Shown here piece after piece: positions 1 through 64,000 of a DNA stretch of 64,000 bases. This DNA comes from a candidate division FCPU426 bacterium (GTDB taxonomy: Bacteria > Oederibacteriota > Muellerivitia > Muellerivitales > Muellerivitaceae), in contig CAVTWJ010000004.1 of assembly GCA_963738405.1 (NCBI GenBank), positions 13,499 through 77,498 on the forward strand, read 5' to 3'. Position 1 is the first letter of the stretch. The number at the start of each line of letters is the position of its first letter. The notes below the pieces were generated by a model. The model searched no databases. It saw only the letters and a program-made list of their open reading frames with translations, and was not told the origin of the DNA. Made by a program: the position numbers and the translations under genes.

Positions 1-88
1 CTGATTGCAAGAATTAGTAAGATCCCATCGAATAATCTGGAATTGTTTGTTCGCATATCGCACAGAATGAGAAGGTCAAAATTTATTT

Positions 89-637
89 ATGCCGATAAAA
101 TTCAGAATCCATTCAAAAATTGATCTCGCGAAATGCAGAAAAATATTTAAAGAACACGAAAAAATGGACGTCCCTGTTGTTATTACATTGAAACAGAAGG
201 TGTTCGGCCCCCTTCCCGCAACCTATGGTCTTCGATGGACAGGTGAAAAAGATTTCGTATTAAGTCGATGGGCTTTTACCAACCGCCGTTATAGCCCCTC
301 GAGTTATGAACAAAAAATTGAATTGTTGGGGAAAATCGAAGGAACCTCAGATGAGCCCCAGTTTGTCATTCAGACTAAAAATGGGGAATGGAAGAAGATG
401 GGATGTTTTGTTATTTTTGTTTTCGTAGGTGTTTCGGCCTTCGTTGGCTTTATGGGTTTATTTGCCATTAATAAAACAGGTCTTAGGTCATGGATGTTTG
501 CCGAAATATTGCCCCTCCTTTTAAGTTTGGTATTCATCCTTAGCTTTTTTATGAATATGTTCCTTTGTTTGAGGTTTTTTAAGCGTTTGGTGAATCCCAA
601 AGACCAGCAACTTTCTGGTGTCATTTCGTCTAAATAA
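89..637 (+). CDS. Hypothetical polytopic membrane protein; the gene is markedly AT-rich relative to the window
   Basis: 182-aa ORF; the C-terminal half has 2-3 hydrophobic TM-like segments (FVIFVFVGVSAFVGFMGLFAI, ILPLLLSLVFILSFF); GC visibly low (~38%) against the ~58% background. Confidence 0.4.
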   Translation: MPIKFRIHSKIDLAKCRKIFKEHEKMDVPVVITLKQKVFGPLPATYGLRWTGEKDFVLSRWAFTNRRYSPSSYEQKIELLGKIEGTSDEPQFVIQTKNGEWKKMGCFVIFVFVGVSAFVGFMGLFAINKTGLRSWMFAEILPLLLSLVFILSFFMNMFLCLRFFKRLVNPKDQQLSGVISSK

Positions 638-698
638 ATTTTCTGGATGGTAGGATGGATTCGTAAATAGGTAATGGGTAAATAAACCGTTGGAGGAA

Positions 699-1043
699 AT
701 GATGGCACCGAAAAATGGAAAGAAGAAAGTTTTAAGCCGGGCCGCCAAAACCCTGGAACACATCAAAAAACACCACCCCCATCGGTACCGGGCCATTAAA
801 AATCCCACGCCCCGGGCCAGGCTGGGCGCCAACGTGACGGACTTACGGCTTAAGAAGGGCTTAAGCCACGAACAGCTTGCCGCCCGGTCGAAAATCGGGG
901 CCCACGTCCTTCGAAAAATCGAGGAAGCCCACCCCTCCTCCAACCCCTCGATGCAGGTTTTGGAACGCATGTCCAAGGCTTTGGGGGTGGATATCCAAGA
1001 CCTTTTTCGTTTTATCACCTTGTCCGAAACCGTAATCCGCTAA
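699..1043 (+). CDS. XRE-family helix-turn-helix transcriptional regulator
   Basis: Cro/C1-type HTH signature (LRLKKGLSHEQLAARSKIGAHVLRKIEEAHPSSNPSMQVLERMSKALGV); GGAGGA SD before ATG 699/702. Confidence 0.7.
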   Translation: MMAPKNGKKKVLSRAAKTLEHIKKHHPHRYRAIKNPTPRARLGANVTDLRLKKGLSHEQLAARSKIGAHVLRKIEEAHPSSNPSMQVLERMSKALGVDIQDLFRFITLSETVIR

Positions 1044-1137
1044 TCCGCAAGAGCCGGGGGCCGATTCCTTTTTTACCGGTGCTTCGGCGCCCCCTGAATA
1101 GATTCCCCTCGTTGAGAGCTTGGCTTAAAATTGAGTC

Positions 1138-1887
1138 ATGAGCCCTAAACGTTCCTTGGACTACTGGATTAGCGAATGGGACCGGATGCAGGAATACTAC
1201 ATTCCTGACCGCAGGGCGAGGTTCCAGACCCTCCTGTCCATCGTCCGATCCAGAAACCCAAAACCCAGGGCCATCCTTGATCTGGGGTGCGGCACCGGAA
1301 CCATCATGTTCGAATGCTTGTCGGCTTTTCCCTCCGCGAGGGTGGTCGGCGTGGACTATGACCCGACCCTTCTTTCCTTGGCCCGGGAAAGACTGGGCGG
1401 TTATTCGGCCCGAATGCAATTAATCCAGGTGGATGCGCGCCAAAAAGGCTGGATCGGGGGACTGGCGGGTGATTTTGACGCGGTGCTATCGGCCACGGCC
1501 CTCCATTGGCTCAGCGCGGGGGAACTTTCCCAACTTTATCAGCAGGTTTTTTCCCTGCTCCAGTCCGGCGGCATCTTCTTGAACGCGGACCATGCCGCCA
1601 GCCCCGACGCGGGGGTTCAGAAATACTGGAAGGATCAAATGCAAACCCTTAAGTCCCGCCCTGAGGAGGGGAAGGAACCCTGGGCCTCCTTTTGGAAAGA
1701 ATATTTGGGGGAACTAGGCGGGGAAGCCCAAAAGCGTTGGGAGAAACTCCAGGCCTCGCGCCAGGGAGTGGAAGGCGGCATGCCGTTGGATTGGCATTTC
1801 GACCGGTTAAAGGAAGCGGGTTTCCGGGAGGTCGAATGTTTTTACCGTTTCTACGCTGACGCCATTTATGGGGGTATCAAGGCATAA
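1138..1887 (+). CDS. Class I SAM-dependent methyltransferase
   Basis: Motif I ILDLGCGTGT, motif II VVGVDYDP, motif post-I; 249 aa. Confidence 0.8.
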   Translation: MSPKRSLDYWISEWDRMQEYYIPDRRARFQTLLSIVRSRNPKPRAILDLGCGTGTIMFECLSAFPSARVVGVDYDPTLLSLARERLGGYSARMQLIQVDARQKGWIGGLAGDFDAVLSATALHWLSAGELSQLYQQVFSLLQSGGIFLNADHAASPDAGVQKYWKDQMQTLKSRPEEGKEPWASFWKEYLGELGGEAQKRWEKLQASRQGVEGGMPLDWHFDRLKEAGFREVECFYRFYADAIYGGIKA

Positions 1888-1910
1888 ATCAGGCGGCGCG
1901 GCGTTGTAAA

Positions 1911-1935
1911 CCTGTCCACGACGGGGGCCCGGGCC
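1911..1935. repeat. Truncated (left-arm) copy of the dispersed palindromic element CTGTCCACGACGGGG...
   Basis: cctgtccacgacgggggcccgggcc matches the left arm plus loop of the 30-bp palindrome found at 35079, 39679, 40150 and 40784. Confidence 0.4.
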
Positions 1936-2372
1936 TATTTGACTTTCATGCTTTCCAACAGGTCGTCATAGCCCTTTTTCAGGTTTTTCATCCCCTGGTC
2001 AATCTCCGCCTTCAGCCGGTCCAAATCCTTTTCGGTGCTTTTTTTAACGGCCTTTAGTTGGGCATCCAAAACCTTTTCCTGGTGGTGCAAGCCGTGGATC
2101 TTAAGCCGAATGTCTTTATGGACGTCCTTTCCCAGATGGGCCGTGTTCTTGGAGAGCTTTTTTTCTTGAAGGCTGATTTGGGCCTTCAGGCCGTCCAAGT
2201 CCCTGCGGATTCTTTTTTCGTAATCCGCTTTCTTTTCCGCGACCAATTTCCCGGAGTCATTCATGGTTTTTTGGGCGTCCTGGGTTACGGTTTGGACCGC
2301 TTCTTCCGCTAAGACCGGGCCGCACCCCATCAATGCAAAACAACAAATAGCCAGAACCGTGAAAGTTTTCAT
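1935..2372 (-). CDS. Coiled-coil lipoprotein (hypothetical)
   Basis: Signal peptide with lipobox LMGC; K/E/L-rich heptad-like sequence; GGAGGG SD before ATG. Confidence 0.6.
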   Translation of the reverse strand: MKTFTVLAICCFALMGCGPVLAEEAVQTVTQDAQKTMNDSGKLVAEKKADYEKRIRRDLDGLKAQISLQEKKLSKNTAHLGKDVHKDIRLKIHGLHHQEKVLDAQLKAVKKSTEKDLDRLKAEIDQGMKNLKKGYDDLLESMKVK

Positions 2373-2413
2373 GAAACCCTCCTTAACTGGCGAAGGTTGA
2401 GGCTCTCCACAAT

Positions 2414-3040
2414 CTAGGATGCTTCCTTGGCCTTAACTTTAGCCTTCCCCATCATTGCCTTTTCCCTGACCGTGACCAAAAACGAGATCGACTTGAAACG
2501 GGGCTTCTCATTCAGCTTGGTGTCGGCGATGCTGAATTCCAACACTCTTATTTCCACGTCAAAGCCGGGGTAATGGATGATCCTCAGGGCGCTTCGGTCC
2601 GTGGGAATCCCGGGGCCGGGCCTGAGGGGCCGGGGGGAGAAATTATCGTCGGTCCTAAAGTCGGCGGCGGAAACTTCCCGAAGGGTGGGGACATCCTTGG
2701 TTTCCACAGGCGTCAGCAGGTCTTGGTCCGCCTCGTCTTTGGAAAAGGAAAACATATAGCCCTCAATGCCCTTTTCCCCCGACTCGGTGGTGACTTGTAA
2801 AAACAAATCGTCCCAAACCTTGCTGTAAAACCGGGTCTCATCCCCCGCGGGGAGGGCGGGCAGGCCGTCGGCCTTATCCTCGGTGAGCACCAAATAGGTG
2901 GAAGCCACCCGGAGGGGGTCGTGGGGCCCGTTGTGGTCGAACTTTTCAATGATCCGGTTGTCGTCGTCGGCCCGGCAAACGCCCGTCAGCCCGGCGGACA
3001 GGATCAAAACCATCACCCAACCCACGGTTATCTTTTTCAT
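2414..3040 (-). CDS. Secreted hypothetical protein
   Basis: Start refined to MKKITVGWVMVLILSAGLTGVCRA (signal peptide) with GGAGGG SD; no recognisable domain. Confidence 0.55.
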   Translation of the reverse strand: MKKITVGWVMVLILSAGLTGVCRADDDNRIIEKFDHNGPHDPLRVASTYLVLTEDKADGLPALPAGDETRFYSKVWDDLFLQVTTESGEKGIEGYMFSFSKDEADQDLLTPVETKDVPTLREVSAADFRTDDNFSPRPLRPGPGIPTDRSALRIIHYPGFDVEIRVLEFSIADTKLNEKPRFKSISFLVTVREKAMMGKAKVKAKEAS

Positions 3041-3116
3041 ACGCCCCTCCTTTTTCTTTTCCCGCCCCAACTTTTCCCAACAAAACCGAAACATCCTTTT
3101 TTCGGGAGGGCCCGAA

Positions 3117-3383
3117 CTACCTTCCGCGTGCCCTCGAAAATACGATAGCCCTCAGGACGATCAGGAAAAGAACCGCCCCGATGATGGACATGGCCAAGGC
3201 GCTGAAAAACCCGTTAATCCGGATATCCAGCTCATCGGCCAGGAAACCGCCGATAAAAGCGCCCAAGATTCCGACCGCCATATCCCGAACAATCCCCATA
3301 CCCCGGCCCTGGACCAGGACGCTGGACAGCCAGCCGGTAATGAGCCCGACGATCAGGTACCAAAGAAGGTCATGTCCGCTCAT
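3117..3383 (-). CDS. GlsB/YeaQ/YmgE-family (transglycosylase-associated) small stress-response membrane protein
   Basis: ~88 aa, glycine-zipper TM segments (LIVGLITGWLSSVLV, GILGAFIGGFLA, MSIIGAVLFLIVL) typical of the family; AGGAGGA SD before MSGHDLL. Confidence 0.75.
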   Translation of the reverse strand: MSGHDLLWYLIVGLITGWLSSVLVQGRGMGIVRDMAVGILGAFIGGFLADELDIRINGFFSALAMSIIGAVLFLIVLRAIVFSRARGR

Positions 3384-3397
3384 AGCATCCTCCTCAT

Positions 3398-3904
3398 TTA
3401 AAGGTAAAGGTGAGCGCCAAATTCCGGATAAACACGCAAAGAGGTGCCACCGCTGTAAAACCAAAGGGTGGGAACCACTTGAAGGTACAGGTCTAAGGGA
3501 AGACTTTTTTTCTCGAAAATATAGGAGAGCCCGATCGGGAGCCTGCCCGCCAGGGCCGCGGGGGTGTTCAGGTCGAGATTGCCGCCCACGCCGATGTAAA
3601 AGGGCATCTCGCCGTCGGATCGTCGCACGTGGATGAGGTCAAAATCGTGCCATAAATAATCCAATTGCAGCAGGGCCGCGTCGCCGGGCAGTTTCACCGC
3701 GCCCTGAAAAGCGTTTTTGCGGTCGATCCAGTATTTGCCCGTGATGCCCCAGGAACCGGGATCGCCGAGTTCCAAACCCAAACCAAAGTTTCCCCCGTCG
3801 CGCGTGGGAGAATAGCCCTCTCCCCCCCACAGCAAAGCGGGCGCTAAAACCAAACCAACCATCATCAAGCCAATCTTCAGACGCCTATCGGTAAGGAACA
3901 GCAT
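3398..3904 (-). CDS. Outer-membrane beta-barrel protein (OmpW/OmpA-like, hypothetical)
   Basis: Signal peptide, alternating hydrophobic/aromatic beta-strand pattern, Gly/Tyr-rich, ends ...AHLYL; AGGAGG SD. Confidence 0.5.
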   Translation of the reverse strand: MLFLTDRRLKIGLMMVGLVLAPALLWGGEGYSPTRDGGNFGLGLELGDPGSWGITGKYWIDRKNAFQGAVKLPGDAALLQLDYLWHDFDLIHVRRSDGEMPFYIGVGGNLDLNTPAALAGRLPIGLSYIFEKKSLPLDLYLQVVPTLWFYSGGTSLRVYPEFGAHLYL

Positions 3905-4262
3905 AGAAGCCTCCTTTTGGCCAAATCGGTTGTGAAGTTTTCTCCTTTGTTCCGGCGCTGGTTTACCGCCACATTCATTCTTTCGCTTAAAAAGTTCGAG
4001 TTAAAGCGAGGGTGTAAAAAATAATGTTCGGACGTTTACCTTTTTTTGGAACCGCTCAAATGATGCCCATGGACTTGGAAAATGATGAATTAACTAAAAA
4101 ATTTTTCAGAGCCCTTGAATTAGAAGTGGCACTTGGTTCAGCCCTTTTGCCAGGAAAAAGGCTGGTTTTGGCCGGGATTAGGGCGAAAGGGCTGCCGCCC
4201 CTGTTTGGTCCTATAATTGTTCCAGCGCTTTGTGATTTTATTTTCGGGAGAGAGGTAAAGCG

Positions 4263-5078
4263 ATGAAACTTACCCCTAGCCGTTTGGTTCTGTTAAAAGC
4301 CGCTTGGGCCTTGACGATTGTTTTTTTATTCAGCGGATGCGCGGAACAACCCGTTCCCCCGGTCTTCTGCCTATACGGCTACCAGCGCCTAGCGGTCATC
4401 CCCTTTGACAACAATACGCAGGACCCGGCCTTGGCCGCCGCCCTGCAGGACGAGATGACAAGTGAGATCGTGAATCTCAACGCCGTGCCCGTGATCGAGG
4501 CGGGACAGGTGGCAGCCTACCTGAAGTCCATCCCCGCGAAAGCATCCGACGTGCCGACGGATTCGGGCTTGCGCGAAAAGATCGCCCAGCATTTTAAATG
4601 CGACATTTTTTTAACGGGTTCGGTGGAGGGATACAACGAGTTCCTCAAGGATGAGGAGCCCCAAAGGTCGGACTCCGGGTGGGGCTTTTACACGGACCGC
4701 AAGGTGATCGTCACCAACAACGCCAAACTGATGGACCCGTCCAGCGGCAGCCTGCTTTGGTTTCGCAATAAGAACTGGGGCTCAAGTTGGCACAACACCT
4801 GGAACCCCCTTCCGATTCCTGAAACCGTGACCCTTCCGGGCCCTTTGGGCCAATTTGTCGATTTGGTTCATTTGGTTCAATACCGGTTGGACAACAAGGT
4901 GGACGTGGAACCCCCTTCGTTGGATGAAAACCCCAGCGGCGCCTTGATCTACCCCCGGAGCAGGGCTTTTGCCGGGCTTCGCCAGAAGGCCATCGTGGCC
5001 GCCGTGGGTTCTTTGGTTTGCGACTTTCAGGGCCATTACAACTGGACGCCGGGGTTAAGGGCCATCCACGCACAATAG
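4263..5078 (+). CDS. Lipoprotein with CsgG/LpoB-like N-terminal fold (hypothetical)
   Basis: Lipobox LFSGC; motif LAVIPFDNNTQDPALAAALQDEMTSEIVNL resembles the CsgG/LpoB family core. Confidence 0.55.
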   Translation: MKLTPSRLVLLKAAWALTIVFLFSGCAEQPVPPVFCLYGYQRLAVIPFDNNTQDPALAAALQDEMTSEIVNLNAVPVIEAGQVAAYLKSIPAKASDVPTDSGLREKIAQHFKCDIFLTGSVEGYNEFLKDEEPQRSDSGWGFYTDRKVIVTNNAKLMDPSSGSLLWFRNKNWGSSWHNTWNPLPIPETVTLPGPLGQFVDLVHLVQYRLDNKVDVEPPSLDENPSGALIYPRSRAFAGLRQKAIVAAVGSLVCDFQGHYNWTPGLRAIHAQ

Positions 5079-5105
5079 GAGAAAATGAATAGATGAGGTT
5101 GGGGG

Positions 5106-5131
5106 TTGCCCATGACGGGGACCCGTATTGG
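5106..5131. repeat. Degenerate copy of the dispersed palindromic element core (GACGGGGACCCGT)
   Basis: tgcccatgacggggacccgtattgg shares the central 13-nt core with the 30-bp palindromes. Confidence 0.3.
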
Positions 5132-5138
5132 AAAATAA

Positions 5139-5165
5139 ATATGTACGGTAATGTTCCGTACATAT
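5139..5165. promoter_or_regulatory. Perfect 10-bp inverted repeat ATATGTACGG-N7-CCGTACATAT immediately upstream of the antitoxin gene: candidate TA autoregulatory operator
   Basis: Palindrome 28 nt upstream of the tacA-like ATG, overlapping an AT-rich -10-like region. Confidence 0.45.
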
Positions 5166-5192
5166 GTTATTCTTAACGTGGAGGTAACGGCC

Positions 5193-5474
5193 ATGGCGAA
5201 AGCCCTTAAAACAAAAGAAGAACGCATCGAACTGAGGGTAAGGCCTCAGGATAAGCGGCTATTGGAAAAAGCCGCCCAAGCGCAAGGATTGAGCCTGAGT
5301 TCCTATCTCGTGACGCGTTCCCTCCATGCGGCCCAGGAAGATGCGATCCCGGTTAAAACCTACCTTCCGCCTAAACGGGACGTGGACTTATTTCTAAGGC
5401 TTCTGGAAAACCCTCCCGTGCCTAACGAAAAGCTTAAGGCGGCGGCACGGCGTTACCAAAAAGAAATATCCTGA
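5193..5474 (+). CDS. DUF1778/TacA-family ribbon-helix-helix antitoxin
   Basis: C-terminal LENPPVPNEKLKAAARRY closely matches the TacA consensus (LDNPPAPNEKLLAAA); RHH-like N-terminus; GGAGG SD. Confidence 0.85.
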   Translation: MAKALKTKEERIELRVRPQDKRLLEKAAQAQGLSLSSYLVTRSLHAAQEDAIPVKTYLPPKRDVDLFLRLLENPPVPNEKLKAAARRYQKEIS

Positions 5475-5483
5475 TCGTCCGTT

Positions 5484-5999
5484 ATGACAGGCCAAAAATG
5501 GAAGTTTGTCCCTATCACGGAAAAACCTAACCTCGAAGCTTTTGACTGCGGCATTTCTGAACTCAATGATTACCTGAAAAAATACGCGGGCCAGAACCAC
5601 CGCAAGGGGTTGGGAAGCACTTATGTCCTCATTCCGGCCGAAGGAGAACCGGTCGCGGCCGGTTATTACACCCTGAGCATGGCCCAGGTGGAATTACGCT
5701 CCCTGCCCGAATCCCACCGTAAAAACCTCCCGAAGTACCCTGTTCCCGCTGTCCGATTGGGCCGCCTTGCCGTTGACCGCCAATGGCAAGGAACTGGATT
5801 GGGGGAGATATTATTGATGGATGCCATCCGCCGGTCTGTTGCCGCCGTCCAATCGGTGGCCGCGAAATATATGATCGTCGATGCGAAAAACGAAAAGGCC
5901 GAGGAGTTTTATTTACGTTATGGGTTTCAACCCTTTGAAGGCGGTTCGTACTCATTGGTAGTGGCCATCGATACGTTAAAAGGACTTTTCGAGAAATGA
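5484..5999 (+). CDS. GNAT-family acetyltransferase toxin (TacT/KacT-like, acetylates aminoacyl-tRNA)
   Basis: 171 aa, acetyl-CoA motif RLAVDRQWQGTGLGEILL; lies 10 nt downstream of the DUF1778 antitoxin, the canonical arrangement. Confidence 0.85.
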   Translation: MTGQKWKFVPITEKPNLEAFDCGISELNDYLKKYAGQNHRKGLGSTYVLIPAEGEPVAAGYYTLSMAQVELRSLPESHRKNLPKYPVPAVRLGRLAVDRQWQGTGLGEILLMDAIRRSVAAVQSVAAKYMIVDAKNEKAEEFYLRYGFQPFEGGSYSLVVAIDTLKGLFEK

Positions 6000-6089
6000 A
6001 GTGAGCGGCTAGGGTTGTTCGCGACGGGGAGCACCAAGCCCCCAGCTTGGCGCAGTGGGAATAGACAATAAAAACAAGGAGGTTCCAGG

Positions 6090-6266
6090 ATGGAAAAATT
6101 CGTAGGTTACTTCATCGGGGTCGCCATCGCCATGGCGATCGCCCTCGGCATCGGGTGGCTCAAAGGCGGGGCAGATCTCACTAAGACCATGGGTATCTTT
6201 TTCGCGGGATGGATTGTCGGGGCGATCTCCATGTACATCAAAGCGATGATCGTCTATAAACCCTGA
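6090..6266 (+). CDS. Small (58 aa) two-TM membrane protein absent from the ORF track
   Basis: ATG preceded by AAGGAGG at a 7-8 nt spacer; translation MEKFVGYFIGVAIAMAIALGIGWLKGG...GWIVGAISMYIKAMIVYKP has two hydrophobic helices. Confidence 0.45.
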   Translation: MEKFVGYFIGVAIAMAIALGIGWLKGGADLTKTMGIFFAGWIVGAISMYIKAMIVYKP

Positions 6267-6284
6267 CCCGGCTTCTTGGCCCTT

Positions 6285-6845
6285 TTACTCGGCCTGAAAC
6301 TCTTTTGCTGTAATAACGGTTCCTTGGGTGGCGAAAACCTTTTCGGTTAAAACCCTGTGTACTTCCTCATCCGGGTCAAAACAAGCGTCCTTCACGACAA
6401 CGCACTGAAAATCCAAATCGCTGGCGGCCCGGATGGTGGATAAAACGATGCCGCTAGTGGAAATTCCCATGAGCACCAAATTCTCGATGCCCTGGGCCCG
6501 CAGGATCATCTGCAGGGAATTACCGGCAAAGGCGCTGACACGGTGCTTGTAGATAACCCTTTCGCCAGTCTTGTATATAGAAGGATGGATATTCGCTGAA
6601 TCCGTTCCCTTGACGAAAATTCCTCTTTCTTTAACCATCGCGAAACGCTTGTTCAAGGGGCTGATTTCGGGATAGCCCGGTTCAAACCCTATCCCTACGT
6701 GAAGGATGAAAAACCCGCCTTTTCGGGCTGTTTCCATCACTAAAGCCGCGTTGGGCAAGATATCCGTTGCCGGTGGAATAAAACCAAAGATCCCTTCTTG
6801 AATGTCCAAAGAAAGAACAGCTGTTTTATGGGGATCGAGTTTCAT
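6285..6845 (-). CDS. Isochorismatase-family cysteine hydrolase
   Basis: Isochorismatase fold motifs (TAVLSLDIQ, HRVSAF, DACFD with catalytic Cys); start refined to MKLDPHK with GGAGGA SD. Confidence 0.8.
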   Translation of the reverse strand: MKLDPHKTAVLSLDIQEGIFGFIPPATDILPNAALVMETARKGGFFILHVGIGFEPGYPEISPLNKRFAMVKERGIFVKGTDSANIHPSIYKTGERVIYKHRVSAFAGNSLQMILRAQGIENLVLMGISTSGIVLSTIRAASDLDFQCVVVKDACFDPDEEVHRVLTEKVFATQGTVITAKEFQAE

Positions 6846-6998
6846 TTTTTTCCTCCGGATGCGGAATGTAATGGGGTGCATCATACACTTTCAAGTCGCA
6901 AAACCCTCCAAGTCGAGAATCAACGCGATGTAAAAAAATGTGTTTAACGCAATATTTTTTTAGTCATTTCCGATAAGTTTTTCTAAAATGAACGCACT

Positions 6999-7865
6999 TT
7001 GAAAAACATAAATTTACCCACTGCAAATCAAAGGCCGCACATGGGCACCATGCCTGAGATTCTCGACGACTCCAAATACGCCAAGGGTACGGGCCTTTTT
7101 TCCGTTTACGAGAATGTCTCCTTTCCGGAAGACGTGAAAAAGCGCTGCATGGCCCTGTTGGAATTCGGCACCGAAACCCTCCTCAAAAACGACTTTATCA
7201 TCCTCGATTTCGTCCCTTATCCCGGTTTGGGCCGGGTGGGGCAAGACGATGTGCTGAAGTATTCGTGGATTCTTTCCGAATCCCACCGGGTGCTGATGTA
7301 TGACCCTAAAACCAAGACCTTGATCGATGAGCTTTATACCTGCAGTCCCGAAAAGGACGGCCGCTTGATGTTTGAGGCAGCCAATCAGCGCATTGGAAAA
7401 CCGGTCAAAAGCATCCTTTTGAGCGAAATTGTGAGCAAGGAAATGGCCCAGCAGGATGAGCCGGACAAGCTGTTTCATTCGGTTCAAGACGCTTCCAAGA
7501 AATTCCGCATGGCCCCCAAAAAGAACTACTGCGTCTCCACCGTGTTTTTCGATATGTCCGATACGAAGCTGGATGAGGACAGCCTGGAAACCATGCTGAC
7601 CAAGGCCTTGAACAAAGATGATCAGAAGCCGGTCATTGAATCCGCCTGCCGTTATGATCCGCAAGGCTACACCTACATCCACCAGTCCCCCAAGCATTTC
7701 GCTGGACTACACAGCTATCCCGGCACGCTGAAATCCGCTCACTTAAGCCTGATCGGAACCGGGGAAGCGGTGGTTCCGGTTTTGGAAGATATGGAAGAAG
7801 TAGTTTACAAACGCCGAAAAACCGAACCCACCATGAGCATCAAGATCGTCGCCGAAGGTTTTTAA
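6999..7865 (+). CDS. Hypothetical cytoplasmic protein
   Basis: 288-aa ORF with ordinary codon usage and no recognisable domain; the overlapping antisense ORF 7014..7697 is judged spurious. Confidence 0.45.
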   Translation: MKNINLPTANQRPHMGTMPEILDDSKYAKGTGLFSVYENVSFPEDVKKRCMALLEFGTETLLKNDFIILDFVPYPGLGRVGQDDVLKYSWILSESHRVLMYDPKTKTLIDELYTCSPEKDGRLMFEAANQRIGKPVKSILLSEIVSKEMAQQDEPDKLFHSVQDASKKFRMAPKKNYCVSTVFFDMSDTKLDEDSLETMLTKALNKDDQKPVIESACRYDPQGYTYIHQSPKHFAGLHSYPGTLKSAHLSLIGTGEAVVPVLEDMEEVVYKRRKTEPTMSIKIVAEGF

Positions 7866-8036
7866 GAATATCTTTCAAGATTTTTTACCACCACGATGCG
7901 TCCCCTTCGGGGACAGGCTTGCATCGCACCAAGTCACTAAGAACAGCAATAAGCCTTAAAATGTTTGAAATCCTTTTTTAAAATTAGCTTTTCTTGGTGT
8001 CTTTGTGCCTTGGTGGTGAAGCAATTAGAGGTGATT

Positions 8037-8699
8037 ATGTCGCAATGGCTTGAACATTACGGGATGTCGGTGAGTTTTTTGGCTTTGATCCTGGCCTTTG
8101 GGTCGGCCCTTTACGGCGTTCTTCTTAAAAAGAAAAAATCCGCGAAAGAAAAAAAATCCCCTTCCAAAGCCGCGCCCTATTTTATTTTGGCCGGCGTGTT
8201 ATCAGTGATCGCGATACTTTTAGCCGTTGGGACTGGTTTGGCTTTTCAAAAAATTCAAACCCTGAAAGCCAACGGCCCTTTTCCTTTCGGAAGCGGATGG
8301 GTCTTTTACGGTTATTACGACCAGGTGAAAAAAACTTTTCTAGCGGGGCCCTTTGAAAAAATCGCCGCCCGTTCCGCGAGCCCCAGGACGGATGACAACC
8401 TCCCGGGGAAGGGGGACTTGTTGGAGGTGATCGAGAGCGCGAAAGTTTATATTCCATATTTCAAGCAAGCGGGATCGGTCCACGAAATGGACTGTCCTAT
8501 TGTCTATAAGTTCATGATTGAGAAAAGCGATGAAACGGGCGTGGTGCTCAAACCGGGCGCTCGATTAGTGGTGAGGGATGTGGTTTCGAAAAGTTTTACT
8601 CAAAACGGAATCAGCGTTTGGGCGCGGGTGGAAAGGTTTGAACCACCCGCGGGTGGAAGCGGCGCGCCCGCGCCTCCGGCTCCCTCGGGTAAAAAATAA
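8037..8699 (+). CDS. Hypothetical membrane protein
   Basis: Start set at MSQWLEHYG (AGAGGTGA SD); two N-terminal TM helices then a soluble domain and Pro/Ala/Gly-rich tail. Confidence 0.5.
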   Translation: MSQWLEHYGMSVSFLALILAFGSALYGVLLKKKKSAKEKKSPSKAAPYFILAGVLSVIAILLAVGTGLAFQKIQTLKANGPFPFGSGWVFYGYYDQVKKTFLAGPFEKIAARSASPRTDDNLPGKGDLLEVIESAKVYIPYFKQAGSVHEMDCPIVYKFMIEKSDETGVVLKPGARLVVRDVVSKSFTQNGISVWARVERFEPPAGGSGAPAPPAPSGKK

Positions 8700-8718
8700 A
8701 TTCTTCTCAAACAAAAAG

Positions 8719-9087
8719 TCAGGCGACGTGAATCCGGTTTAACTGCTGGGAAAGTAGATCCATATCCGTTTTTTTCACCGCTAGAAATTTTAATCCCGCA
8801 AGCAAATCGGTGGCCCAGACCACATCCACAAAGGCCGTGATGGTTTCATTGCGGTCAGGTAATAGAAGCTTCAAATTTAAAAGATTCCCGGCGCTCAAGC
8901 GGCCATCCTGCGCCACGCAGAGTCCGCCCAAACTGGTATCCAGGGTTTGCGATTGGTTTTCGCTTTTTGTTAATTCGCTGACGTTATGGGCCGAAATTTT
9001 TTCCTCGAGCACCCGATACCTTACCGGCATCTTCAGGGGAACTCTTTCAAAAGCTCTTTTCTCGGCAAACAGGTTCTGGTCGGACAT
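8719..9087 (-). CDS. PilZ-domain (c-di-GMP-binding) protein
   Basis: RxxxR motif (EKRAFERV) and D-x-S-x-GG motif (DTSLGGL); start refined to MSDQNLF. Confidence 0.65.
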   Translation of the reverse strand: MSDQNLFAEKRAFERVPLKMPVRYRVLEEKISAHNVSELTKSENQSQTLDTSLGGLCVAQDGRLSAGNLLNLKLLLPDRNETITAFVDVVWATDLLAGLKFLAVKKTDMDLLSQQLNRIHVA

Positions 9088-9336
9088 TGGGAGCCATCCT
9101 TTTGTCGCTTTCAGGCGACGCTGGGTTGTAACTAGAGCTCTATATGCGCTGTAAATAGGCCCCAAATCAATTAAAACCAGGCCATAAATTGGGCAAACGT
9201 CAGGCCTGAACCGAGGTACCCATTCCTTGTTTGGGAATGGGTACACCAATTCTCGCCCTTCGGTTTGAGACCTCAGGGCATGGGCCCTCCCACCCCTTAA
9301 CCTACGTAAAATCCCTTTGTTTTATTCAAAATATTC

Positions 9337-9365
9337 TTGACGACACCCTTAAAAGCCCCAATAAT
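9337..9365 (+). promoter_or_regulatory. Sigma70-like promoter (TTGACG-17 nt-AATAAT) for the mraZ/dcw operon
   Basis: Near-consensus -35 and -10 hexamers with a 17-nt spacer, ~80 nt upstream of mraZ. Confidence 0.4.
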
Positions 9366-9373
9366 GGCGCCAA

Positions 9374-9398
9374 GTGGGTATTAGTGGTAGGAAGTGGT
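9374..9398 (+). promoter_or_regulatory. Putative MraZ operator: three direct GTGG[GT] repeats at exact 10-bp spacing
   Basis: GTGGG(9374) GTGGT(9384) GTGGT(9394) just downstream of the -10; matches the known MraZ-box arrangement. Confidence 0.5.
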
Positions 9399-9444
9399 AG
9401 TTAATCAAAAAACCCATTAAATTAAGGCTTTTTGAGGGGTTTTA

Positions 9445-9903
9445 ATGTTTCGTGGAATCTTCCACAACTCAGTTGACGACAAGGGGCGCACGGTTCTTCC
9501 GGCCCGTTTTCGTGAACAGATTCGTGAACAGCACGAAACACCCCTCGTCCTTACCTTGGGTTTTGACCAATGCCTTTTCCTCTATCCCCTGGATGCCTGG
9601 AAAAAAATTGAAGAAAAGCTGGCCTCGCTCGACAGCCTGAATTCCGAAGTCAGGCAGTTTCAAAGAACCATCCTCCGGGCCACCGATGAAATCGATATCG
9701 ATCCCCAGGGACGCATCATGATTTCGCCCGTCCTGCGAAAAGAGGCGGGAATCGCCAAGGCGGTGGTGATCGTGGGCATGCTTCACCGCATCGAGATTTG
9801 GGACAAGGAAAAATACGAGGCTTATCACGCCCAATCCGCGCAGTCGTTGGAACTTTTGGGCCAGAAGCTATCCGACAAAGGCATTCAGTCCATCACCTTA
9901 TAG
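9445..9903 (+). CDS. mraZ: Transcriptional regulator MraZ
   Basis: 152 aa, duplicated SpoVT/AbrB-like halves, N-terminal MFRGIFHNSVDDKGR; first gene of the dcw cluster. Confidence 0.9.
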   Translation: MFRGIFHNSVDDKGRTVLPARFREQIREQHETPLVLTLGFDQCLFLYPLDAWKKIEEKLASLDSLNSEVRQFQRTILRATDEIDIDPQGRIMISPVLRKEAGIAKAVVIVGMLHRIEIWDKEKYEAYHAQSAQSLELLGQKLSDKGIQSITL

Positions 9904-9913
9904 GAGGGTGGAA

Positions 9914-10264
9914 ATGGTCGGTATTGAGATCAAGGAAAAATTTTCGCTGATCCATGTCACCGGGGATTTAAGCGAAGACGACTTGGGCGCCCTCCGGACG
10001 GCCATCGATACCTTGATGACCCGGGGCTACCGGCATGTGGTGCTCGATTTGAAGGAAGTGGCGTTCATGAACGCCCGGGGCTTGGGGGCCCTGGTGAACC
10101 ATTGGGGGCAGGTGCGCTTCAAGAGGGGGGATTTGAAGATTGTGGGGCTCAACAGCCGCCTGATGCATCTATTCAGGTCCATGGGGGTGGAACAGATATT
10201 CGAGGTCTACCCCAGCGTTGAGGAAATGATGGAAAAGACCGGCCGGATGCCGGCCATCGCTTAA
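9914..10264 (+). CDS. STAS-domain anti-sigma-factor antagonist (SpoIIAA-like)
   Basis: STAS pattern HVTGDLSEDDLGALR...HVVLDLKEVAFMNARGLGALV...LKIVGLNSRLMHLFRSMGV; GGAGGG SD. Confidence 0.75.
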   Translation: MVGIEIKEKFSLIHVTGDLSEDDLGALRTAIDTLMTRGYRHVVLDLKEVAFMNARGLGALVNHWGQVRFKRGDLKIVGLNSRLMHLFRSMGVEQIFEVYPSVEEMMEKTGRMPAIA

Positions 10265-10288
10265 GAAGAAAGACATAAGGGGGAAACA

Positions 10289-10627
10289 GTGGCCGTTGCC
10301 TTAGCGCCTGAAGAAACCGTGACCGTGCTTCGCCTTGCCGGAGACCTTTCGCTCCATGACATGGAGGGGCTCTCCAGCGTATTGACCGACATGTCGGTCA
10401 AGGGCAAGACGCGGGTCATTCTTAATTTCCGCCAGGTCAACCATGTGGCCCTGGGCGGCATCTCCAAACTGGCGGAAAGAAATTTCCGCCTCCGAAGCCT
10501 GGGCGGAGAAATCAAGCTGGTGGCGGTGGCTCCCTATGTCGCCAACCTTTTCAAGCTGGTTGGAGCCCTTGGCTATTTTGACGTTGTTTCCAACGAGGAC
10601 CTGGCCCTGGCCCGGTTCGACGCCTAA
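10289..10627 (+). CDS. Second STAS-domain anti-sigma-factor antagonist
   Basis: LRLAGDLSLHDMEGL...RVILNFRQVNHVALGGISKLA...IKLVAVAPYVANLFKLVG; GTG start with AAGGGGGA SD. Confidence 0.7.
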   Translation: MAVALAPEETVTVLRLAGDLSLHDMEGLSSVLTDMSVKGKTRVILNFRQVNHVALGGISKLAERNFRLRSLGGEIKLVAVAPYVANLFKLVGALGYFDVVSNEDLALARFDA

Positions 10628-10794
10628 CTTTTTTAGTTAACCGACGACCTAGTTGATCGACACCTACTCCAACGCCATTTCAAGGATGAACTGAAGGAAA
10701 AAATGAAACTCTACGGAGGAAGTTTAGAGTCAAAGGGAACCGGGTGTTCCCTTGGGCCCTGTGCTTCCGGAGCGCGACGCGCGCTTCGCGGCCG

Positions 10795-11739
10795 ATGAGC
10801 GTCCATCAGCCGGTTCTGCTTCAGGAAGCCGTGGAATATTTGTCTCCCCCGCCGGACGGCGTGGTGTTGGATTTGACGGTCGGGATGGGCGGCCACTCGA
10901 CGGAGCTTTTAAAAAGGCTTCCGAAGGGCCGGTTGATTGGTGTGGATCAGGATGTTGATGCCTTACAACACGCTGGCCTGGCACTCCGGGGCGACCCAAG
11001 GGTTTCCCTGTTCAAGGCTAACTTCGCCAACCTCCTGTGGGTGCTGAAAGACCTTGATGTAAAAGAGGTTGACAGCGTGTTGATGGATATCGGCATCTCG
11101 TCTTATCAATTGGATACACCCTCAAGGGGCTTTTCCTTCATGCATGAGGGGCCCTTGGATATGCGCATGGACCAGGCCGCCGGGTTCACCGCCTCCGAAA
11201 TCATCAACAATTCCTCCGAGCAGCAGCTTTCCAAAATCTTTTTCGAGTTCGGCGAAGAACCCAAGGCCCGCGCTTTGAGCCGCGCCATCGTGAAGGCCCG
11301 GGCGGAAGAACCCATCCGCACCACCTCCCAATTGGCGGAGCTGGCCAAGCGGGTCCTGGGCCGCCCCAGGGATCGGGCCGCCAAGCACCCCGCGACCAAA
11401 CTGTTTCAGGCCCTCCGCATCGCGGTCAACCGCGAGTTGGAAGTGCTTCAAAAGGGGCTGAAATCGGCCTTGTCCGTCCTCAAGCCCGGGGGGCGCATCG
11501 CGGTCATCACCTTCCATTCATTGGAAGACCGCATCGTCAAGCAGCTCTTCAAGGCTGAGGCCACGGATTGTATCTGCCCGCCCGAAATTCCCATGTGCGT
11601 TTGCGGCCACAAGGCTTCCTTGAAACTCATCACGCATAAACCCCTTACGGCTTCCGAGGAAGAATTAGCCCTGAATCCCCGTTCCCGCAGCGCCAAGCTG
11701 AGGGTGGCTGAAAAGCTGACTCCGGGAGGTCCGGTTTGA
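10795..11739 (+). CDS. rsmH: 16S rRNA (cytosine1402-N4)-methyltransferase RsmH (MraW)
   Basis: N-terminal HQPVLLQEAVEYL, SAM motif DLTVGMGGHS, C-terminal RSRSAKLRVAEK; start refined to MSVHQP. Confidence 0.9.
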   Translation: MSVHQPVLLQEAVEYLSPPPDGVVLDLTVGMGGHSTELLKRLPKGRLIGVDQDVDALQHAGLALRGDPRVSLFKANFANLLWVLKDLDVKEVDSVLMDIGISSYQLDTPSRGFSFMHEGPLDMRMDQAAGFTASEIINNSSEQQLSKIFFEFGEEPKARALSRAIVKARAEEPIRTTSQLAELAKRVLGRPRDRAAKHPATKLFQALRIAVNRELEVLQKGLKSALSVLKPGGRIAVITFHSLEDRIVKQLFKAEATDCICPPEIPMCVCGHKASLKLITHKPLTASEEELALNPRSRSAKLRVAEKLTPGGPV

Positions 11740-12173
11740 ACGAGACGGCCTCCAACTTTAAAGACCGGGTGATGGTTTCCGCGGGCGAAGCCCTGGACGC
11801 GGGCATGTTTTGGCGCGGTAACCTGGCGGGCGCCTTGAAACGCAGGGACTATAAGGGAACCTTCTGGGGAATCCTGGCCTTGAGCCTGTTTCTTTTCTTT
11901 TATGTTTGGCAGCACATGCAGGTGGTGAAGCTCTCCTACGAGGTTCAGGGTCTGCGCTCCCAGAAACAAACTTTGACCAACCAATACTATTACCTCAAGT
12001 ACAAGATGTACGACGTGGACAGCCTCTCCAAGGTGGAATCCATTGCCCGCGATCAGCTGGGCATGGTGACGCCCCGCACCGACCAGGTGGTCATCCTGTC
12101 CGATAACGACTCCCTGGTTCCGCGCTGGCTGACCTGGTGGACTCAAACGATGGATAAGGGAGGCCGCTTGTGA
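11736..12173 (+). CDS. ftsL: Cell division protein FtsL
   Basis: ~145 aa, single TM (GILALSLFLFFYVW) followed by a coiled-coil; positioned between rsmH and ftsI; the start may be a later in-frame ATG (11772). Confidence 0.7.
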   Translation: MNETASNFKDRVMVSAGEALDAGMFWRGNLAGALKRRDYKGTFWGILALSLFLFFYVWQHMQVVKLSYEVQGLRSQKQTLTNQYYYLKYKMYDVDSLSKVESIARDQLGMVTPRTDQVVILSDNDSLVPRWLTWWTQTMDKGGRL

Positions 12174-14380
12174 GCGTGCGTATGCCCTCCTCCCCCCTCC
12201 ACCAACGGCTCTGGATTTTGGAATCGGTCATCTTTTTCGCGCTTTTAGGCGTCGAGGCCCGGTTGGTTTACCTTCAGGTCTTCAAACATTCCGAATACAG
12301 CCAATTGGCTTTCCACCAGCAATACACCTCCAAGGAAACCCAGCCCTCACGGGGCCTCATTGAGGACCGCAACGGGGTTCTTCTGGCCATGAATATCGAT
12401 CTCTATAACGTTTGCGGCCATCCGGACCAGATTCAAGACAAGGCGCACGCCGCGGCGGTGCTTTCGGGGGTCTTGGGGCTCCCCTACGGCACGATCCTCT
12501 CCAAACTCTCGCAGGATAAATCCTTCGTTTGGCTTGCCCGCCAGGTTCCCTTCGAAAGAAGCCAGGCGGTGGAAAGCTTGAAACTCCAGGGGGTGGAGGC
12601 CTTCGGGGAACAGCGCCGGTTTTATCCCGACCGCGACATGGCGGCGCAGGTTTTGGGCTTTACCGGAATGGACAACCAGGGATTGAACGGACTAGAACGC
12701 TTCTACGAAAAAAATCTCTCCGGCCAAAAGGGCCTGGTCATGGCCGAGCGGGACGCGAGGGGAAGGCTGGTTCCCACCGACAACAAGCAGGTCAAGCAAA
12801 GCGTGGAGGGCACCAGCCTTGTCACCACCCTGGATACGACCCTCCAGCATGTGGCCCAGGTGGAGCTCCAAAAGGCCTTCGACAAGTACCGGTGCAAAGC
12901 GGCTTCCGTGGCCGTGATGAATCCCAAGACCGGCGAAATTCTCGCCATGGCCAACCTGCCGACCTTTGATCCCAACCATTTTTCCCAAGTTTCTTCCGAC
13001 GTTTGGCGCGACCGCATGGTGAACGACGAATTCGAGCCAGGGTCCACTTTCAAGCTGGTGACGGCCCTGGGGGCTTTGGAGGAAGGGGTCGTCAACGAGG
13101 ATGATAAATTTTTCTGCGAGAACGGCGAGTACCACACCGATTACGGCCGGGTGGTCACGGACCACGAAAAACACGGCTGGCTGACTTTTAGGGAAGTCTT
13201 CGGTTATTCCTCCAACATCGGCATGGTGAAGGTGGGGGCCAAGCTGGGCAAAGACAACCTTTACCGCTACTGCCAGCGCCTGGGGTTCGGGGTCCCCACC
13301 GGCATCGACCTGCCGGGCGAGGCCGCGGGCAAGCTCCGCCCGGAAGCGCAATGGAGCGGCATCTCCATGACGACCATCCCCTACGGCTATGAGGTTTCCG
13401 CCACGCCGATGCAGATCCTGCGGGCCTACGCGGCGATCGCCAACGGCGGGGTGATGATGAAACCCTACCTGGTCAAGGAGCTGGTCAGCAAAACGGGAAC
13501 GGTGGTGAAAAGCTTCACTCCCCAAAAGGAAAAGCGCATCTGTTCCGAAAAGACCGCCCAGCGCCTGACGGCCATGATGAGGTGGGTCGTCGAGAAGGGA
13601 ACGGGTACGGCGGTGGACCTGCCCGCCTACCCAATAGCCGGCAAAACGGGAACGGCCTACAAGTTCATGAACGGCCACTATTCCAAGTACAACTATGTTT
13701 CTTCCTTCGTGGGGTTTGTTCCCGCCGACAACCCCAAGTTCGTTATTTATTGTTCCTTGGATGATCCCCGGGGCATCTATTGGGGCGGCTACACGGCCGG
13801 GCCCGTATTTAAAGAAGTCGCCAAGCGGGCCCTGTCCTACGCTTTAGTCCCTCCCGTCAACTCGGATTTGGAACAAACGGCCTCTTTGAAAAAACAACTG
13901 CCTTCCTTCGTGGGGCTCACCCCTTCCCAAGGCCGTTTGCTGGGCCAGGACCGCCAGGTGAAAATGAAGTTCACCGGCAAGGGCGCGAAGATCACATCCC
14001 AGATTCCCCCGGCGGGAACCTACATGGTGGACTCTCAAGCCGCCGGGTTGTGCGTCACCCTGACGCTGGGAAACACAGTTTCCGCATTCGCGGCTGGAAC
14101 GGTTCTGAATGGGTCAGTCCCGAACGGGACCGTTCCGAATGGAACAGCCCCGAATGGGGCAGTCCCGAACGGGACCATGCCTGACTTGCGGGGAAAGACC
14201 AAGCGGCAGGCCCTGGCTCTTTTAGCTCCCTTCGGGCTCAAGGTGAATTTCTCAGGCGAGGGAATTGTTCGAACCCAATTTCCGCCGGTCGGACGGTCCT
14301 TGAAAACCTTTAATGCCTGCGATTTGAGTTGCGACATTCCTTCCGTCCGGGTTGACGCGGTCCAGGGGGGGAAATCATGA
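12170..14380 (+). CDS. ftsI: Peptidoglycan D,D-transpeptidase FtsI (PBP3) with a C-terminal PASTA domain
   Basis: PBP dimerisation plus transpeptidase motifs (STFK, SSN, KTGT); C-terminal MPDLRGKTKRQALALLAPFGLKVNFSGEG fits the PASTA consensus; GTG start. Confidence 0.9.
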   Translation: MSVRMPSSPLHQRLWILESVIFFALLGVEARLVYLQVFKHSEYSQLAFHQQYTSKETQPSRGLIEDRNGVLLAMNIDLYNVCGHPDQIQDKAHAAAVLSGVLGLPYGTILSKLSQDKSFVWLARQVPFERSQAVESLKLQGVEAFGEQRRFYPDRDMAAQVLGFTGMDNQGLNGLERFYEKNLSGQKGLVMAERDARGRLVPTDNKQVKQSVEGTSLVTTLDTTLQHVAQVELQKAFDKYRCKAASVAVMNPKTGEILAMANLPTFDPNHFSQVSSDVWRDRMVNDEFEPGSTFKLVTALGALEEGVVNEDDKFFCENGEYHTDYGRVVTDHEKHGWLTFREVFGYSSNIGMVKVGAKLGKDNLYRYCQRLGFGVPTGIDLPGEAAGKLRPEAQWSGISMTTIPYGYEVSATPMQILRAYAAIANGGVMMKPYLVKELVSKTGTVVKSFTPQKEKRICSEKTAQRLTAMMRWVVEKGTGTAVDLPAYPIAGKTGTAYKFMNGHYSKYNYVSSFVGFVPADNPKFVIYCSLDDPRGIYWGGYTAGPVFKEVAKRALSYALVPPVNSDLEQTASLKKQLPSFVGLTPSQGRLLGQDRQVKMKFTGKGAKITSQIPPAGTYMVDSQAAGLCVTLTLGNTVSAFAAGTVLNGSVPNGTVPNGTAPNGAVPNGTMPDLRGKTKRQALALLAPFGLKVNFSGEGIVRTQFPPVGRSLKTFNACDLSCDIPSVRVDAVQGGKS
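14106..14180 (+). repeat. Five tandem 15-nt repeats encoding (V/A)PNGT pentapeptides (linker before the PASTA domain)
   Basis: NGSVPNGTVPNGTAPNGAVPNGTMP encoded by near-identical ccgaa(c/t)gg(g/a)ac units. Confidence 0.6.
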
Positions 14381-15870
14381 AAATCTCCCTTCTGAAGAAA
14401 GCTCTCAAGGCTTCCCGGTTTCTGGGCGAGGGAAACCCGCAAGTGACGGGATTAAGCGAAAACTCGAAGACCGCCCGGAAGGGCGACCTCTTCTTCTGTC
14501 TGCCGGGAGCCAAGGTGGACGGCAGGGATTACGCGAAAGAAGCCTTGGCCAAGGGCGCTTCCTGGATTGTGGTTGAAAAGAAAGCAATCTCCGGGATCAA
14601 GGCCCCGCAAATCGTGGTGGCGGACGGCAGGGAAGCTTTAGCCCTGACCGCCAAGGTCTTTTATCAAAATCCCTCCAAAAAGGTAAAGGTCATCGGCGTT
14701 ACCGGAACCAAGGGAAAAACCACCACCACCTTCCTGATCCGCCACTTGCTCGAATGGGCGGGCGAGAAAACAGGCCTGATTGGAACCATTTCCTATCAAG
14801 TGGGGAAGAAAAGCTACGCGGCTCCCAACACCACGCCTTCCGCGCTGATCGTCAACCGCCTCTTGAGCGAGATGGAAAAAGCGAAATGCTCCTACGCGGT
14901 CATGGAAGTTTCCTCCCATGCCCTGGCCCAAAAGAGGGTGATGGGCGTTGAATTCAAGGGGGCGGTCTTTACCAATTTGGGCCGGGACCACCTGGATTTC
15001 CACAAGACCTTTTCCAACTATTACAAAGCCAAGAAGATTCTTTTTGACCGGTTTCCTACGGTACGGGTCAGAACCGTAAACGCCGACGATTCCTATGGCC
15101 GCAATCTCTTGAAAAGCCTGGGAAAAAAGGGTGTGGGTTACGGCATCAAAACCAAGTGCCGTTACCAAGCCCTTCAGGTTCAGCTCCACCCCGGGAAATC
15201 ATCTTTCGTTCTTCAAGGCCGTTCGTTTGAGGTTCCCTTGACGGGCCTTTTCAATGTTTACAACTCCCTGGCCGCCTTGTCCGTTCTCAAGGAAATGGGT
15301 TTTTCGTGGGATGTTCTTCAGGAAGGCTTAAGCAAAGCCCCCGCGGTTCCGGGCCGGTTTGAGGAAGTGAAAGCGGGCCAGCCTTTTACGGTTTTGGTCG
15401 ATTACGCCCATACCTCGGATGCCTTGGAACAGGCTCTTTTAGCCTCCAAGGAAATTCTCCAGCAAACTACCGGCAAAAGATTGATCTGCGTATTCGGATG
15501 CGGCGGGGACCGGGACAAAACCAAAAGGCCCTTGATGGGAAAGATTTCCGCCGAACTGGCCGACTTGACGGTGGTGACTTCCGACAACCCCCGTACTGAA
15601 AACCCCAAGGCCATCCTCAAGGACATCCTGGCGGGTATTCCTGAGAGGTTCACGAAAGCCAAGGGCGGGAACGTTCTGGTGAAGGAGGACCGGGGCGCCG
15701 CCATCCAACTGGCCCTTTCCAAAGCCCAGGCGGGCGATTTGGTTTTGATCGCGGGCAAGGGCCATGAGACTTACCAGATTTTCGGTACCCAAAAACATCA
15801 TTTTGACGACCGGGAAGAAGCCCGGAAAGTTTTAAGGCAAATGGCCAAGAGCGGCAGCGGGGTTTCTTGA
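14377..15870 (+). CDS. murE: UDP-MurNAc-L-Ala-D-Glu:meso-diaminopimelate ligase MurE
   Basis: Mur ligase P-loop GVTGTKGKTTTT; the DNPR motif (TSDNPRTENP) indicates meso-DAP specificity. Confidence 0.9.
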   Translation: MKISLLKKALKASRFLGEGNPQVTGLSENSKTARKGDLFFCLPGAKVDGRDYAKEALAKGASWIVVEKKAISGIKAPQIVVADGREALALTAKVFYQNPSKKVKVIGVTGTKGKTTTTFLIRHLLEWAGEKTGLIGTISYQVGKKSYAAPNTTPSALIVNRLLSEMEKAKCSYAVMEVSSHALAQKRVMGVEFKGAVFTNLGRDHLDFHKTFSNYYKAKKILFDRFPTVRVRTVNADDSYGRNLLKSLGKKGVGYGIKTKCRYQALQVQLHPGKSSFVLQGRSFEVPLTGLFNVYNSLAALSVLKEMGFSWDVLQEGLSKAPAVPGRFEEVKAGQPFTVLVDYAHTSDALEQALLASKEILQQTTGKRLICVFGCGGDRDKTKRPLMGKISAELADLTVVTSDNPRTENPKAILKDILAGIPERFTKAKGGNVLVKEDRGAAIQLALSKAQAGDLVLIAGKGHETYQIFGTQKHHFDDREEARKVLRQMAKSGSGVS

Positions 15871-17234
15871 TGATGCCCTGGACGCTGGAGGAAACAGCGG
15901 CTCTGGTGAACGGAAAGCTGGTGAAGGGAGGTAAAGCGAAGGTGGCGGGGGTTTCCCACGACACCCGAACCCTTCAAAGAGGCGATCTTTACGTGGCGAT
16001 CCGGGGAAAGAAGCTGGATGGCCACCGGTTCTTGAAAGAAGCTTCCGCTAAGGGAGCGGTTGCGGCGGTGGTGGATGAAGCGGGACGGAGGACCGGAGCC
16101 GAACGGCTCCCCTTGGTAGTGGTGAAGGATACCACGAAGGCCCTGGGGGACTTAGGAAGAAGCCAAAGGCTCCAGTGGAACGGACCCTTGGTGGCGGTGA
16201 CGGGAAGCATGGGCAAGACCACGGTGAAGGACATGGCGGCCCATCTTTTGGAGGCGAAGGGGAAGGTTTTAAAGACCGAGGGCAACTTGAACAACCAATG
16301 GGGGCTTCCCCTGACGTTGTTGAAGCTCTCCCCGGAACACGCGGCTGCGGTGGTGGAACTGGGTATCAACCACCCGGGGGAAATGGCTGGATTATCGGAA
16401 ATCGCCCGGCCGGACGTGGCCCTGGTTACCGCCATCGGGGACGCCCATTTGGGGAATTTTGAAAACCTCCGGGAACTGGCGCGGGAGAAGCAAAGGGTCC
16501 AATCGGCTTTAAGGCCGGGCGGGCGGGTCGTGTTGAATGGGGCGGAAACCCTGCTCAATCGAAAGGGAAAAAACGTGACGACTTTCGGATTTAAAACCGG
16601 GCAGGTCCGGGCGCTGGAGTTAAAGCCCCAGGGACTCTTCACCCGTTTCATACTTCAAGCGGGCGGGGGAAGGGCTTCGGTCCTTCTTTCCATGCCGGGC
16701 GCCCATAACGTCTTGAATGCCCTGGCCGCTGTTTCGGCCGGGTTATCGCTGGGAATTCCTTTCCAAACCTTAGCCCAAAGGCTTGGAACCTTCCGCCCCA
16801 AGGCCAAGATGCGGATGGAAATCCAAAATCTAAAAGGGGTTTTGGTGGTGAACGACGCTTACAACGCCTCGCCCGCTTCCATGGAAGCGGCCCTGGCTAC
16901 CTTCAGCGGTCTGAAGGGTCCTCAACGCAAGATTTTGGTTTTGGGTGACATGTTGGAACTAGGTTCCTTCGGCCCCCTGGCCCACCGGCAGGCGCTTCGG
17001 ATAGCCCTGTTGATGAATCCGGACCGGGTGCTTTTGGTGGGGGAGGCTTTTCACCAAGCCGCCCGCTACTTGAAGGCCGATCAAAGGGAAGAGGTTCTGA
17101 TTTTGAAGGATTCGTTCGAAGCGGGAATGGCCTTGGCGGGTTTGGCTGAGGCAGGGGACGCGGTTTTATTGAAGGGTTCCAGGGGAATGAAAATCGAAAC
17201 AGCGCTTTTGGCGCTTCAAGCAAGAAAAGGATAA
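15867..17234 (+). CDS. murF: UDP-MurNAc-tripeptide:D-Ala-D-Ala ligase MurF
   Basis: P-loop AVTGSMGKTT, Mur ligase middle and C-terminal domains; conserved position. Confidence 0.9.
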   Translation: MMMPWTLEETAALVNGKLVKGGKAKVAGVSHDTRTLQRGDLYVAIRGKKLDGHRFLKEASAKGAVAAVVDEAGRRTGAERLPLVVVKDTTKALGDLGRSQRLQWNGPLVAVTGSMGKTTVKDMAAHLLEAKGKVLKTEGNLNNQWGLPLTLLKLSPEHAAAVVELGINHPGEMAGLSEIARPDVALVTAIGDAHLGNFENLRELAREKQRVQSALRPGGRVVLNGAETLLNRKGKNVTTFGFKTGQVRALELKPQGLFTRFILQAGGGRASVLLSMPGAHNVLNALAAVSAGLSLGIPFQTLAQRLGTFRPKAKMRMEIQNLKGVLVVNDAYNASPASMEAALATFSGLKGPQRKILVLGDMLELGSFGPLAHRQALRIALLMNPDRVLLVGEAFHQAARYLKADQREEVLILKDSFEAGMALAGLAEAGDAVLLKGSRGMKIETALLALQARKG

Positions 17235-17240
17235 CCAAGG

Positions 17241-18329
17241 ATGCTCTACCACCTGCTTTACCCGCTGGCGAACAAGTTCATCGGTTTTAACGTCTTTCGT
17301 TACGTAACCTTTCGAAGCGTCTACGCGGCGGTCACCACCTTCGGTCTTTGCCTTCTCTTCGGCGGCGGGGTGATCCGATGGATGCGCGCATCCCAATTGG
17401 GGGAGAAAATCCGTTCCGACGGACCCGCCAGCCACTCGGCTAAGGCCGGCACCCCGACCATGGGGGGGGTTCTCATCGTATTCGCCCTGGTCCTCAGTTC
17501 GCTCCTTTGGGTTCGCTGGGACTCGAAATTCTTTTGGATCGCCCTTCTTTCCATTCTTTGGTACGGAGCCATCGGCTTCGCGGACGATTACTGGAAGCTG
17601 TTGGGCAAGGGAAAAAGCAGGGGCCTCTCCAGCTTTTACAAACTGTTGTTTCAGTTCATTGGCGCCATCCTGATCGTGGGCCTTTATATGTCGGTGCTTC
17701 CCGACGATTTCGCCTACAAAAGCTACATCACCCTGCCCTTCTTCAAGCACCCGGTGAACCTGGACGTGCTCTATCCCTACTTCGGGGTGCTGGTGATTGT
17801 CTCCGCTTCCAACGCGGTGAACCTGACGGACGGGTTGGACGGACTGGCGGTCGGCTGTACCACCTTCGCCGCCATGGCCTTCGTGGTGGTCACCTATGTG
17901 GCGGGCAACGTGAAATTCAGCGAATACCTGAAAATTATCACGGTTCCCGGCGCCAGCGAACTGACGGTGGTTTGCGCGGGGCTGGTGGGGGCGGGGTTGG
18001 GATTTCTCTGGTTCAACGCCCATCCGGCCCAGGTCTTTATGGGCGACACGGGTTCCCTGGCCCTGGGAGGGTTACTGGGAACTATCGCGGTGATGGTGAA
18101 ACAGGAGATTCTTCTCATCATCGTGGGCGGCATCTTCGTGGTGGAGGCCCTCTCGGTCATCATCCAAGTGACCTCCTACAAGTTCAGCGGCAAGCGGGTC
18201 TTCAAGATGGCGCCCCTTCATCATCACTTCGAATTGTCGGGGGTGCCCGAATCCAAGCTCATCGTGCGTTTCTGGATCGTGGCCATCATTCTCACGCTTT
18301 TGACACTCTCCACCCTGAAGTTGAGGTAA
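17241..18329 (+). CDS. mraY: Phospho-N-acetylmuramoyl-pentapeptide transferase MraY
   Basis: 10-TM polyprenyl-phosphate transferase with the DD..D and FMGDTGSLALGG motifs. Confidence 0.95.
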   Translation: MLYHLLYPLANKFIGFNVFRYVTFRSVYAAVTTFGLCLLFGGGVIRWMRASQLGEKIRSDGPASHSAKAGTPTMGGVLIVFALVLSSLLWVRWDSKFFWIALLSILWYGAIGFADDYWKLLGKGKSRGLSSFYKLLFQFIGAILIVGLYMSVLPDDFAYKSYITLPFFKHPVNLDVLYPYFGVLVIVSASNAVNLTDGLDGLAVGCTTFAAMAFVVVTYVAGNVKFSEYLKIITVPGASELTVVCAGLVGAGLGFLWFNAHPAQVFMGDTGSLALGGLLGTIAVMVKQEILLIIVGGIFVVEALSVIIQVTSYKFSGKRVFKMAPLHHHFELSGVPESKLIVRFWIVAIILTLLTLSTLKLR

Positions 18330-18338
18330 CAGGAACCC

Positions 18339-19721
18339 ATGATCAACGTGAACGGAAAACAAGTGGCGGTTCTGGGGCTGGGCCGGTCGGGATTCGCCGC
18401 CGCCAAGCTCCTCTCCCTCCATGGCGCCCAGGTGGTCATCCTGGACGACAAGAGCCCCGAAAAGCTCTCGGCTTGGATCGAGAAGGCGAAGGGCCTCGCC
18501 CGTACCCGCTTGGCCCTGGGGGGAGGGAACATGGGTGAACTTACCGCCTGCGACCTCGTGGTGACCTCCCCCGGCGTGCCCATCAACCATCCGATACTCG
18601 AAAGAGCCGTTGAGAAGGGCCTGCCAGTCGTGGGTGAAATGGAGTTGGCTTTCGGCTATTGCGCGGCCCCGGTGGCGGCTGTGACGGGAACCAACGGGAA
18701 AACCACCACCACCACCCTCCTCACCCAAATGATCCTTCAAGGGGGCCGCAAGGCCGTGGCCTGCGGGAATATCGGGAAAGCCTTCTCGGAGGCGGTGTTT
18801 GAGCTGGGCGCGGAGGATCTGGCGGTTTTGGAAGTCTCCAGCTTCCAATTGGAAACCATCCAGGAATTTCACCCGAAAATCGCCGCCATCCTCAATGTCA
18901 CTCCGGACCACCTGGACCGGCACGGCTCCATGCAGGCCTATGTCCAGGCCAAGGGGCGGATCTTCGAGAAGCAAACCGGGGGGGATGCCGTCCTCTTGAA
19001 CGCCTCCGACAAATACACGCCGATCTTTTCTTCCATGGTCCAAAGTTCCCTTTACCAGTTTGGTTTTCCCAAGGAGGGCCGGGACGACGGCAAGCCGGGC
19101 TGCTACGCCGCCGGCTCCCACATCGAACTCTTGGGACGGAAACTTTTCAAGATTTCCGACCTGCGGATTCCCGGCCCCCACAACGTGGAAAACGCCTGCG
19201 CGGCGGCCCTGGCGGCCTCCTTGGCGGGTACGAGCGATGAGGCCCTCACCCAAACCCTTTTCTCTTTTGAGGGCGTGGAGCACCGGCTGGAAGCCGCTGG
19301 TGAAATAGGCGGGGTGCGTTTTGTGAATGACTCCAAGGGCACCAACGTGGATTCGGTGGTGAAGGCCCTGGAAAGTTTTCCCAAGCCCATTGTTTTGATC
19401 CTGGGCGGACGGGACAAGGCCGGGGATTTCACCCGATTGATCCCCCTGATCACGGAAAAGGTGACCCGAGTGGTGGCCTTCGGCGAGTGCAAGACCAAGG
19501 TGGCGGCCCAGTTATCCACGGCGACCACCGTCGTGGAAGCCGGTTCCTTGGAGGAGACGGTTAAGGGGGCCTTGGCGGCCAGTGAAAAGGGAGGAACGGT
19601 TCTTTTTTCTCCCGGGTGCGCCAGTTTCGACATGTTTGAGAACTACGAGGATCGGGGCCGTCAGTTCAAGACCCTGGTTAAAAAGTTGAGCGAGTCGCGC
19701 CTCGGCGCGGCCCGAACGTAA
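18339..19721 (+). CDS. murD: UDP-MurNAc-L-Ala:D-Glu ligase MurD
   Basis: N-terminal Rossmann VAVLGLGRSG, P-loop AVTGTNGKTTTT. Confidence 0.9.
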   Translation: MINVNGKQVAVLGLGRSGFAAAKLLSLHGAQVVILDDKSPEKLSAWIEKAKGLARTRLALGGGNMGELTACDLVVTSPGVPINHPILERAVEKGLPVVGEMELAFGYCAAPVAAVTGTNGKTTTTTLLTQMILQGGRKAVACGNIGKAFSEAVFELGAEDLAVLEVSSFQLETIQEFHPKIAAILNVTPDHLDRHGSMQAYVQAKGRIFEKQTGGDAVLLNASDKYTPIFSSMVQSSLYQFGFPKEGRDDGKPGCYAAGSHIELLGRKLFKISDLRIPGPHNVENACAAALAASLAGTSDEALTQTLFSFEGVEHRLEAAGEIGGVRFVNDSKGTNVDSVVKALESFPKPIVLILGGRDKAGDFTRLIPLITEKVTRVVAFGECKTKVAAQLSTATTVVEAGSLEETVKGALAASEKGGTVLFSPGCASFDMFENYEDRGRQFKTLVKKLSESRLGAART

Positions 19722-19734
19722 CAAAGGAGAAAGT

Positions 19735-19941
19735 ATGTTCATCATCCGCTTGGACGAAAAAGAATCGAAACGCATCCATGCCGCCGTCCAATCGGGAAGG
19801 GAGGTTTCATTTTTGCGCTCGGATTCTGACAGCACCACCTACCACACCTTTTCCACACCTACTACGCCTTGGTCGGAATCCGAACGGAAGGATGAAATTC
19901 CCTATGTGGAGGCCTTTAAGGCCTTGAAGGAGAAAAGGTGA
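19735..19941 (+). CDS. Hypothetical 68-aa protein encoded between murD and ftsW
   Basis: Strong SD AAAGGAGAAAG 6 nt before the ATG; its stop overlaps the ftsW GTG start (translational coupling); no recognisable domain. Confidence 0.4.
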   Translation: MFIIRLDEKESKRIHAAVQSGREVSFLRSDSDSTTYHTFSTPTTPWSESERKDEIPYVEAFKALKEKR

Positions 19942-21089
19942 GACGCTCCAACCCCATCCAGTCTTCCCCGGACTTCCTTTTGTTTTTACTGACGGTGGTC
20001 CTGGTCACCGCGGGGCTCATCATGGTTTACAGCTCCTCGGCCATCCTGGCCCATGACCGCTATGGAAGCTCCTATTACTTCTTTCTGCGCCAGCTGCTTT
20101 GGGTGGGGGTGGGCGGTTTGGGACTATGGTTCTCCTCCCGGATGGATCTCGAGTCCTTAAGGGCCCTGGCCATCCCAGCCCTCTTTGTCGCCCTTATGTT
20201 GATGCTGTTGGTTTGCGTGCCGGGATTGGGCCGTACGGTGGGCGGGGCGCAAAGGTGGTTCCGGTTAGGGCCCTTTTCTTTCCAGCCATCCGAAGTCTTC
20301 AAGATCGCCCTGGTTTTTTACCTGGCTGATTCCCTGGACCGCCGAAGCGGTCAATTGGCCCAAATATCAGGCCTTTTGCCTTATTTCGCGATTCTCGGGA
20401 TCGGCATGGTGCTCTTGGAAAAACAGCACGATTTCGGTACGGCGGTGCTTTTGGCCCTGGTCACCCTGCAACTGATGCTTTTGGCCGGGATGCAATGGAA
20501 GTTTTTCATGATTCCCACGGCCATCCTGATTCCCACCTTTACCTTTCTCGTGGAATCGGCCAGCTACCGCATGAAACGTATCACGGCTTTCCTGAATCCC
20601 TGGGAGGATCCCCAGGGGGCGGGCTTTCAGCTCATTCAAAGCCTCATCGCGGTGGGCAACGGCGGGCCCTTCGGAGTGGGTCTTTCCAACAGCACCCAGA
20701 AGCTTTTTTACCTGCCGGCGCCCCACACCGATTTTATTTTCGCGGTCATCGCCGAGGAACTGGGACTTTGGGGCGCTGGGACCCTGGTGTTTCTTTTCGC
20801 GGTTTTTATTTTGAGGGGCTTCAAGGTGGCGGCCATAGCGGGGCAGAGGGAAAACGGACTCTTCAAAGCCCTTCTGGCCTCCGGCATCACGGGCTTGATC
20901 GGTTTCCAGGCGATCGTGAACCTGGGGGTGGTGACGGGACTTCTCCCCACCAAGGGCATTCCCCTTCCCCTCATCTCTTACGGCGGGTCTTCCATGGTTT
21001 TCACGCTTTTTTCCATCGGGATCCTCTTCAATATTTCCCGAGAGACGAAAATCGCGTCGCCTTTCGGGACCAAGGTCGTGACGGCGTGA
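19938..21089 (+). CDS. ftsW: SEDS-family peptidoglycan glycosyltransferase FtsW
   Basis: 10-TM SEDS protein, conserved FQPSE and LPTKG motifs; GTG start. Confidence 0.9.
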   Translation: MRRSNPIQSSPDFLLFLLTVVLVTAGLIMVYSSSAILAHDRYGSSYYFFLRQLLWVGVGGLGLWFSSRMDLESLRALAIPALFVALMLMLLVCVPGLGRTVGGAQRWFRLGPFSFQPSEVFKIALVFYLADSLDRRSGQLAQISGLLPYFAILGIGMVLLEKQHDFGTAVLLALVTLQLMLLAGMQWKFFMIPTAILIPTFTFLVESASYRMKRITAFLNPWEDPQGAGFQLIQSLIAVGNGGPFGVGLSNSTQKLFYLPAPHTDFIFAVIAEELGLWGAGTLVFLFAVFILRGFKVAAIAGQRENGLFKALLASGITGLIGFQAIVNLGVVTGLLPTKGIPLPLISYGGSSMVFTLFSIGILFNISRETKIASPFGTKVVTA

Positions 21090-21126
21090 GGCGCTTGGAC
21101 GAAAGAAAAAGGGAATCGCTTTGAAA

Positions 21127-22221
21127 ATGATCCTGACGGGAGGCGGGACGGGAGGACACGTGTTCCCCGGCATCGCGGTGGCGAAAGAACTGATGAAGCA
21201 TCCGGAGGTTGAATTGCTTTACGTGGGAAAAATAAATGGGCCCGAGGCCAAGTGGGTTCCGGAGGCGGGGATTCCCTTTCGGGGTATCCCCGCCTCCGGA
21301 ATGCCCCGCTCCCTCTCCCCCAAGCTCCCGACCTTTTTCTGGGACTTGGTCCGGGGGTTAGGACGTTCATGGAAGCTGGTCAGGGAAGTCCGCCCGGACG
21401 TTGTTTTTTCCACGGGCGGGTATGTGTCGGTGCCGGTGTGCCTGGCGGCGGCCCTGCAAGGGGTGCCGGTAGGGCTTTTCGAACCCAACGTGCAACCGGG
21501 CCTGGCGGCCCGACTGTTGGGCTTCTTCGCTCAAAGGGTTTTCGTTGGTTTTTCGGAAACCCTTACTCACTTTTCGAAAAGGAGGTCGGAATGGACAGGA
21601 ATTCCGGTCAGGGAAGAAATTTTGTCGGCGGAAAAGAAAAAATCGAGGGAGGCCTTCGGATTGAACCCCGAAACACCCACCCTCTTGATGCTGGGAGGGT
21701 CCCAGGGAGCTCTGGCCCTCAACCGGCTGATGGTGCAGCTGCTTCGGTTCCTGGGGCAGGGGGACCAGGCGGTGCAGGCCATCTTCATGACGGGATGGGC
21801 CGATTACAAACCGACGGTGGACCAGCTGGAAAAATGTCCCTTGAAAATGGTTTTGAGGCCCTTTATCGCCAATATTCACGAAGCCTACGCGGCCAGCGAC
21901 CTGGTGGTGAGCCGGTCGGGCGCCATGACCTGCGGGGAACTCACAAGCCGGAGCCTACCCGCCCTATTTATTCCATATCCCCACGCTTCCGCTCATCAGG
22001 AGAAGAACGCGCGGGCGCTGGAGAAAGCGGGAGCGGCCCTGGTGTTCAAGGAAGAGGCGTTGGACGAGGAAACCCTCTGTCAGACCGTGATCTCCCTGCT
22101 TTCGGATAACGGGAAGCTTCAGGCGATGGGTCAGGCCTCGGGAAAATTAGCCCGGCCCAAGGCCGCCTGGCAGATTACGGAAGGCCTTTTAGGCCTGGCC
22201 CAACAAAGGAAAACCGCATGA
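21127..22221 (+). CDS. murG: UDP-GlcNAc:lipid I GlcNAc transferase MurG
   Basis: N-terminal GGTGGHVFPGIAVA, C-terminal GT-B domain; start refined to ATG 21127 (MILTGGG). Confidence 0.9.
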   Translation: MILTGGGTGGHVFPGIAVAKELMKHPEVELLYVGKINGPEAKWVPEAGIPFRGIPASGMPRSLSPKLPTFFWDLVRGLGRSWKLVREVRPDVVFSTGGYVSVPVCLAAALQGVPVGLFEPNVQPGLAARLLGFFAQRVFVGFSETLTHFSKRRSEWTGIPVREEILSAEKKKSREAFGLNPETPTLLMLGGSQGALALNRLMVQLLRFLGQGDQAVQAIFMTGWADYKPTVDQLEKCPLKMVLRPFIANIHEAYAASDLVVSRSGAMTCGELTSRSLPALFIPYPHASAHQEKNARALEKAGAALVFKEEALDEETLCQTVISLLSDNGKLQAMGQASGKLARPKAAWQITEGLLGLAQQRKTA

Positions 22222-23621
22222 AAACAGCCGCATTCCAAACCAATCAGGCCCTGGGGCACGTTCAACGGGTGCATTTCATCGGCATCGGCGGGGCGGGCAT
22301 GAGCGGCATCGCGGCGGTTCTCCTGAGCCTCAAGTACCGGGTGTCGGGATCGGACCTGAAATCCAGCGAGGTGACCGACCGCCTGAAAAAGATGGGGGCC
22401 AAGATTTCTTTCGGCCACAAGGCGGGGAACGTTTCCGATTCCGACGTGGCGGTCTACTCGGCCGCCGTGCCGATGGATAACCCGGAAATCACCGAAGCTA
22501 TCCGGCGGGGTATTCCGGTCATTCCCCGAACCGAGATGCTGGGCGAACTGATGCGCTTGAAATACGGCATCGCGGTTTCCGGCACCCACGGCAAGACCAC
22601 CACCACCTCCATGGTCGGCTTGGTGCTGACCGAAGGGGGCTTGGACCCCACCCTGGTCATCGGGGGCCAGGTGGATGCGTTCAAGTCCAACGCCAAGCTG
22701 GGCAAGAGCCCCTACCTGGTGGCGGAAGCCTGCGAGGCTTTCGGAGAATTTTTCCTCCTCTCGCCCATGATTTCCATCATCACCAATATCGATGACGACC
22801 ACCTGGACTATTACGGTTCCATCGAAAAGGTGAGGGACGCCTTCGTGGCCTTCGGGAATAAGGTGCCTTTTTACGGCTGCGTGATCCTCGGGGTGGACGA
22901 CAAGCAGGTGAAGTCCATCCTGCCCCAGCTCAAGCGCCGGGCGGTCACCTATGGTTTGGGGCCGGACGCCTCGTTAAGGGCTCAAAAGGTGAAGCTTGAA
23001 AAAATCAGCTCCACCTTCGAGGTGGCTTTGGACGGGCGCCGGTTGGGTGCCCTGAAATTGAACGTGCCGGGAAGGTTTAACATCCAGAACGCCTTGGCGG
23101 CGGTGGCGGTGGGATTGGAACTGAAAGTCTCCTTCAAGGCCATCGCGGCGGGCCTGGTCCGGTTCCATGGGGCCCAGCGCCGGTTCGAGGTCAAGGGAAG
23201 CTACAAGGGGGCCGTGGTGGTGGATGACTACGCCCACCATCCCACGGCGGTTTTTGAAACCCTGAAGGCGGCAAAGCATTTCGCCGGCAAGAAAAAACTC
23301 TTGGTGGTGTTTCAGCCCCACCTTTTTTCCCGCACCCAGCTTTTGAGGGACAAGTTCGGGAAGGCCTTCTTTGACGCCGATGAGGTCATCATCACCGCCA
23401 TCTACCCCTCCCGGGAGAAGCCTATCCCCGGGGTCACGGGGAAGACACTGGTCGAGGCCTTGAGGGAAAACGGACACCGGAAGGCCGAATCCATCGAGGA
23501 TAAAAATGTCCTCTTGGAGCAGTTGAAGAACCGGCTGGACGCCAACACCGTGCTTTTAACCATGGGCGCGGGCGATATCTGGAAGGTCGGCAGCGACCTG
23601 GTCCAGAAGCACAGGGGTTGA
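22218..23621 (+). CDS. murC: UDP-N-acetylmuramate:L-alanine ligase MurC
   Basis: HFIGIGGAGMSGIA Rossmann, P-loop AVSGTHGKTTTT. Confidence 0.9.
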   Translation: MKTAAFQTNQALGHVQRVHFIGIGGAGMSGIAAVLLSLKYRVSGSDLKSSEVTDRLKKMGAKISFGHKAGNVSDSDVAVYSAAVPMDNPEITEAIRRGIPVIPRTEMLGELMRLKYGIAVSGTHGKTTTTSMVGLVLTEGGLDPTLVIGGQVDAFKSNAKLGKSPYLVAEACEAFGEFFLLSPMISIITNIDDDHLDYYGSIEKVRDAFVAFGNKVPFYGCVILGVDDKQVKSILPQLKRRAVTYGLGPDASLRAQKVKLEKISSTFEVALDGRRLGALKLNVPGRFNIQNALAAVAVGLELKVSFKAIAAGLVRFHGAQRRFEVKGSYKGAVVVDDYAHHPTAVFETLKAAKHFAGKKKLLVVFQPHLFSRTQLLRDKFGKAFFDADEVIITAIYPSREKPIPGVTGKTLVEALRENGHRKAESIEDKNVLLEQLKNRLDANTVLLTMGAGDIWKVGSDLVQKHRG

Positions 23622-23624
23622 GGG

Positions 23625-24620
23625 GTGACCGAACGTGAAGCCATGACCGCGGTAGCTCGGAAGGAGTTAAAGGGCGTGAATTTTATCGAACTGAAACGGC
23701 TCATTGAGGGGCGGGTCACCCTGGACGCGCCCTTAGGCCCCCTGACGACCTACCACATTGGGGGAAGGGCTTCGGCCCTGGTGGAGCCTCAGGGATCGGA
23801 AGATCTGCAGGAACTCCTGCGCTGTATCTCCCATGGGGGCGTTTCCTACCTGGTCCTGGGGGGCGGCTCCAACGTGCTTTTCGCCGACGAGGGCTACCAG
23901 GGAGTGGTGATAAGGCTGGGAAGGGGTTTCCAGGGCGTTGAAATCGAGGGAACCCGAGTCAGGGCCAAGGCCGGCACCAAGCTGGTGAGTGTTCTGGCCA
24001 AGGCCCGGGAGGCCAATTTGGGGGGCATTGAATTTTTCGCCGGCATCCCCGGAACCATCGGCGGGGCGGTGGCGGGAAACGCGGGCGCCAAGAGGGCCTG
24101 GATCGGCCCCTTCGTGGAAGAGGTCACGATCGTCAATGTCCGGGGTGAATTGAGGAAACTTTCCGCCGAGGAATTGGTTTTCGGGTACCGCAGTTCCTCT
24201 CTCAAGATGAGCGGAAACGTGCTGGTGGAGGTGGTTCTGAAGCTTAAGAAAGAGCCTAAGGAAATGGTTGAGAAAAAAGTGCGGGAATATTTCAAGGCCC
24301 GGCGGGGCCGCCAGCCCCGCACGGAAAAAAACGCGGGAAGTGTGTTCAAGAACCCCCCGAATGATTTCGCGGGGAAGTTGATTGAGTCGGTGGGGTTGAA
24401 GGGTTTCAAACTGGGCGGGGCGCAGGTGAGTCTGATCCACGCTAATTTCATCGTCAACGACGGAACGGCCACCGCCCATGACGTGGTGGGGGTGATGCGG
24501 GAAATCCAGAAAAGGGTGCGGGAAGCCGCCGGCATCCAGCTGGAACCCGAAATACTCCCGATGGGCAATTGGAACTGGGAAGAGATTAAGGACGTCTGGT
24601 GGAGCTTGAAGGGCCGATAG
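23625..24620 (+). CDS. murB: UDP-N-acetylenolpyruvoylglucosamine reductase MurB
   Basis: FAD-binding PCMH domain (GGGSNVLF), C-terminal MurB domain; GTG start (or ATG 23643). Confidence 0.85.
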   Translation: MTEREAMTAVARKELKGVNFIELKRLIEGRVTLDAPLGPLTTYHIGGRASALVEPQGSEDLQELLRCISHGGVSYLVLGGGSNVLFADEGYQGVVIRLGRGFQGVEIEGTRVRAKAGTKLVSVLAKAREANLGGIEFFAGIPGTIGGAVAGNAGAKRAWIGPFVEEVTIVNVRGELRKLSAEELVFGYRSSSLKMSGNVLVEVVLKLKKEPKEMVEKKVREYFKARRGRQPRTEKNAGSVFKNPPNDFAGKLIESVGLKGFKLGGAQVSLIHANFIVNDGTATAHDVVGVMREIQKRVREAAGIQLEPEILPMGNWNWEEIKDVWWSLKGR

Positions 24621-24769
24621 GCCGGATTCCCGGCCTCGTCGGAAAACCCTTCAAGTTGATAAGGAAGTTGAAGGGATATTCGGCTGAATGAGGATTTTAG
24701 GGAAGTTGAGAAGCACAACGCCAACTCCCGCTTTAAGTGCGGGGAACTTGTTGGAACGGAGAAAAAGAG

Positions 24770-25723
24770 ATGAAAGTTGGAGTTCTATACGGGGGCTGGA
24801 GCCCTGAAAAAAAGGTATCCCTGATGTCGGGGAAAAACGTGTTGGAAGGCCTTCGTGAGGCCGGAATTCAGGCTGTGGGCCTGGAATTAAGCTCGAAAGA
24901 TAAAAATCCAACCGTCCTTCGCCGGAGAATCCTGGCCTCAAGAGCGGACCTGCTTTTTATCGCCTTGCACGGCGGGTTTGGAGAGGACGGAACCCTGCAG
25001 GCCCTCCTGGACCAATGGAAGGTGCCTTACACGGGGTCGGGAGCCCTGGCCTGCGGATTGGCCATGCATAAGGGCTGTTCCAAACTGGTGTTTGAGGCGC
25101 AGGAGATTCCCACCGCGCCCTGGACGGCCTTTCATAAATCTTCCGAGCCTTCGAAGCGGCTAAAAGAAATTCGGATGCCTTTTCCTTTGGTGGTGAAGCC
25201 AGCCGACGTGGGCTCGGCCCTGGGGGTCACGATTGTAAGAAATAAAACCGCCCTCTCCCAAGCCCTCCAGACGGCCTTCAAGTACAGCTCCTGGGTACTG
25301 GTGGAAAAGTTCATCGCCGGGGTGGAAGTGACCGTGACGATTTTGGGCAAGAAGGCCCTGCCGGTGGTTGAGATACTGCCGGTGAACGAGTTTTACGACT
25401 ATGACGCCAAGTACACACCGGGCCATTCCACCCATGTGGTGCCGGCCCGGATTACCCCGGCTCAAACCCGGAAGGTCCAGGCCTACGCCCTGAAGGCGGG
25501 AGAAGCCATGGGCTGCCAGGATTACTACCGGGTCGATTTCATCATCCCCAAGAAGGGGGAGCCCCAGCTATTGGAAGTGAACACCGTTCCTGGAATGACC
25601 GCCACCAGTTTGGTGCCGGACGCGGCGAAAGCCGCCGGAATCACCTTTCCTAAGCTGTTGCGCAGGCTTTCCGAGATGGCGTTGAAAAAAAGGCCCCAAG
25701 GGGCCATGGCGAAGGTGGGGTAA
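24770..25723 (+). CDS. ddl: D-alanine--D-alanine ligase
   Basis: MKVGVLYGG N-terminus and ATP-grasp fold with the EVNTVPGMT motif; GGAGAAAAAGAG SD. Confidence 0.9.
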   Translation: MKVGVLYGGWSPEKKVSLMSGKNVLEGLREAGIQAVGLELSSKDKNPTVLRRRILASRADLLFIALHGGFGEDGTLQALLDQWKVPYTGSGALACGLAMHKGCSKLVFEAQEIPTAPWTAFHKSSEPSKRLKEIRMPFPLVVKPADVGSALGVTIVRNKTALSQALQTAFKYSSWVLVEKFIAGVEVTVTILGKKALPVVEILPVNEFYDYDAKYTPGHSTHVVPARITPAQTRKVQAYALKAGEAMGCQDYYRVDFIIPKKGEPQLLEVNTVPGMTATSLVPDAAKAAGITFPKLLRRLSEMALKKRPQGAMAKVG

Positions 25724-26769
25724 TGCATTATCGCGGGACCCAGGTATCAGGCGGAAGAAACGTAAAGGATTCATCAAGGGCCCAAAGGTCCCCGGCGAAT
25801 CGCTCTGCGCTCCCTCGGTCCCGAACCTACGGTTTGAGGCTGCCGAAGAGGGAGGAAACGTCCAAGAGTTTCTTGACCTTCTTTAAGAAGGAAGAGGATT
25901 CCAGGCCTTCGGGCAGGGCCTCCTCTTCGGGAAACCGGGAGTCGGCCGCGGCTTACGCTTTTTACCGGCCCGGCGCCGATCCGGAAACGGGGAAGAGGGA
26001 GCTTTTAAAACAAAAAGCTTGGACCTTCCCCGTGCCGGGGGTGAAGGGAGTCCTGAAGGGAGCGGCGCTCTTGGCGATGATCGGCCTAGCGGCCTGGGGT
26101 AAAAACCAGGTGTTGGGGCTTTTGCAGGACGCCTCGGGTTTCAAACTGGCCAAGGTGACGGTGGAGGGCAACCGCTTTCTGCGCGAGGAAGACCTGCTGA
26201 AGGCGGCGGCTCTGCCGCAGGGCGCGAACATGTTCAAGCTGGACCTGGCGGGAGCGGCCGGGCGAGTGGAAAAGCTGGACTGGGTGGAGAAGGCCTTCCT
26301 GGAAAGGCGCCTTCCCCAAACGGTCCTGATCTCGGTGAGGGAGCGAAAGATCGTGGCCCTGTTGGACAGCGGGACGCTTTACGGCGTCACGGGCGATGGA
26401 CGGGTGCTCTCGGCCAACGAGGAACTGGCCAAGATGGATTTGCCCCTCCTTTCGGGGGCGGCGGTGGCGCCCGAGGCGGTGGGGACGACTTTGATGGCCT
26501 CGGCCTTGGAGCCGGGATTAAGTTTTTTAGACTTTGCGGTGAGGGAAAAGGCTGGCAGGGCCCAGGACATATCGGAAATCAACCTTTCCGATTCCCAGGC
26601 CTTGAAAGTGACCTTTATTGACGGGGTCACGGCGACTTTTAATCCGCCGGTCACGGCGGGCGAATTACGGAGGCTGGACCTGGTACGCGGGGATTTGGCG
26701 CGCAAGGGACTCAGGGCGGGAACGATGGATTTCCGCTTCAAAGATACGGTGCTGGTCAAGGTGATGTGA
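25723..26769 (+). CDS. ftsQ: Cell division protein FtsQ/DivIB with an unusually long basic N-terminal extension
   Basis: TM (AALLAMIGLAAW) then POTRA (FKLAKVTVEGNRFLREEDLLKAA) and the FtsQ beta domain; ~110-aa R/S-rich cytoplasmic extension if the ATG overlapping the ddl stop is used. Confidence 0.75.
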   Translation: MHYRGTQVSGGRNVKDSSRAQRSPANRSALPRSRTYGLRLPKREETSKSFLTFFKKEEDSRPSGRASSSGNRESAAAYAFYRPGADPETGKRELLKQKAWTFPVPGVKGVLKGAALLAMIGLAAWGKNQVLGLLQDASGFKLAKVTVEGNRFLREEDLLKAAALPQGANMFKLDLAGAAGRVEKLDWVEKAFLERRLPQTVLISVRERKIVALLDSGTLYGVTGDGRVLSANEELAKMDLPLLSGAAVAPEAVGTTLMASALEPGLSFLDFAVREKAGRAQDISEINLSDSQALKVTFIDGVTATFNPPVTAGELRRLDLVRGDLARKGLRAGTMDFRFKDTVLVKVM

Positions 26770-26876
26770 GAAGCCGGTTAGCCTTTTGCCGCCGCCCTTT
26801 AAGGGCTCGGCTTGAGGTCCGCGGCTGTGGGCCGAACGGCTAAAAGCTAACGGCTGAACTCAAGGAGGCGAGGAAG

Positions 26877-28130
26877 ATGGCGAAGGAAATCAAGCAGGAC
26901 ATCGTGGTGGGGCTGGATCTGGGGACAACCAAGGTCTGCACCATTATCGGCGAGCAGGATGAGGAGGGGCAGGTCCACATCATCGGCGTGGGCACGACCC
27001 CTTCCACGGGATTGAAGAAGGGGTCGGTGGTGAATATCGAGCAGACCATCGCCTCCATCAAGAAATCCGTGGCGGACGCCGAGCGCATGGCGGGGGTGGA
27101 AGTGGGAGCGGCCTTCGCGGGCGTAGCCGGGGGCCACATCAAGGGCCTCAACAGCCGGGGCGTCATCGCCGTGGCCCGCAAGGATAAGGAAATCAGCGAG
27201 GACGACCGGGAGCGTGTCATTGAGGCGGCCCAGGCCATCGCCATCCCCATGGACCGGGAAATCATCCACGTGATCCCGCAGGAATACATGGTGGACGACC
27301 AGGACGGCATCAAGAATCCCGTCGGCATGTCAGGGGTGAGGCTGGAAGCGGAGGTCCACGTGGTAACGGGAGCGGTCACCAGCGTACAAAACATCGTCCG
27401 GAGCGTGGAGCGGGCGGGTCTGCAGGTGGCGGACATTATTCTTCAGCCCCTGGCTTCGGCGGAAGCCATCCTCTCGGCGGATGAGAAGGAATTGGGGGTG
27501 GTGCTGGTCGATATCGGGGGAGGAACCACCGACATCGCGGTCTTCATCAACGGGGCCCTGTGGCACACGGGCATCATCACCCTGGGCGGCCAGCTGGTCA
27601 CCAGCGACGTGGCGGTGGGTTTAAGGACACCCAATACGGAAGCCGAAGCTATCAAGCTCCAGTACGGTTGCGCTTATACCGCTATGGTGAAGGAAGAAGA
27701 GGAGATCACGGTTCCTGGGGTAGGAGGACGGGCGGACCGGCGCATGCCCCGCCGGGTGCTTTCCGAGATCATCGAGGCCCGCATGGAGGAAATTTTCGAG
27801 TTGGTGGCCGCGGAGCTGAAAAAGCACGGGTTCGAGGACCGCATCCCGGCGGGAGCGGTGATTACCGGGGGTTCGGCTTTGATGGAAGGAACCGCTGAGT
27901 TGGCGGAGAAGATTCTTCAGCTTCCGGTGCGCATCGGGTCCCCCAAGAGGGTCGGGGGGCTGACGGATGTGGTTTCCAATCCCAGCTATTCCACGGCGGT
28001 GGGGCTGGTGTTGATGGGGTTCCAAACGTTCCACAAGAGCGGAACCAAGAAGGGGCAGGGTTTTTCGGGCGAGAACGGGATGAAGAGCATCCTGGACCGG
28101 ATGAAAAAGTGGTTTGGGGATTCTCTTTGA
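26877..28130 (+). CDS. ftsA: Cell division protein FtsA
   Basis: Actin-fold motifs VVGLDLGTTKV, DIGGGTTD; C-terminal amphipathic helix. Confidence 0.95.
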   Translation: MAKEIKQDIVVGLDLGTTKVCTIIGEQDEEGQVHIIGVGTTPSTGLKKGSVVNIEQTIASIKKSVADAERMAGVEVGAAFAGVAGGHIKGLNSRGVIAVARKDKEISEDDRERVIEAAQAIAIPMDREIIHVIPQEYMVDDQDGIKNPVGMSGVRLEAEVHVVTGAVTSVQNIVRSVERAGLQVADIILQPLASAEAILSADEKELGVVLVDIGGGTTDIAVFINGALWHTGIITLGGQLVTSDVAVGLRTPNTEAEAIKLQYGCAYTAMVKEEEEITVPGVGGRADRRMPRRVLSEIIEARMEEIFELVAAELKKHGFEDRIPAGAVITGGSALMEGTAELAEKILQLPVRIGSPKRVGGLTDVVSNPSYSTAVGLVLMGFQTFHKSGTKKGQGFSGENGMKSILDRMKKWFGDSL

Positions 28131-28247
28131 TGCCTTTTCAGTATGAGAAGTGAGATGTGCAGGGTTGTGTAAAAGAAGCAAGCAGTTCAATGTTGGAGAA
28201 GAGTCCAGGGTGGACTGCCATTCGCAGCAAAATTGAGGGGGATTAAG

Positions 28248-29414
28248 ATGATAGAGTTCGCGGAAGATGATGTGACGCAGTATCTGGCTCACTTGAAGGT
28301 TATCGGAGTGGGCGGCGGCGGATGCAACGCCGTCAATAAAATGATGGAAGCGGGTGTGGAGGGCGTGGAATGCATCGCCGCCAATACCGACTACAAGTCT
28401 CTTCGCCGAAGCAAGGCGGGGAAAATTATCCAGCTGGGCAAGACCCTGACCAAGGGTTTGGGTTCGGGCGGAAACCCCACGATCGGCAAGGAAGCGGCCA
28501 TGGAATCCACCGACGAGATCCAGAAAACCCTGGAAGGGGCGGATATGGTGGTGGTCGCCGCCGGGATGGGCGGGGGCACGGGCACCGGCGCAGCGCCGGT
28601 GGTGGCTGAAATCGCCAAGAAATTGGGGATTCTGACCGTCGCCGTCGTCAGCCGTCCGTTCGAGCACGAGGGTCCGGTCCGCAAGGCCCAGGCCGAGGAC
28701 GGGCTTCGGGCCATGCTGCCCCATGTGGACGCCATCGTGGTGATCCCCAATGAGCGCATCAACCTGGTTTGCGAGCAGGATGTGGACCTGATGAGCGCCT
28801 TCGCCAAGGTGGACGAGGTGCTGGTGCAGGCCATCCAGGGCATCTCGGTGATTATCCATTCCGAGGGCGTGATCAACCGCGACTTCGCCGACGTGAAGCG
28901 CATCCTCACCGCCAAGGGAAAGGTGCTGATGGGTATGGGCGCCGCCACCGGCGAGGATAGGGCCTTGAAGGCGGTCCAAAAGGCCGTTCACAGTCCCCTT
29001 CTAGAGGACGTGGATATCGCGGGCGCCAGCGCGGTGCTGGTATTGGTTACCGCGGGGGCCAATTTCAGCCTGAACGAATTCAACCAGATCAACGGGTTTC
29101 TACAAAAGGCCGCAAGGCCGGGCGCGGAAATCATTCCAGGGATCGTGCGCGACGAGAACCTGAAGGACGGCCTCAGGGTCACCATCATCGCCACCGGTTT
29201 TGAGGCCGCCAAGGAAGACGCGGCCCTGGAGACGGTTTTGAACCTGGGCGAATTTTTGACCCCGGAATTCAAGACCGCCAAGGGAGCCACCGCTGCCTCC
29301 CACGCGGCGGAGGACCAGGAACCCGAAACGGAATTCAAGACGGCCGACGGCAAGTACGAGATTCCGGCCTACTTGAGGCGCCGTTTGGCGGGAAAGCCGT
29401 TCCATAACAATTAA
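28248..29414 (+). CDS. ftsZ: Cell division GTPase FtsZ
   Basis: Tubulin signature GGGTGTG, VIGVGGGGCNAV; GAGGGGG SD 6 nt before ATG 28248; conserved C-terminal DIPAYLRR peptide. Confidence 0.95.
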   Translation: MIEFAEDDVTQYLAHLKVIGVGGGGCNAVNKMMEAGVEGVECIAANTDYKSLRRSKAGKIIQLGKTLTKGLGSGGNPTIGKEAAMESTDEIQKTLEGADMVVVAAGMGGGTGTGAAPVVAEIAKKLGILTVAVVSRPFEHEGPVRKAQAEDGLRAMLPHVDAIVVIPNERINLVCEQDVDLMSAFAKVDEVLVQAIQGISVIIHSEGVINRDFADVKRILTAKGKVLMGMGAATGEDRALKAVQKAVHSPLLEDVDIAGASAVLVLVTAGANFSLNEFNQINGFLQKAARPGAEIIPGIVRDENLKDGLRVTIIATGFEAAKEDAALETVLNLGEFLTPEFKTAKGATAASHAAEDQEPETEFKTADGKYEIPAYLRRRLAGKPFHNN

Positions 29415-29440
29415 CCAATAGCAGGGGAAAGAAAGGGAAT

Positions 29441-30724
29441 ATGCGACGCAAGTGGAGCCGGAGAACAGTTATGAAGTTGGGTGTTTTGAGTTTGGTTTTC
29501 AGTTTATGGTGCGCTGGAAGTTTCGGCGCTTCGGCCATAACCCCGACCCCGATTTCGGTTCTGGCCCCAACCGTCCCAGCTTCGCCCGCTGGGGTAACGG
29601 CCGCGCCCAAAGCGGTGGGAACCGTAACGGCCGCCGCTGAGGATGAGGGCTTTACGGTGCTTTGCTACCACCGTTTTGTGGGTAAACCCGATTCACATTC
29701 GGGGCCTGTTTCCGCGAACCAGGCTCCGGTGACGGAGAAATCCGCAAAGGCCGCCCTTTTTTCACTTTATAACCTGCCGTTGGAGGAATTTCGCTGGGAA
29801 ATGAAGTATCTCAAGGATCACGGGATAACGCCTATTTCGATCGAGCAGTTGAAGGCCTACTGGTTTGACGGGAAACCCCTCCCCGCCAAGGCGGTGCTTT
29901 TGACGTTCGATGACGGTTTCCGAAGTATTTACGAAATAGCCTATCCCGTGGTCAAGAGGTACCGCTATCCGGCGGTCCTCTTTGCCTATACGGATTTCAT
30001 CAAGTGGCAAAAGGGCTCCCTTCGCTACGATGACATCCTAACGATGCAGAAGGACAACTGGACAATTGAAAGCCACACCAAAAGCCATTTGCATATGGGA
30101 AAGGACGAAGAGAATTATTCGGCGAAGGATTTTGACAGTCTTTTGCAAGAAGAGTTGGGCACGCCCGTGTCCTTTATCAAGGATCATTTTGATTACACAA
30201 CCAATGTTTTGGCTTACCCCTACGGCGATTACAACGACGATATTGCGGCCAAGACCCAGGCCATGGGATACAAACTGGCTTTTGGGGTCTGTCCCGGACC
30301 CAATGACCGGACCGTGCCGCCCCTGAAACTGCACCGGAACCTGATGCTTTACCCCGTCAAACACGAATCCTTCAAGGAAATATTCGAATATAAGGTCCTT
30401 CATCTATCGGATATGTTCCCGGAGGACGGCCAATGGATTAGCGACCACAAGCCCGCGATCAAGGTAAAGATTTTGGACAACGTGGTTCCCGCCTCCGTAA
30501 GCCTGGGGTTTGACAGCCATCCCGCCGACTTTAAATACGACCCCGCCACGAAGCTCTTGACCCACCTATCGGGGGAAAAACTTTCCTCCGGGGGCCATAT
30601 CCTGACGGTCAAGGCCGAGGACGCTCAGGGACAAAAGTTAACCTATAGCTGGTTTTTCCGGATCAAGCATTACCCTAAGCCCAATCCGGCCAAGGAAGAA
30701 ACCCATGAAGCTGACGTCTATTAA
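29441..30724 (+). CDS. Secreted polysaccharide deacetylase (NodB-homology; peptidoglycan/exopolysaccharide deacetylase-like)
   Basis: Signal peptide; NodB motifs TFDDG and HTKSH, CYHRF; 427 aa with extra C-terminal domain. Confidence 0.75.
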   Translation: MRRKWSRRTVMKLGVLSLVFSLWCAGSFGASAITPTPISVLAPTVPASPAGVTAAPKAVGTVTAAAEDEGFTVLCYHRFVGKPDSHSGPVSANQAPVTEKSAKAALFSLYNLPLEEFRWEMKYLKDHGITPISIEQLKAYWFDGKPLPAKAVLLTFDDGFRSIYEIAYPVVKRYRYPAVLFAYTDFIKWQKGSLRYDDILTMQKDNWTIESHTKSHLHMGKDEENYSAKDFDSLLQEELGTPVSFIKDHFDYTTNVLAYPYGDYNDDIAAKTQAMGYKLAFGVCPGPNDRTVPPLKLHRNLMLYPVKHESFKEIFEYKVLHLSDMFPEDGQWISDHKPAIKVKILDNVVPASVSLGFDSHPADFKYDPATKLLTHLSGEKLSSGGHILTVKAEDAQGQKLTYSWFFRIKHYPKPNPAKEETHEADVY

Positions 30725-32075
30725 AAACCGCGTTTTCTTTTCTATCGCGCTTGGCGCCTTGTTCCTTCTGGTTTTGCTTGCGCAAGCCAAGGCGGATCAC
30801 CCTCCTGCCAAAAGCGCGCTACTGCGGTATGCGGATAAGGCCGGACAGGCAACGGTTGCCCTCCTGCAGGGTCCGGACGGTAAGGTCTATCTGCCCTTGT
30901 TGGAGACGTCTAAATTCTACGGCATCGAGATTCAAAGGGATGACCTGGACGGAAAGATCACCCTCAAGAAGGGGGATGTGCAGGTCAGGCTGATGCTTTC
31001 CCAGCCCTTCTTTTTATTATTGGAAAATCAGGATTCCTATCCCATGGACCCGGCGGAAATGGTGGGCGGGGAGGTGGGACTACCGCCTGGATCGGCGGAG
31101 GATGTCTTGAACGCCTTGTTGGACGTGGATGTCCGCTGGGATTGGGCGCAGCAAACACTGGTGGCGGGGGAGGTCACCACCCAGGACCTGCGCCAGGAAA
31201 TCATGAAAGCCAAGGAGTCAGGTCCCAATCCCACGCCCGCCCTTACCCCCAATGAGGCGCCTGCCCCGCTTATTATCAATCCAGTGGCGGCCGCCACACA
31301 AACAGGCGACGAAGCGGAAACCGAAACCTCCGAAGCTCCGCCCCCGCCCCCCTCGGTTGTGGATGAGGACAGGGTTTCGGACAATAAAAAGTACCGCGTC
31401 CGGCGCATCATCATCGACCCGGGCCATGGTGGAAAGGATTACGGCGCAAGCGGTTATGACAACCGCTACTTCGAGAAACAGGCCACCCTGGATATCGCGA
31501 AAAAGGTCATGCAGATCCTCCAAAAAGACCGCAAATTGGAGGTTTATATGACCCGCAAGGCGGATTATTACATCACTTTGAAATACCGCACCGATTTCGC
31601 CAATACCCGAAACGCGGACCTTTTTGTCTCCATCCACTGCAATTCCAACCCCAAATCCAAGGCTTCGGGAACCGAAACCTATGTCTATGGGGCCCGGGCC
31701 TCCAACCAAATGGCCGCCTACCAGGCTTCCCGAGAAAACGGGAGGGGGGATTATGTCGATTTCACACTCAATGACCTTCTTCATAACGCCTTTAGTTCCA
31801 GAAGCCATAAACTGGCGGAGGATGTGGAACGAAACATCCGCAAGAACCTGGGCCAGCAGATCAGAAGAATTTTGACCGCGCCCTTTTACGTCCTTTGCCG
31901 GGTGAACATGCCCTCGATCCTGATTGAGACCGCCTTTATCAGCAATCCGAAGGAAGAAAAGAAACTCAAGGATGAGGAATGGAAAAACAAAATTGCCCGG
32001 TCCATCGCTGACGGAATATTGTCCTACCGGGACCAAGTGGAGGAAAGTGTTGATACCCGACAAGCCGAGCGCTGA
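30705..32075 (+). CDS. N-acetylmuramoyl-L-alanine amidase (AmiC-like, N-terminal AMIN-like domain plus Amidase_3)
   Basis: Signal peptide; Amidase_3 motifs IIIDPGHGGKDYGA, ADLFVSIHCNS, ETAFISNPKEE; Pro/Ala linker. Confidence 0.85.
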   Translation: MKLTSIKNRVFFSIALGALFLLVLLAQAKADHPPAKSALLRYADKAGQATVALLQGPDGKVYLPLLETSKFYGIEIQRDDLDGKITLKKGDVQVRLMLSQPFFLLLENQDSYPMDPAEMVGGEVGLPPGSAEDVLNALLDVDVRWDWAQQTLVAGEVTTQDLRQEIMKAKESGPNPTPALTPNEAPAPLIINPVAAATQTGDEAETETSEAPPPPPSVVDEDRVSDNKKYRVRRIIIDPGHGGKDYGASGYDNRYFEKQATLDIAKKVMQILQKDRKLEVYMTRKADYYITLKYRTDFANTRNADLFVSIHCNSNPKSKASGTETYVYGARASNQMAAYQASRENGRGDYVDFTLNDLLHNAFSSRSHKLAEDVERNIRKNLGQQIRRILTAPFYVLCRVNMPSILIETAFISNPKEEKKLKDEEWKNKIARSIADGILSYRDQVEESVDTRQAER

Positions 32076-32883
32076 AACCCTTCTTATCTCGCGGGGCGGG
32101 GTAAGCTTTATCACCTTTCCCGGATTAGGGGATTCAGCCCAATTAACCCAGGCCGTTTCCACACGAGTGGGCGGGGTGAGCCGTGGGAAGATGAAAAGCC
32201 TCAATTTGAGCTACAAGGTGGGGGATGATACGCTCCGGGTTGAGGAAAACCGGACCCTCCTCCTGAAGGCCCTGGGCATTCAAGGGGTTCCCGCAATGGT
32301 AAACCAGGTGCATGGAGACGGAATCCGGCGGGTGGTGAAGGGAGACCGACTGCCCATGGACGGGGTGCTGGGGGAAGGCGATGCCCTGGTGAGCGATGTT
32401 CCCAGGGTTCCTTTGATGATCCTGGTGGCCGACTGTCTGCCGATACTTTTCCATGATCCCGTTCACCGAGCCATCGGATTAGCCCACGCCGGATGGCGGG
32501 GAACGGTGAACCATATCGGGGCGAAGACCCTTTTGAGAATGCAGGAAGAATTCGGCACCCAACCCGCGGATGTCAAAGCGGCCCTGGGCCCCGCCATCGG
32601 AAGCTGCTGCTACGAGGTCGGACGGGACGTCGCGGATCGCTTTCAAGAGGTCTTTCCTTGGGCCGGGGAGGTTTTGGCCGGCACGGAAGCGGACAGATAT
32701 AAGCTCAACCTGGAAGAAGCCAACGCCCGCCAGCTTTTGGAAGTCGGGGTTGTTCCCGAGAATCTATTCCGATCGGGTTTGTGCACAATCAAAAGAAATG
32801 ATTTGTTTTTTTCGTATCGGGCGGAAGCCACACCTGAGCGCCCCACGGGACGGGTTGGGGCCTTGATCATGCTGGCGGGTTAA
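32047..32883 (+). CDS. pgeF: Peptidoglycan editing factor PgeF (YfiH/YlmD family)
   Basis: N-terminal ISRGGVS...SLNLSYKVGDD..VEENR, HG, C-x-x-C-C (GSCCYEVG) and H..G motifs of the YfiH family; start placed at GTG/TTG 32047-32050, overlapping the amidase stop. Confidence 0.8.
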   Translation: MLIPDKPSAETLLISRGGVSFITFPGLGDSAQLTQAVSTRVGGVSRGKMKSLNLSYKVGDDTLRVEENRTLLLKALGIQGVPAMVNQVHGDGIRRVVKGDRLPMDGVLGEGDALVSDVPRVPLMILVADCLPILFHDPVHRAIGLAHAGWRGTVNHIGAKTLLRMQEEFGTQPADVKAALGPAIGSCCYEVGRDVADRFQEVFPWAGEVLAGTEADRYKLNLEEANARQLLEVGVVPENLFRSGLCTIKRNDLFFSYRAEATPERPTGRVGALIMLAG

Positions 32884-32894
32884 AGGAGACGACC

Positions 32895-33092
32895 ATGGGC
32901 TGGTGGAAAGATTTCTGGACGGGTCTCAAAAAGGGGAAGAAAGCCCGGGTTGATAAGCGGAAAGAACAAAGCCGCAGAAAAGGCGACCGCCGCTGGATGG
33001 GCCCGGAAGGTGAAAAACCCAGGGCCAAAAAGGAGCCCCGGCGCAAGAAGGAACGGCGCAAGAAGGCCCGGCGAAAACCCCCAAAGGCCTAA
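32895..33092 (+). CDS. Extremely basic 65-aa protein (K/R-rich, hypothetical)
   Basis: Strong SD AAAGGAGACGACC-ATG; ~45% Lys/Arg; no TM. Confidence 0.4.
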   Translation: MGWWKDFWTGLKKGKKARVDKRKEQSRRKGDRRWMGPEGEKPRAKKEPRRKKERRKKARRKPPKA

Positions 33093-33140
33093 TAACCCCC
33101 CTCCCCGGCCAGACATAGCCTGTGATTGGGGTGGTTAACT

Positions 33141-33340
33141 ATTTCTGTTAAACCGACCCTCAAAACTGTTAAACAAGTTCCGAAAACTGTTAAACAACAC
33201 CAAAAAACTATTAAACTGCGCCAAAATTTCTGTTAAACAACCTCTAAAAACTGTTAAACTAGGCCTGATTTCTGTTAAACAGGCCTTTTTATTGGGTAAA
33301 CACCGTTCTTTTATCTGTTAAAATTTAATTTCTATTAAAC
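33141..33340. repeat. Iteron-like array: ~10 copies of CTGTTAAAC (within 21-nt units AAAACTGTTAAACAA...) at 21-22 bp phasing in an AT-rich intergenic region
   Basis: Copies at 33145, 33166, 33187, 33208(v), 33230, 33251, 33272, 33292(v), 33315, 33332; regular two-helical-turn spacing. Confidence 0.7.
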
Positions 33341-33362
33341 AAACCCCCTTCCTGTTCATCGC

Positions 33363-35003
33363 ATGGAGGATATATTGGAAAAAAGCAACCTTAAGTCCCT
33401 GGCATGGCTGGATAAACTGTCCGCCTTCGCCGCTGAACGGGAAAAGAACCCCGACATCCCGCATGCCGAGCTGGCCAAGGCTCTGGGCCACGATAAGGCC
33501 ATGGTGTCTTTTCTGAGGTCCCTCAACAGTTGTTTTGATCCCGCCGCCGTGGAAAGGGTCCGGCAGGCCGCCCAAGGGCCCCACCCCTTTACCCTTTCCT
33601 TTAATAGCGCCTTGGAACTGGCCAAGCTGAACGGCAAGGTCCCCGACCTGCCGGGGGCGTTTCAGGACGCCCTGGAAGTGGTCCTTGCCCGCCATCTGGC
33701 CAAAAGGCATATCAAGAACCTGGTGGATTGGATTGCCAGCGGCAAACCGGCCAAGGATTTTGACCCTAAAAAGATCAAGGGAAATAAGCAGGATTCCGAC
33801 GAACCCGAAACCGACGAGGATGAGGGTGATGAGGAAGAACCCAAAGAGCAAACGGAAGATAAAAAGCAAAAGAAAGGGAAGGGTATCAGAAAGGCCCTTA
33901 AACAGCTTCAAAAAGCAGGCGCTAAAGGCCTGTTTGTCGGCCTCAAATCCATGGCCGGTATGATCCACAGATACGTTCATGAAGCCGCCAAGACTACGGC
34001 GGGCTATTTTTGCCCCCTCCACTCACGTTCCAGCCGAAATCATGATTCCTCTACCAGGCCAAACCTCTTTAGGTTCCTGGGCCATTGGGGGCTCTACTGG
34101 TTTTGCGTCTTTTTTGCCTATAGCGGTATCGTCGGCCTCCTCAGTTACATCGGGCACTTTATCCCCTTCGTGGGCCCCTGGATCGACAGCGCCTGGGCGT
34201 TCCTGGTCCACCTGCTGATCCGCCTGCCCTTTTGGCTCTTGCGCCAGATATTTGCCAAGCCCTGGCTGGTTTTCATCCTTGGCGTGGCTTTGGTTTGGTG
34301 GATTCACAAGGAATTCAAGGCCGGGTTATTGGCCACCCTTGTCGTCGCCGCCCTGTTGGCGGCGGGATGGATTTTTAGGGGAGTATGGGGGCCCTATCTG
34401 TCATCGATTGTTTCAATTTCATCACCGAAGACCGTGGAAGTACCCGTCTCCACAAAGACCTCACAACCAGCCGTCCCAGCGGTTTCGGCGATCATTTCAA
34501 AGATCGAGCCGAAGCTTACTGCAAAAAAGCCTAAAAAGCCCCTGTCTCCCGTAGCCTTGGCAAAGGGAGATAACTCGGGGGTCTTAGTTATTCCACCCGA
34601 GTCCCAGCCCAGGGTTCAGCAAGAATCGTTGTTCGTAAATGGCTTCATTGGTGATCTTTTCGGGCCCAGCTACCACGACCTTCAGGGTTGGATGGGGAAT
34701 CTGCAAAGCGAAATCACGCCAGGCTATTGGGACCAGTTTGTTTACGAAAATTACCCGCCCGCCAAGATGCAGGAAATCCAAGACAAGAAATATTTGGTTT
34801 TCTTCAAACTCTCAGATCCCGTGAAATGCGTGAGGGCGGACGTGTTATTGGACGAGTTTCAGGTGGAAGGGGTGGTGACCACCAAAAGCGACCTGCATTA
34901 TCAGGGGGAGGTGGTTTCCACCGTGCCCGTGACCGTAATTGTGGATGTGCGCCAGGGCCTGAAGGGCCTGGAAGTTTGCAAGGTTGATAGAGTCCGACCA
35001 TGA
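33363..35003 (+). CDS. Hypothetical 546-aa protein: N-terminal HTH-like domain, acidic/basic linker, 4-TM core, C-terminal soluble domain
   Basis: N-terminal NPDIPHAELAKALGHDKAMVSFLRSL resembles an HTH; DEPETDEDEGDEEEPKE and KKQKKGKG tracts; hydrophobic segments 230-340. Confidence 0.5.
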   Translation: MEDILEKSNLKSLAWLDKLSAFAAEREKNPDIPHAELAKALGHDKAMVSFLRSLNSCFDPAAVERVRQAAQGPHPFTLSFNSALELAKLNGKVPDLPGAFQDALEVVLARHLAKRHIKNLVDWIASGKPAKDFDPKKIKGNKQDSDEPETDEDEGDEEEPKEQTEDKKQKKGKGIRKALKQLQKAGAKGLFVGLKSMAGMIHRYVHEAAKTTAGYFCPLHSRSSRNHDSSTRPNLFRFLGHWGLYWFCVFFAYSGIVGLLSYIGHFIPFVGPWIDSAWAFLVHLLIRLPFWLLRQIFAKPWLVFILGVALVWWIHKEFKAGLLATLVVAALLAAGWIFRGVWGPYLSSIVSISSPKTVEVPVSTKTSQPAVPAVSAIISKIEPKLTAKKPKKPLSPVALAKGDNSGVLVIPPESQPRVQQESLFVNGFIGDLFGPSYHDLQGWMGNLQSEITPGYWDQFVYENYPPAKMQEIQDKKYLVFFKLSDPVKCVRADVLLDEFQVEGVVTTKSDLHYQGEVVSTVPVTVIVDVRQGLKGLEVCKVDRVRP

Positions 35004-35078
35004 AAGGCCGGAGTTAATTATTGGGCGGGGATATAATCCTAAAGTGAATCATATCTCCTGTGATTTTAGCTTAAGGTG

Positions 35079-35108
35079 TTGTCCACGATGGGGAGCCATC
35101 GTGGACAA
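35079..35108. repeat. Perfect palindromic element TTGTCCACGATGG-GGAG-CCATCGTGGACAA (13-bp arms)
   Basis: Member of the dispersed hairpin family; located upstream of the AraC gene; followed by an AAAGAAAAA tail. Confidence 0.7.
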
Positions 35109-35216
35109 AGAAAAACGCTTGTAATACTGTTTTGATACGGTTGGCCTTGTCCTGTTTTTATGACAGAAATTGAGTCGGTGGCCAACTCTTTAGATTAATT
35201 ATTATGAGGCTGATGG

Positions 35217-36089
35217 ATGACCGAAGCACCTTTGGCGGAAAAAATTGAATTCGTCCGGTCCGAGGACCTTGCGGGCATTGAAATATTGCGGGCCGACAAT
35301 ACCAAGCATTGTTTCCGGTGGTTTCACCAGACCTACTCCGTCAATACGCCTTTGAATTACCAAGCCCCCGATTACCACCAATTCAAGTATCGCGGGAAAA
35401 GCTTCACGGGGTTTCCGGGAGAGACCATGATGCTCGAACCCGGGGAAATCCACAGCGCCACTTACTTATCGAACCCGGTTACTTTTCGGGTCATCATGAT
35501 TCCACCCGTAATCCTCGAACAATGCGCCTTGGAATTGGACGTCCGGGGTTCCAGGCCCCATTTAAAAACAGCGCTCTCGGACGATTCGGTTCTCTTTAAG
35601 GCCTTCCGGAATCTTCACGCCAGCATCGAAACGGATTGCACGGCCTTGGAACGTCAGTCCCGTTTTGTCTATTGCGTCAGGCATCTATTGAGGGCGGCGG
35701 CGGAAATAATTCCGAAACCCCCTCCCGCCGAAAGAAGTTTAAAGAAGGTTAAGAAGGCGGTGGAATTCTTGAAAACCCATTGGGCCGAAAATATTACACT
35801 CGACCAACTCGTCAAGGTCGTGGGTCTTAACCGATTTTATCTCTCCCGGGTTTTCACCCGGGAAATGGGAATTCCTCCGCATGCCTTCCAGATTCAATTG
35901 CGGATTGCCCGGGTCCGGGAATTCTTGAAAATGGGCGTTCCTATTTCCGAAATCGCCCTCGCTGCGGGTTTTACCGACCAATCCCATATGGACCGCCATT
36001 TCAAGAAAATTACGGGGACAACGCCCGCCCGTTATGCCGGACTAAGATTGAAGACAAAGACCAGGGCAATAACGTCCTATAGTTTGTAA
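35217..36089 (+). CDS. AraC/XylS-family transcriptional regulator
   Basis: C-terminal dual HTH: LDQLVKVVGLNRFYLSRVFTREMG ... IALAAGFTDQSHMDRHFKKITGTTPARY. Confidence 0.85.
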   Translation: MTEAPLAEKIEFVRSEDLAGIEILRADNTKHCFRWFHQTYSVNTPLNYQAPDYHQFKYRGKSFTGFPGETMMLEPGEIHSATYLSNPVTFRVIMIPPVILEQCALELDVRGSRPHLKTALSDDSVLFKAFRNLHASIETDCTALERQSRFVYCVRHLLRAAAEIIPKPPPAERSLKKVKKAVEFLKTHWAENITLDQLVKVVGLNRFYLSRVFTREMGIPPHAFQIQLRIARVREFLKMGVPISEIALAAGFTDQSHMDRHFKKITGTTPARYAGLRLKTKTRAITSYSL

Positions 36090-36151
36090 ATCCTTCTCCC
36101 TAGACTTCCAATGTCTCCAGTTAAAACGGAATTTTTGAGTGAGGGGTTATC

Positions 36152-38887
36152 ATGAAGAATCAGTCCTTGTTGATTACGATCGGGCTTTTGTTTTTTGCAG
36201 CTTGCTTCTATATTTCCTGCGGAAGCGGCAGTCCCACGGCGCCGGCCCCCACCCCCGTTCCCGTGCCCACCGATACCCCTTGCGGTTATCCGGGCAATAC
36301 CTGCACAGTGACCTCCACCTTTACCTCGACCGATACGCCTACCTCGACCCATACGGCCACGACCACTTATTCGCCCACCCAAACCAATACCCCGACCCAA
36401 ACCTTCACCTGGACGGTCACGAAAACCCCGACGGACACCTTTACGTCAACTTCCACCTTTACGATAACGGATACACCGACAATAACGGATACACCCACCC
36501 ACACCCACACCTACACCTTCACCTTCAGCCCCACGGAAACCAGGACTTCGACGGAAACCTTCACACCGTCCGATACCCCTACGATTACGGATACCCCCAC
36601 CGTATCCAACACGCCCACCGTGACCAATACCCTGACCAGTACTACCACGCCCACTGTCACGAACACGGTGACCTGCACGAACACCCCGACCAACACTTCC
36701 CAATATTCCTCTACCTATACACCCACGATCACTCGCACGGCCACGATCACCTTAAGTCCCACCAATACCTCCACGTCCACGCCAGTGGGTATTTTCGTCA
36801 GCGGTTCGGTGACCTACACGGGGGCGGGAACCGTCTCGTCGGCCAACCCCATCGTGATTATCGCCTCCAATCCCCTGGCAACGAACGGGATGCCCGAAAC
36901 GGTTATCACCACAAACGGAGGCTCTTATTCTTTCGCGGTGACCGGTGGGAATAATTCCATCGTCTGCTGGTACTCGAACAAAGCGCCGCTCAATTGCCTG
37001 ACGAATGGCGGGGCCCCAGAGCAGGGGAATTACATGGGCTGGTACAACGGGGGCGCCCAGCCAGTCACGATCAATATCACTTCCAGTACTTCCAACATCA
37101 ACGTCACGATTGGTTCGGGCAGCGCCCTCCAGGGGGTTGCCGGGCCGGTGAGTTACCTGGGATTGAACAGCGTCGATAACAACCACCCGGTGATCGTGGA
37201 ACTCTTCAAGGACAGCGGCTACAGCACCCTGGACCAGTCGATGGGCCCGGGCGAGGAAGAGTTCAGCTGTGCCCATTCGACTTACAACTTCGCCTCCAGC
37301 AACAACGGGTCGACCGAATACCTGCTGGCTTTCCAGGACAACGCGGGTACGGGCCGCGTGAACGCCGCCAGTCAGGTTCCCGGCGGGGACCCGATGGTTT
37401 TGGCCGGATCCGTGGTGATTGGTACCTCAACGACCAAGAATATCGCTTTTCCCACTTCCACGCCGACCATGACGGTCACCTCCACCCCGATCCCCGCCCC
37501 CTACGTCTTCAAGGGAACGATCCATTACACCGGCGCAAAAAGCACTGCGGGCCAATACCTATTGATGATGGCCACCACCTGCATCAGCTGCGGCGGCAAC
37601 GATATGGTCACTTGGTCCACCCCGGGAACCTCGAGCGCGGTTTCCTATACCCTCAACCTGCCCTCCACCGGCAGTTACGTGGTCATGGGCATGTTGTCCA
37701 ATGATCCGGTCATGAACGGGCCGCCGCCGGTGGGCGCGCCTTACGGATTCTACGGAACAGGCACTGTTTGTTTGGGAGGAACACCCACGACCCTGGCCGT
37801 GAACGGGCCTACCACGCAGACTGCCAACATGTCTTTTGGGGACAGCTGCGAACTGAATGGTGTTTCGGGGACCATCAGCTACACCGGCGCGGGCTCAGTG
37901 GGCAGTAATGGTAACTCGCTGTATGTGACGGCTTATACGGATTCAAGCTACTCGACTCAGATTTCGGGACCCGGAAACAACTCCGTGACGGTGAATGGGG
38001 GCACTTATAACGTGATCAACACCGGCGGCGCCCCCACTACCGTCTATCTCCAGGCTTATTACGGGTCCGACAATAACAACGCCCCGGCAACCTGTGACGC
38101 GGTGACCAATTTAGGCCCGGTGGCCTTCAACACCACCACGACCACCAAAAATATCACGCTTTCCGACGCCTTCCTCTACAACTGCACGAACACCCTCTCG
38201 GGCACCGTCAATTGGACAGGGGCCGGCACGGTCAACACGTCCGATCCCATCGTCGTGCATGCCGTCCTTTGCCCCAGCGGGGATTGCAACAACCAAACGA
38301 ACTACTCTTGCGCAGTGACCCAAAACGGCGGGAACTATTTCGTGGGTTTTCCCGCAGCGGGATCCGTTTACGTTTCTGAGGAATACGTGGCCACGGGAAG
38401 GATTTGGAACAATTGGGATTACAACATCGGAAGCTACGCCGAAAATGCCGATGGAACTTGTTCCATCGAGACCGGCAATAATGGAAACCCCGTCATCGTC
38501 AGCGGAGCCGCCGTTTCAAACCTGAGTTTCGGTTCCAGTTGTGGACAACTCCAGGGTTATACCGGAACCGTGACCTATAACGGTTCCAAGGGCGCCCCGA
38601 CTTGCAATGGAAACCCCGGACGCCAAATTTGGGTCTCGGCCACGTATGGAAACAGTAAAAACGAGTTTTCCTATTGGGATACTAGCGTATGCAATAACGG
38701 TGACACCTATAAGATCATCTATGGAACAACGAGCGCGAGTCTATATTTGAGGGTCTGGTTTGATGACCAGGGTACGGGTGACCACCAGCCGCAGACCGGC
38801 GAGTCTGGGACCGTAGTGGGTCCCTACGTTACGAGCACCAACCCAACCTCTATCAACATTTCCTTTGATGATTCCCAAACCTGGTAA
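36152..38887 (+). CDS. Large repetitive surface lipoprotein: lipobox, ~180-aa Thr/Pro-rich tract, then ~5 repeated ~130-aa domains (G-x-[VI]-x-[YW]-T-G-A-G)
   Basis: Signal peptide plus lipobox YISC; TPT/TDT low-complexity region; recurring GSVTYTGAG, GTISYTGAG, GTVNWTGAG, GTVTYNGSKG units; terminator follows. Confidence 0.7.
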   Translation: MKNQSLLITIGLLFFAACFYISCGSGSPTAPAPTPVPVPTDTPCGYPGNTCTVTSTFTSTDTPTSTHTATTTYSPTQTNTPTQTFTWTVTKTPTDTFTSTSTFTITDTPTITDTPTHTHTYTFTFSPTETRTSTETFTPSDTPTITDTPTVSNTPTVTNTLTSTTTPTVTNTVTCTNTPTNTSQYSSTYTPTITRTATITLSPTNTSTSTPVGIFVSGSVTYTGAGTVSSANPIVIIASNPLATNGMPETVITTNGGSYSFAVTGGNNSIVCWYSNKAPLNCLTNGGAPEQGNYMGWYNGGAQPVTINITSSTSNINVTIGSGSALQGVAGPVSYLGLNSVDNNHPVIVELFKDSGYSTLDQSMGPGEEEFSCAHSTYNFASSNNGSTEYLLAFQDNAGTGRVNAASQVPGGDPMVLAGSVVIGTSTTKNIAFPTSTPTMTVTSTPIPAPYVFKGTIHYTGAKSTAGQYLLMMATTCISCGGNDMVTWSTPGTSSAVSYTLNLPSTGSYVVMGMLSNDPVMNGPPPVGAPYGFYGTGTVCLGGTPTTLAVNGPTTQTANMSFGDSCELNGVSGTISYTGAGSVGSNGNSLYVTAYTDSSYSTQISGPGNNSVTVNGGTYNVINTGGAPTTVYLQAYYGSDNNNAPATCDAVTNLGPVAFNTTTTTKNITLSDAFLYNCTNTLSGTVNWTGAGTVNTSDPIVVHAVLCPSGDCNNQTNYSCAVTQNGGNYFVGFPAAGSVYVSEEYVATGRIWNNWDYNIGSYAENADGTCSIETGNNGNPVIVSGAAVSNLSFGSSCGQLQGYTGTVTYNGSKGAPTCNGNPGRQIWVSATYGNSKNEFSYWDTSVCNNGDTYKIIYGTTSASLYLRVWFDDQGTGDHQPQTGESGTVVGPYVTSTNPTSINISFDDSQTW
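36270..36790 (+). repeat. Low-complexity ACC/ACG-rich coding repeat (Thr/Pro linker of the lipoprotein)
   Basis: Imperfect tandem acg-ccc-acc / acc-gat-acc units encoding TPT, TDT, TNT. Confidence 0.5.
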
Positions 38888-38902
38888 AAGCTTTTGGCAA
38901 AA

Positions 38903-38937
38903 AGGCCCGTCCCTTCATTGGGACGGGCCTTTTTTTA
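38903..38937 (+). terminator. Rho-independent terminator
   Basis: AGGCCCGTCCC-ttcatt-GGGACGGGCCT stem-loop followed by TTTTTTT. Confidence 0.7.
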
Positions 38938-39192
38938 TTTGGAGTGGGCGTCAAGGAACCAGTCGCCGGAAAATATCATGGTTGTATATAGGTGATATAC
39001 TGGCCGCATTGAAAAACCCGGCAGTTGAAACGGGATATTAACGGCAGGGCGTTATTGAACGGGATGGTTATCGATGGAACCTGAAGTCCAATAATAAAAA
39101 AACCGGGTCTGGTCCCACGCTCTCCAGCGTGGAACAGGGCTCAATTCACCGCAGAATTGAGCAGGGATTAACCATTATTAGTACGAGTTAGG

Positions 39193-39220
39193 TGTTCACG
39201 ATGGGGACCCGTCGTGGACA
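39193..39220. repeat. Palindromic element copy (TTCACGATGG-GGAC-CCGTCGTGGACA, 2 mismatches)
   Basis: 41 nt upstream of the first AT-rich small ORF. Confidence 0.6.
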
Positions 39221-39260
39221 GGTAACATGGATTGGGAAACATTGAAAGAGGATGTGAAGT

Positions 39261-39665
39261 TTGGCAAAAAATGAAAAAATCCAAATATTATTATTCCCTT
39301 TTCTGTTCCTTGGGTTAATGATTATTTTTCCATATATAAGTTTTGGATTTAATAAATGGCTTGGGAGAAATTTAGGGAATTTTTTATTTTTTCTACCGCA
39401 ATATGTATTTCCATATGACGGGTATTTCAGAAGTGGCCCGTTTGATGAAACTGCCCACTTAAGTCTTCATCCGCTTGGTTTGCCAGGATGGATTGCATCG
39501 TTGATTCATTGGACGATTGTCATTTTTATTTATTATTGGCTTACTCGAAAATTATCCTTTGGAAAATCACTTCTAATGTTTTGCTTTTTGGCTATTTCAT
39601 CATTAGTAATTGTCTATTTTTCATTGGGGGTTTTTGGATGGAATTTCAGCATTGATGGACCATAA
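39261..39665 (+). CDS. Small hypothetical membrane protein (AT-rich island gene 1)
   Basis: 134 aa, ~33% GC, 3-4 TM segments; AAAGAGGA SD region. Confidence 0.5.
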   Translation: MAKNEKIQILLFPFLFLGLMIIFPYISFGFNKWLGRNLGNFLFFLPQYVFPYDGYFRSGPFDETAHLSLHPLGLPGWIASLIHWTIVIFIYYWLTRKLSFGKSLLMFCFLAISSLVIVYFSLGVFGWNFSIDGP

Positions 39666-39678
39666 AAAAGGAATTCTC

Positions 39679-39708
39679 TTGTCCACGACGGGGACCCGTC
39701 GTGGACAA
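39679..39708. repeat. Perfect palindromic element TTGTCCACGACGG-GGAC-CCGTCGTGGACAA
   Basis: 13-bp arms, 4-nt loop, followed by AGAAAAAAGG; 43 nt upstream of the next ORF. Confidence 0.7.
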
Positions 39709-39750
39709 AGAAAAAAGGCGTAAAGTGTTATCGGCAATAGGAGATCGAAA

Positions 39751-40086
39751 ATGGATCGCAAAATAATCGCCGAAGTTATATTCGCATTTTTAGGAGTATG
39801 GATGATCGCCCTCCCTTCATTCTTTTTAAAGTTCCTCGCAAAGGGGGCACAGTTTAATTATGAAAATTTAAAATCAAATTTAGATAGGATTAAAAGGGAA
39901 GGGCCGGCAAATCTGAACGAAAAATTAGCGACGAAATTTGGTCCCAACATCTTTCAAAAAATCTCGATGAATAAGGATGTTTATAAACCCCCGACGGAAA
40001 CACAAAAGTGGTTAATGAGATCATTGGGGATATTATTCGTTTGCATATCTCTTGGCGTTTTATTCAATCTGATTGGGGTTAGATGA
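39751..40086 (+). CDS. Small hypothetical membrane protein (AT-rich island gene 2)
   Basis: 111 aa, N- and C-terminal TM helices, AT-rich; GGAGATCG SD-like sequence. Confidence 0.5.
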   Translation: MDRKIIAEVIFAFLGVWMIALPSFFLKFLAKGAQFNYENLKSNLDRIKREGPANLNEKLATKFGPNIFQKISMNKDVYKPPTETQKWLMRSLGILFVCISLGVLFNLIGVR

Positions 40087-40149
40087 AACATTGTTAATTT
40101 TTCTCTCCAGTTTCTTAACCGATTTGAGGACCGTTTGGTTGAAGCTTGT

Positions 40150-40178
40150 TTGTCCACGACGGGGACCCATCGTGGACA
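40150..40178. repeat. Palindromic element copy TTGTCCACGACGG-GGAC-CCATCGTGGACAG
   Basis: One mismatch; followed by AAAAATAAAG; 58 nt upstream of the next ORF. Confidence 0.65.
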
Positions 40179-40235
40179 GAAAAATAAAGTGTAAGTATTT
40201 CATTTGGACGGTATTACGGGAAAAAGGATTAGAAT

Positions 40236-40769
40236 TTGGAAACTAAAACGGAAATAAATCCAAACGAATTTAGAACACTTTACCGTCCCCGTTTTGCTGA
40301 TTGGCTCATTGCTTGTCTTTTTTTCTTAACTTTTGGTTTGGGACTTCCATCTATGTTGGTTGAAAAAAGTTTGGATGTTTGGGGAAAGAACATTTTATCT
40401 TTGGATTCGATTGAAAGGTTTTTTGGGTGCGTTGTAGTAATCGGAATGGAAATAATTTTATTGAAAGAATGTTTAAAATCTTGGCTTTCTGAAGTTAGTG
40501 TTAATTCTATGAGACTAAAATTAAAAATTCTTTCTTTTGAAAAAATAATTGAATGGAAAACTCTTCATTCTATTTCTCTTTCGCCCAATAGCTGGGGAAC
40601 AGTTGATTTGTATTTGTTTTTTCCAAATAAAAAGAAAATTAGGTTTTGGTCGGCCTTTGGTCCTGCAAGTAGATTTATCTACCAAGGTATAAAAGAATTC
40701 AGACCTGATCTGATTGATGAACTGAAAAAGCAGGGGAAAATGCATGAGTATAAAGGTGTATTTATTTAA
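40236..40769 (+). CDS. Hypothetical membrane protein (AT-rich island gene 3)
   Basis: 177 aa, TTG start with AAAAAGGA SD; two N-terminal TM helices; AT-rich. Confidence 0.5.
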   Translation: METKTEINPNEFRTLYRPRFADWLIACLFFLTFGLGLPSMLVEKSLDVWGKNILSLDSIERFFGCVVVIGMEIILLKECLKSWLSEVSVNSMRLKLKILSFEKIIEWKTLHSISLSPNSWGTVDLYLFFPNKKKIRFWSAFGPASRFIYQGIKEFRPDLIDELKKQGKMHEYKGVFI

Positions 40770-40783
40770 ACCAGATACTTAAC

Positions 40784-40812
40784 CTGTCCACGACGGGGAC
40801 CCGTCGTGGACA
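40784..40812. repeat. Perfect palindromic element CTGTCCACGACGG-GGAC-CCGTCGTGGACAG, followed by a second small IR (ACAGTCAGT..ACTGACTGT)
   Basis: Same family; lies directly 3' of island gene 3. Confidence 0.7.
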
Positions 40813-40920
40813 GTCAGTACCACTGACTGTCTTATTCGAAAATGTTTCCCCGGAACTTTCTAGCTTTCTCAAAAAATTTTAGGGGAATGATAAACCTGTA
40901 CTTACCTGGTAAAGTTACCC

Positions 40921-40950
40921 CCTGTCCGCAAAAGGAACCCGTTGTGAACA
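40921..40950. repeat. Degenerate copy of the palindromic element (CTGTCCGCAAAAGG-AAC-CCGTTGTGAACAA) with an AAAGAAAA tail
   Basis: 32 nt upstream of ORF 40982. Confidence 0.35.
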
Positions 40951-40981
40951 AAGAAAATGCCGATAAGGAGCCTTCCAAACC

Positions 40982-41305
40982 ATGACTTCGCGCCCGCCCC
41001 TTTTGATTGTGCTCTGCTTCCTAGGACTCGTTGGTTGTTTTCTGAACATGATGATGGTTTTATCCCCGCCTGTGCGCGAGATCGCGCCCTGGTTTCCAGG
41101 CTACCTATCGGCAGCGACGGCCCTAGCGGCCGCCTGCCTGGGGGGACTGTGGTTTCTCAAACGTTGGGCCCTATGGGGATATACCTTTTATTTTCTGGCC
41201 CAGCAATCCGTCTTTCTTTTGCTTCATCGCTGGGATGCCCATGCCTTGATCCTTCCCTTGGCCGTGACGGCTACGGCCTGGGCCTATTCAAAGAATATGA
41301 AGTGA
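40982..41305 (+). CDS. Small hypothetical 3-TM membrane protein
   Basis: 107 aa; hydrophobic helices (LLIVLCFLGLVGCF, AATALAAACLGGLWFL, LILPLAVTATAWAY); AAGGAG SD; preferred over the overlapping frame 40957..41313. Confidence 0.45.
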   Translation: MTSRPPLLIVLCFLGLVGCFLNMMMVLSPPVREIAPWFPGYLSAATALAAACLGGLWFLKRWALWGYTFYFLAQQSVFLLLHRWDAHALILPLAVTATAWAYSKNMK

Positions 41306-41315
41306 GCGTTTAAAC

Positions 41316-42320
41316 TTGGCTGCCTTCCTCCCTTTTCGGGGAACCCTCCATCCGCGCGGCTCCTTTGATTTGAATCTCACCCTTCTTTGCGGACAATGTT
41401 TCCGCTGGAAAAAATCAGCCGAGCCCGGGGTTTTGGAGGGGGTGGCCGGTGGGGCCTATTGGCGGCTTCGCCAGGAGGACTTGGTTATTCACTGGGAGTG
41501 CTCATCCCACGAAGTGAAAAAGGTACCGCCATCCGATTGGATTGCCGACTACCTGAATCTGGGCCAGGATCTGTCCGATTTTGAGAAAAATTTTCAGGAT
41601 CACCCCATCCTTTCCTTGCCCCTGCGACAGTTGGGAGGTTTGCGCTTGGTGAGACAGGAACCCTGGGAATGCGCCGTTTCTTATCTTTTTGCTCAAAGCC
41701 TTTCCGTCAAGGTGATTCAAAAGGCGCTGGATCGGTTTTGCGCGAAATTTGGAACAGAAATCTCCGAGGCGCCGGGCGCTTTTGCTTTTCCCGAACCGCG
41801 GGAAGTGAGCCTGTTAAACCCCGGGGAGCTCCGGCCCTACGCCAACAACAACCGGGCCCGGGCGGAACGGATCGTGAAATTGGCCCGGACCTTGGAATCC
41901 AGGGTTCTGACCCTGGAGCACCTGAAAACCATACCCTGCGATGAGGCGAGGGAAGCCTTGACGGGATTGGAAGGCATTGGGCCCAAAATCGCCGATTGCA
42001 TCCTTCTCTTTTCGCTGGACCATGGTTCGGCCTTTCCGGTGGATCGCTGGGTCTTGAGGGCCCTGAAACAACATTTTCCAGGGGTACGGTTTCTTCAGGC
42101 GGTCGGCTTGAATCCAACCCCCGCCCAATATCCCCGATTAGTCCAAAAGGCCCGAGCGGTCTTCGGCCCATGGTGCGGTTTGGCGAGCGAATATCTTTTT
42201 TTATATTTCAGGCTTTTGGAAGATCCGGCTCTGCGATTGGAACTGGGAAAAGAATTGGTGAGTCCCTTTTCAACCGTTATAGGGTTCAAGACTAAAAGGA
42301 AGGCTTTCAAAAAAGCCTGA
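41316..42320 (+). CDS. ogg: 8-oxoguanine DNA glycosylase/AP lyase (OGG1-type, HhH-GPD superfamily)
   Basis: N-terminal OGG domain (LNLTLLCGQCFRW); HhH-GPD motif GLEGIGPKIADCILLFSLDHGSAFPVDRWV with catalytic Lys and Asp; TTG start. Confidence 0.75.
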   Translation: MAAFLPFRGTLHPRGSFDLNLTLLCGQCFRWKKSAEPGVLEGVAGGAYWRLRQEDLVIHWECSSHEVKKVPPSDWIADYLNLGQDLSDFEKNFQDHPILSLPLRQLGGLRLVRQEPWECAVSYLFAQSLSVKVIQKALDRFCAKFGTEISEAPGAFAFPEPREVSLLNPGELRPYANNNRARAERIVKLARTLESRVLTLEHLKTIPCDEAREALTGLEGIGPKIADCILLFSLDHGSAFPVDRWVLRALKQHFPGVRFLQAVGLNPTPAQYPRLVQKARAVFGPWCGLASEYLFLYFRLLEDPALRLELGKELVSPFSTVIGFKTKRKAFKKA

Positions 42321-42363
42321 AAACCTATAAAATTTTTAACCAATTCATTTTAAGGACCCTCCA

Positions 42364-43776
42364 TTGCGTGCCCATCTTCTCATTGTTGACGATGAAGAAA
42401 GCGTTCGTGAATCTTTCCGTCTTGCTCTCCAGGAAAAATACGAGATGACTTTTGCCGAGAATGTTAAATCGGCATTAAAGGCGCTTAAACTTCGGGATTA
42501 TGACCTTTGCCTGCTTGATATTCTCCTGCCGGACGGGTCGGGAGTGGATCTTTTAAGGCAGGTGAAACGGAGGGACGAGACCCTAGACGCCATCATGGTG
42601 ACGGCGGTTCAGGGTGTGGATGTCGCATTGGACGCGATGAAACTTGGCGCTTACGATTACGTGACTAAACCCTATAAACTTGAAGAGTTGTATGCCGTCA
42701 TCCATCGCGCGCTTATGAAGCGTAAAATGGAACGGGAAAACCGTTACCTGAAAGAAGAAAGACAAAAACACCATCCCCTGGCCCTGTTGGGCTCCAGTCC
42801 GGAATTTCGTGAAGTCCTTAAAAAAATCGAGGGAATCGCCGCGGTGGAGGGTCCGGTTTTAATTACAGGGGAATCGGGATGCGGGCAGGAAGACATCGCC
42901 CGGGAAATTCATCGATTAAGCCCAAGATCCAACGGTCCCTTTGTCTGTTTGGATTGTTCCGACGTTCAGAGGGGACATTGGGACAGTGAACTTTTCGGCA
43001 TGGAGGGGGATGATTCGTATAAAAGAACTCCTCAATACGGCAAATTGGATTTTGCCCAAGGGGGGACTCTTTTTTTAAACCAAGTCGATTCCATCCCCGC
43101 CCTAATACAGGACAAGCTGGCCGACGCGCTAACGGAAAAGCAATTTACCCGGCTGGAAAGCAAAGTCGTTCAATCGTTGGATGTCCGGGTGATCGCTTCC
43201 TTCGAAATCGAATCGTCGGCCCACACCGCCGCACCGCCATTGCGAAAAGACCTTTTCCAAATATTGAAGATTTTCCCCTTGGCCATTCCGCCTTTAAGGG
43301 AAAGGGAAGGGGACCTGCCTGAACTCCTAAATCAATTCCTTAAAAACGCCAATCAAAGGGCCAATGTTCCGGTTAAAACGATTCATAAGGATGTCATCCA
43401 GCTTTTGGTGAAATATCCTTGGCCCGGAAATCTTCGGGAAATGGAAGCGGTTGTGGAAATGATGGTTCTCTTCGCGGGGAAAGAAAGCCTGGGAATGGAG
43501 GATGTTCCCCTTGATTTACTTGTAAAACAAATCGACCTGGCTCCGTCGAGGGAGGACGCTAAAATTTCCCTCAAAAGGGTCCGTCACCAGTTTGAAAGGC
43601 AATATATCCGGAATGTTTTGGAGCGCACCCGGGGAAACCAAACCCGGACCGCGGCAACTCTTGGACTTCATCGCAATACGCTCATCTGGAAATTGAAAGA
43701 ATTGGATCTTGAAGGTGAATATAAGCAGATTGTGAAGAAGAGGCGTGATCGGGGGATTGGTTTTAAGGACCTTTAA
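42364..43776 (+). CDS. NtrC-family response regulator (REC + AAA+ sigma54-interaction-like + Fis HTH) with a degenerate AAA+ core
   Basis: REC domain with acceptor Asp (CLLDILLPDGSG); Walker A GESGCGQE (Lys to Gln), Walker B LFLNQVD (DE to NQ), GAFTGA absent (ELFGMEGDDSYKRTP); C-terminal HTH TRTAATLGLHRNTLIWKLK. Confidence 0.8.
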   Translation: MRAHLLIVDDEESVRESFRLALQEKYEMTFAENVKSALKALKLRDYDLCLLDILLPDGSGVDLLRQVKRRDETLDAIMVTAVQGVDVALDAMKLGAYDYVTKPYKLEELYAVIHRALMKRKMERENRYLKEERQKHHPLALLGSSPEFREVLKKIEGIAAVEGPVLITGESGCGQEDIAREIHRLSPRSNGPFVCLDCSDVQRGHWDSELFGMEGDDSYKRTPQYGKLDFAQGGTLFLNQVDSIPALIQDKLADALTEKQFTRLESKVVQSLDVRVIASFEIESSAHTAAPPLRKDLFQILKIFPLAIPPLREREGDLPELLNQFLKNANQRANVPVKTIHKDVIQLLVKYPWPGNLREMEAVVEMMVLFAGKESLGMEDVPLDLLVKQIDLAPSREDAKISLKRVRHQFERQYIRNVLERTRGNQTRTAATLGLHRNTLIWKLKELDLEGEYKQIVKKRRDRGIGFKDL

Positions 43777-43779
43777 TTT

Positions 43780-44952
43780 ATGAGCGAATCTAAGATTCCG
43801 TCATCTTTCCCAGGAATGATCCCCCTGCGTTCCCTTTTGAAAACAGGGACTGACGACTCCCTTGATCTTGCCACCCTAAGCCGATACCTGGAAGAACGCT
43901 TTCATTACCCCCCGCTGACTTTTTTGCGAAAAACCCATGAGGGATTGCTGGGTTCGTGGAATGGCTCACCCGTGCGGATCGCCCCCTCCACCTCCCGCTA
44001 CCGGCAAATGGCGAGTTCTTTAAAAACCTCTAGGGGGGTGCGCTCAAACACAAAGCCCTGGGCTCTGTTATTTCCAGTTTTTGTCGGCCAGGAATGGGTG
44101 GGATGCCTGGCGGTCGGTCAAGACGCCGGGGGGAAAGAACTGTCGCGTCATTTCCTGGAATCCTGGATTCCCCTCCTCGTTTGGACACTGGGAATGGTTT
44201 TGGAAAACCGCCAGCTTGGGAAAATGCTTGAAAGGGCCGATCGTCAATCTTCTCTTGGGTTTCTTTCCGCCGGAGTATTTCATGAAATAAGAAATCCACT
44301 GACCGCCTTGAGCACCTTAATTCAATTACTGCCCCTGAAAAAAAATGACCCGGCCTTCATGGATTCTTTCCAAGCTCTCATGCTGAAAGAATTGGAACGC
44401 CTTGAGGTCTTGACCGATCAAAGTTTAAAGTTCGCCCGAACAGGCGGGAAGACCGTCGAGGACGTGGACTTACAGGAAACCCTTGAACGCATTCACCAGC
44501 TCATCCGGCCCAGTCTTGGCCGTAAAAAAATCCGTTTTTTATTTAGAGTTGAACAGGGCTTGAGCCTCAAGGTTGAACAGGCGCAATTTGAAAGCTTGGC
44601 GGTGAATCTGCTTAAAAACGCAATCAACGCCGTCGGAGGGAAAGGATTGGTTCAGGTGAGCGCGAAAAGGCTCCGGCCCGGCAAGGGCATTGTAAAATCC
44701 TGGGTTTGTCTTTCGGTCAAGGATGACGGCAAGGGTATCCCGTCAGGGGAAATTGAGAGGATTTTTGACCCCTATTTCACGACCCGAAATGGCGGAACGG
44801 GGTTGGGACTTGCCATTTGCCAGAGGATCATGGAAAACCACGGTGGACATCTTAAAGTAAAGAGTAAACGAAGGCAGGGCACTGTTTTTACAGCCTATTT
44901 TCCATCTCATTACAGGGTAAAAAATAAGGGGTTTTCCGATTTCCAACCCTAA
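43780..44952 (+). CDS. Cytoplasmic sensor histidine kinase (GAF-like N-terminal domain, HisKA, HATPase_c)
   Basis: H-box FHEIRNPLTAL; N, G1 and G2 boxes (NLLKNAINA, VKDDGKGI, GGTGLGLAICQRIM); no TM segments. Confidence 0.85.
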   Translation: MSESKIPSSFPGMIPLRSLLKTGTDDSLDLATLSRYLEERFHYPPLTFLRKTHEGLLGSWNGSPVRIAPSTSRYRQMASSLKTSRGVRSNTKPWALLFPVFVGQEWVGCLAVGQDAGGKELSRHFLESWIPLLVWTLGMVLENRQLGKMLERADRQSSLGFLSAGVFHEIRNPLTALSTLIQLLPLKKNDPAFMDSFQALMLKELERLEVLTDQSLKFARTGGKTVEDVDLQETLERIHQLIRPSLGRKKIRFLFRVEQGLSLKVEQAQFESLAVNLLKNAINAVGGKGLVQVSAKRLRPGKGIVKSWVCLSVKDDGKGIPSGEIERIFDPYFTTRNGGTGLGLAICQRIMENHGGHLKVKSKRRQGTVFTAYFPSHYRVKNKGFSDFQP

Positions 44953-45010
44953 GCCATTCTTTAATTTTTATAATTTTGGTATCCTTGGGTGACAAATTTG
45001 GAGGGGGCAG

Positions 45011-45634
45011 ATGGTCGATCAAAAAAAACGGATATTGATTCTTCAAATGAATCCCGTTTTTCTGAAAAAGCTCGTGAAATCATGTTCCTCACTCGGCGAT
45101 GTATTTACAGCGCAATCTCCCGAGGAGGCGTTAGAAGCGGTTTCACTTAACACCTTCGATCTGCTTCTTTTACAGTGGGAACTTATTTCTGCCGACAAAC
45201 CCCTGAATTTTGAAACCATCCGCCAATTTCAGCCCAAAAGCGCGAAAATAGCTCTTTTGCACATTTCGGATTTGTCCTCCGTGATATCGGCCATGAAAAC
45301 GGGCTTTACGGACATCATCTGGTTCGGGATTGAACGGATTCTTCTTAAACAAAAACTGGAAGATTCTTTAACCTTTAGTCCTATGACGGGTGTCAATCAC
45401 ACGCATATGACTCCTCTAGTGAAAGCCCTGACTCAAAGGAACCTGGATCAAAAAGCCACTCTTTTTCAGGCTCGGAAAGAATTTTCGAAACTGTTTTTGC
45501 AAATGATGATGAAACACAGCCGATTACGCCGACCCGAATTAGCAGCCCTTTTGGAGGTAAGTCCCCGAACCCTTCAGCGCCATTTGACCCTTTCGGGCAT
45601 TTTCAAATCCTCACTAACCCCCAAAAACCCTTGA
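45011..45634 (+). CDS. Pseudo-receiver domain protein with a C-terminal Fis-type HTH
   Basis: CheY-like fold (RILILQMN...FDLLLLQWEL) but the phospho-acceptor Asp position is Gln; C-terminal ELAALLEVSPRTLQRHL. Confidence 0.5.
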   Translation: MVDQKKRILILQMNPVFLKKLVKSCSSLGDVFTAQSPEEALEAVSLNTFDLLLLQWELISADKPLNFETIRQFQPKSAKIALLHISDLSSVISAMKTGFTDIIWFGIERILLKQKLEDSLTFSPMTGVNHTHMTPLVKALTQRNLDQKATLFQARKEFSKLFLQMMMKHSRLRRPELAALLEVSPRTLQRHLTLSGIFKSSLTPKNP

Positions 45635-45713
45635 AAAAGGTAGAAAATCCTTGCCTAAGGCCCGAATTCCCTGATATAAATGATATGGGAATTGCTATTC
45701 CAGGAGGTGGACG

Positions 45714-45989
45714 TTGACCAAGAGCGAATTGTTGGGATCATTAGCGAATGATACGGGCTTGAAGAAGAAAGACGTAGATAATGTGATGCAGGCCCTCAGA
45801 AATACCATCTACAAAACCTTGAAAACCGAGCATAAAATCAAATTGGATGGTTTGGGCGTGTTTCAGTTGAAAGACCGCAAAGCCCGGGTTGCCCGCAACC
45901 CCCGCACCGGCGAAATGGTGAATGTGCCCGCGAAAAAGGTAGTTAAATTCCGGGTTTTGAAAGATCTCAAAGAAGCCGTTTTGTCCTGA
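45714..45989 (+). CDS. HU/IHF-family nucleoid-associated DNA-binding protein
   Basis: 91 aa; MTKSELL..., GLGVFQLKDRKARVARNPRTGEMVNVPAKKVVKFR beta-arm; TTG start with GGAGGTGG SD. Confidence 0.85.
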   Translation: MTKSELLGSLANDTGLKKKDVDNVMQALRNTIYKTLKTEHKIKLDGLGVFQLKDRKARVARNPRTGEMVNVPAKKVVKFRVLKDLKEAVLS

Positions 45990-46005
45990 TTTGAAGCATT
46001 CTTTA

Positions 46006-46036
46006 AAGCACCCCGCTTTGCGGGGTGCTTTTTTTT
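46006..46036 (+). terminator. Rho-independent terminator after the HU gene
   Basis: GCACCCCGC-tttg-CGGGGTGC followed by T9. Confidence 0.75.
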
Positions 46037-46147
46037 TGCTCCTATATCTGAATGTTTTTTTGAATAAACCGTTATTTTTAAAGTATCTCTTTTAAAACCA
46101 TTTTCTGGAATACCAGTGGGAAATGGAATAATCTTCCCCTACAACCC

Positions 46148-48598
46148 ATGAAACCAAATTTCTTGCCCTCCAAGGGCAGCTTCCAAGACTCCCGCTCACT
46201 GGGGGTTCTTTTAATGGGTTTCTGGATTCTTTTTTTATTGATCCGTTTTTATTCCTCCCTGGAAAATCCATTTCATGCCCTATTTGCTTGGTTTTCCCTT
46301 CAAGGGATTCCTGACCGGCCATTGAACGAGAAAATAACCATTTGGATAGGCTTCGCCAAGTCGTTGTTTGTCGGTCTTTGGACCCTTTTATTGGCCTGGA
46401 GAGGAGGCCGGAAGATAAGGTTTTTTTTCCACAGATTTGAAAAATCTTATCCAATGGAAGCTTTTTTGGATTTAGCCTTGGGCTTCCTCATGCTCAATTG
46501 CTTCTGGATGGGCTTGGGTTTGACAGGCCTATGGTTTCCCGGATTATGGGCCCTCCTAACCCTGCCCGCTGGTTTATGGGTCATTTGGGATCTTCACCCC
46601 CTTTGGAAAAACCTTCCGCCCATACGGCTGTCCCAGTTGAAAGGTAAAGCGGGTATCGGAATCCTATTTTTATTGTCCCTGGTCTATACGGGAATCTTGT
46701 TCGCCCATGATCTGCTTCCTGAAACCTTCTATGACGCCCTCAATTATTTTTTGGGAATGCCGCAGGCCTGGCTGAACCGCCATGGGATATGCGACCTGCC
46801 GACCCAAATGCTATCGGGCTATTTTCACGGGGGTTCGCTTTTTTTCATGAACGCCCTGATCGCCGGCGACACGGGGGCCGCCAAGACGCTCAACGCTTTG
46901 GTGTTGGTGCTTTGCGTGGGGTTGGTTTGGAAATGGATGGAGGAATGGGGCGAGAAGGAAGGCGCGCTCTTTGCCGCCTTTTGGACCCTGACTTTCCCAC
47001 TGTTCTTCATCAACTCCTGGGCCGTGCGGGTGGACGGCCTGGTAACCTTCTTAACCCTTCTTGTTTTTTATTCCCTCTCGCGTCTTTGGCCATCCGGTGA
47101 AATGGCGGCTAAGGGAGCCCGGGAGGCCTATTGGGTCTTCATGGCTTGCGCCTTGGGCGGGGCGGCGATCGCGGTGAAGCCCACGGCCCTGGTAGGGCTG
47201 GCTGCGGTTTCGCTATTGCTTCTTTGGGATAAGGGGCCTATTTGGTTTTTCCGGCCCAAGCATTGGGTCTTCGCCGGGGTTTGCTTTCTTGTTTTCGCCG
47301 GGCCTTGGCTTCTTAAAAATTGGGTCTATGCGGGCAACCCCCTCTTTCCTTACGCTTCATCCCTTTTCGGCGGGCGTTCCCTAACTCCCGATCATTACGC
47401 CCGACTGCTTGGTGAAAACCACCAGTTTCTTCCCATGGATCACGGCCTTTTCTCTTATCTCACCCTGCCATGGCGGTTGACTATGCCCCAGGAGGGGGAG
47501 ACTCAATTTTTGGGGCCCCTGATCCTGGCTTTTCTGCCATTGTTATTTCTATTGAAACATTTGGACGGCCGCTGGAAACGATTGGCCTGGTTGACGGCCT
47601 TGTATTTGATATTAGGGCTCTGTTCCACCCACATGCTCCGTTTTTTAATGCCGGGGTTTCTCATGCTCTTCGTGCTGGTGGGGAAGGCCGTGGCCCATTC
47701 GGGAGAGATGGTTAAAAAAACAGCTTGGGCGGCACTGGGGCTATCCGCAGTTTTGAACCTGGGCTCCTACGCGGTTTTAAGTTCTCGTTATTTTGACGGC
47801 GCTGGGGTTTGGTCGGGCCGGGAAACGCCGGAAGCCTACCTCGACCGGAAAATGATCAATTCTTATGAGCCGCTGGCCCGCTGGTGTGACTTTCTTCCTT
47901 CCGAATCCAAGGTGCTGGTGGTGGGGGATGCGAGGGGCCAATATTATCCCCGTCCTTTTCTCGCCAATTCGGCCTTTGATATGCCCTTTTTCGAGGAAGC
48001 CGCCAAGGAAGAGAAGAGCCCCCAGGGAATCCTAAAGCGCCTGAAAGAAGCCGGGATCGACGCCGTGGTCCTCAACCTACCGGAAGGCATGAGATTGAGC
48101 CAGCAATACGGCCTCTATCATCTCACTCCGGACCAATGGAAAAAGTTGGACCTCTTTTTTAAAGAAGGTCTAAAACCAGTCTTTATCAGGCCTACCCTGC
48201 AAGCCTATTTGGTGGGTGATTCACTTGGCGCCCCTGATTTAAAGGCTCCTTTTGATCCCTTCACCTTTTTTGACGCCGCGACTTTTGAATTTACCGAAGC
48301 CCTCCAAGCGGGTGACCTGAAAAAGGCAGAGGGATTGAGGCTTGAGGTATTTAACCTTTTCCCCCGGGATGCCTATTGGCGGGAGCAATTGGCCCGATTG
48401 GACGAAGCGGAAGGAGTTCCCCAGCAAGCGTTGAAAGATTACAAGCAAGCGGACCAACTGGGGTTTTTGTCCCCGAATGGCTATGAAAGCTGGAAAACCC
48501 TTAGCCGAAAGTGGGGAAGGGGCAGGGACTTAGCCTTGATCACGAAAAGGGAGAAGGCTTGGGCTTCCCAGAAACAAACCGCGGGGGCTCAACCTTGA
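46148..48598 (+). CDS. Large polytopic membrane protein, GT-C-fold glycosyltransferase-like (ArnT/PMT/YfhO-like), paralog A
   Basis: 816 aa, >12 TM helices in the N-terminal ~500 aa, then a soluble C-terminal domain; conserved block ETFYDALNYFLG..GG.LFFMNALIAG shared with the downstream paralog. Confidence 0.55.
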   Translation: MKPNFLPSKGSFQDSRSLGVLLMGFWILFLLIRFYSSLENPFHALFAWFSLQGIPDRPLNEKITIWIGFAKSLFVGLWTLLLAWRGGRKIRFFFHRFEKSYPMEAFLDLALGFLMLNCFWMGLGLTGLWFPGLWALLTLPAGLWVIWDLHPLWKNLPPIRLSQLKGKAGIGILFLLSLVYTGILFAHDLLPETFYDALNYFLGMPQAWLNRHGICDLPTQMLSGYFHGGSLFFMNALIAGDTGAAKTLNALVLVLCVGLVWKWMEEWGEKEGALFAAFWTLTFPLFFINSWAVRVDGLVTFLTLLVFYSLSRLWPSGEMAAKGAREAYWVFMACALGGAAIAVKPTALVGLAAVSLLLLWDKGPIWFFRPKHWVFAGVCFLVFAGPWLLKNWVYAGNPLFPYASSLFGGRSLTPDHYARLLGENHQFLPMDHGLFSYLTLPWRLTMPQEGETQFLGPLILAFLPLLFLLKHLDGRWKRLAWLTALYLILGLCSTHMLRFLMPGFLMLFVLVGKAVAHSGEMVKKTAWAALGLSAVLNLGSYAVLSSRYFDGAGVWSGRETPEAYLDRKMINSYEPLARWCDFLPSESKVLVVGDARGQYYPRPFLANSAFDMPFFEEAAKEEKSPQGILKRLKEAGIDAVVLNLPEGMRLSQQYGLYHLTPDQWKKLDLFFKEGLKPVFIRPTLQAYLVGDSLGAPDLKAPFDPFTFFDAATFEFTEALQAGDLKKAEGLRLEVFNLFPRDAYWREQLARLDEAEGVPQQALKDYKQADQLGFLSPNGYESWKTLSRKWGRGRDLALITKREKAWASQKQTAGAQP

Positions 48599-48618
48599 AT
48601 CCGCGTCCTTCTTCCGCC

Positions 48619-50943
48619 ATGGCACCTTCTTCCATCCGCCTATTGCTCGCGGGTGCCTGGGCGCTGGGCCTGATTATTTTTTATTTTAAAACGGCCTCCA
48701 TCACCTTTTCGGCCGTTCCAGGTTTCTTTGATCTTTCCCGATTTCTGGACGTGGATTTCTCCGCCCGATGGGCGGTTTGGAAAGGGTCTTTAGGGATATT
48801 GGTTGCCTCGGCTGGAATCCTATGGCTGGTCATGGGATGGGGAAGACGGGTGGCTGGGTTATTAGGTCTCAAACCCGCTTCAAATTTCCTGCGCTGGGCC
48901 CTTTCTTTTGGCTTGGGGGGGTGCGTCCTGAACTTGTTTTGGATGGGAAGTGGTTTGGTACGGCTGTGGTTTCCGTGGGAGAAATGGCTGAATCTATTTA
49001 TGATGGCCATAAATCTGATATGGATCAATACAGGGTTAGGCGCGTTTTGGTATCCGCACTTAGAATGGATTGTGGTTCTGCTATTGGTGGTTGTTTTAAT
49101 GAAGCCGGCCTTTGGTTTTTTACGATCTGCAAGAAATTTGCGTTTCCCAGTTATAAAGCCTCCTAGTTTGGGTCTTGGATTGTTGGTCTTAATGGGGTTG
49201 TGGTTCAACTTATTATCCTTCACTCAGGCTCTAACACCTGAAAGCTTTTACGATTCGATGGTTTACCACTTGGCTGTCCCTGCCTTTTGGCTTCAACATC
49301 ACGGTATGATAGATTTCCCGACGAATTTTTTTTCCAATTATCCCTTTGGCGGGGAGTGTTTTTTCTTGAACGGGTTTGCACTTCAGGGTACCGAGACGGC
49401 CAAGATGCTCCAGGCCCTAACAGTTCTGGCCTGTGCCTTCGCGGCGGGCGGTTGGGCCGAGGAAGTGGCGGGCCCTTCGGCCGGTATCAAGGCCCGCTGG
49501 CTCGCCTTTGGCTTGACGGCCACCCTTCCCCTTCTGACCTTGAACGCCTGGGCCACCCAGGTGGAAGGGTTATTGACGCTCTTCATCATTCTTTTTCTTT
49601 ATTGTCTGACTCGCTTAAATGAGGGCGGTAAAAGATGGGTTTTGGCGGCAGGGCTTTTGGCGGGCGGGGCCTTAAGCGTCAAATACACGGCTCTCTTTGC
49701 CCTGGTGCCTGCCTTGGGGCTCTTGGGTTTTCAAAAAAGCTTTCGGCGTTTCTTTTCTTTTTCCAACATCCTGATCTTCGGGACCAGCGCATGCTTACTC
49801 TTTTTGCCCTGGGTTCTTAAAAACGTTGCCTATACGGGAAACCCGGTTTTTCCTTACTTGCCTAATTGGTTTTCGGGCCGTCATTTAAGCACCGAAGGAT
49901 TCGCTCGTTTAATGGAAGAACAACATGCGGTAGCCGCCCATACCTTTTGGCAATGGTTGGCCCTACCCTGGACCCTCACCTTTTCTAACCCCGACAGTTA
50001 CAACTTTTGCGGGCCCTTGGCTTTGGGGTTGGTTCCTATTCCCTTTTTGATCGGGTCTAAGCATCCGGCATTAAGGTTCCTTTCCCGCTTGTGCCTGCTT
50101 CTATTGGTGGTCGGGTTGGCTTCTACTCATATCCTTAAATTTTCCTTGCCGGTTTTTCCCCTCTTTTATGTGCTGGTAGCTTGCCTGGCGGGAATCCAAA
50201 CCGATTCCAGATGGCTAACTGGCACAGCCTGGGCTGGGGTTTTGGCGAGCCTTCTTTGTTTGGGGCCTTTGCTGGCAATCGCCCAGTACTACTACCCCTC
50301 CATGGGCGTCTTAACAGGGGCTCAAACGAGGGACGAGGCCTTAGTTTCGCAGGGCAAGATCACACCCTATTTGCCAATGGCCCGGTGGCTTTTGCCACCC
50401 CACGTGACAGCCTCATCGACTCTCTTGATCATTGGGGATGCGCGGGGCCTTTATTACGGCCAGCCTTTTCAAACCAACACGGTTTTCGATGAACAGTTTC
50501 TCTCCAGGGCCTGCCGGGAAGGGAAGGATGCGGAAGGTTTGAAACTCGCCTTAAAAGAAGCGGGGGTGGATTACCTGGCGGTGAATGGGCCGGAGGGGAT
50601 TCGGGTTTCGGATCAGTACCATCATTACGATTTAACCTCCGCCCAATGGCAGCTATTGGATGACTTTATACAAACGGGAACGGATATGGTTTATTCCCAT
50701 AACCTTCAGGCGGTTTATAAGATCAGGAGTGATTGGAAGGCAAAGCCCTCGTCCGAAACACCCGATCTGTTGCTGTTGTTTTCGAAGCCCGCTGTCGACT
50801 TCATGCGCCAATCGCAACAGCAGAAGTGGGATGAAGCCCTGGTCGATCTTCAGGAAACCGCGAAACTTTATTCATTCTCATCTTTTTGGCAGGATCAGTT
50901 GAAGGAATTAGAGAATAAGATTGGGAGTTTGAAAAATGGTTGA
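48619..50943 (+). CDS. Paralogous GT-C-like polytopic membrane protein, paralog B
   Basis: Same TM topology and conserved blocks (ESFYDSMVYHLA..GGECFFLNGFALQG, LTLNAWATQVEGLLTLFIILFLY) as paralog A; start refined to MAPSSIRLLLAG. Confidence 0.55.
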   Translation: MAPSSIRLLLAGAWALGLIIFYFKTASITFSAVPGFFDLSRFLDVDFSARWAVWKGSLGILVASAGILWLVMGWGRRVAGLLGLKPASNFLRWALSFGLGGCVLNLFWMGSGLVRLWFPWEKWLNLFMMAINLIWINTGLGAFWYPHLEWIVVLLLVVVLMKPAFGFLRSARNLRFPVIKPPSLGLGLLVLMGLWFNLLSFTQALTPESFYDSMVYHLAVPAFWLQHHGMIDFPTNFFSNYPFGGECFFLNGFALQGTETAKMLQALTVLACAFAAGGWAEEVAGPSAGIKARWLAFGLTATLPLLTLNAWATQVEGLLTLFIILFLYCLTRLNEGGKRWVLAAGLLAGGALSVKYTALFALVPALGLLGFQKSFRRFFSFSNILIFGTSACLLFLPWVLKNVAYTGNPVFPYLPNWFSGRHLSTEGFARLMEEQHAVAAHTFWQWLALPWTLTFSNPDSYNFCGPLALGLVPIPFLIGSKHPALRFLSRLCLLLLVVGLASTHILKFSLPVFPLFYVLVACLAGIQTDSRWLTGTAWAGVLASLLCLGPLLAIAQYYYPSMGVLTGAQTRDEALVSQGKITPYLPMARWLLPPHVTASSTLLIIGDARGLYYGQPFQTNTVFDEQFLSRACREGKDAEGLKLALKEAGVDYLAVNGPEGIRVSDQYHHYDLTSAQWQLLDDFIQTGTDMVYSHNLQAVYKIRSDWKAKPSSETPDLLLLFSKPAVDFMRQSQQQKWDEALVDLQETAKLYSFSSFWQDQLKELENKIGSLKNG

Positions 50944-52825
50944 TCGAATGGGAAGGGCATCAATTGGGCTTCTTCTTTTTTGGGTGCCCCTGACCTTCTA
51001 TTCCCGCAGTGCGGACGGCTTCGTACTGTCCAAAGAATGGGTTGCTCTGGGTGCCGGGATTTTGCTGGTGGGGTTGGCCCTTTCCCGTATCCCAAGCCTT
51101 TTGCGAAATCCATTGGTTGTTATTTCGGGTCTCTTTCTGCTGTGGATGCTGGGAGATGGATTACTCACTGTGTCTGATTCCACATCTGTGTGGGTCGGTT
51201 CCGCCTATCTTTGGGTCATTTTCCTTACCTTTATTGCGGTGGTTTTGATCGCTGGGCGGGGATTTACCTACGAAAAAATGCTTCATCTAGCCCTAGCGGC
51301 AGGGGTTTTCACGGCGGCCTATGGCTTGGCACAGGCATTGGGGGCCGATACCCATAATTGGGACACTCATTTCGAACGCCGGGCCTTTGCCACGCTGGGT
51401 AACCCCGATTATCTGGCCGGTTACTTGGTTGCTCTCCTTCCCATGTCGTTGATTCTTACCCTTCGATCCTCCGGTCAAAGATGGTGGTTCGGTTTTAGGG
51501 CCATCACCCTTCTATTATTCGCCGGGCTTCTCGTAACACGGGTTCGAGGTTCCTTATTGGCTCTAGGGCTTTCCCTGTTAGTTCTGGTCTTGGGGCTTTG
51601 GATGCCCTGGGGCAAAACACTTGCCGCTAAAAATAAGAAAACCCTCGGGATTGCCTTCGCACTGTTGTTAGCGGGTGGGGCGGCTTATTGGTTCCGTTAC
51701 GGGGGCTTGAATGCTTTCGACATGGGGCAGGTTTCGGTTCAACAGCGCCTTCAGACCTACCAGGTGGGGATGGAAATGCTGAAGGACCACCCCCTCACCG
51801 GGATCGGCCTGGGCCAACTGGGACGGGATTATCCTCTCTACCAATGGAGGCCCTATACCCAAGCCGAATGGCCTGCCCATCCCCTGACCCTGACGGAACA
51901 TCTCCATAATGAGTTTTTGCAGTTCGCTGTGGAAGGCGGATGGATCGGATTGGGGTTGTATCTGCTGGTTCTGTTGGCCTTTGCCCGACAGACCTTCCAG
52001 CTTTTTGGAAATCCAACCACCTCCTCCGCCTCTAAAGAATTAATGTTGGGAATCGTGGCTTCGCTGGTTGCTCTGTTGGGGCAGGCTTTGACCAATTTTC
52101 CCTTTCAAGTGATCCCAACGGGAGTACTTTTGGGATTGTTCTTTGCGGCGCCAGTGGCATTAGCGCCAAGGGCAATAGAACCCCAAAGGTTTCGCGTGGG
52201 TCGAGTCTCAATGGCGGTATTAGGCTTGGTTCTATTGGCATTGGGGGCCTGGGGGGCCAAGAACATGGCGGCCTCCATCGCTTTAAGGGACACCGTGGGT
52301 GAAACCAACCTGGGGAACGCGGCCAAGGCCGGTGCCTATGCCGATCGGTTAGCGGGTTTGGCCCCAGGCGACCCTAAGGCTTGGGACGCGGTGGCCAAGG
52401 CTAGGGAATTGAACAAGCAATGGGACGGGGCAATGGAATCCTACGCCCGGGAAACAGCGCTCAACCCTAACGTGGTGGAAGCCTATTACGCCATGGCTCA
52501 AGACCGGATCATGCAGGGGCGTTTGGATGAAGCCCTGGCCCTTTGCCAAAAATGTTTAGCGGTGGCGCCTAATTATTCGTCGGTCGTGTGGCTGGAAGGC
52601 GTTTGCTATTTCAAGTTGAACCGATATGCCGAGGCCACACAGGAATTTGAGCAGTTCATTCCCTATGCACCCATGGAAGAATCACTCTATGTAAATTTGG
52701 GGGTTTGTTACGTAAAGTCGGCCCGTAAGGCCGACGCAGTGGCGGCTTGGAAAAAGGCTTATTCCCTCAACCCGCAGGACGCCCAAGTGGTCCTTTATCT
52801 AAAATCGGTGGGTGTGAAGATTTAA
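50936..52825 (+). CDS. O-antigen ligase (Wzy_C) family membrane protein with C-terminal TPR repeats (WaaL/PglL-like)
   Basis: Multi-TM with the Wzy_C signature (HLHNEFLQFAVEGGWIGLGLYL, periplasmic loop GIGLGQ); C-terminal TPR units (AYYAMAQDRIMQGRLDEALALCQKCLAVAPN...). Confidence 0.7.
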   Translation: MVDRMGRASIGLLLFWVPLTFYSRSADGFVLSKEWVALGAGILLVGLALSRIPSLLRNPLVVISGLFLLWMLGDGLLTVSDSTSVWVGSAYLWVIFLTFIAVVLIAGRGFTYEKMLHLALAAGVFTAAYGLAQALGADTHNWDTHFERRAFATLGNPDYLAGYLVALLPMSLILTLRSSGQRWWFGFRAITLLLFAGLLVTRVRGSLLALGLSLLVLVLGLWMPWGKTLAAKNKKTLGIAFALLLAGGAAYWFRYGGLNAFDMGQVSVQQRLQTYQVGMEMLKDHPLTGIGLGQLGRDYPLYQWRPYTQAEWPAHPLTLTEHLHNEFLQFAVEGGWIGLGLYLLVLLAFARQTFQLFGNPTTSSASKELMLGIVASLVALLGQALTNFPFQVIPTGVLLGLFFAAPVALAPRAIEPQRFRVGRVSMAVLGLVLLALGAWGAKNMAASIALRDTVGETNLGNAAKAGAYADRLAGLAPGDPKAWDAVAKARELNKQWDGAMESYARETALNPNVVEAYYAMAQDRIMQGRLDEALALCQKCLAVAPNYSSVVWLEGVCYFKLNRYAEATQEFEQFIPYAPMEESLYVNLGVCYVKSARKADAVAAWKKAYSLNPQDAQVVLYLKSVGVKI

Positions 52826-52834
52826 AAAAACCGA

Positions 52835-54100
52835 TCAACTTCCCGCGATCAGTTTTTCCCACAAAGCCTCATTGATCATGATCTTGCTGATGAAGTCTTT
52901 TTCGTCAATTTCGGCGGAACGCGCGACCGGGTTGAGAGGAAAGGTTAAAGTGAAAACATTTCCCTTGCCGTTCTCGTTTCGCGCCGTGATGCGCCCGCCG
53001 TGGTGATAAACGATGAAAAAGCACGTCATCAGATAGATACCGAATTCGCTGGGCTTGCCGCTGCGCACGAAAAAGGGATCGAAGATGGATTGGAGCGCGT
53101 CCTGGGAAAGGCCCGGGCCGTTGTCCTCCAGCTCAATCTGGATTTCCCCTGGTCCTTCCTTGGGGCCGATGGCCTCTGCGGTCCATTTCACCTGTCCTCC
53201 CGAAAATAGGGAAGCGGCTTCCTCCATCAATAAAAGCTCGAAAAGGCGGTGAAACTGCTTTTGGTCCACGTGAAGTTCGGGCAGGGAAGCGGGAATCTTG
53301 TTTTGGACGGCGATACCTTTCTGATCCAGTTCGGGCTTCACCTTGGCGATGGCCTGCTCAACCACCTGGTGAAGGCTCACCTTGTCGGGGAATTCGGGGG
53401 AGGGTCTTTCCGAGGACTCCCATAGGTCGCTTAAAAGGTTGACCACCTTGTCCATTTGCCCCTGAACCTTCTGGTAATAATCCTTCCAAAAGTCGGGGTT
53501 GCGCAATTGCTCGACGTTGATGTTTTCTTCCTGCAGTTTCCTGGGGGCCAGGTCCAAGAAGGTCTTCACTGCCACCATCGAGTTGCGGATGTGGTGACTC
53601 AAACCGGTCGCGAGAATACCTAAGCTTAAAATCCGGTCGGTCAGCATGACGTTGTAAAGGGTGGACATCTTTTCCCGCAACAGCTGGTCCCTTTCGCTTT
53701 GAACCATGAAAAATTCCAAGCCGCGCTTGAGGGTGATTTCCAACTGGGGGATATCCCAGGGTTTGGTGATGTATTTATAGATGGCGCCCGTATTAACGGA
53801 ATCGATGGCGGTTTCCAGGTCCGAATAGGCGGTAACCAGTATCCGCAAGATATGGGGCTTCAAATGGCGGGCTTTTTCCAGAAGCTGGATGCCCTTTTCT
53901 CCGGGCATCCTTTGGTCGGTCATGAGGACGGCGATTTGAGCCAGGTTTTCCCTTAGGATCTGGTAGCCCTCAAAGGCGTTGGGCGCGGTCAAAACCGAGA
54001 ATTTCTCCCCAAAAGCCTCCCGAAAATATTTCAAGGATTTCTCTTCGTCGTCCACGTAGAGAATGTAGAATTTTTTATAGTCGTAATAGTTGGTTGTCAT
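52835..54100 (-). CDS. Receiver (REC) domain fused to a C-terminal histidine-kinase-like transmitter (PhcR-like architecture)
   Basis: REC: ILYVDDEEKSL, acceptor LMTDQRMPGEKG, KPW; HisKA-like GLSHHIRNSMVAVK; HATPase_c N/G boxes (ELEDNGPGLS, FDPFF, SEFGIYL). Confidence 0.8.
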   Translation of the reverse strand: MTTNYYDYKKFYILYVDDEEKSLKYFREAFGEKFSVLTAPNAFEGYQILRENLAQIAVLMTDQRMPGEKGIQLLEKARHLKPHILRILVTAYSDLETAIDSVNTGAIYKYITKPWDIPQLEITLKRGLEFFMVQSERDQLLREKMSTLYNVMLTDRILSLGILATGLSHHIRNSMVAVKTFLDLAPRKLQEENINVEQLRNPDFWKDYYQKVQGQMDKVVNLLSDLWESSERPSPEFPDKVSLHQVVEQAIAKVKPELDQKGIAVQNKIPASLPELHVDQKQFHRLFELLLMEEAASLFSGGQVKWTAEAIGPKEGPGEIQIELEDNGPGLSQDALQSIFDPFFVRSGKPSEFGIYLMTCFFIVYHHGGRITARNENGKGNVFTLTFPLNPVARSAEIDEKDFISKIMINEALWEKLIAGS

Positions 54101-54112
54101 AGTCCGTCCTTT

Positions 54113-56755
54113 TTAAGCTTTCGCCGGTAATTCAAGGGTGAACTCGGTAAATTTCCCCTTTTCACTCCTCGCCGAGATCCTTCCCCCTTGCTCCCGCAAA
54201 ATGCGGTAGCAAATACTCAAACCCAATCCCATGCCCTGTCCCACGTCTTTGGTCGTAAAAAAGGGATCAAAGATTTTATCCAGGTTTTCGGGGTTGATTC
54301 CTGAACCGTTGTCCCGGACCTGGATGAACACCTTCCCGTTTTCAAAACGGCTCTTAATCCATATCAGGGGCTCTTCGCCATCGAAATTCTTTTCCTTCAG
54401 GGCGTCGGAGGAATTTTGAATCAAATTCACGAAAACATGGATCATCTTGTTCCGGTCGGCCAGGACCTGCTGGTCTTCCGGCACTTCGATTTCGACCTTG
54501 ACCCTATCCTTTAATTCGTGGCCCAGAAAGCGTAAGGCGTTGGAAAGAATTTCTTTTAAGCCGATCAGGTCCACGCTTCCCCCTGCCTTGGGGTGGGTGA
54601 AGCTGCGAAGATCGGACACGATGCGCTGAACCCGGTTCACTCCGTCCTCGATATCGGTGACGGTTTCAACGAACTTTTCCCTTTCTTGATCGGGCAGGCG
54701 GTCTTTTTTCGCTTTCAACAGATAGAGGGCTTGCACGGCGTAATTGAGAGGGTTGTTGATCTCATGAATAATACCGGCGCTGAGACGCCCAAGGGAAGCC
54801 ATCTTTTCGTTTTGGACCAATTGCCCTTCCGTTTCCTTCAGCTGTTCGAGAGTCGTTTCTAGTGCACTTTTTTGTCGGATCAACTCCCGCTGAAATTGAT
54901 GGGATTCGATCAAATTTTTGACTCGTACATGCAGTTCGGTGTTGGAAAAAGGTTTTGTCAAAAAGTCGCTCGCGCCGGCGTCCAAGGCCGAGAATTTGGT
55001 GTCCTCGTCGGCCCGGGCGGTCAAGAGCACGACAGGAATGGCTTGGGTGGAAACTTGTTTTTTCAATTCCCGGCATGCCTGGACGCCGTCTTTCTCGGGC
55101 ATCATCATGTCCAGCAGGATAAGATCGGGCAGGAACTGCTTTGCCTTTTCCACCGCCTGGTTTCCATCCACGGCCTCGATGATCTCGTAATGTTTTTCCA
55201 AGCGCGATTTGATGAACCTCAGCATGTCCGGCTCATCGTCCGCCACCAGCACCTTTTTCTTTTGGCTATTTCCGTAGTTGTCCGTGCGGAGGGACTCCGA
55301 AAGGGGCGTCAGGGTGCTGAAAAGCTCGGCTCGCCTGTAAAGATTGGTAAGCCATTCCTCGTCCTGGGCAGATTCGGCCAACATTCCACCGGGTTCCCCG
55401 GCTTTTTCGGAGACCGGAGAGGTCTTGGCCGCCTCGAAGGGAATCCGGATCGTCATGGTCGTGCCCGCTCCCAGACGGCTTTGAGCCGTGACAGAGCCCC
55501 CTTGGGCTTCTGTTAATTCCTTCACCAGGGCAAGGCCGATGCCCGTTCCCTGGTACTTCCTTTGGGCCGAGGAATCGGCTTGCCAGAAACGGTCGAAGAT
55601 AAAGGGAAGATTTTCCTCGGAAATCCCCATGCCCGTATCCTTGATCACTAATACCAGTTGGGAATCTTCTTTATTCGCGGTCAATTCCACCCGCCCCCCG
55701 CTGGGGGTGAACTTCAAGGCGTTAAAAAGGAGATTGAGGATGATTTTTTCCATTTTGTTCTGATCCAGCATGACGGCGCCAATGGATTCGTGGACGCGGG
55801 TGGAGAGGTTGATCCGCTTGTCCTTCGCCGTGCCCTGAATGGACTGGATCAAACCCTTCACGAAGAGTTCCAAATTCACTGGTTCTTTTTTGACCTCCAT
55901 GCGGCCCGATTCCAGCTTGGCCAGGTCCAGAAGGTCATTGATCAGTTTCAATAAACGCATTGCGTTGTTTTCCATGGTGGACAGGATGTCCCTGGATTCC
56001 TCATCCAACAGATGCTTTTTTTGATTTCTCAGGGCCTGGAGGGGCGAAACGAGAAGCGTTAAGGGCGTTCGGAGTTCATGGCTGATATTGGCGAAGAAAC
56101 GGCTTTTCATTTGATCCATCTCGATCAGTTTTTGATTGGTTTCCGCAAGTTTTTTTCGGTTCTGGTCCAGCTCATAACGGGTCGTGAACTCCCGGATGCG
56201 CAGGCGGTTAGTGAAATAACTTCCAACGACCGCGAAAGTGGAAGTCAGAATGAGGAAATAGGTATTGTTGAAAAAAAGGCCACCGAAGGAAACCGGCCCG
56301 TGGGCAAAGCAGGCGGTTAAGTACATCAGAAAGGTCAGCCCGGAAAAAATGAGCGTTTCCTGGTAGGTCCAGGGAGAGACCAGGCAAAAGGCCACCAAAA
56401 CCACGTTGAGCCCGGCGTAATAGGGGGAGTGGGCTCCTTCCGAAGCGTAAATCATCCAGGCGATGGCGCCCTGGGGCACCATGAGCATGGCGATGAAGAA
56501 AACCCGGTCCAATCGCGCGGCCCAGGGGCGGTAATAAAGGATTAAAAATATGCCCACCAATAAGGAAGAATACAATCGGAGCTCTAAAAAATAAGGAACC
56601 AACGAGGGATAAACATTCATGTCCAACGATATGCCCGCCGGCATCCCAACCATCGCGAAGATACATACGATTTTAAATAAACGGGACCTTTCCGCCCGGT
56701 TGTAATCCTCATAGGCTTTTTGAACTTCAGGCTGTTCCAGCAGTTTTTCTTTCAT
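54113..56755 (-). CDS. Multidomain hybrid sensor histidine kinase (7-8 TM sensor, HisKA+HATPase, REC, second HisKA+HATPase)
   Basis: N-terminal polytopic domain; H-box 1 [10 protein letters not shown]; HATPase 1 [17 protein letters not shown]; [25 protein letters not shown]; H-box 2 [10 protein letters not shown]; HATPase 2 [17 protein letters not shown]. Confidence 0.85.
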
Positions 56756-58167
56756 TTGGGTTTCCTCACCTCAAGAAAAATATTGATGCCTGTGTCTTCC
56801 AATGTGATTTCGCAAGCACCCTCGGGGGCACCTTCGGGTTTAAGGATGCCCATTTGTTCCCGATTTCGATAGATCAAATGCCATTCCATGAAACTTTCCA
56901 TCGTGTTAATCAGAGGATTGGTGGGCGTTACGTTCGTCGCCAGCAGCAGCCCACCCGGAGCCAGAAGGGCATAGAAATAATCCATCAGTTTTTTGCAAAT
57001 CCGGTCCTCCAGGTAATCGAAAAGGCCTGCGACATAGATGAAATCATAGACCCCTTCCTTTGGGCCTTCGTAGGGTTTGAAAGTTTCTTTAAGGATATGG
57101 TTGACGGATTTCTTGACCATTTTGATGGGCGTCCCACGGCGGTGTCGGCTCTTGATGTCATCCAAAATCTTTCCAGTGAATTCCAGGGTCTCGTCGTTGA
57201 AGTCATACAGGGTAAAGTCCGCCTTTTCGCAATAATCGTCGTGGGCCAGGAAGTTTTGGACTTCTTTGGCTGGGCCGCAGGCCATGTCCAGAACCCGAAG
57301 GGTGCGGTTTTCCCGGATCGCCCGCATGGTTTCCTCGTTCAACCTTTGGATGAGGTGCTTGATGCGGTTGCGGTGGGCTTCGCAGGGCGGCGAATTCACA
57401 AACCAGAGGTTCACGATCTTGGCGAAAAGGGTGCTTCCCTCCAGGGGGTCCCTCAGCATCATATTGACCATTTCATAATCGCCGGCGTACCCCAGCGGTT
57501 TTTGAAAACTGCGGTAAACAAAGGGCGAGCAAAGAATGATGGGGTGCATTTGCCGGCGGCTGTAGGAACGGTGGATGGATTGAAGCTCGGGGGGTATCCC
57601 CGCGATGGTCTCCTCAAATCGCTCGAAGAGCGATGAAACAGTCGGGGCGATGGGGTCCTTCAATTGAAGGATGACGTCCCGTTCAGTCTGGTTCCGGTTC
57701 CCCGAGGGTTCGGACCGGATGCTCAATTCCACCTGTTCCAGCCAGCGGCGCATATCCATCAAGAAAGTCTGCATATCGGCGATCACCACCTTGAGGTTGT
57801 CCTCGATGTGGTGGATCTTGTCCCATTCTTTCAGAAATTCGGAAAATTCGCTCTGAAGCTTGTCTTTCTGGTGGATGGAGGAAAAGATATCAACGTCCAG
57901 CCAATTGTCCTCCAGGGTGCATTCGCAAACCAGGAGGATGCCGGTGTTCAACAGGTTGCTCACGACCGCGCGGCCGGAATAAACCATCCGTTCATTCATC
58001 ACCATCTTAAAATCGGTCAGGACCTCAGAGAGCTGGAGAATGCTGTAAGGGTTGTAAACCTCGAAGACGACCGAATAACGGGTCAGCCGCAGGAGGGTGG
58101 CCCGCACCTCGGCTCCCTGGCTGTTGCGGCAGTGGATAAAAGTGTCTCTACCCGTCGAGATGGACAT
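56752..58167 (-). CDS. Two-domain SAM-dependent methyltransferase (PhcB-like: N-terminal domain of unknown function plus C-terminal class I MTase)
   Basis: MTase motif I LRVLDMACGPAKEV, acidic-loop FTLYDFNDE, motif II/III YDFIYVAGLFDYLED; start refined to MSISTGRD to avoid the 110-nt overlap with the PPTase. Confidence 0.75.
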   Translation of the reverse strand: MSISTGRDTFIHCRNSQGAEVRATLLRLTRYSVVFEVYNPYSILQLSEVLTDFKMVMNERMVYSGRAVVSNLLNTGILLVCECTLEDNWLDVDIFSSIHQKDKLQSEFSEFLKEWDKIHHIEDNLKVVIADMQTFLMDMRRWLEQVELSIRSEPSGNRNQTERDVILQLKDPIAPTVSSLFERFEETIAGIPPELQSIHRSYSRRQMHPIILCSPFVYRSFQKPLGYAGDYEMVNMMLRDPLEGSTLFAKIVNLWFVNSPPCEAHRNRIKHLIQRLNEETMRAIRENRTLRVLDMACGPAKEVQNFLAHDDYCEKADFTLYDFNDETLEFTGKILDDIKSRHRRGTPIKMVKKSVNHILKETFKPYEGPKEGVYDFIYVAGLFDYLEDRICKKLMDYFYALLAPGGLLLATNVTPTNPLINTMESFMEWHLIYRNREQMGILKPEGAPEGACEITLEDTGINIFLEVRKPK

Positions 58168-58184
58168 GTCGCTTTTTTTCCGAT

Positions 58185-59021
58185 CTAAGATGGGGTCTTT
58201 GAATATCGAAACTCCAGAGTTTCCCGCAGTTTCTTTTCGTCCCAGTGGAATTTTTGATAAATCGGGCTGGGACCTTTCCGTGAAGAAGCCAGCCAATTTT
58301 CATTCCCGGGCCCGGTGATTTCACCGAGGATCGTCGCGTGACTCAAACAATAGCGGTCCTCCAACACGAATTGGGAAAATAGTTCGACAGAACCCCGGCG
58401 GATTCGTCCTTCCGGAGGAAAGGAAACCGTGAAAGAACCGTCATCCCCGCCCCATCCCAGGCCCATCGCCTTCAGAAATGCTTCTTTTAGGGTAAAGATT
58501 CTCAGAAATACCAAAGGGCGTAAGGCTCGCGGCTGCTTCTCCAGATATTCTTTTTCCTCCGTGGAAAAATAACGGTCCGCGATCAGCCGCCAATCTCTAT
58601 TTTTCGACTCCATAAGCGCTAGTTCCACATCGATTCCAACAGGAAAAGCTGAAACCGTCAGGGCCACTAGGCCTTCCGTATGGGAAAGATTGAAATGTAA
58701 GTCCCGGCTTCTCAAAGCGGGTTTACCGGAGGGACTTAGGATGAATTCTAAATCTATCATTTCCCGGCCAGTGTAAAAAGAAAGCAAGTGACGGGTCAGG
58801 ATGCGGGAAAAAAGAAATTCCTTCTTGGCGTAATGCAAACTCAGGAAATGAAAATCGCGATTTTCGTCAGGGCTCAGAAAATGAATCAGGAATTCGTCCG
58901 GATGTTGAGTGGGTTTGGAATCAAATTCAAGAAGGTGAATGTGGATCGCATTGAGAGATAGAGCTTCGGGGCTCTCTGTCTTGCGGTCCATCGCAAGGTT
59001 TGGGTTGGGGAGGGTCATCAT
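58185..59021 (-). CDS. 4'-phosphopantetheinyl transferase (Sfp/EntD family)
   Basis: PPTase motifs FNLSHTEG, GIDVE, FTLKEAFLKAMG. Confidence 0.8.
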   Translation of the reverse strand: MMTLPNPNLAMDRKTESPEALSLNAIHIHLLEFDSKPTQHPDEFLIHFLSPDENRDFHFLSLHYAKKEFLFSRILTRHLLSFYTGREMIDLEFILSPSGKPALRSRDLHFNLSHTEGLVALTVSAFPVGIDVELALMESKNRDWRLIADRYFSTEEKEYLEKQPRALRPLVFLRIFTLKEAFLKAMGLGWGGDDGSFTVSFPPEGRIRRGSVELFSQFVLEDRYCLSHATILGEITGPGNENWLASSRKGPSPIYQKFHWDEKKLRETLEFRYSKTPS

Positions 59022-59737
59022 CCGGCGCCGCCGTCCATCACCATGACACTTCCATTGAGGTATTCCGGGGCTTCCTCCGCTAGAAAATAGACAACGCGGG
59101 CGACCTCCTTCGGTTCACAGAAACGTTTCAAGGGAACGACTTGAAGAAGGGCTTCCTTCGCCTGCGGGGAAAGCTTATCGATCATGGGGGTGGTCACCCC
59201 TGCCGGCGCCACCACATTGGCGATGACCCCGTAGGGTCCGCATTCCTTGGCCAAGGCCTTAGTAAAACCGATGATGCCGGCCTTGGAGGCTGAATAGTTG
59301 GTCTGACCCGGCAATCCATGGATTCCGGAAACGGAAGAAAGATTAATGATCCGGCCGTTCTTTTTTTTCATCATGTCGGTGGCGAAGCGGCGGGTCAGGT
59401 GAAAAACGCCTGTCAGGTTGGTGTTCAAAACATCCGTCCAATCCTCATCTTTCATAGCGAAAAGGGGTTTGTCCCGGGTGATTCCGGCGTTGTTCACGAG
59501 TACGTCCACATTCTTTTCTTCGTCTAAAACCGCTTTGCAGAAACGATCGCAAGCTTCCCGGTCCGCCACATCTAGATGATGGGCCCGGGTCTTTCCGTCA
59601 AAGCGTCCCTCGATCTCACGGGCTGAAGCCTCATTGGAATGGAACGTGAAATGAACCTTCCATCCTGCGGCCGCGAAGGTTTCCACCAGACTTTTCCCGA
59701 TACCGGAGGAACCGCCCGAAATAACCACCTTTTTCAT
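59018..59737 (-). CDS. fabG: SDR-family 3-oxoacyl-ACP reductase (FabG-like ketoreductase)
   Basis: GGSSGIGKS Rossmann motif, NNAG, catalytic S...YSASK. Confidence 0.85.
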   Translation of the reverse strand: MKKVVISGGSSGIGKSLVETFAAAGWKVHFTFHSNEASAREIEGRFDGKTRAHHLDVADREACDRFCKAVLDEEKNVDVLVNNAGITRDKPLFAMKDEDWTDVLNTNLTGVFHLTRRFATDMMKKKNGRIINLSSVSGIHGLPGQTNYSASKAGIIGFTKALAKECGPYGVIANVVAPAGVTTPMIDKLSPQAKEALLQVVPLKRFCEPKEVARVVYFLAEEAPEYLNGSVMVMDGGAG

Positions 59738-60183
59738 GAAAGCCTCAATTTTCCAATAAGAAATTTTCCGGAAGCCACTTCATTTCCATCGACATAACCC
59801 TTTCCCTCGAAGATCCGGTTCGGCGGGACCGTTTTGGTCAGCTTCATATGAATTTCCAGCTGATCCCCCGGAAAAAGGGGCTTGAGGAACCGAAATTCCA
59901 ATACCGCCCCAATCGCGTCAAAGACCCCATCCACCGCCGACCCTTCCGTCAAACGGATCAGGAGGGTGGCGGCCTGGGCGAAGCATTCGATGGTTAATAC
60001 CCCCGGAAATACCGGATAGTCCGGAAAATGGCCCTGGAAATGGATGTCGTTGACGGTGATGTTTTTAAGCGTGTGAAGTTCCTTTCCCTTTTCCCAGGAT
60101 AAAACCCTATCCACCATGAACAATGGAAAGCGCTGTTTTAAAAAGGACAGGTCTGGAATTTCCTCCATGGGCTCAAGCGGCAT
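59734..60183 (-). CDS. FabZ/FabA-like 3-hydroxyacyl-ACP dehydratase (hotdog fold)
   Basis: HFQGHFPDYPVFPGVLTIECFAQA (catalytic His and Glu); start could be M at 60183 or M at 60168 (MEEIPD, aligning with FabZ N-termini). Confidence 0.8.
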   Translation of the reverse strand: MPLEPMEEIPDLSFLKQRFPLFMVDRVLSWEKGKELHTLKNITVNDIHFQGHFPDYPVFPGVLTIECFAQAATLLIRLTEGSAVDGVFDAIGAVLEFRFLKPLFPGDQLEIHMKLTKTVPPNRIFEGKGYVDGNEVASGKFLIGKLRLS

Positions 60184-60421
60184 GAACCATCCCTTCAATT
60201 ACTTCCGACGCCGTATTTACTGTCCCCATTTTGATCAGCTGGTCGGGATCGATCATAACGTTGAACTCGGTTTCCAGCTTGGCCAGGAATTCCAGAGCCC
60301 TCATGGAATCATACTTGGCCATTTCCTTGAAGGGCTTCTCATCCGCAACGTCAGCCGGAGGCACGTCGAACATCCCGGCGATAATTTCCCGAATCTTCGA
60401 TTTGATTTCAGCGGCTTCCAT
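60173..60421 (-). CDS. Acyl carrier protein
   Basis: 82 aa, phosphopantetheine-attachment motif YDSMRALEF (DSM-type serine). Confidence 0.85.
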   Translation of the reverse strand: MEAAEIKSKIREIIAGMFDVPPADVADEKPFKEMAKYDSMRALEFLAKLETEFNVMIDPDQLIKMGTVNTASEVIEGMVHAA

Positions 60422-61330
60422 TTATTGGCTCCTTTTTTTTCGAGCGATTTTAACCAGCGATATCCTTTTTTCTTCCGCCGCGACGGCCCCGAGAACCCCC
60501 AAATGATTGGGGGAGGATAAGAAATGTTCCAGGGAAATCCTTCCGTTGAGGCCCAATTCCAGGATAGAGGAATTGGGAACAAAACGGAAAACTCCTTCCG
60601 GCAGCAGTTTTTCCACCGGAGTTGCCATCGGGAGTCCGATCCATTCGGCCTCGTCCAGAAGGCTTTTCAAAATATTCCCCGAGCCTGCCGGCAAGGTTCC
60701 GTCCGGCTTCCATTGCGCCGAGGCGTAATCCTCAACTTGTAGAAAGCCCTCGTCATCCTCCGAACCCGACGCCCGCATCAAAAAGGCTCCTTCCTGGATG
60801 GTAAGGCTCGGGTTTCCTTTGAGGCCCGCCTTTTTAAGAAATTCCGGAATCTTTTCGGCCGCGCCCACCAGGCAGCTTTGAAAAAGGCCGCCATTCATAC
60901 CTTCCCATGCGAAGCCTAAAGCGTCGATAAAAGAGGTTCCGCCGTTGGTCAAGGTAATGTTCGGCCCCTTGAGCTGCAGCCAAATGCCAATCCGGCTTCC
61001 CGCCGCGTTGGCAACGGTGTTTGGAAAATCCATGGGATTGACGGTATTCGGCCCCTTTATAAGGGCCTGACGGTCGAATTCCACTGAGCTTTCAAAGGCG
61101 CCGAAGGCCGTTCCCAGGATGACCGCGTCGGTCGGGTTTGGAACGGGAGGATTGTCGCCCCGTCGGAAAATCCGGCCTGCGGCGATTCCCGCCATCAGGG
61201 AAAGGGTGTCGATGTATTTGGGCGATTGATCCGGGAAAAGGGCCTGAAATTCTCCGGGTAAATCCTCCATTTTAAGCCCCTCCTGACCCAGTAGGACAGA
61301 GGCCTTCCGCTGGAGGACGAGAGGTTTCAT
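60422..61330 (-). CDS. Ketosynthase-like partner without an active-site Cys (chain-length-factor / KS-beta-like)
   Basis: 302 aa thiolase-fold-like with no ACxSG cysteine motif; translationally coupled (ATGA) to the upstream KS. Confidence 0.65.
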   Translation of the reverse strand: MKPLVLQRKASVLLGQEGLKMEDLPGEFQALFPDQSPKYIDTLSLMAGIAAGRIFRRGDNPPVPNPTDAVILGTAFGAFESSVEFDRQALIKGPNTVNPMDFPNTVANAAGSRIGIWLQLKGPNITLTNGGTSFIDALGFAWEGMNGGLFQSCLVGAAEKIPEFLKKAGLKGNPSLTIQEGAFLMRASGSEDDEGFLQVEDYASAQWKPDGTLPAGSGNILKSLLDEAEWIGLPMATPVEKLLPEGVFRFVPNSSILELGLNGRISLEHFLSSPNHLGVLGAVAAEEKRISLVKIARKKRSQ

Positions 61331-62589
61331 GAGGAAGCCTCCGGTTTTATCAAGACTAAGCAGGAGGTATTGCCGCCAAAGGCAAAGGAATTGGAAAGGG
61401 CCACCCGGCCCTGGAAGGCCCTGGCCTGGTTGGGAACGCAGTCCGCGATACAGTTTTCGTCGGGAGTATCCCAGTTGATGGTGGGGAGAAGAATTCCTTT
61501 TTCCAGGGAGAGGCAGGTCATGACAGCCTCAATAGCGCTGGCCGCGCCCATGGTGTGCCCGATCATGGACTTGATGGAATTCACCGGGACGGGCCGTTCG
61601 GTGCCGAGCGCTTTTTTGATAGCGGTGGATTCGGTCTTGTCGTTGGCGGGGGTTCCGGTGCCGTGGGCTGAAACACAATCCACATCGGCGGCCTTTAGGC
61701 CCGACTGGTCGAGCGCCCGCTCGATGCTGGCCAGGGCGCCTTCCCCTTCCGGGTGGGGGGAAGTCATGTGATAGGCGTCCATCCCCAGTCCGTAGCCGCC
61801 CACCTCGCAATAGATATGGGCGCCCCTGGCCCTGGCCCTCTGTTCCTCCTCGAGCAAAAGAACACCCACTCCCTCGCTGACTACCAGCCCTTTCCGGTTG
61901 GCGGAGAAGGGGCGGCATTTGTCGGGGGTAAGGGAAAGCAGGCGGTTGAAACCGGTAAAGGCAATCCTTGAGAAGGGGTCCACTCCTCCGCATAGGGCCG
62001 CGTCCAAACGGCCTTGCCGGATCTGCTCAAGTCCCCACCCAATGGCGTAATTCCCGGAGGCACAGGCGTTGGAAAATACAAGCGACCGTCCTCCCAGTTT
62101 CAAAAAATTCAAAACGGAAGAGGCAATACTGGAAGCCTGAACCCGGTGAAAGGAGGCTGGTTCCATTTCGGAGTTATCTGTTTGGATTTGGGTTTTGGAG
62201 AGGCGCTCCGTCAGCTGAATTTCACCCATCGTTGTCCCAAAGAAACAGCCGAATCGAATTGAATCCAAGTCGCCCGGCGCAAGACCGGCGTCCTGTAGGG
62301 TTTCTTGAGAGGCAAGGATGGAAAGGATCGAAGCCATTTCATACCGGCCTGGGTTTTCTCGTTCAAAATTTTCCAAACGTTGGCGGTCTTTGATCTCGCC
62401 GCCGATTTTGACCCGGTAAGGGGAAGGGTCCATTAACGTCAGGGGCGCTACTCCGGACTGGCCCTCTGCCATGGCCGTCCATACCGAAGCGACCCCGTCT
62501 CCCAATGGACAGATCACACCCAAACCGGTTACAACGGCTCTTTTGTGTTTCATCCCGGGCTCCTGTTTCTTTGCGACTGGCGAGTACAA
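61327..62589 (-). CDS. Beta-ketoacyl-ACP synthase (KAS II/FabF-like, KS-alpha)
   Basis: Catalytic triad context SNACASGNYAIG, HGTGTPANDKTE, IGHTMGAASAIEA; 420 aa; first gene of the minus-strand operon. Confidence 0.9.
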   Translation of the reverse strand: MYSPVAKKQEPGMKHKRAVVTGLGVICPLGDGVASVWTAMAEGQSGVAPLTLMDPSPYRVKIGGEIKDRQRLENFERENPGRYEMASILSILASQETLQDAGLAPGDLDSIRFGCFFGTTMGEIQLTERLSKTQIQTDNSEMEPASFHRVQASSIASSVLNFLKLGGRSLVFSNACASGNYAIGWGLEQIRQGRLDAALCGGVDPFSRIAFTGFNRLLSLTPDKCRPFSANRKGLVVSEGVGVLLLEEEQRARARGAHIYCEVGGYGLGMDAYHMTSPHPEGEGALASIERALDQSGLKAADVDCVSAHGTGTPANDKTESTAIKKALGTERPVPVNSIKSMIGHTMGAASAIEAVMTCLSLEKGILLPTINWDTPDENCIADCVPNQARAFQGRVALSNSFAFGGNTSCLVLIKPEASS

Positions 62590-63222
62590 TTTATTAACAG
62601 ATAGAAGGGATAAAATATGTGCAACTTCATACGATGGAAAACAATTTTATGATTCCTCACGAACCCTGGATGATTATATTCATTGCGCGACTTTCAGGAG
62701 AAACCATAACGTTAAACGAAACCTATCGGGAGACTTTTTGAAAACTGTTGCTTTTTTGTCCGATTTGGAAGGAAGGACTAAGGGGAGAAGGGTTAATTAA
62801 TAGGTATTTCTTGGTTCTCGAGTCGTAAAGTTTGTTAGGTGGGGTTTGACAGAATTTTTTTCACTAAGAGTCATTTTGTTAAGTGAGTGTGAATTTGAGA
62901 AGACGAAGAGGGAGGTAAGTAACGATTGCCCTTCCACCCATCGTTAGACTCGTTCACCCCAATTAGGATGCTTATGGTTACGTAGGTTCATCCGTTAGGT
63001 GTTTCAAAACTGAATCGTGAATCAATAACTTCTTCTTTGTTTGGGTTGTAAATGCATGTTTTCTTGAATTTCTCAGATTATCGGTTAAGGACCGTGATGA
63101 TCGTTGCCTTGAAAACCCCACACAGCTCGCCTAGCTTTTAAAAGGGCTCTTTTATCCATCGGTCCCCGGTGTTAAGGTATCGTTAAATCACTTGCTTTGC
63201 TCCGCTTTCATGAGGTCATCAA

Positions 63223-64000
63223 TGGGGATTCAGGCACTTTTAGACAAATCATCTTCACTCGCCCCCGGAACCCCCCTGCCCGAAAGCACCCTCAACCGCC
63301 CGCTCATCCAAAAAGCCTACGAATTCGCCAAAAAGGCCCATGAGGGACAGCAGCGCCTATCGGGCGATGAATACCTGACCCACCTAGTCGGCGTGGCCGA
63401 CATTTTGGCCGAACTGCATATGGATTCGGTCACCATCGCCGCCGGGCTTCTTCACGATATCCTCGAAGACACCACCATTACCTTTGACCAGCTCAAGGCC
63501 GAGTTCGGCGATGAGATCGCCAATCTGGTGGACGGGGTTACCAAGATCACCAAGCGCAAGTTCCAAGATTCCACCATGCGCCAGGCCGAATCCACCCGCA
63601 AGATGATGGTGGCCATGGCCAAGGACGTGCGGGTTATCCTCATCAAACTGGCCGACCGTACCCATAATATGCGCACCCTCGAATTCCTTCCTCCCGACCG
63701 ACGGATCAAGATGGCCCAAGAAACGTTAGAACTTTACGCCCCCCTGGCCCACCGATTGGGGATATCCAAAATCAAGAGCGAGCTCGAAGACCTCTGCATG
63801 CGCACCCTTCAGCCGGATGAATACCGGGAACTGGTTAAAAAAGTGGCCATGAAGAAGGCCGAGCGGGAACAGATGCTGGAAGGCATCAAGACCCTGCTGG
63901 AACAAAGAATGAAAGAAGCGGGCATTTCCGCCCAGGTTCAGGGAAGGTCCAAACATTTCACCAGCATTTACCAGAAGATGATCCAACAGCAAAAGACCTT
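63223..64000 (+). CDS. Bifunctional (p)ppGpp synthetase/hydrolase RelA/SpoT family, N-terminal HD domain (partial, runs off the window)
   Basis: Translation ...YEFAKKAHEGQQRLSGDEYLTHLVGVADILAELHMDSVTIAAGLLHDILEDT...LIKLADRTHNMRTL... is the HD hydrolase domain; GAGGT SD before ATG 63223 (alternative ATG 63211); missed by the ORF track because no stop lies in the window. Confidence 0.85.

Follow-up and report, generated by a model that had tools for sequence, protein, structure and literature searches.

A helically phased repeat array and the membrane-protein gene behind it form a conserved two-part module in the uncultured phylum FCPU426

What purpose is served by ten short direct repeats that stand, two helical turns apart, immediately before a membrane-protein gene? 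The question is raised by an AT-rich gap in the 64-kb stretch of DNA analyzed here (the window), for which a sequence-only reading had suggested iterons, a partition centromere, an extended autoregulatory operator or the relic of an integrated element, with the downstream gene product as a conceivable cognate binder. We find that array and gene are one conserved two-part module in the uncultured phylum FCPU426, and we consider it on balance probable that the array is the downstream protein's own multi-site, single-face platform for autoregulation and membrane tethering.

The array is made up of the following elements.

33141..33340, + strand: direct-repeat array of 10 units of the form (A/T)4-CTGTTAAAC-(A)(A), period 21–22 bp
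33145, 33166, 33187, 33230, 33251 and 33272, + strand: exact CTGTTAAAC units (n = 6)
33208 (CTATTAAAC), 33315 (CTGTTAAAA) and 33332 (CTATTAAAC), + strand: units with one mismatch (n = 3)
33293 (TGGGTAAAC), + strand: degenerate unit with three mismatches, in phase
33145..33280, + strand: core block of 7 in-phase units in a row, six of them exact CTGTTAAAC and the other CTATTAAAC

The number of units and their place agree with the sequence-only reading, but not its division into eight regular and two slightly variant copies: six are exact, three are near matches and one is degenerate. Successive units are spaced by 21, 21, 21, 22, 21, 21, 21, 22 and 17 bp, and phasing on one face of the helix at 21–22 bp thus holds for nine units but not for the last, unit 10 (33332), which follows unit 9 by 17 bp and is out of phase. 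An array of the cooperative-binding type on one helix face is therefore supported, and TRF returns periods of 21 and 43 for it. With the expected density taken from the rest of the 64-kb window, nine matches with at most one mismatch within 200 bp compare with 0.0126 expected (Poisson P = 2e-23); outside the array, a single exact CTGTTAAAC turns up in 64 kb, at 41811, as expected by chance, and the window holds no second motif cluster elsewhere. The 9-mer and the A/T tract preceding it carry most of the information content, while the spacers are variable, so that the units are not recent perfect duplications. The GC content is 31% at 33140–33345 vs 53% for the window. No + strand open reading frame of at least 60 aa crosses the array and the alternation of 21- and 22-bp spacing disrupts every reading frame, which makes the array non-coding. 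Searches of the window found no Rfam families, no tRNAs and no parS with two or fewer mismatches.

The gap between array and gene contains the following signals.

33297..33324, + strand: predicted sigma70-like promoter, formed by the variant units 8 and 9
33297-33302, + strand: predicted -35 element TAAACA, followed by a 16-nt spacer
33319-33324, + strand: hexamer of the predicted TG-extended -10 element TGtTAAAAT
33366-33370, + strand: Shine-Dalgarno sequence GGAGG, ahead of TTG 33375-33377

In the gap before the gene, variant units 8–9 form the sole sigma70-like promoter returned by a consensus scan, on which the window promoter rests and whose sigma70 consensus may not be that of FCPU426. 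On this prediction, unit 10 would cover about +1 to +16 of the transcript. A repeat array that stands upstream of the gene of its putative binder and overlaps a predicted promoter is a centromere-like feature. The gene probably starts at TTG 33375-33377, with ATG 33363 as the alternative; the TTG start (542 aa) is more likely than the previously assigned start at 33363 (546 aa), as judged by the GGAGG sequence and the layout in homologues. L002, L003, L005 and L012 share this GGAGG-N6-TTG layout, and the database protein P0001 has 542 aa, matching the TTG start. At the other loci, the predicted promoter may precede or follow the array, so that no single regulatory geometry applies. L004, L010, L025, L028 and L029 each have a predicted promoter with 10–11 of 12 matches immediately ahead of the array, a position from which transcription would run through the repeats; the arrays of L002 and L003 border directly on the Shine-Dalgarno sequence. 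A shared promoter plus GATTTTGGGG leader was considered as a family feature and rejected, as only about 4 of 23 arrays have it.

The 542-aa product has four parts.

33375..33767, + strand: predicted ParB/Noc/KorB-type HTH DNA-binding domain, aa 1–131
33768..34070, + strand: charged linker, read from the translation, with an acidic stretch DSDEPETDEDEGDEEEP and then a basic stretch KKQKKGKGIRKALKQLQKAGAKG
34071..34379, + strand: transmembrane region with 3–4 hydrophobic segments, aa about 233–335, from a hydropathy scan
34587..35003, + strand: VirB8/DotI/IcmL-like NTF2-fold domain and stop codon, aa about 405–542

The DNA-binding domain starts at residue 1, its predicted HTH spans aa 30–53 with the recognition helix at ~aa 41–53, and the AF2 model of the domain has a pLDDT of 87.9. 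Fold search, together with a bridging profile, provided the link to ParB. Run against 1.84 billion proteins, the N-domain profile reaches ParB_N-bearing proteins at E values of 6e-8 to 1e-4; in the proteins so reached, Pfam ParB_N occupies residues 1–100 and the N-domain match about residues 100–230. As judged by hhalign, the N-domain family and the ParB_N-bearing group match at 99.5% with E 1e-22, and the bridging profile matches the structures of Noc and Spo0J across the whole domain. Relatives P0090-P0110 have ParB_N; in the window protein and 15 family N-domains, Pfam detects no ParB_N CTPase domain. Taken together, fold search and profile comparison indicate that the N-terminal domain is a ParB-type DNA-binding domain without the CTPase/clamp domain. 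The N-terminus had been described as HTH-like, which is correct as to the HTH but falls short in extent, the full ParB-type domain measuring about 131 aa. Neither Pfam, NCBIfam, PHROGs nor PADLOC returned anything meaningful for the full-length 546/542-aa protein, and the N-domain profile yielded only noise against PDB sequences (flagellar cap, PLC-beta). A resemblance of the motifs to ECF-sigma -35 elements (GGAAC/TGAAAC) was dropped, since the fold is ParB-like and Sigma70_r4 gives no significant match (2 of 15 members, at E about 0.009). No Pfam match to Trans_reg_C, the OmpR-type winged helix, was found in the protein family.

The linker is probably disordered, and its length and sequence vary across the family. 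Of the four-segment membrane domain proposed before, the membrane region stands, and the count becomes 3–4 hydrophobic segments. Hydropathy assigns a single segment to many homologues, and an odd number of passes is suggested by the periplasmic types of C-terminal domain, which also occur in single-TM homologues. The C-terminal VirB8/DotI-like domain is probably periplasmic, to go by the VirB8-like and PDZ-like folds. At least one TM segment follows the N-domain in 60 of 68 family representatives (>=195 aa), and other members have a PDZ-containing domain in place of the VirB8-like domain, or none. Tail-anchored members of about 200–230 aa consist of the DNA-binding domain and a TM segment with no extracytoplasmic domain, and four of these (L006, L008, L009 and L016) retain large arrays.

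The repeat is conserved in relatives, not in sequence but as a pairing of array and gene. An array of its own lies just upstream of the gene in 30 of 30 relatives with readable upstream sequence, and in L034 and L035 as well, and all ten genome matches are FCPU426 MAGs. The surveyed relatives comprise 24 distinct arrays of 8 to >20 units each, with a mean regression period of 21.27 +/- 0.19 bp (range 20.87–21.63), and phase is maintained over gaps of 42/43 and 63–65 bp. Unit polarity relative to the gene is the same in 23 of the 24 arrays, and no consistent dyad symmetry of units is found across them, which together fit a head-to-tail row of bound monomers; since the units are asymmetric direct repeats, a palindromic site for a dimer was rejected. 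A layout of four units, a gap and four units is seen in eight arrays. A rule of one monomer per 21 bp does not hold throughout: two distinct conserved boxes are present in the L008/L009 units, and the sites of L035 recur every 10.75 bp. Recent higher-order duplications of 43–85-bp super-units are present in L002, L003, L008 and L009. The L007 array is interrupted by an IS3-family insertion; IS elements also lie near some family loci.

Placement and specificity both tie the arrays to the family. In a scan of 345 kb of loci plus the window, all arrays that are 80 bp or longer and have a period close to some multiple of 10.7 bp lie upstream of family genes, so that the repeat is no dispersed satellite. 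Five paralogues with five different motifs (L002, L003, L005, L007 and L008) occur in one MAG, MFD03726.bin.1.149, on large chromosomal contigs of 28–176 kb. Motifs are more alike where N-domain identity is higher (Mantel r = 0.42, p = 2e-4), a correlation confounded by the common descent of gene plus array, and similar recognition helices pair with similar cores in L006/L016, L025/L029 and L008/L009. No array is present at either of the two membrane-anchored, ParB_N-retaining relatives examined (P0105/L037 and P0104/L039). The downstream membrane protein, named earlier as the possible cognate binder, is on these grounds the most plausible candidate.

The locus directly follows the dcw cluster in a housekeeping chromosomal stretch, and the module sits right after ftsZ and an amidase gene, with genes for an AraC regulator and for a secreted protein rich in Pro/Thr downstream of that for the membrane protein. 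Across homologous loci, the module has no universal conserved neighbor gene: no more than 4 loci have an OMP beta-barrel gene downstream, the basic 65-aa open reading frame has no counterpart elsewhere, and the AraC gene and the low-GC "island" are not conserved partners. A Pfam scan of 34 window open reading frames found no Rep, ParA/ParM/TubZ, relaxase, integrase or T4SS genes; no ParA-like protein appeared among them or among the neighbor families common to the loci, and no VirB4, VirB6, VirB9/10 or VirD4 among them or the neighbors of homologous loci. A scan of viral contigs for CTGTTAAAC-N12-CTGTTAAAC returned 30 loci, and the three that were read (L041, L058 and L060) were rejected as unrelated perfect 21-nt coding repeats in giant-virus genes, where they encode the heptads KPKKPTV and EEPVKQK.

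We propose that each asymmetric unit would take one DNA-binding domain, head to tail. Since the units recur every 21.3 bp, or two helical turns, the bound domains would all be on one face of the DNA, and this face could lie against the membrane; the ~100-residue linker to the membrane means that membrane geometry alone does not force the sites onto one face. Multivalency would come from a hard-wired row of 8–30 sites, to which the membrane and periplasmic parts (VirB8/DotI-like; PDZ-containing elsewhere) might add by oligomerising, and site multiplicity would replace the CTP-driven spreading of canonical ParB. Because the filled array would overlap the predicted promoter (units 8–10), occupancy would repress the protein's own gene, and at other loci an array placed between promoter and gene would again give negative feedback. 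The outcome would be a fixed-size nucleoprotein patch that pins a chromosomal locus to the inner membrane. The adjacency of array and gene would be explained if the N-domain, which emerges first during membrane insertion, loads in cis. Going further, and tentatively, FCPU426 may anchor its chromosome to the envelope at several loci, each addressed by sequence through an orthogonal integral-membrane protein with a ParB head on its own phased array, with the VirB8-like or PDZ periplasmic domains possibly linking the locus to envelope or division structures; if true, such multi-locus anchoring would be a new principle of bacterial chromosome organization.

Other readings of the module divide according to what the array is taken to serve. 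If the protein were a one-component regulator in the style of ToxR or CadC, the array would be a long autoregulatory operator, the regulon would lie elsewhere, tethering would be incidental, and the VirB8-like or PDZ-containing periplasmic domain would sense an envelope signal. ToxR binds tandem direct repeats near a promoter; in addition, the order of cytoplasmic DNA-binding domain, TM segment and variable extracytoplasmic domain, the constant N-terminus with a variable C-terminus as in signalling families, and the contact or overlap of the array with predicted promoters all suit a regulator. We consider this reading unlikely, and the sensing role with it, given that the tail-anchored L006, L008, L009 and L016 lack any extracytoplasmic domain and yet have large arrays, that 8 to >30 phased sites are far beyond the needs of an operator, that the 64-kb window has no second motif cluster and no conserved downstream target gene was found, and that the order of promoter and array is not fixed. 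That a different factor binds the array (be it a nucleoid protein, RNA polymerase/sigma or a soluble regulator), the membrane protein being only the regulated gene, is improbable: a common trans factor cannot account for paralogue-specific motifs in one genome, leaves the co-divergence of motif and N-domain unexplained, and does not fit array-less relatives that differ precisely by domain content. In its favor are the window units that resemble -35/-10-like hexamers (TAAACA ... TGtTAAAC) and the two different boxes in the L008/L009 units, and binding by the encoded protein is itself deduced rather than observed.

An element acting at the RNA level, with the array in the 5' leader as a platform for a protein or sRNA or for translational control, would draw on the strong sigma70-like promoters upstream of the array at L004, L010, L025, L028 and L029, on units that are all on the coding strand, and on the L002 and L003 arrays abutting the Shine-Dalgarno sequence. 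It is very improbable in our judgment, as a period of 21.27 +/- 0.19 bp kept in phase over missing units belongs to the DNA helix and not to RNA, the promoter predicted at other loci comes downstream of the array, Rfam gives no match, the predicted fold is no better than that of shuffles (z = -1.29) and the partner protein has a DNA-binding fold. The origins first suggested for the locus, namely iterons of a plasmid or secondary chromosome, a classical partition centromere or an integrated-element relic, retain only slight credibility. Tandem direct repeats of ~21 bp (17–22 bp class) in an AT-rich gap are an iteron-type feature, IS elements occur near some loci, and the layout is like that of R1 parC, in which repeats flank the promoter upstream of the binder gene (PMC2241845). 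Against these origins stand the lack of Rep, ParA/ParM/TubZ, relaxase and integrase genes among the scanned window frames, the position in a housekeeping stretch after the dcw cluster, five modules in one MAG on contigs of 28–176 kb, a cumulative GC skew without a turn at the array, an AraC gene and island that are not conserved partners, and a search for homologues that found none in 72,556 plasmids (PLSDB), 50,697 phages (INPHARED) or IMG/VR. No plasmid or phage signals were found in the 64-kb window, and the protein family has no PHROG or PADLOC match. A non-functional, slippage-prone satellite, intergenic by chance, deserves almost no credence: the recent super-unit duplications (L002, L003, L008 and L009) and the tolerance of the L007 array for an IS3-family insertion agree with it, but the window array has a conserved core between variable spacers, 24 independent arrays retain position, phase and polarity despite complete motif turnover, and such arrays are absent elsewhere.

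The platform reading places the module close to several known systems, and a search of the literature on FCPU426 and on membrane-anchored ParB-like proteins found no description of it; it is apparently undescribed. With ParB, Noc and KorB, the window protein shares, as a remote homology, the DNA-binding fold. The core GTTAAACA resembles a half-site, GTGAAACA, of the parS consensus TGTTNCACGTGAAACA, which serves as a lead only. Without a ParB_N CTPase/clamp domain, the window protein would have no CTP switch, sliding or spreading, and the role of the ParB CTPase is apparently replaceable by site multiplicity. ParB and Noc sites are dispersed 16-bp palindromes, whereas here asymmetric direct repeats form one private array beside the gene. 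Noc links specific DNA sites to the membrane (bioRxiv 10.1101/2021.02.11.430593), as the window protein is proposed to do, but through a CTP-gated amphipathic helix, whereas the window protein is an integral membrane protein. The 24 natural protein–motif pairs offer material on how specificity changes in a ParB-type HTH.

In arrangement, the nearest likeness is to R1 parC–ParR and pBtoxis tubC–TubR, where about ten direct repeats likewise precede the binder gene and overlap its promoter, and where, as with the heptad arrays of the omega protein, the array has a structural and autoregulatory role of the kind proposed here. R1 parC has five repeats, the promoter and five repeats upstream of the binder gene (PMC2241845), which is mirrored by the four units, gap and four units of eight family arrays. 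ParR and TubR are small soluble RHH/wHTH proteins in operons with an actin- or tubulin-like motor, on plasmids and with a period of 11–12 bp; here, the candidate binder is a 542-aa membrane protein with a predicted ParB-type HTH, no motor gene (ParM/TubZ/ParA) was found among the scanned window frames, and the arrays are chromosomal, in several orthogonal copies, with a period of 21 bp (two turns). The topology of ToxR, TcpP and CadC, with a cytoplasmic N-terminal DNA-binding domain, TM segment and periplasmic domain, is also alike, but these have an OmpR-type winged helix in place of the ParB-type domain, the arrays here are far longer and strictly phased, and a ToxR-type sensor domain is missing in the tail-anchored members. 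The VirB8-type NTF2-like domain is common to VirB8/DotI/IcmL/TraM and the window protein; VirB8 and DotI have a short cytoplasmic tail, whereas the window protein has a 131-aa DNA-binding domain there and no T4SS genes were found nearby.

Only a few systems that attach specific loci to the membrane are known (Noc, RacA, RocS and RicO), all of them peripheral and acting at dispersed sites. RicO of S. aureus is a DNA–membrane tether that bridges chromosome loci to the membrane (bioRxiv 10.64898/2026.03.06.710092). RicO, RocS (S. pneumoniae) and RacA (B. subtilis) are like the window protein in combining an N-terminal DNA-binding domain with C-terminal membrane attachment. Their attachment is peripheral, via an amphipathic helix or DivIVA, their genes are single-copy, and the sites they bind are single, scattered and close to the origin. 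The family studied here differs in having genuine TM segments and periplasmic domains, a single dense array of phased units in cis, and several paralogues that are orthogonal to one another. The module also bears on whether cis loading and transertion shape the placement of binding sites, and its protein/array pairs could serve as orthogonal synthetic DNA–membrane tethers. Relative to the known tethers, what would be new is (i) an integral-membrane protein with a ParB head and no CTP clamp, (ii) multivalency encoded in the DNA as a phased array and (iii) several mutually orthogonal protein/array pairs per genome.

The AT-rich gap ahead of the family gene (GC 31%, against 53% in the window) holds ten direct-repeat units, all on the + strand (33145-33340). 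Reading of region 32700-33600 together with motif searches gave six exact copies of CTGTTAAAC (33145, 33166, 33187, 33230, 33251, 33272), three copies found by allowing one mismatch (33208, 33315, 33332) and a degenerate copy, TGGGTAAAC, at 33293, in phase with the array. The sequence-only reading had correctly described the AT-rich gap and a ten-copy array; it undercounted the variants, of which it listed two, and its 21-22 bp spacing holds for the first eight intervals and fails for the last (21, 21, 21, 22, 21, 21, 21, 22 and 17). TRF finds periods of 21 and 43. Relative to how often matches with at most one mismatch occur in the remainder of the window, nine of them within 200 bp have a Poisson P of 2e-23; the one further exact CTGTTAAAC in the 64 kb, at 41811, is no more than chance predicts. 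The array is non-coding, as no reading frame would survive the alternation of 21 and 22. Information content peaks in the 9-mer and in an A/T tract 5' of it and the 12-nt spacers vary between units, a pattern that is the signature of selected binding sites, not of fresh duplication.

Exact viral matches to CTGTTAAAC-N12-CTGTTAAAC in three contigs were rejected as unrelated to the array. They are perfect in-frame 21-nt heptad repeats (KPKKPTV, EEPVKQK), a coincidence since 21 nt equal seven codons.

Heptad-coding repeats in IMG/VR giant-virus contigs
L041, 3283-3460
L060, 2932-3090
L058, 1-123

The 546-aa ORF downstream most likely starts at TTG 33375, behind GGAGG at 33366-33370; this layout recurs in homologues, and the database protein has 542 aa. 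No recognised family was found for the ORF in Pfam, NCBIfam, PHROGs or PADLOC scans. AlphaFold2, given 16 family sequences, confidently predicts residues 1-136 to be all-helical (pLDDT 87.9). When 1.84 billion representative proteins were searched with an N-domain profile, about 90 family members came first, followed at E values of 6e-8 to 1e-4 by proteins that match over a segment (about 100-230) directly after their Pfam ParB_N domain. Profile-profile comparison joins the family to this ParB_N-linked group (99.5% probability, E 1e-22), whose own profile matched Noc and Spo0J structures over the HTH plus the helices after it. Based on these matches, the N-terminal domain is a ParB/Noc-type DNA-binding domain; as it begins at residue 1, the ParB CTPase/clamp domain is absent. 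An acidic and then basic linker leads to 3-4 hydrophobic segments, and a VirB8-type domain is present.

Among loci with readable upstream sequence, a same-strand direct-repeat array lies immediately upstream of the family gene in 30 of 30 main-survey loci, as well as in L034 and L035; the pairing of array and gene is thus conserved in these relatives. These loci comprise 24 distinct arrays of 8 to >20 units, with a period by regression of 21.27 +/- 0.19 bp (range 20.87-21.63) and with phase kept across skipped units (42/43 or 63-65 bp). In L035 (455-720) sites of CCACTAC(C/A)GG type recur every 10.75 bp, with four to each 43 bp, at double the density of the other arrays but in their helical register. 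The core motif is locus-specific, being CTGTTAAAC in the window and elsewhere TCGGTAAAC, CTGGTAAAC, CCGGTAGAC, CTTGTTAAC, CAGTGACAAA, CCTATTGGCAT, CGTTGAAC, TGTCCACC, TCGGTATCAT and others. Motifs are more alike where N-domains share higher identity (Mantel r = 0.42, p = 2e-4), and shared cores accompany near-identical recognition helices (e.g. L006/L016, L025/L029, L008/L009, L010/L024/L030). Unit polarity relative to the gene is kept in 23 of the 24 arrays, and no consistent dyad symmetry was found in the units.

In the window and 345 kb of fetched loci, arrays that span 80 bp or more and whose period is close to a multiple of 10.7 bp all lie upstream of a family gene, which answers the earlier concern about a satellite present at many loci. 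One L007 array, interrupted by an IS3-family insertion of about 1.3 kb, is the sole apparent exception; the insertion has two minus-strand ORFs, of 115 aa and 281 aa, that overlap and resemble orfA/orfB. L007 offers a naturally occurring insertion mutant of an array. The arrays of L008 and L009 precede short tail-anchored family members, and their unit contains two different conserved boxes, GATAAAC(T/C)GCCCACAT and a CCGGTAACATCTGCCGG-like box similar to the motif that a different paralogue class has (L034, CTCGGTAACAT); the arrays may be bound by two proteins or by a heteromer. No upstream array was found at two membrane-anchored relatives retaining ParB_N, and one of the two, P0105, has a VirB8-like C-domain in common with the family.

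Arrays of unusual structure
L007, 4024-4486 and 5794-5915 (within 4024-5915), GCCGGGAAC units in two blocks
L008, 7307-7859, and L009, 7147-7804, 13-16 units of 43 bp

The family is rare. A word-indexed search returned seven full-length and then nine short matches; all ten genome matches among 185,579 species-representative genomes are FCPU426 MAGs, one of which contributes five paralogues. A metagenome scan gave 22 additional loci from peat and bog samples, and L001, L034 and L035 were added through exact look-ups. A membrane anchor follows the N-domain in 60 of the 68 representatives of at least 195 aa, after which the C-terminus is VirB8-like, an approximately 270-aa module including a weak PDZ match, or missing, as in tail-anchored proteins of about 210 aa. 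Since the C-termini vary, the anchor is near-constant and every readable locus has an array, the invariant core of the module is array, ParB-type head and membrane anchor. This comparative support is unusually strong, although the phylum is uncultured.

Separately, L002 carries a second, truncated family-gene copy (11826-13214), which begins at the GKPAQDFDP motif and therefore lacks the DNA-binding domain; it has no array. Two short ORFs upstream of it look, by eye, like a HicAB-type toxin-antitoxin system. An IS110 transposase lies at L002 1851-2951, with related copies near L007 and L008.

Promoters were called from consensus scans only. The window's only sigma70-like site, a predicted one, comprises TAAACA (unit 8), 16 nt and TGtTAAAAT (unit 9), placing unit 10 at about +1. 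Strong promoter-like sites closely precede the array in L004, L010, L022, L024, L025, L028, L029 and L034, which would place the array between the promoter and its gene; in L007, L013, L015, L018, L020, L021 and L035, promoter-like sites lie between array and gene. Four of the former combine a promoter close to consensus (TTGACA and, after 17-18 nt, TAAAAT, TAATTT or TACAAT) with GATTTTGGGG (GATTTGGGGG in L024) ahead of the array; the window retains only GATTGGGG of this leader, at about 33124. In eight arrays a 42-bp gap separates two groups of four units. Regulatory geometry is not conserved between loci, unlike adjacency, phase and polarity.

Promoter plus GATTTTGGGG/GATTTGGGGG leader
L004, 683-730
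L010, 6289-6335
L024, about 2695-2740
L028, 532-585

The window is housekeeping chromosome, and no Rep, ParA/ParM/TubZ, relaxase, integrase or T4SS genes were found among its 34 scanned ORFs. Other modules have unrelated surroundings (e.g. after argS in L001), and no conserved neighbour was found across module loci.

Gene order in the window
mraZ-rsmH-ftsL-ftsI-mur-ftsW-ftsQAZ, ahead of the polysaccharide deacetylase
polysaccharide deacetylase, AmiC-type amidase and PgeF, between ftsQAZ and the module
AraC regulator, Pro/Thr-rich secreted protein and low-GC patch of small membrane proteins, after the module
OGG, sigma54 two-component pair, HU, glycosyltransferases and FabG/FabF, after the low-GC patch
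39261-39665, 39751-40086 and 40236-40769, three small hydrophobic ORFs inside the low-GC patch

The low-GC patch (39000-41000; 37-39% GC against about 53% in the window), the 'island' of the sequence-only reading, is not conserved beside other modules. A 65-aa ORF of extreme Lys/Arg content (32895-33092), only possibly a genuine gene, ends 50 bp short of the array; neither Pfam nor PHROG matches it, and no other module locus has a counterpart. The 911-aa ORF at 36152-38887 has a signal/lipoprotein-like start, a long Thr/Pro-rich 'TxT' repeat region and no Pfam match. In L025 and L027, 60-72 bp tandem repeats that lie some 1 kb ahead of the family gene have an A/C-rich consensus similar to that repeat region. 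A TacA-like antitoxin (PF08681) followed by a GNAT acetyltransferase (5151-5999) forms a toxin-antitoxin pair of the TacAT type, located a few kb ahead of the dcw cluster, and a 30-bp tandem repeat (14102-14169; 2.3 copies; GTTCCGAATGGAACAGCCCCGAACGGGACA) lies within the 3' part of the ftsI-like ORF (12170-14380). At four loci a related outer-membrane beta-barrel gene lies on the downstream side of the family gene (Pfam OMP_b-brl; lowest E 6e-6, just below gathering score); the window has none.

Beta-barrel genes
L002, 10053-10829 and 13707-14423
L005, 1896-2657
L007, 8915-9625
L010, 12963-13610

With slightly better than even confidence, we propose that the array serves the encoded protein as its cognate platform, as the sequence-only reading had suggested in pointing to a membrane-anchored DNA-binding factor. 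We infer that each asymmetric unit takes one ParB-type head, arranged head to tail, and since the period equals two turns (10.63 bp per turn), bound heads would all lie on one helical face. Multivalency would come from the row of sites, possibly with oligomerisation of the TM or periplasmic parts, and would replace CTP-dependent spreading. The filled array would feed back on transcription, making the protein autoregulatory, and would hold the locus against the inner membrane. The head may load in cis during co-translational membrane insertion, which would explain why each array adjoins its own gene.

A ToxR-like transmembrane signalling regulator would have the binding step in common with this platform; we consider it possible but doubtful, since array size, the large arrays of tail-anchored members and the absence of further motif clusters all weaken it. 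That another factor binds the array is improbable, for it leaves the paralogue-specific motifs within one genome unexplained. Promoters upstream of some arrays would suit an RNA leader, but helical phasing contradicts it, other arrays have promoters downstream, Rfam yields no match and the predicted fold is unremarkable (z = -1.29), making this function very unlikely. An origin, a centromere or an integrated relic, as the earlier reading had also entertained, is a shade less likely still given context and conservation: no Rep or integrase turned up among the 34 ORFs scanned in the housekeeping window, and the family was not found in PLSDB, IMG/VR or INPHARED. Context and conservation equally contradict an inert satellite, to which we give hardly any credence.

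We found no description of the family or module in the searchable literature, and the pairing is apparently undescribed. The encoded protein belongs to the ParB superfamily through its DNA-binding domain only: the CTPase domain is absent, as is a palindromic site, the array units having no consistent dyad, and no ParA partner was found among the 34 window ORFs scanned. GTTAAACA resembles the parS half-site GTGAAACA, a lead only. With T4SSs the protein has a VirB8-type domain in common, but it is not a T4SS part. By analogy, the module would work like a centromere-type autoregulatory array, as in parC-ParR and tubC-TubR, combined with a DNA-membrane tether. In R1 parC, the promoter is flanked by two sets of five 11-bp iterons (PMC2241845), which the gapped 4 + 4 layout of eight family arrays resembles. 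The tethering of DNA to the membrane that we propose for the module would liken it to the known tethers Noc (bioRxiv 10.1101/2021.02.11.430593), RicO and RocS (bioRxiv 10.64898/2026.03.06.710092).

Follow-up and report, generated by a model that had tools for sequence, protein, structure and literature searches.

Integrons are the only well-established system in which single-gene cassettes are stockpiled and shuffled, and in every known integron the recombinase belongs to a single clade of tyrosine recombinases and works on attC sites folded from single-stranded DNA. An attC site is an imperfect repeat of 57-141 nt with R and L boxes, including a GTTRRRY box, and extrahelical bases; crossover takes place between G and TT of the R' box, and the recombinase gene lies upstream of the array, divergent from it and accompanied by the Pc promoter. 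The cassettes are co-oriented, mostly single-gene, compositionally foreign, mostly of unknown function and rich in toxin-antitoxin genes. The same cassette may be found in several arrays or genomes, and orphan arrays (CALINs) are known. Integron sites are parasitised by group II introns and by elements of the IS110/IS1111 family (PMC3001079, PMC11187229).

The hix and gix sites of Hin and Gin, and res site I of the resolvases, are 26-30 bp long, with two inverted arms of about 12 bp around a central asymmetric dinucleotide, where breakage occurs and which sets polarity. These enzymes have a small C-terminal HTH, act on a single fixed segment that they invert or resolve, and depend on accessory sites or on Fis with an enhancer. 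The CcrAB recombinases of staphylococcal SCC islands combine a resolvase catalytic domain with a PF07508 Recombinase domain and act on elements of 20-60 kb that have different attachment sequences at one conserved gene. In composite SCC islands, elements lie in tandem, each with a short repeated site, and some lack a recombinase and use one in trans. Ccr proteins and phage integrases are 450-700 aa long, with four domains including a zinc ribbon and a coiled coil, and distinguish attP from attB.

Two further systems have short repeated sites. The pdif modules of Acinetobacter plasmids have 28-bp core sites in many contexts, including toxin-antitoxin modules; they depend on the host tyrosine recombinases XerC/XerD, and their dif-like sites, of 11-6-11 layout, alternate in orientation. 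Plasmids of this kind are the subject of 10.1101/2022.01.12.475240. REP elements are short extragenic palindromes, repeated just past genes, targeted by IS110-family elements, specific to a species, and associated with RAYT (Y1) transposases whose genes are flanked by inverted copies. Searches of the literature turned up neither a serine-recombinase cassette array nor the palindrome analysed below.

A palindrome-delimited array in an FCPU426 genome

The stretch of DNA analysed here (the window, 64,000 nt from a bacterium of candidate division FCPU426) contains five copies of TTGTCCACGACGG-GGAC-CCGTCGTGGACAA, all in one orientation and alternating with three membrane-protein ORFs of 32-37% GC. 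Shuffled windows contained no matches to the 30-mer. An initial annotation of this DNA had described an AT-rich island in which palindromes alternate with small, low-GC membrane-protein genes, and this observation was confirmed in part. The GC content is 0.36-0.42 over positions 39001-41000 compared to about 0.55-0.60 in the surroundings, and each of the three ORFs encodes two or three strongly hydrophobic segments. The island had been thought to start at 38940, whereas the array runs from 35079 to 40813. A fourth gene, of 107 aa, had been counted as a possible member with its own palindrome, but the sequence concerned, at 40922, has 7-8 mismatches in 26 positions and lies inside the remnant of a recombinase pseudogene, and the ORF has a normal GC of 0.55 and is outside the array. 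Perfect arms of 13 bp had been attributed to every copy; one copy has them and the others carry mismatches.

The first site of the array, S1 (35079-35108, plus strand, as are all five; TTGTCCACGATGGGGAGCCATCGTGGACAA), has three mismatches, two of them compensatory, and folds in computation into a DNA hairpin of -15.7 kcal/mol (z = -8.7). It is found 77 nt past the stop codon of a conserved chromosomal gene (33363-35003, plus strand), the upstream limit of the array. The 546-aa product has membrane segments and, as judged by eye, an HTH/ParB-like N-terminus; a Pfam scan placed it in no family. A homolog of this gene in another FCPU426 genome (12868-14094 of the merged loci L069 and L019) is followed by the palindrome 91 nt past its stop codon and then by an array. 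S2 (39192-39221; GTGTTCACGATGGGGACCCGTCGTGGACAG) has two mismatches in its 26-nt core, S3 (39679-39708) is the perfect copy, a 13-4-13 palindrome that can equally be written 14-2-14 around a central GA (-17.8 kcal/mol), and S4 (40150-40179; TTGTCCACGACGGGGACCCATCGTGGACAG) has two mismatches. S5 (40784-40813), the terminal site, has two mismatches in the 30-mer and a perfect core, and its position is homologous to that of terminal sites adjoining recombinase genes at loci L092, L016, and L054.

Between S1 and S2 is a multi-gene region of normal GC (35109-39191, plus strand), which we infer to be a cassette (A) from its flanking sites alone. It encodes an AraC-family regulator (35217-36089, plus strand; Pfam HTH_18/AraC) and a 911-aa Thr/Pro-rich lipoprotein-like protein (36152-38887, plus strand), followed by a canonical terminator (38899-38934) and a spacer of about 250 nt. 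The 887-aa product of the last cassette at L016 and the 911-aa protein are not orthologs, and their comparison gives no order of insertion.

Cassettes B, C, and D each hold one plus-strand ORF: 39261-39665 (134 aa, GC 0.33, three hydrophobic segments), 39751-40086 (111 aa, GC 0.37, two TM segments), and 40236-40769 (177 aa, GC 0.32, two TM segments). Pfam, NCBIfam, and PADLOC provided no function for them, save a sub-threshold DUF6199 match for the 111-aa protein. Homologs are few: three for the 134-aa protein (57-64% identity) in 5.8 billion clusters searched, three distant ones for the 177-aa protein in 1.84 billion representative proteins, and one for the 111-aa protein (59% identity). The last is encoded two genes downstream of an RHS toxin gene, a single weak hint in favor of the earlier suggestion that the island collects orphan immunity genes. 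Homologs of the small ORFs at L113 and L114 lack a flanking palindrome. Exact-protein look-ups of window genes matched only short Logan contigs broken at the palindromes, indicating that the repeats cause short-k-mer assemblies to break at these sites.

The site core begins 15, 65, and 16 nt after the stop codons of ORFs B, C, and D, and the distances from the preceding core to their start codons are 41, 44, and 58 nt, so the tighter tie is to the upstream gene. Scans of the window for tRNAs found none, and a promoter and terminator scan gave no enrichment over shuffles and listed none of the palindromes.

Array anatomy across FCPU426

The palindrome was then compared among 102 DNA stretches bearing it (loci), almost all from FCPU426 metagenome-assembled genomes and representing about 21 genomes, in which 340 sites with at most five mismatches were found in 733 kb. 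Nearly all of the intergenic copies (169 of 175) follow a co-oriented gene, at a median of 19 nt past its stop codon. Consecutive sites share orientation in 198 cases and differ in 3, the median spacing is 891 bp, the units are about 0.5-1.6 kb long, and the largest arrays have 13-14 sites. Genes preceding a site have a median GC of 0.463 versus 0.516 for other genes. The comparison argues that the palindrome is the 3' end of each cassette, like attC. The initial annotation had it precede the genes, perhaps as a 5'-UTR structure or operator; that reading was rejected, as orientation follows the upstream gene (169:6) and stem pair 9/18 does not covary. Nor does the palindrome have the marks of a structured RNA, with no covariation at that pair and no Rfam match in the window.

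The proposal that this is a gene-cassette array is supported by the co-orientation and low GC of the arrays and by inter-site units that recur in unrelated contexts with breakpoints in the palindrome. In twenty families of inter-site units the members are 74-100% identical, yet their flanks, taken as 300 nt outside each site, are unrelated. At 80-100% identity, and in unrelated surroundings, units recur in the same genome as well as in different ones. Within one genome, L026 and L099 share 1219 nt at 100% identity on contigs of 0.95 and 2.05 Mb, and L027, L036, and L074 provide a further case; between species-level genomes, L009 and L054 share a unit at 99% and L024 and L027 at 100%. Comparison of the loci indicates that the units are mobile, and it likewise underlies the array anatomy, the dyad breakpoint, and the recombinase linkage described here. 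Clean one-cassette insertions or deletions were sought between the loci and none were found; nor did excised circles or empty sites turn up.

Two findings would have spoken for something more ordinary, namely an abundant genome-wide REP-type element or an island conserved in synteny among relatives. The palindrome is present in tens of copies per genome, grouped in arrays, and cassette content differs between relatives. The locus shares with REP/RAYT systems a short, repeated, extragenic palindrome just past genes that IS110-family elements target. It differs in having one site per gene, a sequence kept across a phylum, and breakpoints of shared units inside the palindrome, and a REP/RAYT identity was rejected because no Y1 gene is flanked by inverted copies and the tens of copies lie in co-oriented arrays.

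A classical integron was rejected as well. Co-oriented, shared cassettes with boundaries at the site resemble an integron in function only: the sites are near-perfect palindromes of 26-30 nt with one conserved sequence, a 4-nt centre, and no GTTRRRY box, and IntI is absent. Pfam scans of 29 window ORFs (the array, its neighbors, and other large ORFs outside the dcw cluster) detected no IntI-type tyrosine recombinase. The earlier statements that the elements are not attC sites and that the window has no integrase therefore hold, the window keeping no more than the remnant of a serine recombinase.

Structure of the site and point of crossover

The sites have a 12-2-12 layout, GTCCACGACGGG-GA-CCCGTCGTGGAC, with inverted arms of 12-14 bp (TTGTCCACGAYGGG). 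In an alignment of 321 sites, the two dyad bases are nearly invariant (G13 in 316, A14 in 315) and positions 9, 15, and 18-21 are variable. On the 3' side only A at +27 and A or G at +28 are conserved, so the A-rich tail noted earlier is reduced to these two positions with no general A-run. The sites do not resemble intrinsic terminators, being followed by A, A/G, and unconserved sequence.

Among 18 pairs of sites that have only their upstream flank in common, there are 31 differences at positions 15-26 and 5 at positions 1-14; in the comparison of L009 with L054, identity stops exactly after ...GGGGA, at position 14, though informative junctions of this kind are few. The breakpoint falls at the dyad of the palindrome, between positions 14 and 15, and 12-2-12 is the layout of a serine-recombinase crossover site: arms of ~12 bp and a central 2-bp overlap that is identical between partners. 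In length, arms, asymmetric central dinucleotide, and breakpoint the site is similar to hix, gix, and res site I. In contrast to the single fixed segment of those systems, there are dozens of equivalent sites here. Crossover at the dyad also differs from that in the R' box of attC.

A serine recombinase at the end of the arrays

Genes for a serine recombinase of 275-281 aa were found at the downstream ends of arrays in relatives, with a Resolvase domain (PF00239, 2e-22), a Recombinase domain (PF07508, 1.5e-10), and an intact YVRVSSKEQ...DRLYRN motif. The catalytic domain matches PDB 3guv and the TP901-1 integrase. The resolvase-type catalytic domain with its catalytic serine motif is therefore present in the relatives; the window keeps a C-terminal remnant only. 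The intact gene converges on the terminal palindrome in all six cases examined (L092, L009, L088, L105, L108, and L103), and its stop codon is 10-170 nt from that site. As in integrons, the recombinase is at one end of the array, but it is downstream and converges on the cassettes rather than upstream and divergent.

Decayed recombinase remnants with the same geometry were found at L054, L016, and L062 and in the window, and a weaker remnant of 21 residues was found in L045, about 1.4 kb from the nearest site. The remnants are thus in the same place in four of five cases. In the window, about 42 codons (~125 nt) of the C-terminus remain at 40838-40963 on the minus strand, convergent with the cassettes, and the rest is missing. 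This remnant was detected by tblastn with the L092 recombinase (E = 0.003, residues 227-272), and at the DNA level it shares 77-83% identity with the equivalent parts of L016 and L092. A small hairpin, AGTCAGTAccaCTGACTG (40812-40829, plus strand), lies between S5 and the recombinase stop codon, and the same motif, TCAGTAGTACTGA, is found directly 3' of the recombinase stop in L092 and L108.

The protein lacks the zinc-ribbon and coiled-coil domains of known large serine recombinases. All 19 close clusters are 275-283 aa long, and dN/dS values of 0.04-0.16 indicate that this short form is under selection; homologs at 59% identity or less carry PF13408. It does not fit the class of large serine recombinases, with their greater length, four domains, and separate attP and attB, as a single site consensus is used here. 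It differs from Hin, Gin, and the resolvases in having the Recombinase domain of the large serine recombinases in place of a small HTH, and it shares its two domains with CcrAB, whose 20-60 kb elements contrast with the small units and like sites of these arrays. More distant short homologs at L111 and L112 (53-55% identity) are without such palindromes or arrays, so the proposal made below is kept to FCPU426. Within the blocks of 8-16 kb, most arrays show no recombinase, and the window copy is dead. The L103 gene is at the edge of an ICE-like region, and the enzyme may be no more than the integrase by which a small integrative element attaches at the palindrome.

Proposed mechanism

The region from 35079 to 40813 is probably an integron-analogous chromosomal array of mobile cassettes that was driven by a serine recombinase and has been orphaned in this window. 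Decay of the recombinase to its short remnant would leave the window array in the condition of an attC cluster without an integrase. The wider proposition, that FCPU426 has a new gene-capture platform converging on integron logic with non-homologous parts, and that the window holds an orphaned array of it, is held more tentatively, as somewhat favored on balance.

In this mechanism, a dimer of the ~275-aa recombinase, with its catalytic and Recombinase DNA-binding domains, would bind each site and two sites would synapse. All four strands would be cut at the central GA, after which rotation would exchange the half-sites and the ends would be rejoined. Serine recombinases make such cuts in concert, with 2-nt 3' overhangs and 5'-phosphoserine links. 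Two direct sites recombining in this way would free a cassette as a circle with one site, and the reverse reaction could insert the circle into any site in a single orientation, because GA differs from TC. Over many rounds this would give arrays of uniform orientation and move cassettes around inside a genome and from one genome to another, while rearranging the window array would take a recombinase encoded elsewhere in the genome. This recombinase as the catalyst, the circular intermediate, and the chemistry of cleavage are what we infer from the comparison. The platform would consist of the ~275-aa recombinase, a 12-2-12 duplex site closing each cassette on its 3' side, and arrays that reach 14 units or more, with exchange of units between species.

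If this is correct, cassette capture is a convergent solution and extends to a poorly known phylum of soil and peat, whose islands of orphan genes it would account for. Genome engineering might also profit from so small a recombinase and its 26-30 bp site. The palindrome serves as a simple annotation marker for such arrays.

The best surviving alternative, considered unlikely, is that the sites are REP-like hairpins handled as single strands by an HUH enzyme of the Y1/RAYT type, which would nick the loop between GGGGA and the next base and move the segment between hairpins, with the recombinase as a bystander. Stable DNA hairpins (-16 to -18 kcal/mol, z about -8) can form from either strand, and a junction after position 14 fits a nick in the 4-nt hairpin loop equally well. 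Genes encoding Y1_Tnp and DnaA_C domains (RAYT-like) were found in array regions of three genomes, and the introns and IS110 elements described below act as they would at structured single-stranded targets. However, the RAYT-like genes vary in where they lie with respect to the palindromes and have no inverted flanking copies, and the palindromes are not dispersed by the hundred in alternating orientation. The arms also vary independently at pair 9/18 (CG 131, CA 69, TG 31, TA 14). The 28% of sites with a C-A mismatch there match exactly what the marginal frequencies predict, so this position is under no selection for pairing. By comparison, the geometry of the serine recombinase at array ends is constant for the six intact genes and for all but one of the five remnants.

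It is quite unlikely that the palindrome is instead the core site of a tyrosine recombinase encoded elsewhere, in the manner of a Xer-like dif module or lox, and that the serine recombinase belongs to a separate element targeting it. Inverted arms around an asymmetric centre would also suit lox, FRT, and dif sites, the pdif modules show that Xer proteins of the host are able to mobilise small units, and Phage_integrase genes occur in L103 and L108, at 3-5 kb from the serine recombinase, with another in L043. Yet a phmmer search with two queries against six-frame ORFs of the window and 114 loci (about 0.8 Mb) yielded only three tyrosine recombinases; no site adjoins them, and the window has none. 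Position 15, which would be inside any spacer of 6-8 bp, is not C in 12% of the 321 sites, and the invariance of the two dyad bases suits a reaction in which partners need to match over a 2-bp overlap only. To our knowledge, the site has no similarity to dif consensus sequences, and these chromosomal sites are direct repeats (198:3) rather than alternating as in the plasmid modules.

That the palindrome is mainly an expression element (a terminator-like or mRNA-stabilising 3' hairpin, or an operator) spread with mobile genes rather than causing their movement is very improbable, for its place and orientation after stop codons, its strong hairpin, and introns that insert past it as class C introns do at terminators are offset by the missing U-tract and the use of canonical terminators elsewhere (38899-38934), by near-identical sequence across species-level genomes and independent paired positions that favor protein recognition of duplex half-sites, and by breakpoints and recombinase linkage that it leaves without explanation. 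The palindrome may have a secondary role in transcript 3'-end formation.

Cargo, parasites, and a second array

The cassettes carry toxin-antitoxin genes (PIN, MazF, BrnA, and TacAT/GNAT), Imm53, GNATs, and mostly orphan genes, a content similar to that of chromosomal integrons. The commonest cassette family outside the window consists of large PT-rich proteins (16 members, 10 of which are followed by the palindrome). The Y1 genes, some of which are inside arrays, look like cargo themselves. Group II introns begin 3 nt after the hairpin, and both the introns and IS110 elements target the palindrome. Class C group II introns are known to insert after terminator hairpins (PMC3001079). The gathering of toxin-antitoxin cassettes, group II introns, and IS110 elements around repeated recombination sites offers a testable case.

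The window also has traces of a second, decayed array. A relic site at 5108-5133 (plus strand), 29 nt after the stop codon of the ORF at 4263-5078, has five mismatches and keeps the left arm and GGGGA. It is followed by a cassette (5151-5999, plus strand) encoding a TacA antitoxin (5151-5474) and a GNAT toxin (5484-5999; Pfam GNAT), which is 84-90% identical in DNA sequence to cassettes with an intact terminal palindrome in L083 and L037. On the other side of this cassette, 17 nt past the GNAT stop codon, is a relic left half-site, GTTCGCGACGGGGA (6017-6030, plus strand). Another relic left half-site, GTCCACGACGGGGG (1914-1927, plus strand), was found 26 nt past the stop codon of a methyltransferase gene (1138-1887).

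Palindromic sites and gene order in the window

When the window was scanned for the 30-mer TTGTCCACGACGGGGACCCGTCGTGGACAA with up to 3 mismatches, copies were found at 39679 (perfect), 40150, 40784, and 35079, and dinucleotide-preserving shuffles of the window contained zero matches. A repeat finder added another good copy at 39192, together with two poorer resemblances, at 5106 and 40922. Every copy in the window had the same orientation, as judged by the polarity of the asymmetric centre GGAC. Four of the good copies lie in a region of low GC content (0.36-0.42 across 39001-41000, compared with mostly 0.50-0.60 in the rest of the window) that contains three small ORFs: 39261-39665 (134 aa, GC 0.33), 39751-40086 (111 aa, GC 0.37), and 40236-40769 (177 aa, GC 0.32), each with 2-3 predicted hydrophobic segments. 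These results bear out the initial annotation of an AT-rich island of small membrane-protein genes accompanied by a repeated palindrome. A fourth ORF of 107 aa, which had been assigned to the same island, lies outside it and has a normal GC content (0.55), and the palindrome thought to precede it, at 40922, is also outside and has 7-8 mismatches in 26 positions.

The five good copies, designated S1 to S5, divide the region into an ordered array. At the head is a 546-aa gene (33363-35003, plus strand), followed by S1 (35079); in another genome a homolog of this gene likewise heads an array, and the distance from its stop codon to a site is 91 nt. Cassette A, from S1 to S2 (39192), encodes an AraC regulator and a 911-aa PT-rich protein, and the 134-aa, 111-aa, and 177-aa ORFs lie between S2 and S3 (39679), S3 and S4 (40150), and S4 and S5, respectively. 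S5 (40784-40813) is the terminal site and is followed by a small hairpin and the remnant of a recombinase gene. A second, decayed array was found at 1.1-6.3 kb of the window, with relic left half-sites at 1914-1927, 5108-5133, and 6017-6030, each 17-29 nt past a plus-strand gene. One of its units, a TacA/GNAT toxin-antitoxin cassette (5151-5999), has 84-90% identity to cassettes of the comparison loci L083 and L037 whose terminal sites are intact.

Distribution and anatomy of the arrays

A single scan of species-representative genomes identified the palindrome core in 102 stretches of DNA, almost all of them from metagenome-assembled genomes labelled candidate division FCPU426 and originating from peat, bog, and soil. 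The window was not among the 102 but has 82-90% DNA identity to some of them. At up to 5 mismatches there were 340 sites in 733 kb. There were tens of copies per genome and they were clustered, a distribution on which a genome-saturating REP element was rejected.

The gene context of the sites was computed from simple ORF calls. The upstream gene was co-oriented with the site at 169 of 175 intergenic sites, with a median of 19 nt from stop codon to site, so the palindrome, which had been described as an element preceding genes, is instead one that follows them. Downstream genes were also mostly co-oriented with the site (144:30), 198 of 201 consecutive site pairs had the same orientation, and the median spacing between sites was 891 bp. 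GC content was lower in genes with a site after them than in other genes (median 0.463 versus 0.516), and once adjacent blocks were merged there were arrays of 7-14 units consisting of gene and site. Two Logan contigs from the sample of the window, which are short-k-mer assemblies, break exactly at palindromes, L109 beginning at a site and L110 finishing at one; many public assemblies can thus be expected to contain such arrays in pieces.

Architecture of the site

The core is exactly 12-2-12, with GTCCACGACGGG and CCCGTCGTGGAC on either side of a central GA, and flanking T/A pairs widen it to 14-2-14; the dyad falls between G13 and A14. Across 321 non-identical sites, positions 10-14 (GGGGA) were nearly invariant and positions 9, 15, and 18-21 were variable. 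Each strand of the palindrome is able to fold stably. At the variable pair 9/18, the counts (CG 131, CA 69, TG 31, TA 14) equal the product of the marginal frequencies, indicating that base-pairing is not under selection there. This pattern suggests that two duplex half-sites are recognized, rather than that RNA or a single-stranded hairpin is required. Like the palindrome, crossover sites of serine recombinases, such as hix, gix, and site I of res, have inverted arms of 12 bases and an asymmetric central dinucleotide, and these enzymes cleave at the central 2 bp.

A variant of the site, with the platform-side arm GGYGTAGTRGAC, was also observed. In L103, a recombinase gene is directly followed by two inverted hybrid sites with 24 nt between them (10956-11031), each combining a cassette-type left arm with the variant right arm GGTGTARTGGAC. 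They mark the edge of an ICE-like region that is linked to a tRNA and contains a TraG-like gene and Phage_integrase, and they may represent an empty or mobile platform.

Mobility of the units and position of the breakpoint

Among 226 inter-site units there were 20 families that recurred across different loci. The recurring units were 74-100% identical, and the 300 nt beyond both bounding sites were unrelated. Within single genomes, L026 and L099 shared 1219 nt at 100% identity, a unit at 100% was common to L027, L036, and L074, and a two-unit block was common to L082 and L092; since the contigs that carry L026 and L099 are 0.95 and 2.05 Mb long, assembly chimeras are unlikely. Units were also shared across species-level genomes (L009 and L054, 99%; L024 and L027, 100%).

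In alignments of the junctions, identity covered the whole left arm together with GGGGA before being lost in the right arm. The 18 pairs that shared only the upstream flank differed 31 times within positions 15-26 and 5 times within positions 1-14, and the 12 non-intron pairs that shared only the downstream flank had few differences, mostly at positions 5-9. Thus the gene upstream of a site carries along its left arm and centre, and the downstream gene its right arm; the crossover falls in the interval from about position 10 to position 14. Cleavage at the central 2 bp, as in serine recombinases, predicts the observed junction between positions 14 and 15. Recurrence of units between unrelated flanks, with a breakpoint inside the palindrome, agrees with the earlier reading of the island as a cassette array. 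No excised circles or empty sites were seen, and a search for indels between loci was also negative.

A reading in which the palindrome is purely a regulatory 3' hairpin is unlikely, because there is no U-tract and the breakpoints would be left unexplained, though a secondary role of the hairpin at transcript 3' ends is possible.

A serine recombinase linked to the arrays

Clustering of all ORFs from the loci revealed a family of short recombinases, intact in L009, L092, and L088 and fragmentary in L054 and L016. The genes are convergent to the arrays, 10-36 nt separating their stop codons from the terminal site, the right arm of which is often degenerate. The proteins contain Resolvase (PF00239) and Recombinase (PF07508) domains and no zinc ribbon, and their catalytic region matches solved catalytic domains of the resolvase family and of TP901-1 integrase. 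The catalytic serine would be the one in VSS of the motif YVRVSSKEQ. A database search returned 19 close clusters (68-100% identity), all 275-283 aa in length; the group ranked after these, with identities of at most 59%, consisted of ordinary large serine recombinases with PF13408. Pairwise dN/dS ratios among six of the genes were 0.04-0.16, so the short form would be a functional gene and not a truncated pseudogene.

The same arrangement was found on all three additional contigs with close homologs: L105, in which the plus-strand recombinase gene is followed by minus-strand sites at 1420, 3733, and 4432; L108, with sites at 5523, 6320, 8967, 13692, 14367, and 14783; and L103, in which the two inverted hybrid sites adjoin ICE-like genes. 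A tblastn search of all 91 merged blocks identified 3 intact genes and 4 remnants, each of which converges on the array. The intact genes were all beside a terminal site, as were three of the remnants; the fourth remnant, in L045, was about 1.4 kb from the nearest site.

The window retains a trace of this gene. The small hairpin after S5 is the one that follows the recombinase stop codon in L092 and L108, the DNA beyond S5 is 77-83% identical to the 3' region of the recombinase gene of L016 and L092, and a minus-strand remnant aligns in tblastn with residues 227-272 of the recombinase (E = 0.003). No other part of the gene is present, and only about 170 nt separate S5 from the next gene. The initial annotation had suggested a search for a tyrosine recombinase or integrase nearby; the enzyme linked to the arrays in relatives is a serine recombinase, and in the window only this minus-strand remnant of it survives.

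Judged from comparative sequence evidence, this is probably an integron-like cassette array in which the linked short serine recombinase would recombine the sites, and the array in the window would be orphaned, its recombinase having been reduced to a remnant. A rival reading, in which an HUH/Y1 enzyme nicks the hairpin loop, would account for this junction equally, but those Y1 genes that are present resemble cargo. Action of a tyrosine recombinase in trans is likewise improbable: such genes are scarce (3 in about 0.8 Mb of the same DNA) and unlinked, none adjoining a site and none lying in the window, and position 15 of the site varies.

The array attributed here to the serine recombinase would work like an integron, with a site of the hix/res type. 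An integron proper was rejected on both IntI and attC, and the earlier statement that this is not a classical integron and that no integrase lies in the window holds. A canonical large serine recombinase element was rejected because the zinc-ribbon and coiled-coil domains are absent and attP and attB are not distinct, and neither REP/RAYT nor a dif module was accepted as the identity of the palindrome. We rate the array among the cassette platforms of site-specific recombinases; a more radical reading would make it a distinct class. Literature searches turned up no description of such a system or palindrome.

About 275 nt upstream of the recombinase start codon there is a non-coding stretch, roughly 250 nt long, that is conserved (L092 3556-3815, L009 2688-2965, L108 4302-4560). 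It has stops in every frame in L108 and no Rfam match, and its predicted consensus fold has 73 pairs, 17 with compensatory changes; one possibility is a novel structured RNA or leader connected with the recombinase.

Cargo and parasites of the sites

The three small ORFs of the window are real but rare. The 134-aa ORF had three homologs (57-64% identity), the 111-aa ORF a single one (59%), and the 177-aa ORF three distant ones among 1.84 billion representatives; none had a significant match in Pfam, NCBIfam, or PADLOC. Immunity genes are usually located downstream of RHS toxin genes, and in the region L114 1-6360 the homolog of the 111-aa protein comes second after the gene for a 3825-aa RHS-repeat toxin. 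That hints weakly at an immunity function of the 111-aa protein, and the earlier suggestion of immunity genes keeps that much. The GC content of the L114 homolog is 0.38, compared with 0.53 for the RHS gene.

Among 150 non-redundant cassette proteins, which represented 106 families in total, the most common Pfam families were PIN (6), GNAT (6), TPR (5), MazF (2), and BrnA (2), and there was one Imm53. Examples include VapC-type PIN, Gp49/HigB-like, and TacA/TacT proteins. This cargo spectrum is similar to that of sedentary chromosomal integrons (for context, 10.1101/2024.07.02.601686).

A group II intron, with RF02003 D1-D4, RF00029 domain V, and reverse transcriptase ORFs, recurs behind many of the palindromes (L033, L037, L038, L077, L081, L100, L011, L027, L059, L063, L084, and L086), and several genomes have more than one copy. 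In 19 cases it starts exactly 3 nt past position 26, co-oriented with the site. Both palindrome arms vary in intron-bearing pairs, so the whole site is the target of the intron rather than a crossover partner. An IS110-family transposase gene of the 358-aa type, with DEDD_Tnp_IS110 and Transposase_20 domains, was about 70 nt from a site in all three cases (L033 5803-6879; L046 5396-6472, which is 13396-14472 of merged L077+L046; and L065 1989-3065), suggesting that this insertion sequence targets the site. The introns and IS110 elements add a functional parallel with integrons, whose attC sites are known to be parasitised by group IIC-attC introns and by IS1111-attC elements (PMC3001079, PMC11187229).

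Other features of the array neighbourhood

The 911-aa protein of cassette A (36152-38887) has a lipoprotein-like N-terminus followed by a long Thr/Pro-rich repeat region, and no family match; in the other arrays, the cassette family met most often consists of PT-rich proteins resembling it. Upstream of the array is a complete division and cell-wall (dcw) cluster (10744-29414), recognized by Mur ligase repeat motifs and ORF sizes, which places the array in a chromosomal, core-genome neighbourhood. The 546-aa protein has no Pfam family, but by eye its N-terminus is HTH/ParB-like, and it has membrane segments. About nine iterons, (A/T)AAACTGTTAAACA, lie at 21-nt spacing upstream of its gene (33141-33302), and homologs in two other genomes have 9-18 iterons upstream at about the same spacing (merged L069+L019 14095-14560; L058 6250-6580), with sequences that differ from those of the window (AACCGGTTACCAAG; TTCCTATTGGCAT). 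It looks like a DNA-binding protein that co-evolves with its own centromere- or operator-like repeat array.

Follow-up and report, generated by a model that had tools for sequence, protein, structure and literature searches.

A conserved NtrC-type regulator with a predicted pseudo-ATPase core, encoded with a histidine kinase and a receiver-fold partner in candidate division FCPU426

The atypical enhancer-binding proteins (EBPs), a published category, include VpsR, NtrX, TyrR, HupR, HsfA and PhhR (PMC6158489), together with the NtrC proteins of R. capsulatus and Caulobacter, which lack GAFTGA, undergo phosphorylation at the receiver Asp and work at sigma-70 promoters (bioRxiv 10.1101/2023.06.06.543975). 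VpsR of Vibrio cholerae, a REC–AAA+–HTH response regulator without GAFTGA and with ND in Walker B, activates sigma-70 RNA polymerase; ATPase activity was not detected, and the protein is c-di-GMP-dependent with no known cognate adjacent kinase (PMC6158489). NtrX of Brucella, Caulobacter and other Alphaproteobacteria has the same architecture, is paired with a kinase and acts as a sigma-54-independent repressor with a replaced or shortened GAFTGA loop (PMC6158489; bioRxiv 10.1101/2023.06.06.543975); both Walker motifs are preserved in it (GPSGAGKE in A, DE in B), and it has been crystallised with ATP and ADP. Nucleotide independence is not general among GAFTGA-less bacterial EBPs (bEBPs): ATP binding is required by R. 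capsulatus NtrC, and residues K178 (Walker A) and D235 (Walker B) by Caulobacter NtrC (bioRxiv 10.1101/2023.06.06.543975). The canonical bEBP NtrC1 of Aquifex aeolicus has all catalytic and GAFTGA motifs and activates the sigma-54 holoenzyme.

We analysed a 64,000-nucleotide stretch of DNA (the window) from an FCPU426 bacterium, in which an initial annotation had placed three open reading frames at 42364-45634; all three are present there, on the + strand. The first (RR; 42364-43776, +) encodes an NtrC-type response regulator of 470 aa whose AAA+ core is degenerate, and starts at a TTG codon with a ribosome-binding site, AAGGA, 8 nt upstream. Pfam profiles resolve it into a receiver (REC; Response_reg, 1e-25), a Sigma54_activat domain (1.7e-34), an AAA lid (AAA_lid_14, 1e-20) and a Fis-type HTH (HTH_8, 6e-13). 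The receiver (residues 1-120; 42364-42723, +) is intact, as annotated, with D9/D10, T80, K102 and the acceptor D52 (42517-42519, +) all present, and the annotated Fis-type HTH (residues 409-450; 43588-43713, +) is borne out by Pfam and by its conservation across the clade.

The intervening AAA+ domain (residues 141-390; 42784-43533, +) keeps its framework, with its catalytic residues replaced. Motif register was set by HMMER alignment to NtrC1, the closest solved structure (4l4u/1ny5, E ~1e-70), which has equal domain order and length, aligns well in the receiver and linker, and is placed with high posterior probability in the columns of the motifs. In Walker A (42868-42891, +), GESGVGKE of NtrC1 becomes GESGCGQE, with Gln175 replacing Lys; in Walker B (43069-43089, +), LFLDEIG becomes LFLNQVD, with Asn239-Gln240 replacing Asp-Glu. 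Both changes had been annotated and, like every other substitution, fall at the true motif position. The annotated loss of GAFTGA holds for the motif but not for the loop: EKGAFTGA is replaced by EGDDSYK, and the acidic/basic L1 loop GDDSYK (43006-43023, +) is of equal length, so GAFTGA has been substituted and is not missing. Three further elements are changed, namely the Asn switch (FVALN to FVCLD, D197), sensor I (AATN to ASFE) and the R-finger (YYRL to FQIL, I300), with the sensor II Arg (GNLRE) retained. From these replacements we predict that RR has lost ATP hydrolysis and sigma-54 contact; the proposal of a dead AAA+ module in a sigma-54-independent regulator gains strength, as a prediction, from the three additional losses and from conservation in the clade.

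RR matches the published atypical EBP category, and the system is a more extreme relative of VpsR and NtrX rather than a new kind of system. The documented degeneracy of VpsR comprises GAFTGA and Walker B (ND there, NQ in RR), whereas in the FCPU426 clade the losses extend to the Walker A Lys, sensor I, the Asn switch and the R-finger; RR, unlike VpsR, adjoins an intact kinase and a third protein, P3. VpsR is among the PDB sequence matches to RR (7v2b, 5.7e-29), but the relationship is distant and VpsR is therefore not an orthologue. NtrX is the best NCBIfam match (312.7 bits against an equivalog cut-off of 600) and supplies the third-best PDB match (5m7n, 9e-68), yet RR has lost both of the Walker motifs that NtrX keeps, and the two differ in lineage and gene neighbourhood. 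The L1 loop substituted at equal length in RR is deleted in R. capsulatus and Caulobacter NtrC, and of the features that define NtrC1 as canonical RR has none.

The dead core is common to ~77 orthologue clusters (44-100% identity), all without the Walker A Lys, Walker B Glu, GAFTGA, sensor I and R-finger. The Walker B Glu position is Gln in 86% of the clade, and the Walker A Lys position varies, often being hydrophobic (V/I/L/A). That these substitutions recur across ~77 clusters, and that the best matches beyond the clade (<=41% identity) switch abruptly to canonical motifs, shows that they are not due to chance. Within the clade, identity exceeds that among canonical bEBPs in REC (0.75 versus 0.59), HTH (0.84 versus 0.60) and lid (0.65 versus 0.59), and falls below it in the AAA alpha/beta core (0.48 versus 0.69). 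The receiver motifs VDDEES, CLLDIMLP, IMVTAL and ITKPY are near-invariant, and the HTH recognition region, QTRTAATLGLHRNTLIWKLKE, is almost invariant among orthologues of 47 to 100% overall identity. Framework residues of the AAA+ domain are retained across the clade; the P-loop glycines (GE.G.G.E) and the post-Walker-A AR.IH are 87-100% conserved despite loss of the Lys, and could form a residual ligand pocket rather than a purely structural scaffold. Gene-wide dN/dS is 0.07-0.11 (REC, 0.08/0.035; HTH, 0/0.026), and the core values of 0.18 and 0.13 indicate that the dead domain is still selected. Orthologues are full-length and indel-poor down to 44% identity. The dead state is thus conserved under purifying selection in a phylum-level clade. 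Databases annotate members of this clade as 'sigma-54 dependent transcriptional regulator'.

RR is followed by a gene for a 390-aa cytoplasmic histidine kinase (HK; 43780-44952, +; Pfam HisKA and HATPase_c), for which a gene caller placed the start 36 nt downstream (378 aa). The protein is laid out as a small alpha/beta sensor (~residues 30-115), a signalling helix, DHp and CA, and neither H168 in DHp (44281-44283, +), the predicted phosphorylation site, nor any of the N, G1, F and G2 boxes is disrupted in the window or at any other locus carrying the kinase gene. It had been described as a soluble GAF-like kinase. The kinase is indeed cytoplasmic, with no transmembrane segment; its N-terminal 156 aa have no Pfam family match even at E<=10, so the GAF assignment is not confirmed by sequence, and the sensor is best called a small cytoplasmic alpha/beta domain, PAS or GAF, that 'GAF-like' fits only loosely. 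In one genome (L020) the kinase is deleted, the RR acceptor is Glu (CLLEISLP) and the acidic pocket is altered (VDDGEN), a co-variation expected if the kinase normally phosphorylates D52. This co-variation is a single event.

The trio is followed by a gene for HU (45714-45989, +), which has a conserved promoter and leader of its own and a strong intrinsic terminator on its 3' side (46005-46040, +); HU is thus a separate transcription unit and sets the 3' limit of RR-HK-P3. Upstream of RR lies a candidate sigma-70-like promoter, TTCAAA-16-TAAAAT (42306-42333, +), identified by consensus match and cross-genome conservation; its counterpart at orthologous loci, CTTTATAAA-N17-TATAAT, is much better conserved. 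The order OGG-RR-HK-P3-HU-GT1-GT2 is kept in at least 12 FCPU426 genomes; in another genome (L009) RR and the kinase are both deleted. Syntenic genes downstream encode two PMT_2-type membrane glycosyltransferase-like proteins (46148-48598 and 48511-50943, both +) and a Wzy_C/TPR protein (50936-52825, +), together a possible regulon (46148-52825). Beyond them lie a REC-HATPase protein (52835-54100, -) and an 880-aa hybrid kinase (54113-56755, -), both of which accompany the trio in other genomes, and a biosynthetic cluster (56752-62589, -) of methyltransferase (MT), PPTase, KR, FabA/ApeI-like dehydratase, ACP and two ketosynthases (KS). Five different arrangements link the trio with the KS/ACP/MT cluster, hybrid kinase and REC-HATPase protein, and on the basis of this neighbourhood the cluster is a candidate target. 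A search for shared operators yielded nothing beyond conserved blocks, present in single copy at the KS1 promoter, that cannot be attributed to RR. RR, HK and P3 are a stable, selected module within a larger signalling and biosynthetic neighbourhood; the annotated 'partly dead' set is accurate for the RR core, but the kinase is fully intact and the module is not degenerating.

Conservation also bears on whether the three genes are decaying two-component remnants with no current role. Two of the three proteins have lost several catalytic or acceptor residues, and the deletions in L020 and L009 would fit decay; the ~77 clusters of full-length, indel-poor orthologues, the low gene-wide dN/dS, the near-invariant REC and HTH, and the conserved synteny and promoter argue otherwise, and this scarcely credible reading is effectively refuted by the conservation data. 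It is also very improbable that RR remains a sigma-54 activator through non-canonical residues, its substitutions merely looking inactivating. The strong Sigma54_activat homology, the retained sensor II Arg and the database label speak for such an activator. Six independent functional elements have nevertheless been replaced together, the Lys position is variable, and the candidate RR promoter is TATAAT-type; -24/-12 sites are not enriched in the window (15 observed versus 26.6 expected), and single substitutions such as K178A and D235A in Caulobacter NtrC abolish bEBP function (bioRxiv 10.1101/2023.06.06.543975).

Two further readings grant the loss of catalysis and assign the domain another role. 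As an anti-activator or poison subunit, RR would join a canonical bEBP from another locus of the genome in mixed rings incapable of ATP hydrolysis or sigma-54 engagement, the phosphorylated form damping the sigma-54 regulon. A partner interface would need the conserved AAA+ framework and lid and the purifying selection that we see, and truncated bEBP-like anti-activators such as MphX exist (PMC3063778). However, the near-invariant HTH, the most conserved part of RR and needless for a pure poison subunit, disfavours this reading; the residues that act in trans at the interface, the R-finger among them, have been lost as well, and 339 kb of lineage DNA, a small sample, holds no canonical bEBP signatures and no GAFTGA or RpoN-box peptides. 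We judge it distinctly unlikely. Rather unlikely, too, is that the degenerate P-loop has been repurposed for a second messenger (for instance c-di-GMP, as in FleQ and VpsR) or another phosphate-bearing ligand, RR integrating phosphorylation with a small-molecule signal. The conserved glycines and post-Walker-A Arg/His beside a lost catalytic Lys fit such a pocket, as does the c-di-GMP requirement of VpsR, the closest functional analogue (PMC6158489), and FleQ, as cited within that paper, binds c-di-GMP at its Walker A region. Yet all bEBPs conserve these glycines, Arg and His, so the fold framework explains them equally well, and the conserved neighbourhood contains no diguanylate cyclase or phosphodiesterase.

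We therefore favour, as the probable reading of the sequence evidence, that RR is a phosphorylation-controlled, ATP- and sigma-54-independent DNA-binding regulator derived from a sigma-54 enhancer-binding ancestor, its AAA+ domain now a pseudo-ATPase. HK would use its small alpha/beta sensor to detect a cue inside the cell, autophosphorylate on H168 and pass the phosphoryl group to D52, a step supported by the intact motifs and the co-variation. By analogy with NtrC1, NtrX and VpsR, phosphorylation may alter packing of the receiver against the dead AAA+ domain, which would now serve only as a dimerisation or oligomerisation scaffold. The HTH would then bind a conserved DNA site and activate or repress housekeeping-sigma (sigma-70-type) promoters without ATP hydrolysis or sigma-54. 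The weakest step concerns the targets, which may be the co-located ketosynthase/ACP/methyltransferase cluster and envelope glycosyltransferase genes.

The third gene encodes P3 (45011-45634, +), a 207-aa protein with a receiver fold and C-terminal HTH, recognised from an AF2 model, profiles and alignments: a second NtrC-type regulator without the central domain. Both domains score under Pfam cut-offs (Response_reg, 7.6e-4), and the model has a clean (beta-alpha)5 receiver (pLDDT ~85-90) and a helical HTH module (roughly residues 174-194). By sequence P3 matches the NtrC1 receiver best; its best full-length structural match, also a profile match, is PDB 3rqi, which we take to be a small REC and Fis-type-HTH response regulator of ActR/RegA/PrrA-type architecture. 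P3 resembles such regulators (~185-205 aa, a receiver then a short helical HTH module), except that its whole family lacks the conserved Lys and that the acceptor Asp and acidic pair are absent from the window's sub-clade, with Gln55 (45173-45175, +) aligned to the acceptor Asp of NtrC1 and RR, and Q12-M13-N14 in place of the pair. Aspartate-less (pseudo-)receiver regulators keep the fold and output domain with the phospho-acceptor replaced, and their activity is presumably phosphorylation-independent; in P3 this state is limited to one sub-clade of an Asp-containing family. The annotated receiver fold, Asp-to-Gln change and HTH are thus accurate for the window, but Asp loss does not extend beyond its sub-clade, where alignment indicates a recent change. 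Most orthologues, in a family with only ~22 representatives among 1.84 billion proteins, keep EDD...D, which implies an ancestral system of one kinase and two potentially phosphorylatable regulators. In most FCPU426 genomes the same signalling network thus probably has P3 as a second substrate, and in the window's sub-clade P3 may be a phosphorylation-independent DNA-binding partner. An Asp-less P3 inside an Asp-containing orthologous family offers a natural before-and-after comparison.

The first gene of the trio (42364–45634, + strand) encodes a 470-aa NtrC-type response regulator (RR; 42364–43776, + strand) whose TTG start codon is preceded, at 8 nt, by an AAGGA ribosome-binding site. Pfam divides the protein into Response_reg, Sigma54_activat (PF00158; residues 142–306, E = 1.7e-34, cut-off 20.2 bits), AAA_lid_14 (1.3e-20) and HTH_8 (6e-13), the last being its predicted DNA-binding output domain. 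The nearest NCBIfam models, NtrX, NtrC and AtoC, all matched far under their equivalog cut-offs (NtrX 312 versus 600 bits), and no database names are recorded for the window proteins. We fixed the motif register by HMMER alignment to Aquifex aeolicus NtrC1 (PDB 4l4u/1ny5; E ~1e-70), with high posterior probability across all motif columns. The initial annotation had described Lys-to-Gln and DE-to-NQ replacements in the Walker motifs, and both lie in register at the true motif columns: NtrC1 GESGVGKE reads GESGCGQE in RR, with Gln175 opposite the NtrC1 Lys, and LFLDEIG reads LFLNQVD (N239, Q240). It had also reported the GAFTGA loop as missing; the canonical motif is indeed absent, but the length of the L1 loop is unchanged (ELFGYEKGAFTGA in NtrC1, ELFGMEGDDSYK in RR), so the motif has been substituted and not deleted. 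Three further losses had escaped it, namely the Asn 'glutamate switch' (FVALN to FVCLD), sensor I (AATN to ASFE) and the arginine finger (YYRL to FQIL). The sensor II Arg is present in the window RR and variable over the clade. As first described, the receiver and Fis-type HTH are intact, with a complete receiver quintet (D9, D10, D52, T80 and K102) that is near-invariant among relatives. The original observation is thus confirmed and extended and, with these corrections, the alignments support its interpretation as an NtrC-type regulator with an inactivated AAA+ core.

A database search with RR returned a continuous series of orthologues in ~77 clusters, spanning 44–100% identity and with few exceptions 470 aa in length, below which there is a step to ordinary bacterial enhancer-binding proteins (bEBPs) at ≤41% identity. 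In a motif table of these ~77 clusters, built in the register of the window RR, the Walker A Lys is gone in ~75 of 77 members (the other two being ambiguous), its place being taken by Q, V, I, L, A, T or S. At Walker B, Gln stands in for Glu in 86% of the clade, L1 either follows the consensus G[DE]E.K.K or carries a 3-aa deletion, with GAFTGA nowhere present, and sensor I and the arginine finger are replaced throughout. Canonical GESGTGKE, GAFTGA, DE, ATN and YYRL all return from the first hit outside the clade. Within it, the receiver motifs VDDEES, CLLDIMLP, IMVTAL and ITKPY are essentially invariant, the HTH recognition region is nearly so (dN/dS ~0), and the residues of the fold framework are kept (GE.G.G, AR.IH, ELFG, GK.E.A..GT.FL, D.R, PLR.R..DI and Y.WPGN..E). 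Clade members P0034, P0041 and P0043 are named 'sigma-54 dependent transcriptional regulator' by NCBI and 'NtrC family response regulator AtoC' by JGI; the sigma-54 dependence that these names imply is probably wrong for the clade. A separate 459-aa relative at ~40% identity, P0080, has both a degenerate AAA+ core (GEVGSESE, LFLDQAD) and a degenerate receiver (VGLDPT, VLTEVRLA) and could represent a bEBP-like protein, from another lineage, that is 'dead' in both domains.

Identity is distributed over the domains of the clade differently from canonical bEBPs. It is higher in the clade for the receiver (0.75 versus 0.59), the HTH (0.84 versus 0.60), the lid (0.65 versus 0.59) and the C-terminal tail (0.66 versus 0.19), and lower for the AAA+ alpha/beta core (0.48 versus 0.69). 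We then computed dN/dS on the two least-saturated RR orthologue pairs, obtaining 0.18 and 0.13 for the AAA+ core, 0.13 and 0.075 for the lid, 0.08 and 0.035 for the receiver, and 0 and 0.026 for the HTH, indicating that the ATPase core is relaxed two- to four-fold yet still selected. Judged from these comparisons, the core is clearly still under selection and appears to be a dead pseudo-enzyme domain rather than one in decay.

The atypical EBPs are already established as a class, and the category to which RR belongs is recognizable at once by a specialist. TyrR, HupR, HsfA, PhhR and NtrX have been listed as atypical, such proteins have been proposed to bridge sigma-54 and sigma-70 activation in evolution, and VpsR, which lacks GAFTGA, carries ND at Walker B, has undetectable ATPase activity and does not depend on ATP, activates sigma-70 RNA polymerase (PMC6158489). 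Rhodobacter capsulatus NtrC must bind ATP but need not hydrolyse it, and Caulobacter NtrC still requires Walker A K178 and Walker B D235 (bioRxiv 10.1101/2023.06.06.543975). RR shares with the atypical proteins, as that class is defined in PMC6158489, the bEBP architecture, an altered GAFTGA loop and a conserved HTH, and we assign its clade to this class on its likeness to VpsR, the R. capsulatus and Caulobacter NtrC proteins and NtrX. Compared with canonical bEBPs, it retains a homologous AAA+ domain and lid while every catalytic feature is absent, and both Walker motifs, which our alignment shows to be kept in NtrX, are lost. Having lost all the elements that handle nucleotide or contact sigma-54, the clade lies beyond the VpsR end of the range; on its motif columns, in which GAFTGA, both Walker motifs, the Asn switch, sensor I and the arginine finger are lost together, it would exceed every example that we found documented. 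Myxococcus xanthus PexR was considered as an analogue and set aside, as it is a canonical ATP-binding, GAFTGA-containing bEBP.

We also searched the locus for signs of sigma-54 usage. The −24/−12 element TGGCAC-N5-TTGCW is not enriched in the window (15 sites at ≤2 mismatches versus 26.6 expected), and six-frame translation of 339 kb comprising the window and related loci, a small and redundant sample, contained no GAFTGA, ELFGHEKG, GESGxGKE or RpoN box. TATAAT-type promoters are found at the RR, HU and first ketosynthase (KS1) genes. Comparing the intergenic regions between the 8-oxoguanine glycosylase gene (OGG) and RR, P3 and HU, and HU and the first PMT_2-type glycosyltransferase-like gene (GT1), as well as the region upstream of KS1, across genomes yielded conserved promoters of sigma-70-like type, the palindrome GAAAGNCTTT covering the −35 region of RR and two blocks at the KS1 promoter. 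The latter, on the − strand 5′ of the first ketosynthase gene (62705–62716 and 62741–62760; 10931–10943 in the related locus L008), consist of a 20-nt block, GACAAAAAAGCAACAGTTTT, and TTTAACGTTATG with the palindrome TAACGTTA. The two blocks match exactly in the window and L008, genomes with only ~70% protein-level identity, and are candidates for an operator or promoter element. Neither the −35 palindrome nor the KS1 blocks serve as evidence for an RR operator, each being single-copy and none assignable to RR.

The adjacent histidine kinase (HK; 43780–44952, + strand, 390 aa) comprises HisKA and HATPase_c domains by Pfam, and its catalytic motifs HEIRNPL (H168), NA, DxGxG, F and GxGLGL are intact in the window and in all 14 loci with HK. 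It contains no transmembrane segment, and residues 1–156 have no Pfam match at E ≤ 10. In an AF2 model of the kinase based on 17 aligned sequences (mean pLDDT 70, ~80–85 in the sensor core), the sensor is a small alpha/beta module of a-b-b-b-a-b-b topology followed by a long signalling helix. Foldseek with the full-length model matched PAS/LOV-kinase chimeras, ThkA and bacteriophytochrome equally, the search being dominated by the DHp-CA region. The kinase thus stands as the soluble sensor kinase first described, and its GAF-like label is a plausible reading of the model, with PAS fitting equally well.

Kinase and regulator appear to vary together. The acceptor Asp of RR is kept in all HK-bearing loci, and L020 is the only genome in which the HK gene has been deleted between RR and P3. 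Its RR (8495–9907 in L020; P0040) has Glu at the acceptor (CLLEISLP) and an acidic pocket VDDGEN, by its residues a natural phosphomimetic-like variant. Although a single event, kinase loss together with the D-to-E change is the pattern expected if HK normally phosphorylates D52.

The third protein, P3 (45011–45634, + strand, 207 aa), matches Pfam only below threshold (Response_reg 7.6e-4; HTH_8 at E = 0.055, under the cut-off). Its AF2 model (pLDDT 75.6 overall, ~85–90 at residues 6–121) has a (beta-alpha)5 receiver, a disordered linker and four helices, the HTH last, with C-terminal helices 174–180 and 185–194 modelled at pLDDT ~70. Foldseek returned receivers (TMt 0.85 to that of DrrB) and, over the full length, the small REC+HTH regulator 3rqi as the best match. 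The P3 family profile matches the NtrC1 receiver best (1.8e-10), its C-terminus aligns weakly but in register with residues 402–442 of the NtrC1 DNA-binding domain, and the motif LAxLLxVSPRTLxRYL is conserved in this region; the profile matches to both the receiver and the DNA-binding helices of NtrC1 suggest that P3 is an NtrC-type regulator without the central domain. Origin as a recent RR duplicate was rejected on a weak BLASTP match (25% identity over the receiver, E = 2e-4), and, with the NtrC1 receiver topping both searches, the two proteins are by sequence of the same sub-type and not a recent paralogue pair.

The CheY-like fold and the Asp-to-Gln acceptor attributed to P3 in the initial annotation both hold for the window protein, which has Q55 at the acceptor column and Q12-M13-N14 instead of the acidic pocket, but the Gln state does not extend to the family. 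Asp-less P3 is limited to the sub-clade of the window (window, L007–L009 and P0122–P0130), and most other P3 orthologues in candidate division FCPU426 carry the acidic pair and acceptor (ILILEDD...LLLLDW...ALFT). The conserved Lys at the end of beta5 is absent from the whole family, DIIWFGIE or DILWAAQE standing opposite VTKPY. When 1.84 billion representatives were searched exhaustively with the family profile, only ~22 full-length P3 relatives were recovered ahead of generic receivers. P3 is also the most persistent member of the trio, kept where the kinase is absent (L020, L006) and where both RR and kinase are absent (L009). In L009 (8907–10973), RR and HK are precisely lost, so that P3 and HU come next after OGG, and P3 is Asp-less; this gene order suggests that P3 is able to work alone.

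Across 16 mapped loci of FCPU426, a rarely sampled and uncultivated phylum, gene order is conserved as OGG, RR, HK, P3, HU, GT1 and GT2 (a second PMT_2-type gene), followed by a Wzy_C/TPR protein. Intergenic comparison identified a conserved TATAAT-type promoter directly upstream of RR, weaker in its window version (42306–42333), and together with a consensus scan revealed no terminator inside RR-HK-P3. HU is served by a promoter and leader of its own, both highly conserved, and is followed by a strong intrinsic terminator. The RR promoter, the lack of an internal terminator and the separate promotion and termination of HU indicate that RR-HK-P3 forms a unit of its own. The HU promoter, AAAAACCCTT.AAAAA...TTGCCA-N17-TATAAA, is very conserved (45640–45713 in the window; the P3–HU gaps of L002–L020), and an inverted repeat in the leader abuts the Shine-Dalgarno sequence, its arms being GGATTT..AAATCC or GGAAT....ATTCC by sub-clade with the symmetry kept; the stability of this hairpin is ordinary (z = 0.74). 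The terminator (46005–46040, within 45962–46040, + strand) has the conserved form AAAGCACCCCGC-TTT-GCGGGGTGCTTT followed by T9. Rfam gave nothing at gathering threshold at the locus, and its best match, the Burkholderia sRNA ncS54 on the HU terminator (28.8 versus 43 bits), is most likely terminator-driven and not meaningful.

Several neighbouring features were also recorded. A 911-aa protein (36152–38887, + strand) has a lipoprotein-like N-terminus, long Thr/Pro/Ser-rich 'TPT/TxT' low-complexity repeats and no Pfam match. It is possibly a surface protein with heavy glycosylation, of interest in view of the PMT_2-type glycosyltransferases close by. A 107-aa hydrophobic ORF directly upstream of OGG (40982–41305, + strand) shows coding-level conservation in all FCPU426 loci and belongs to no assigned family. 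The two large PMT_2-type membrane protein ORFs overlap by 88 nt (48511–48598, GTG start at 48511), and the true start of the second gene probably lies further downstream. L017 and L018 hold the complete FCPU426-type locus in metagenome-assembled genomes labelled 'uncultured proteobacterium', probably a taxonomic mislabel.

A type-II FAS/PKS-like cluster with two signalling genes lies downstream on the − strand (52835–62589). It contains two ketosynthases, an ACP, a FabA/ApeI-like dehydratase, a KR, a PPTase and a methyltransferase, with genes for an 880-aa hybrid kinase and a 421-aa REC-HATPase protein; clusters in relatives also include an amine-oxidase-type FAD enzyme. Clear orthologues of the cluster (54–82% identity) adjoin the trio, and their placement takes five different forms. 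In L004 and L005 the cluster immediately precedes the trio and reads in the same direction; in L006 it comes straight after RR; in L007 it is convergent and begins right behind P3; in L008 it lies at a distance of a few kilobases downstream; and in the window it is convergent, ~7 kb downstream of P3. Linkage that outlasts repeated rearrangement argues for a functional connection: RR and P3 may regulate the cluster, its additional kinases may signal to RR and P3, or both may apply. The product may be aryl-polyene-like.

In the mechanism that we propose as the best supported, HK would phosphorylate RR at D52, as the intact motifs and the single L020 event suggest. By analogy with NtrC1, NtrX and VpsR, the receiver would then set the assembly state of the dead AAA+ scaffold, and the invariant HTH, to judge from its conservation, would bind a conserved DNA site. 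Given the loss of all required motifs, the TATAAT-type promoters in the locus and the precedents, housekeeping-sigma promoters would be activated or repressed without ATP or sigma-54. RR might instead be an anti-activator or poison subunit, which we regard as distinctly improbable because the extreme conservation of the HTH disfavours it, or the conserved P-loop glycines might form a ligand pocket, an unlikely option though one we take somewhat more seriously. That RR is a cryptic sigma-54 activator is contradicted by the data and very improbable, and the data also contradict the idea of the trio as a relic, which retains next to no credence: pseudogenization or decay was rejected on conservation and dN/dS.

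Assembled into a single picture, which we offer tentatively and think less likely than not, the proposed regulation would mean that an entire candidate phylum has turned a sigma-54 EBP completely nucleotide-free, its AAA+ ring serving only as a phosphorylation-gated scaffold or a P-loop-glycine ligand pocket. Acting at sigma-70-type promoters with the paralogous P3 and three kinases, this EBP would govern envelope glycosylation and a KS/ACP pathway of lipid or polyene type, and the sub-clade of the window would show P3 turning phosphorylation-independent. If this is true, the loci offer a natural series for the evolution of pseudo-signalling (P3 with Asp, P3 without it, kinase-less RR with D-to-E, and loss of RR and HK). 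Ready-made genetic controls exist in the kinase deletion with its acceptor D-to-E change and in P3 with and without Asp. With a pseudo-ATPase domain under purifying selection across a phylum-level radiation, the RR clade lets nature test cleanly how an AAA+ domain serves a transcription factor after catalysis is lost, be it as scaffold, allosteric relay or ligand pocket. The 'sigma-54-dependent' pipeline labels, probably wrong, would inflate predictions of the FCPU426 sigma-54 regulon, and the recurrent KS/ACP/methyltransferase linkage provides a concrete candidate regulon in a barely known uncultivated phylum. The locus is thus a useful and testable case, joining a complete, phylum-wide stable pseudo-ATPase state to a natural allelic series and a linked biosynthetic cluster.
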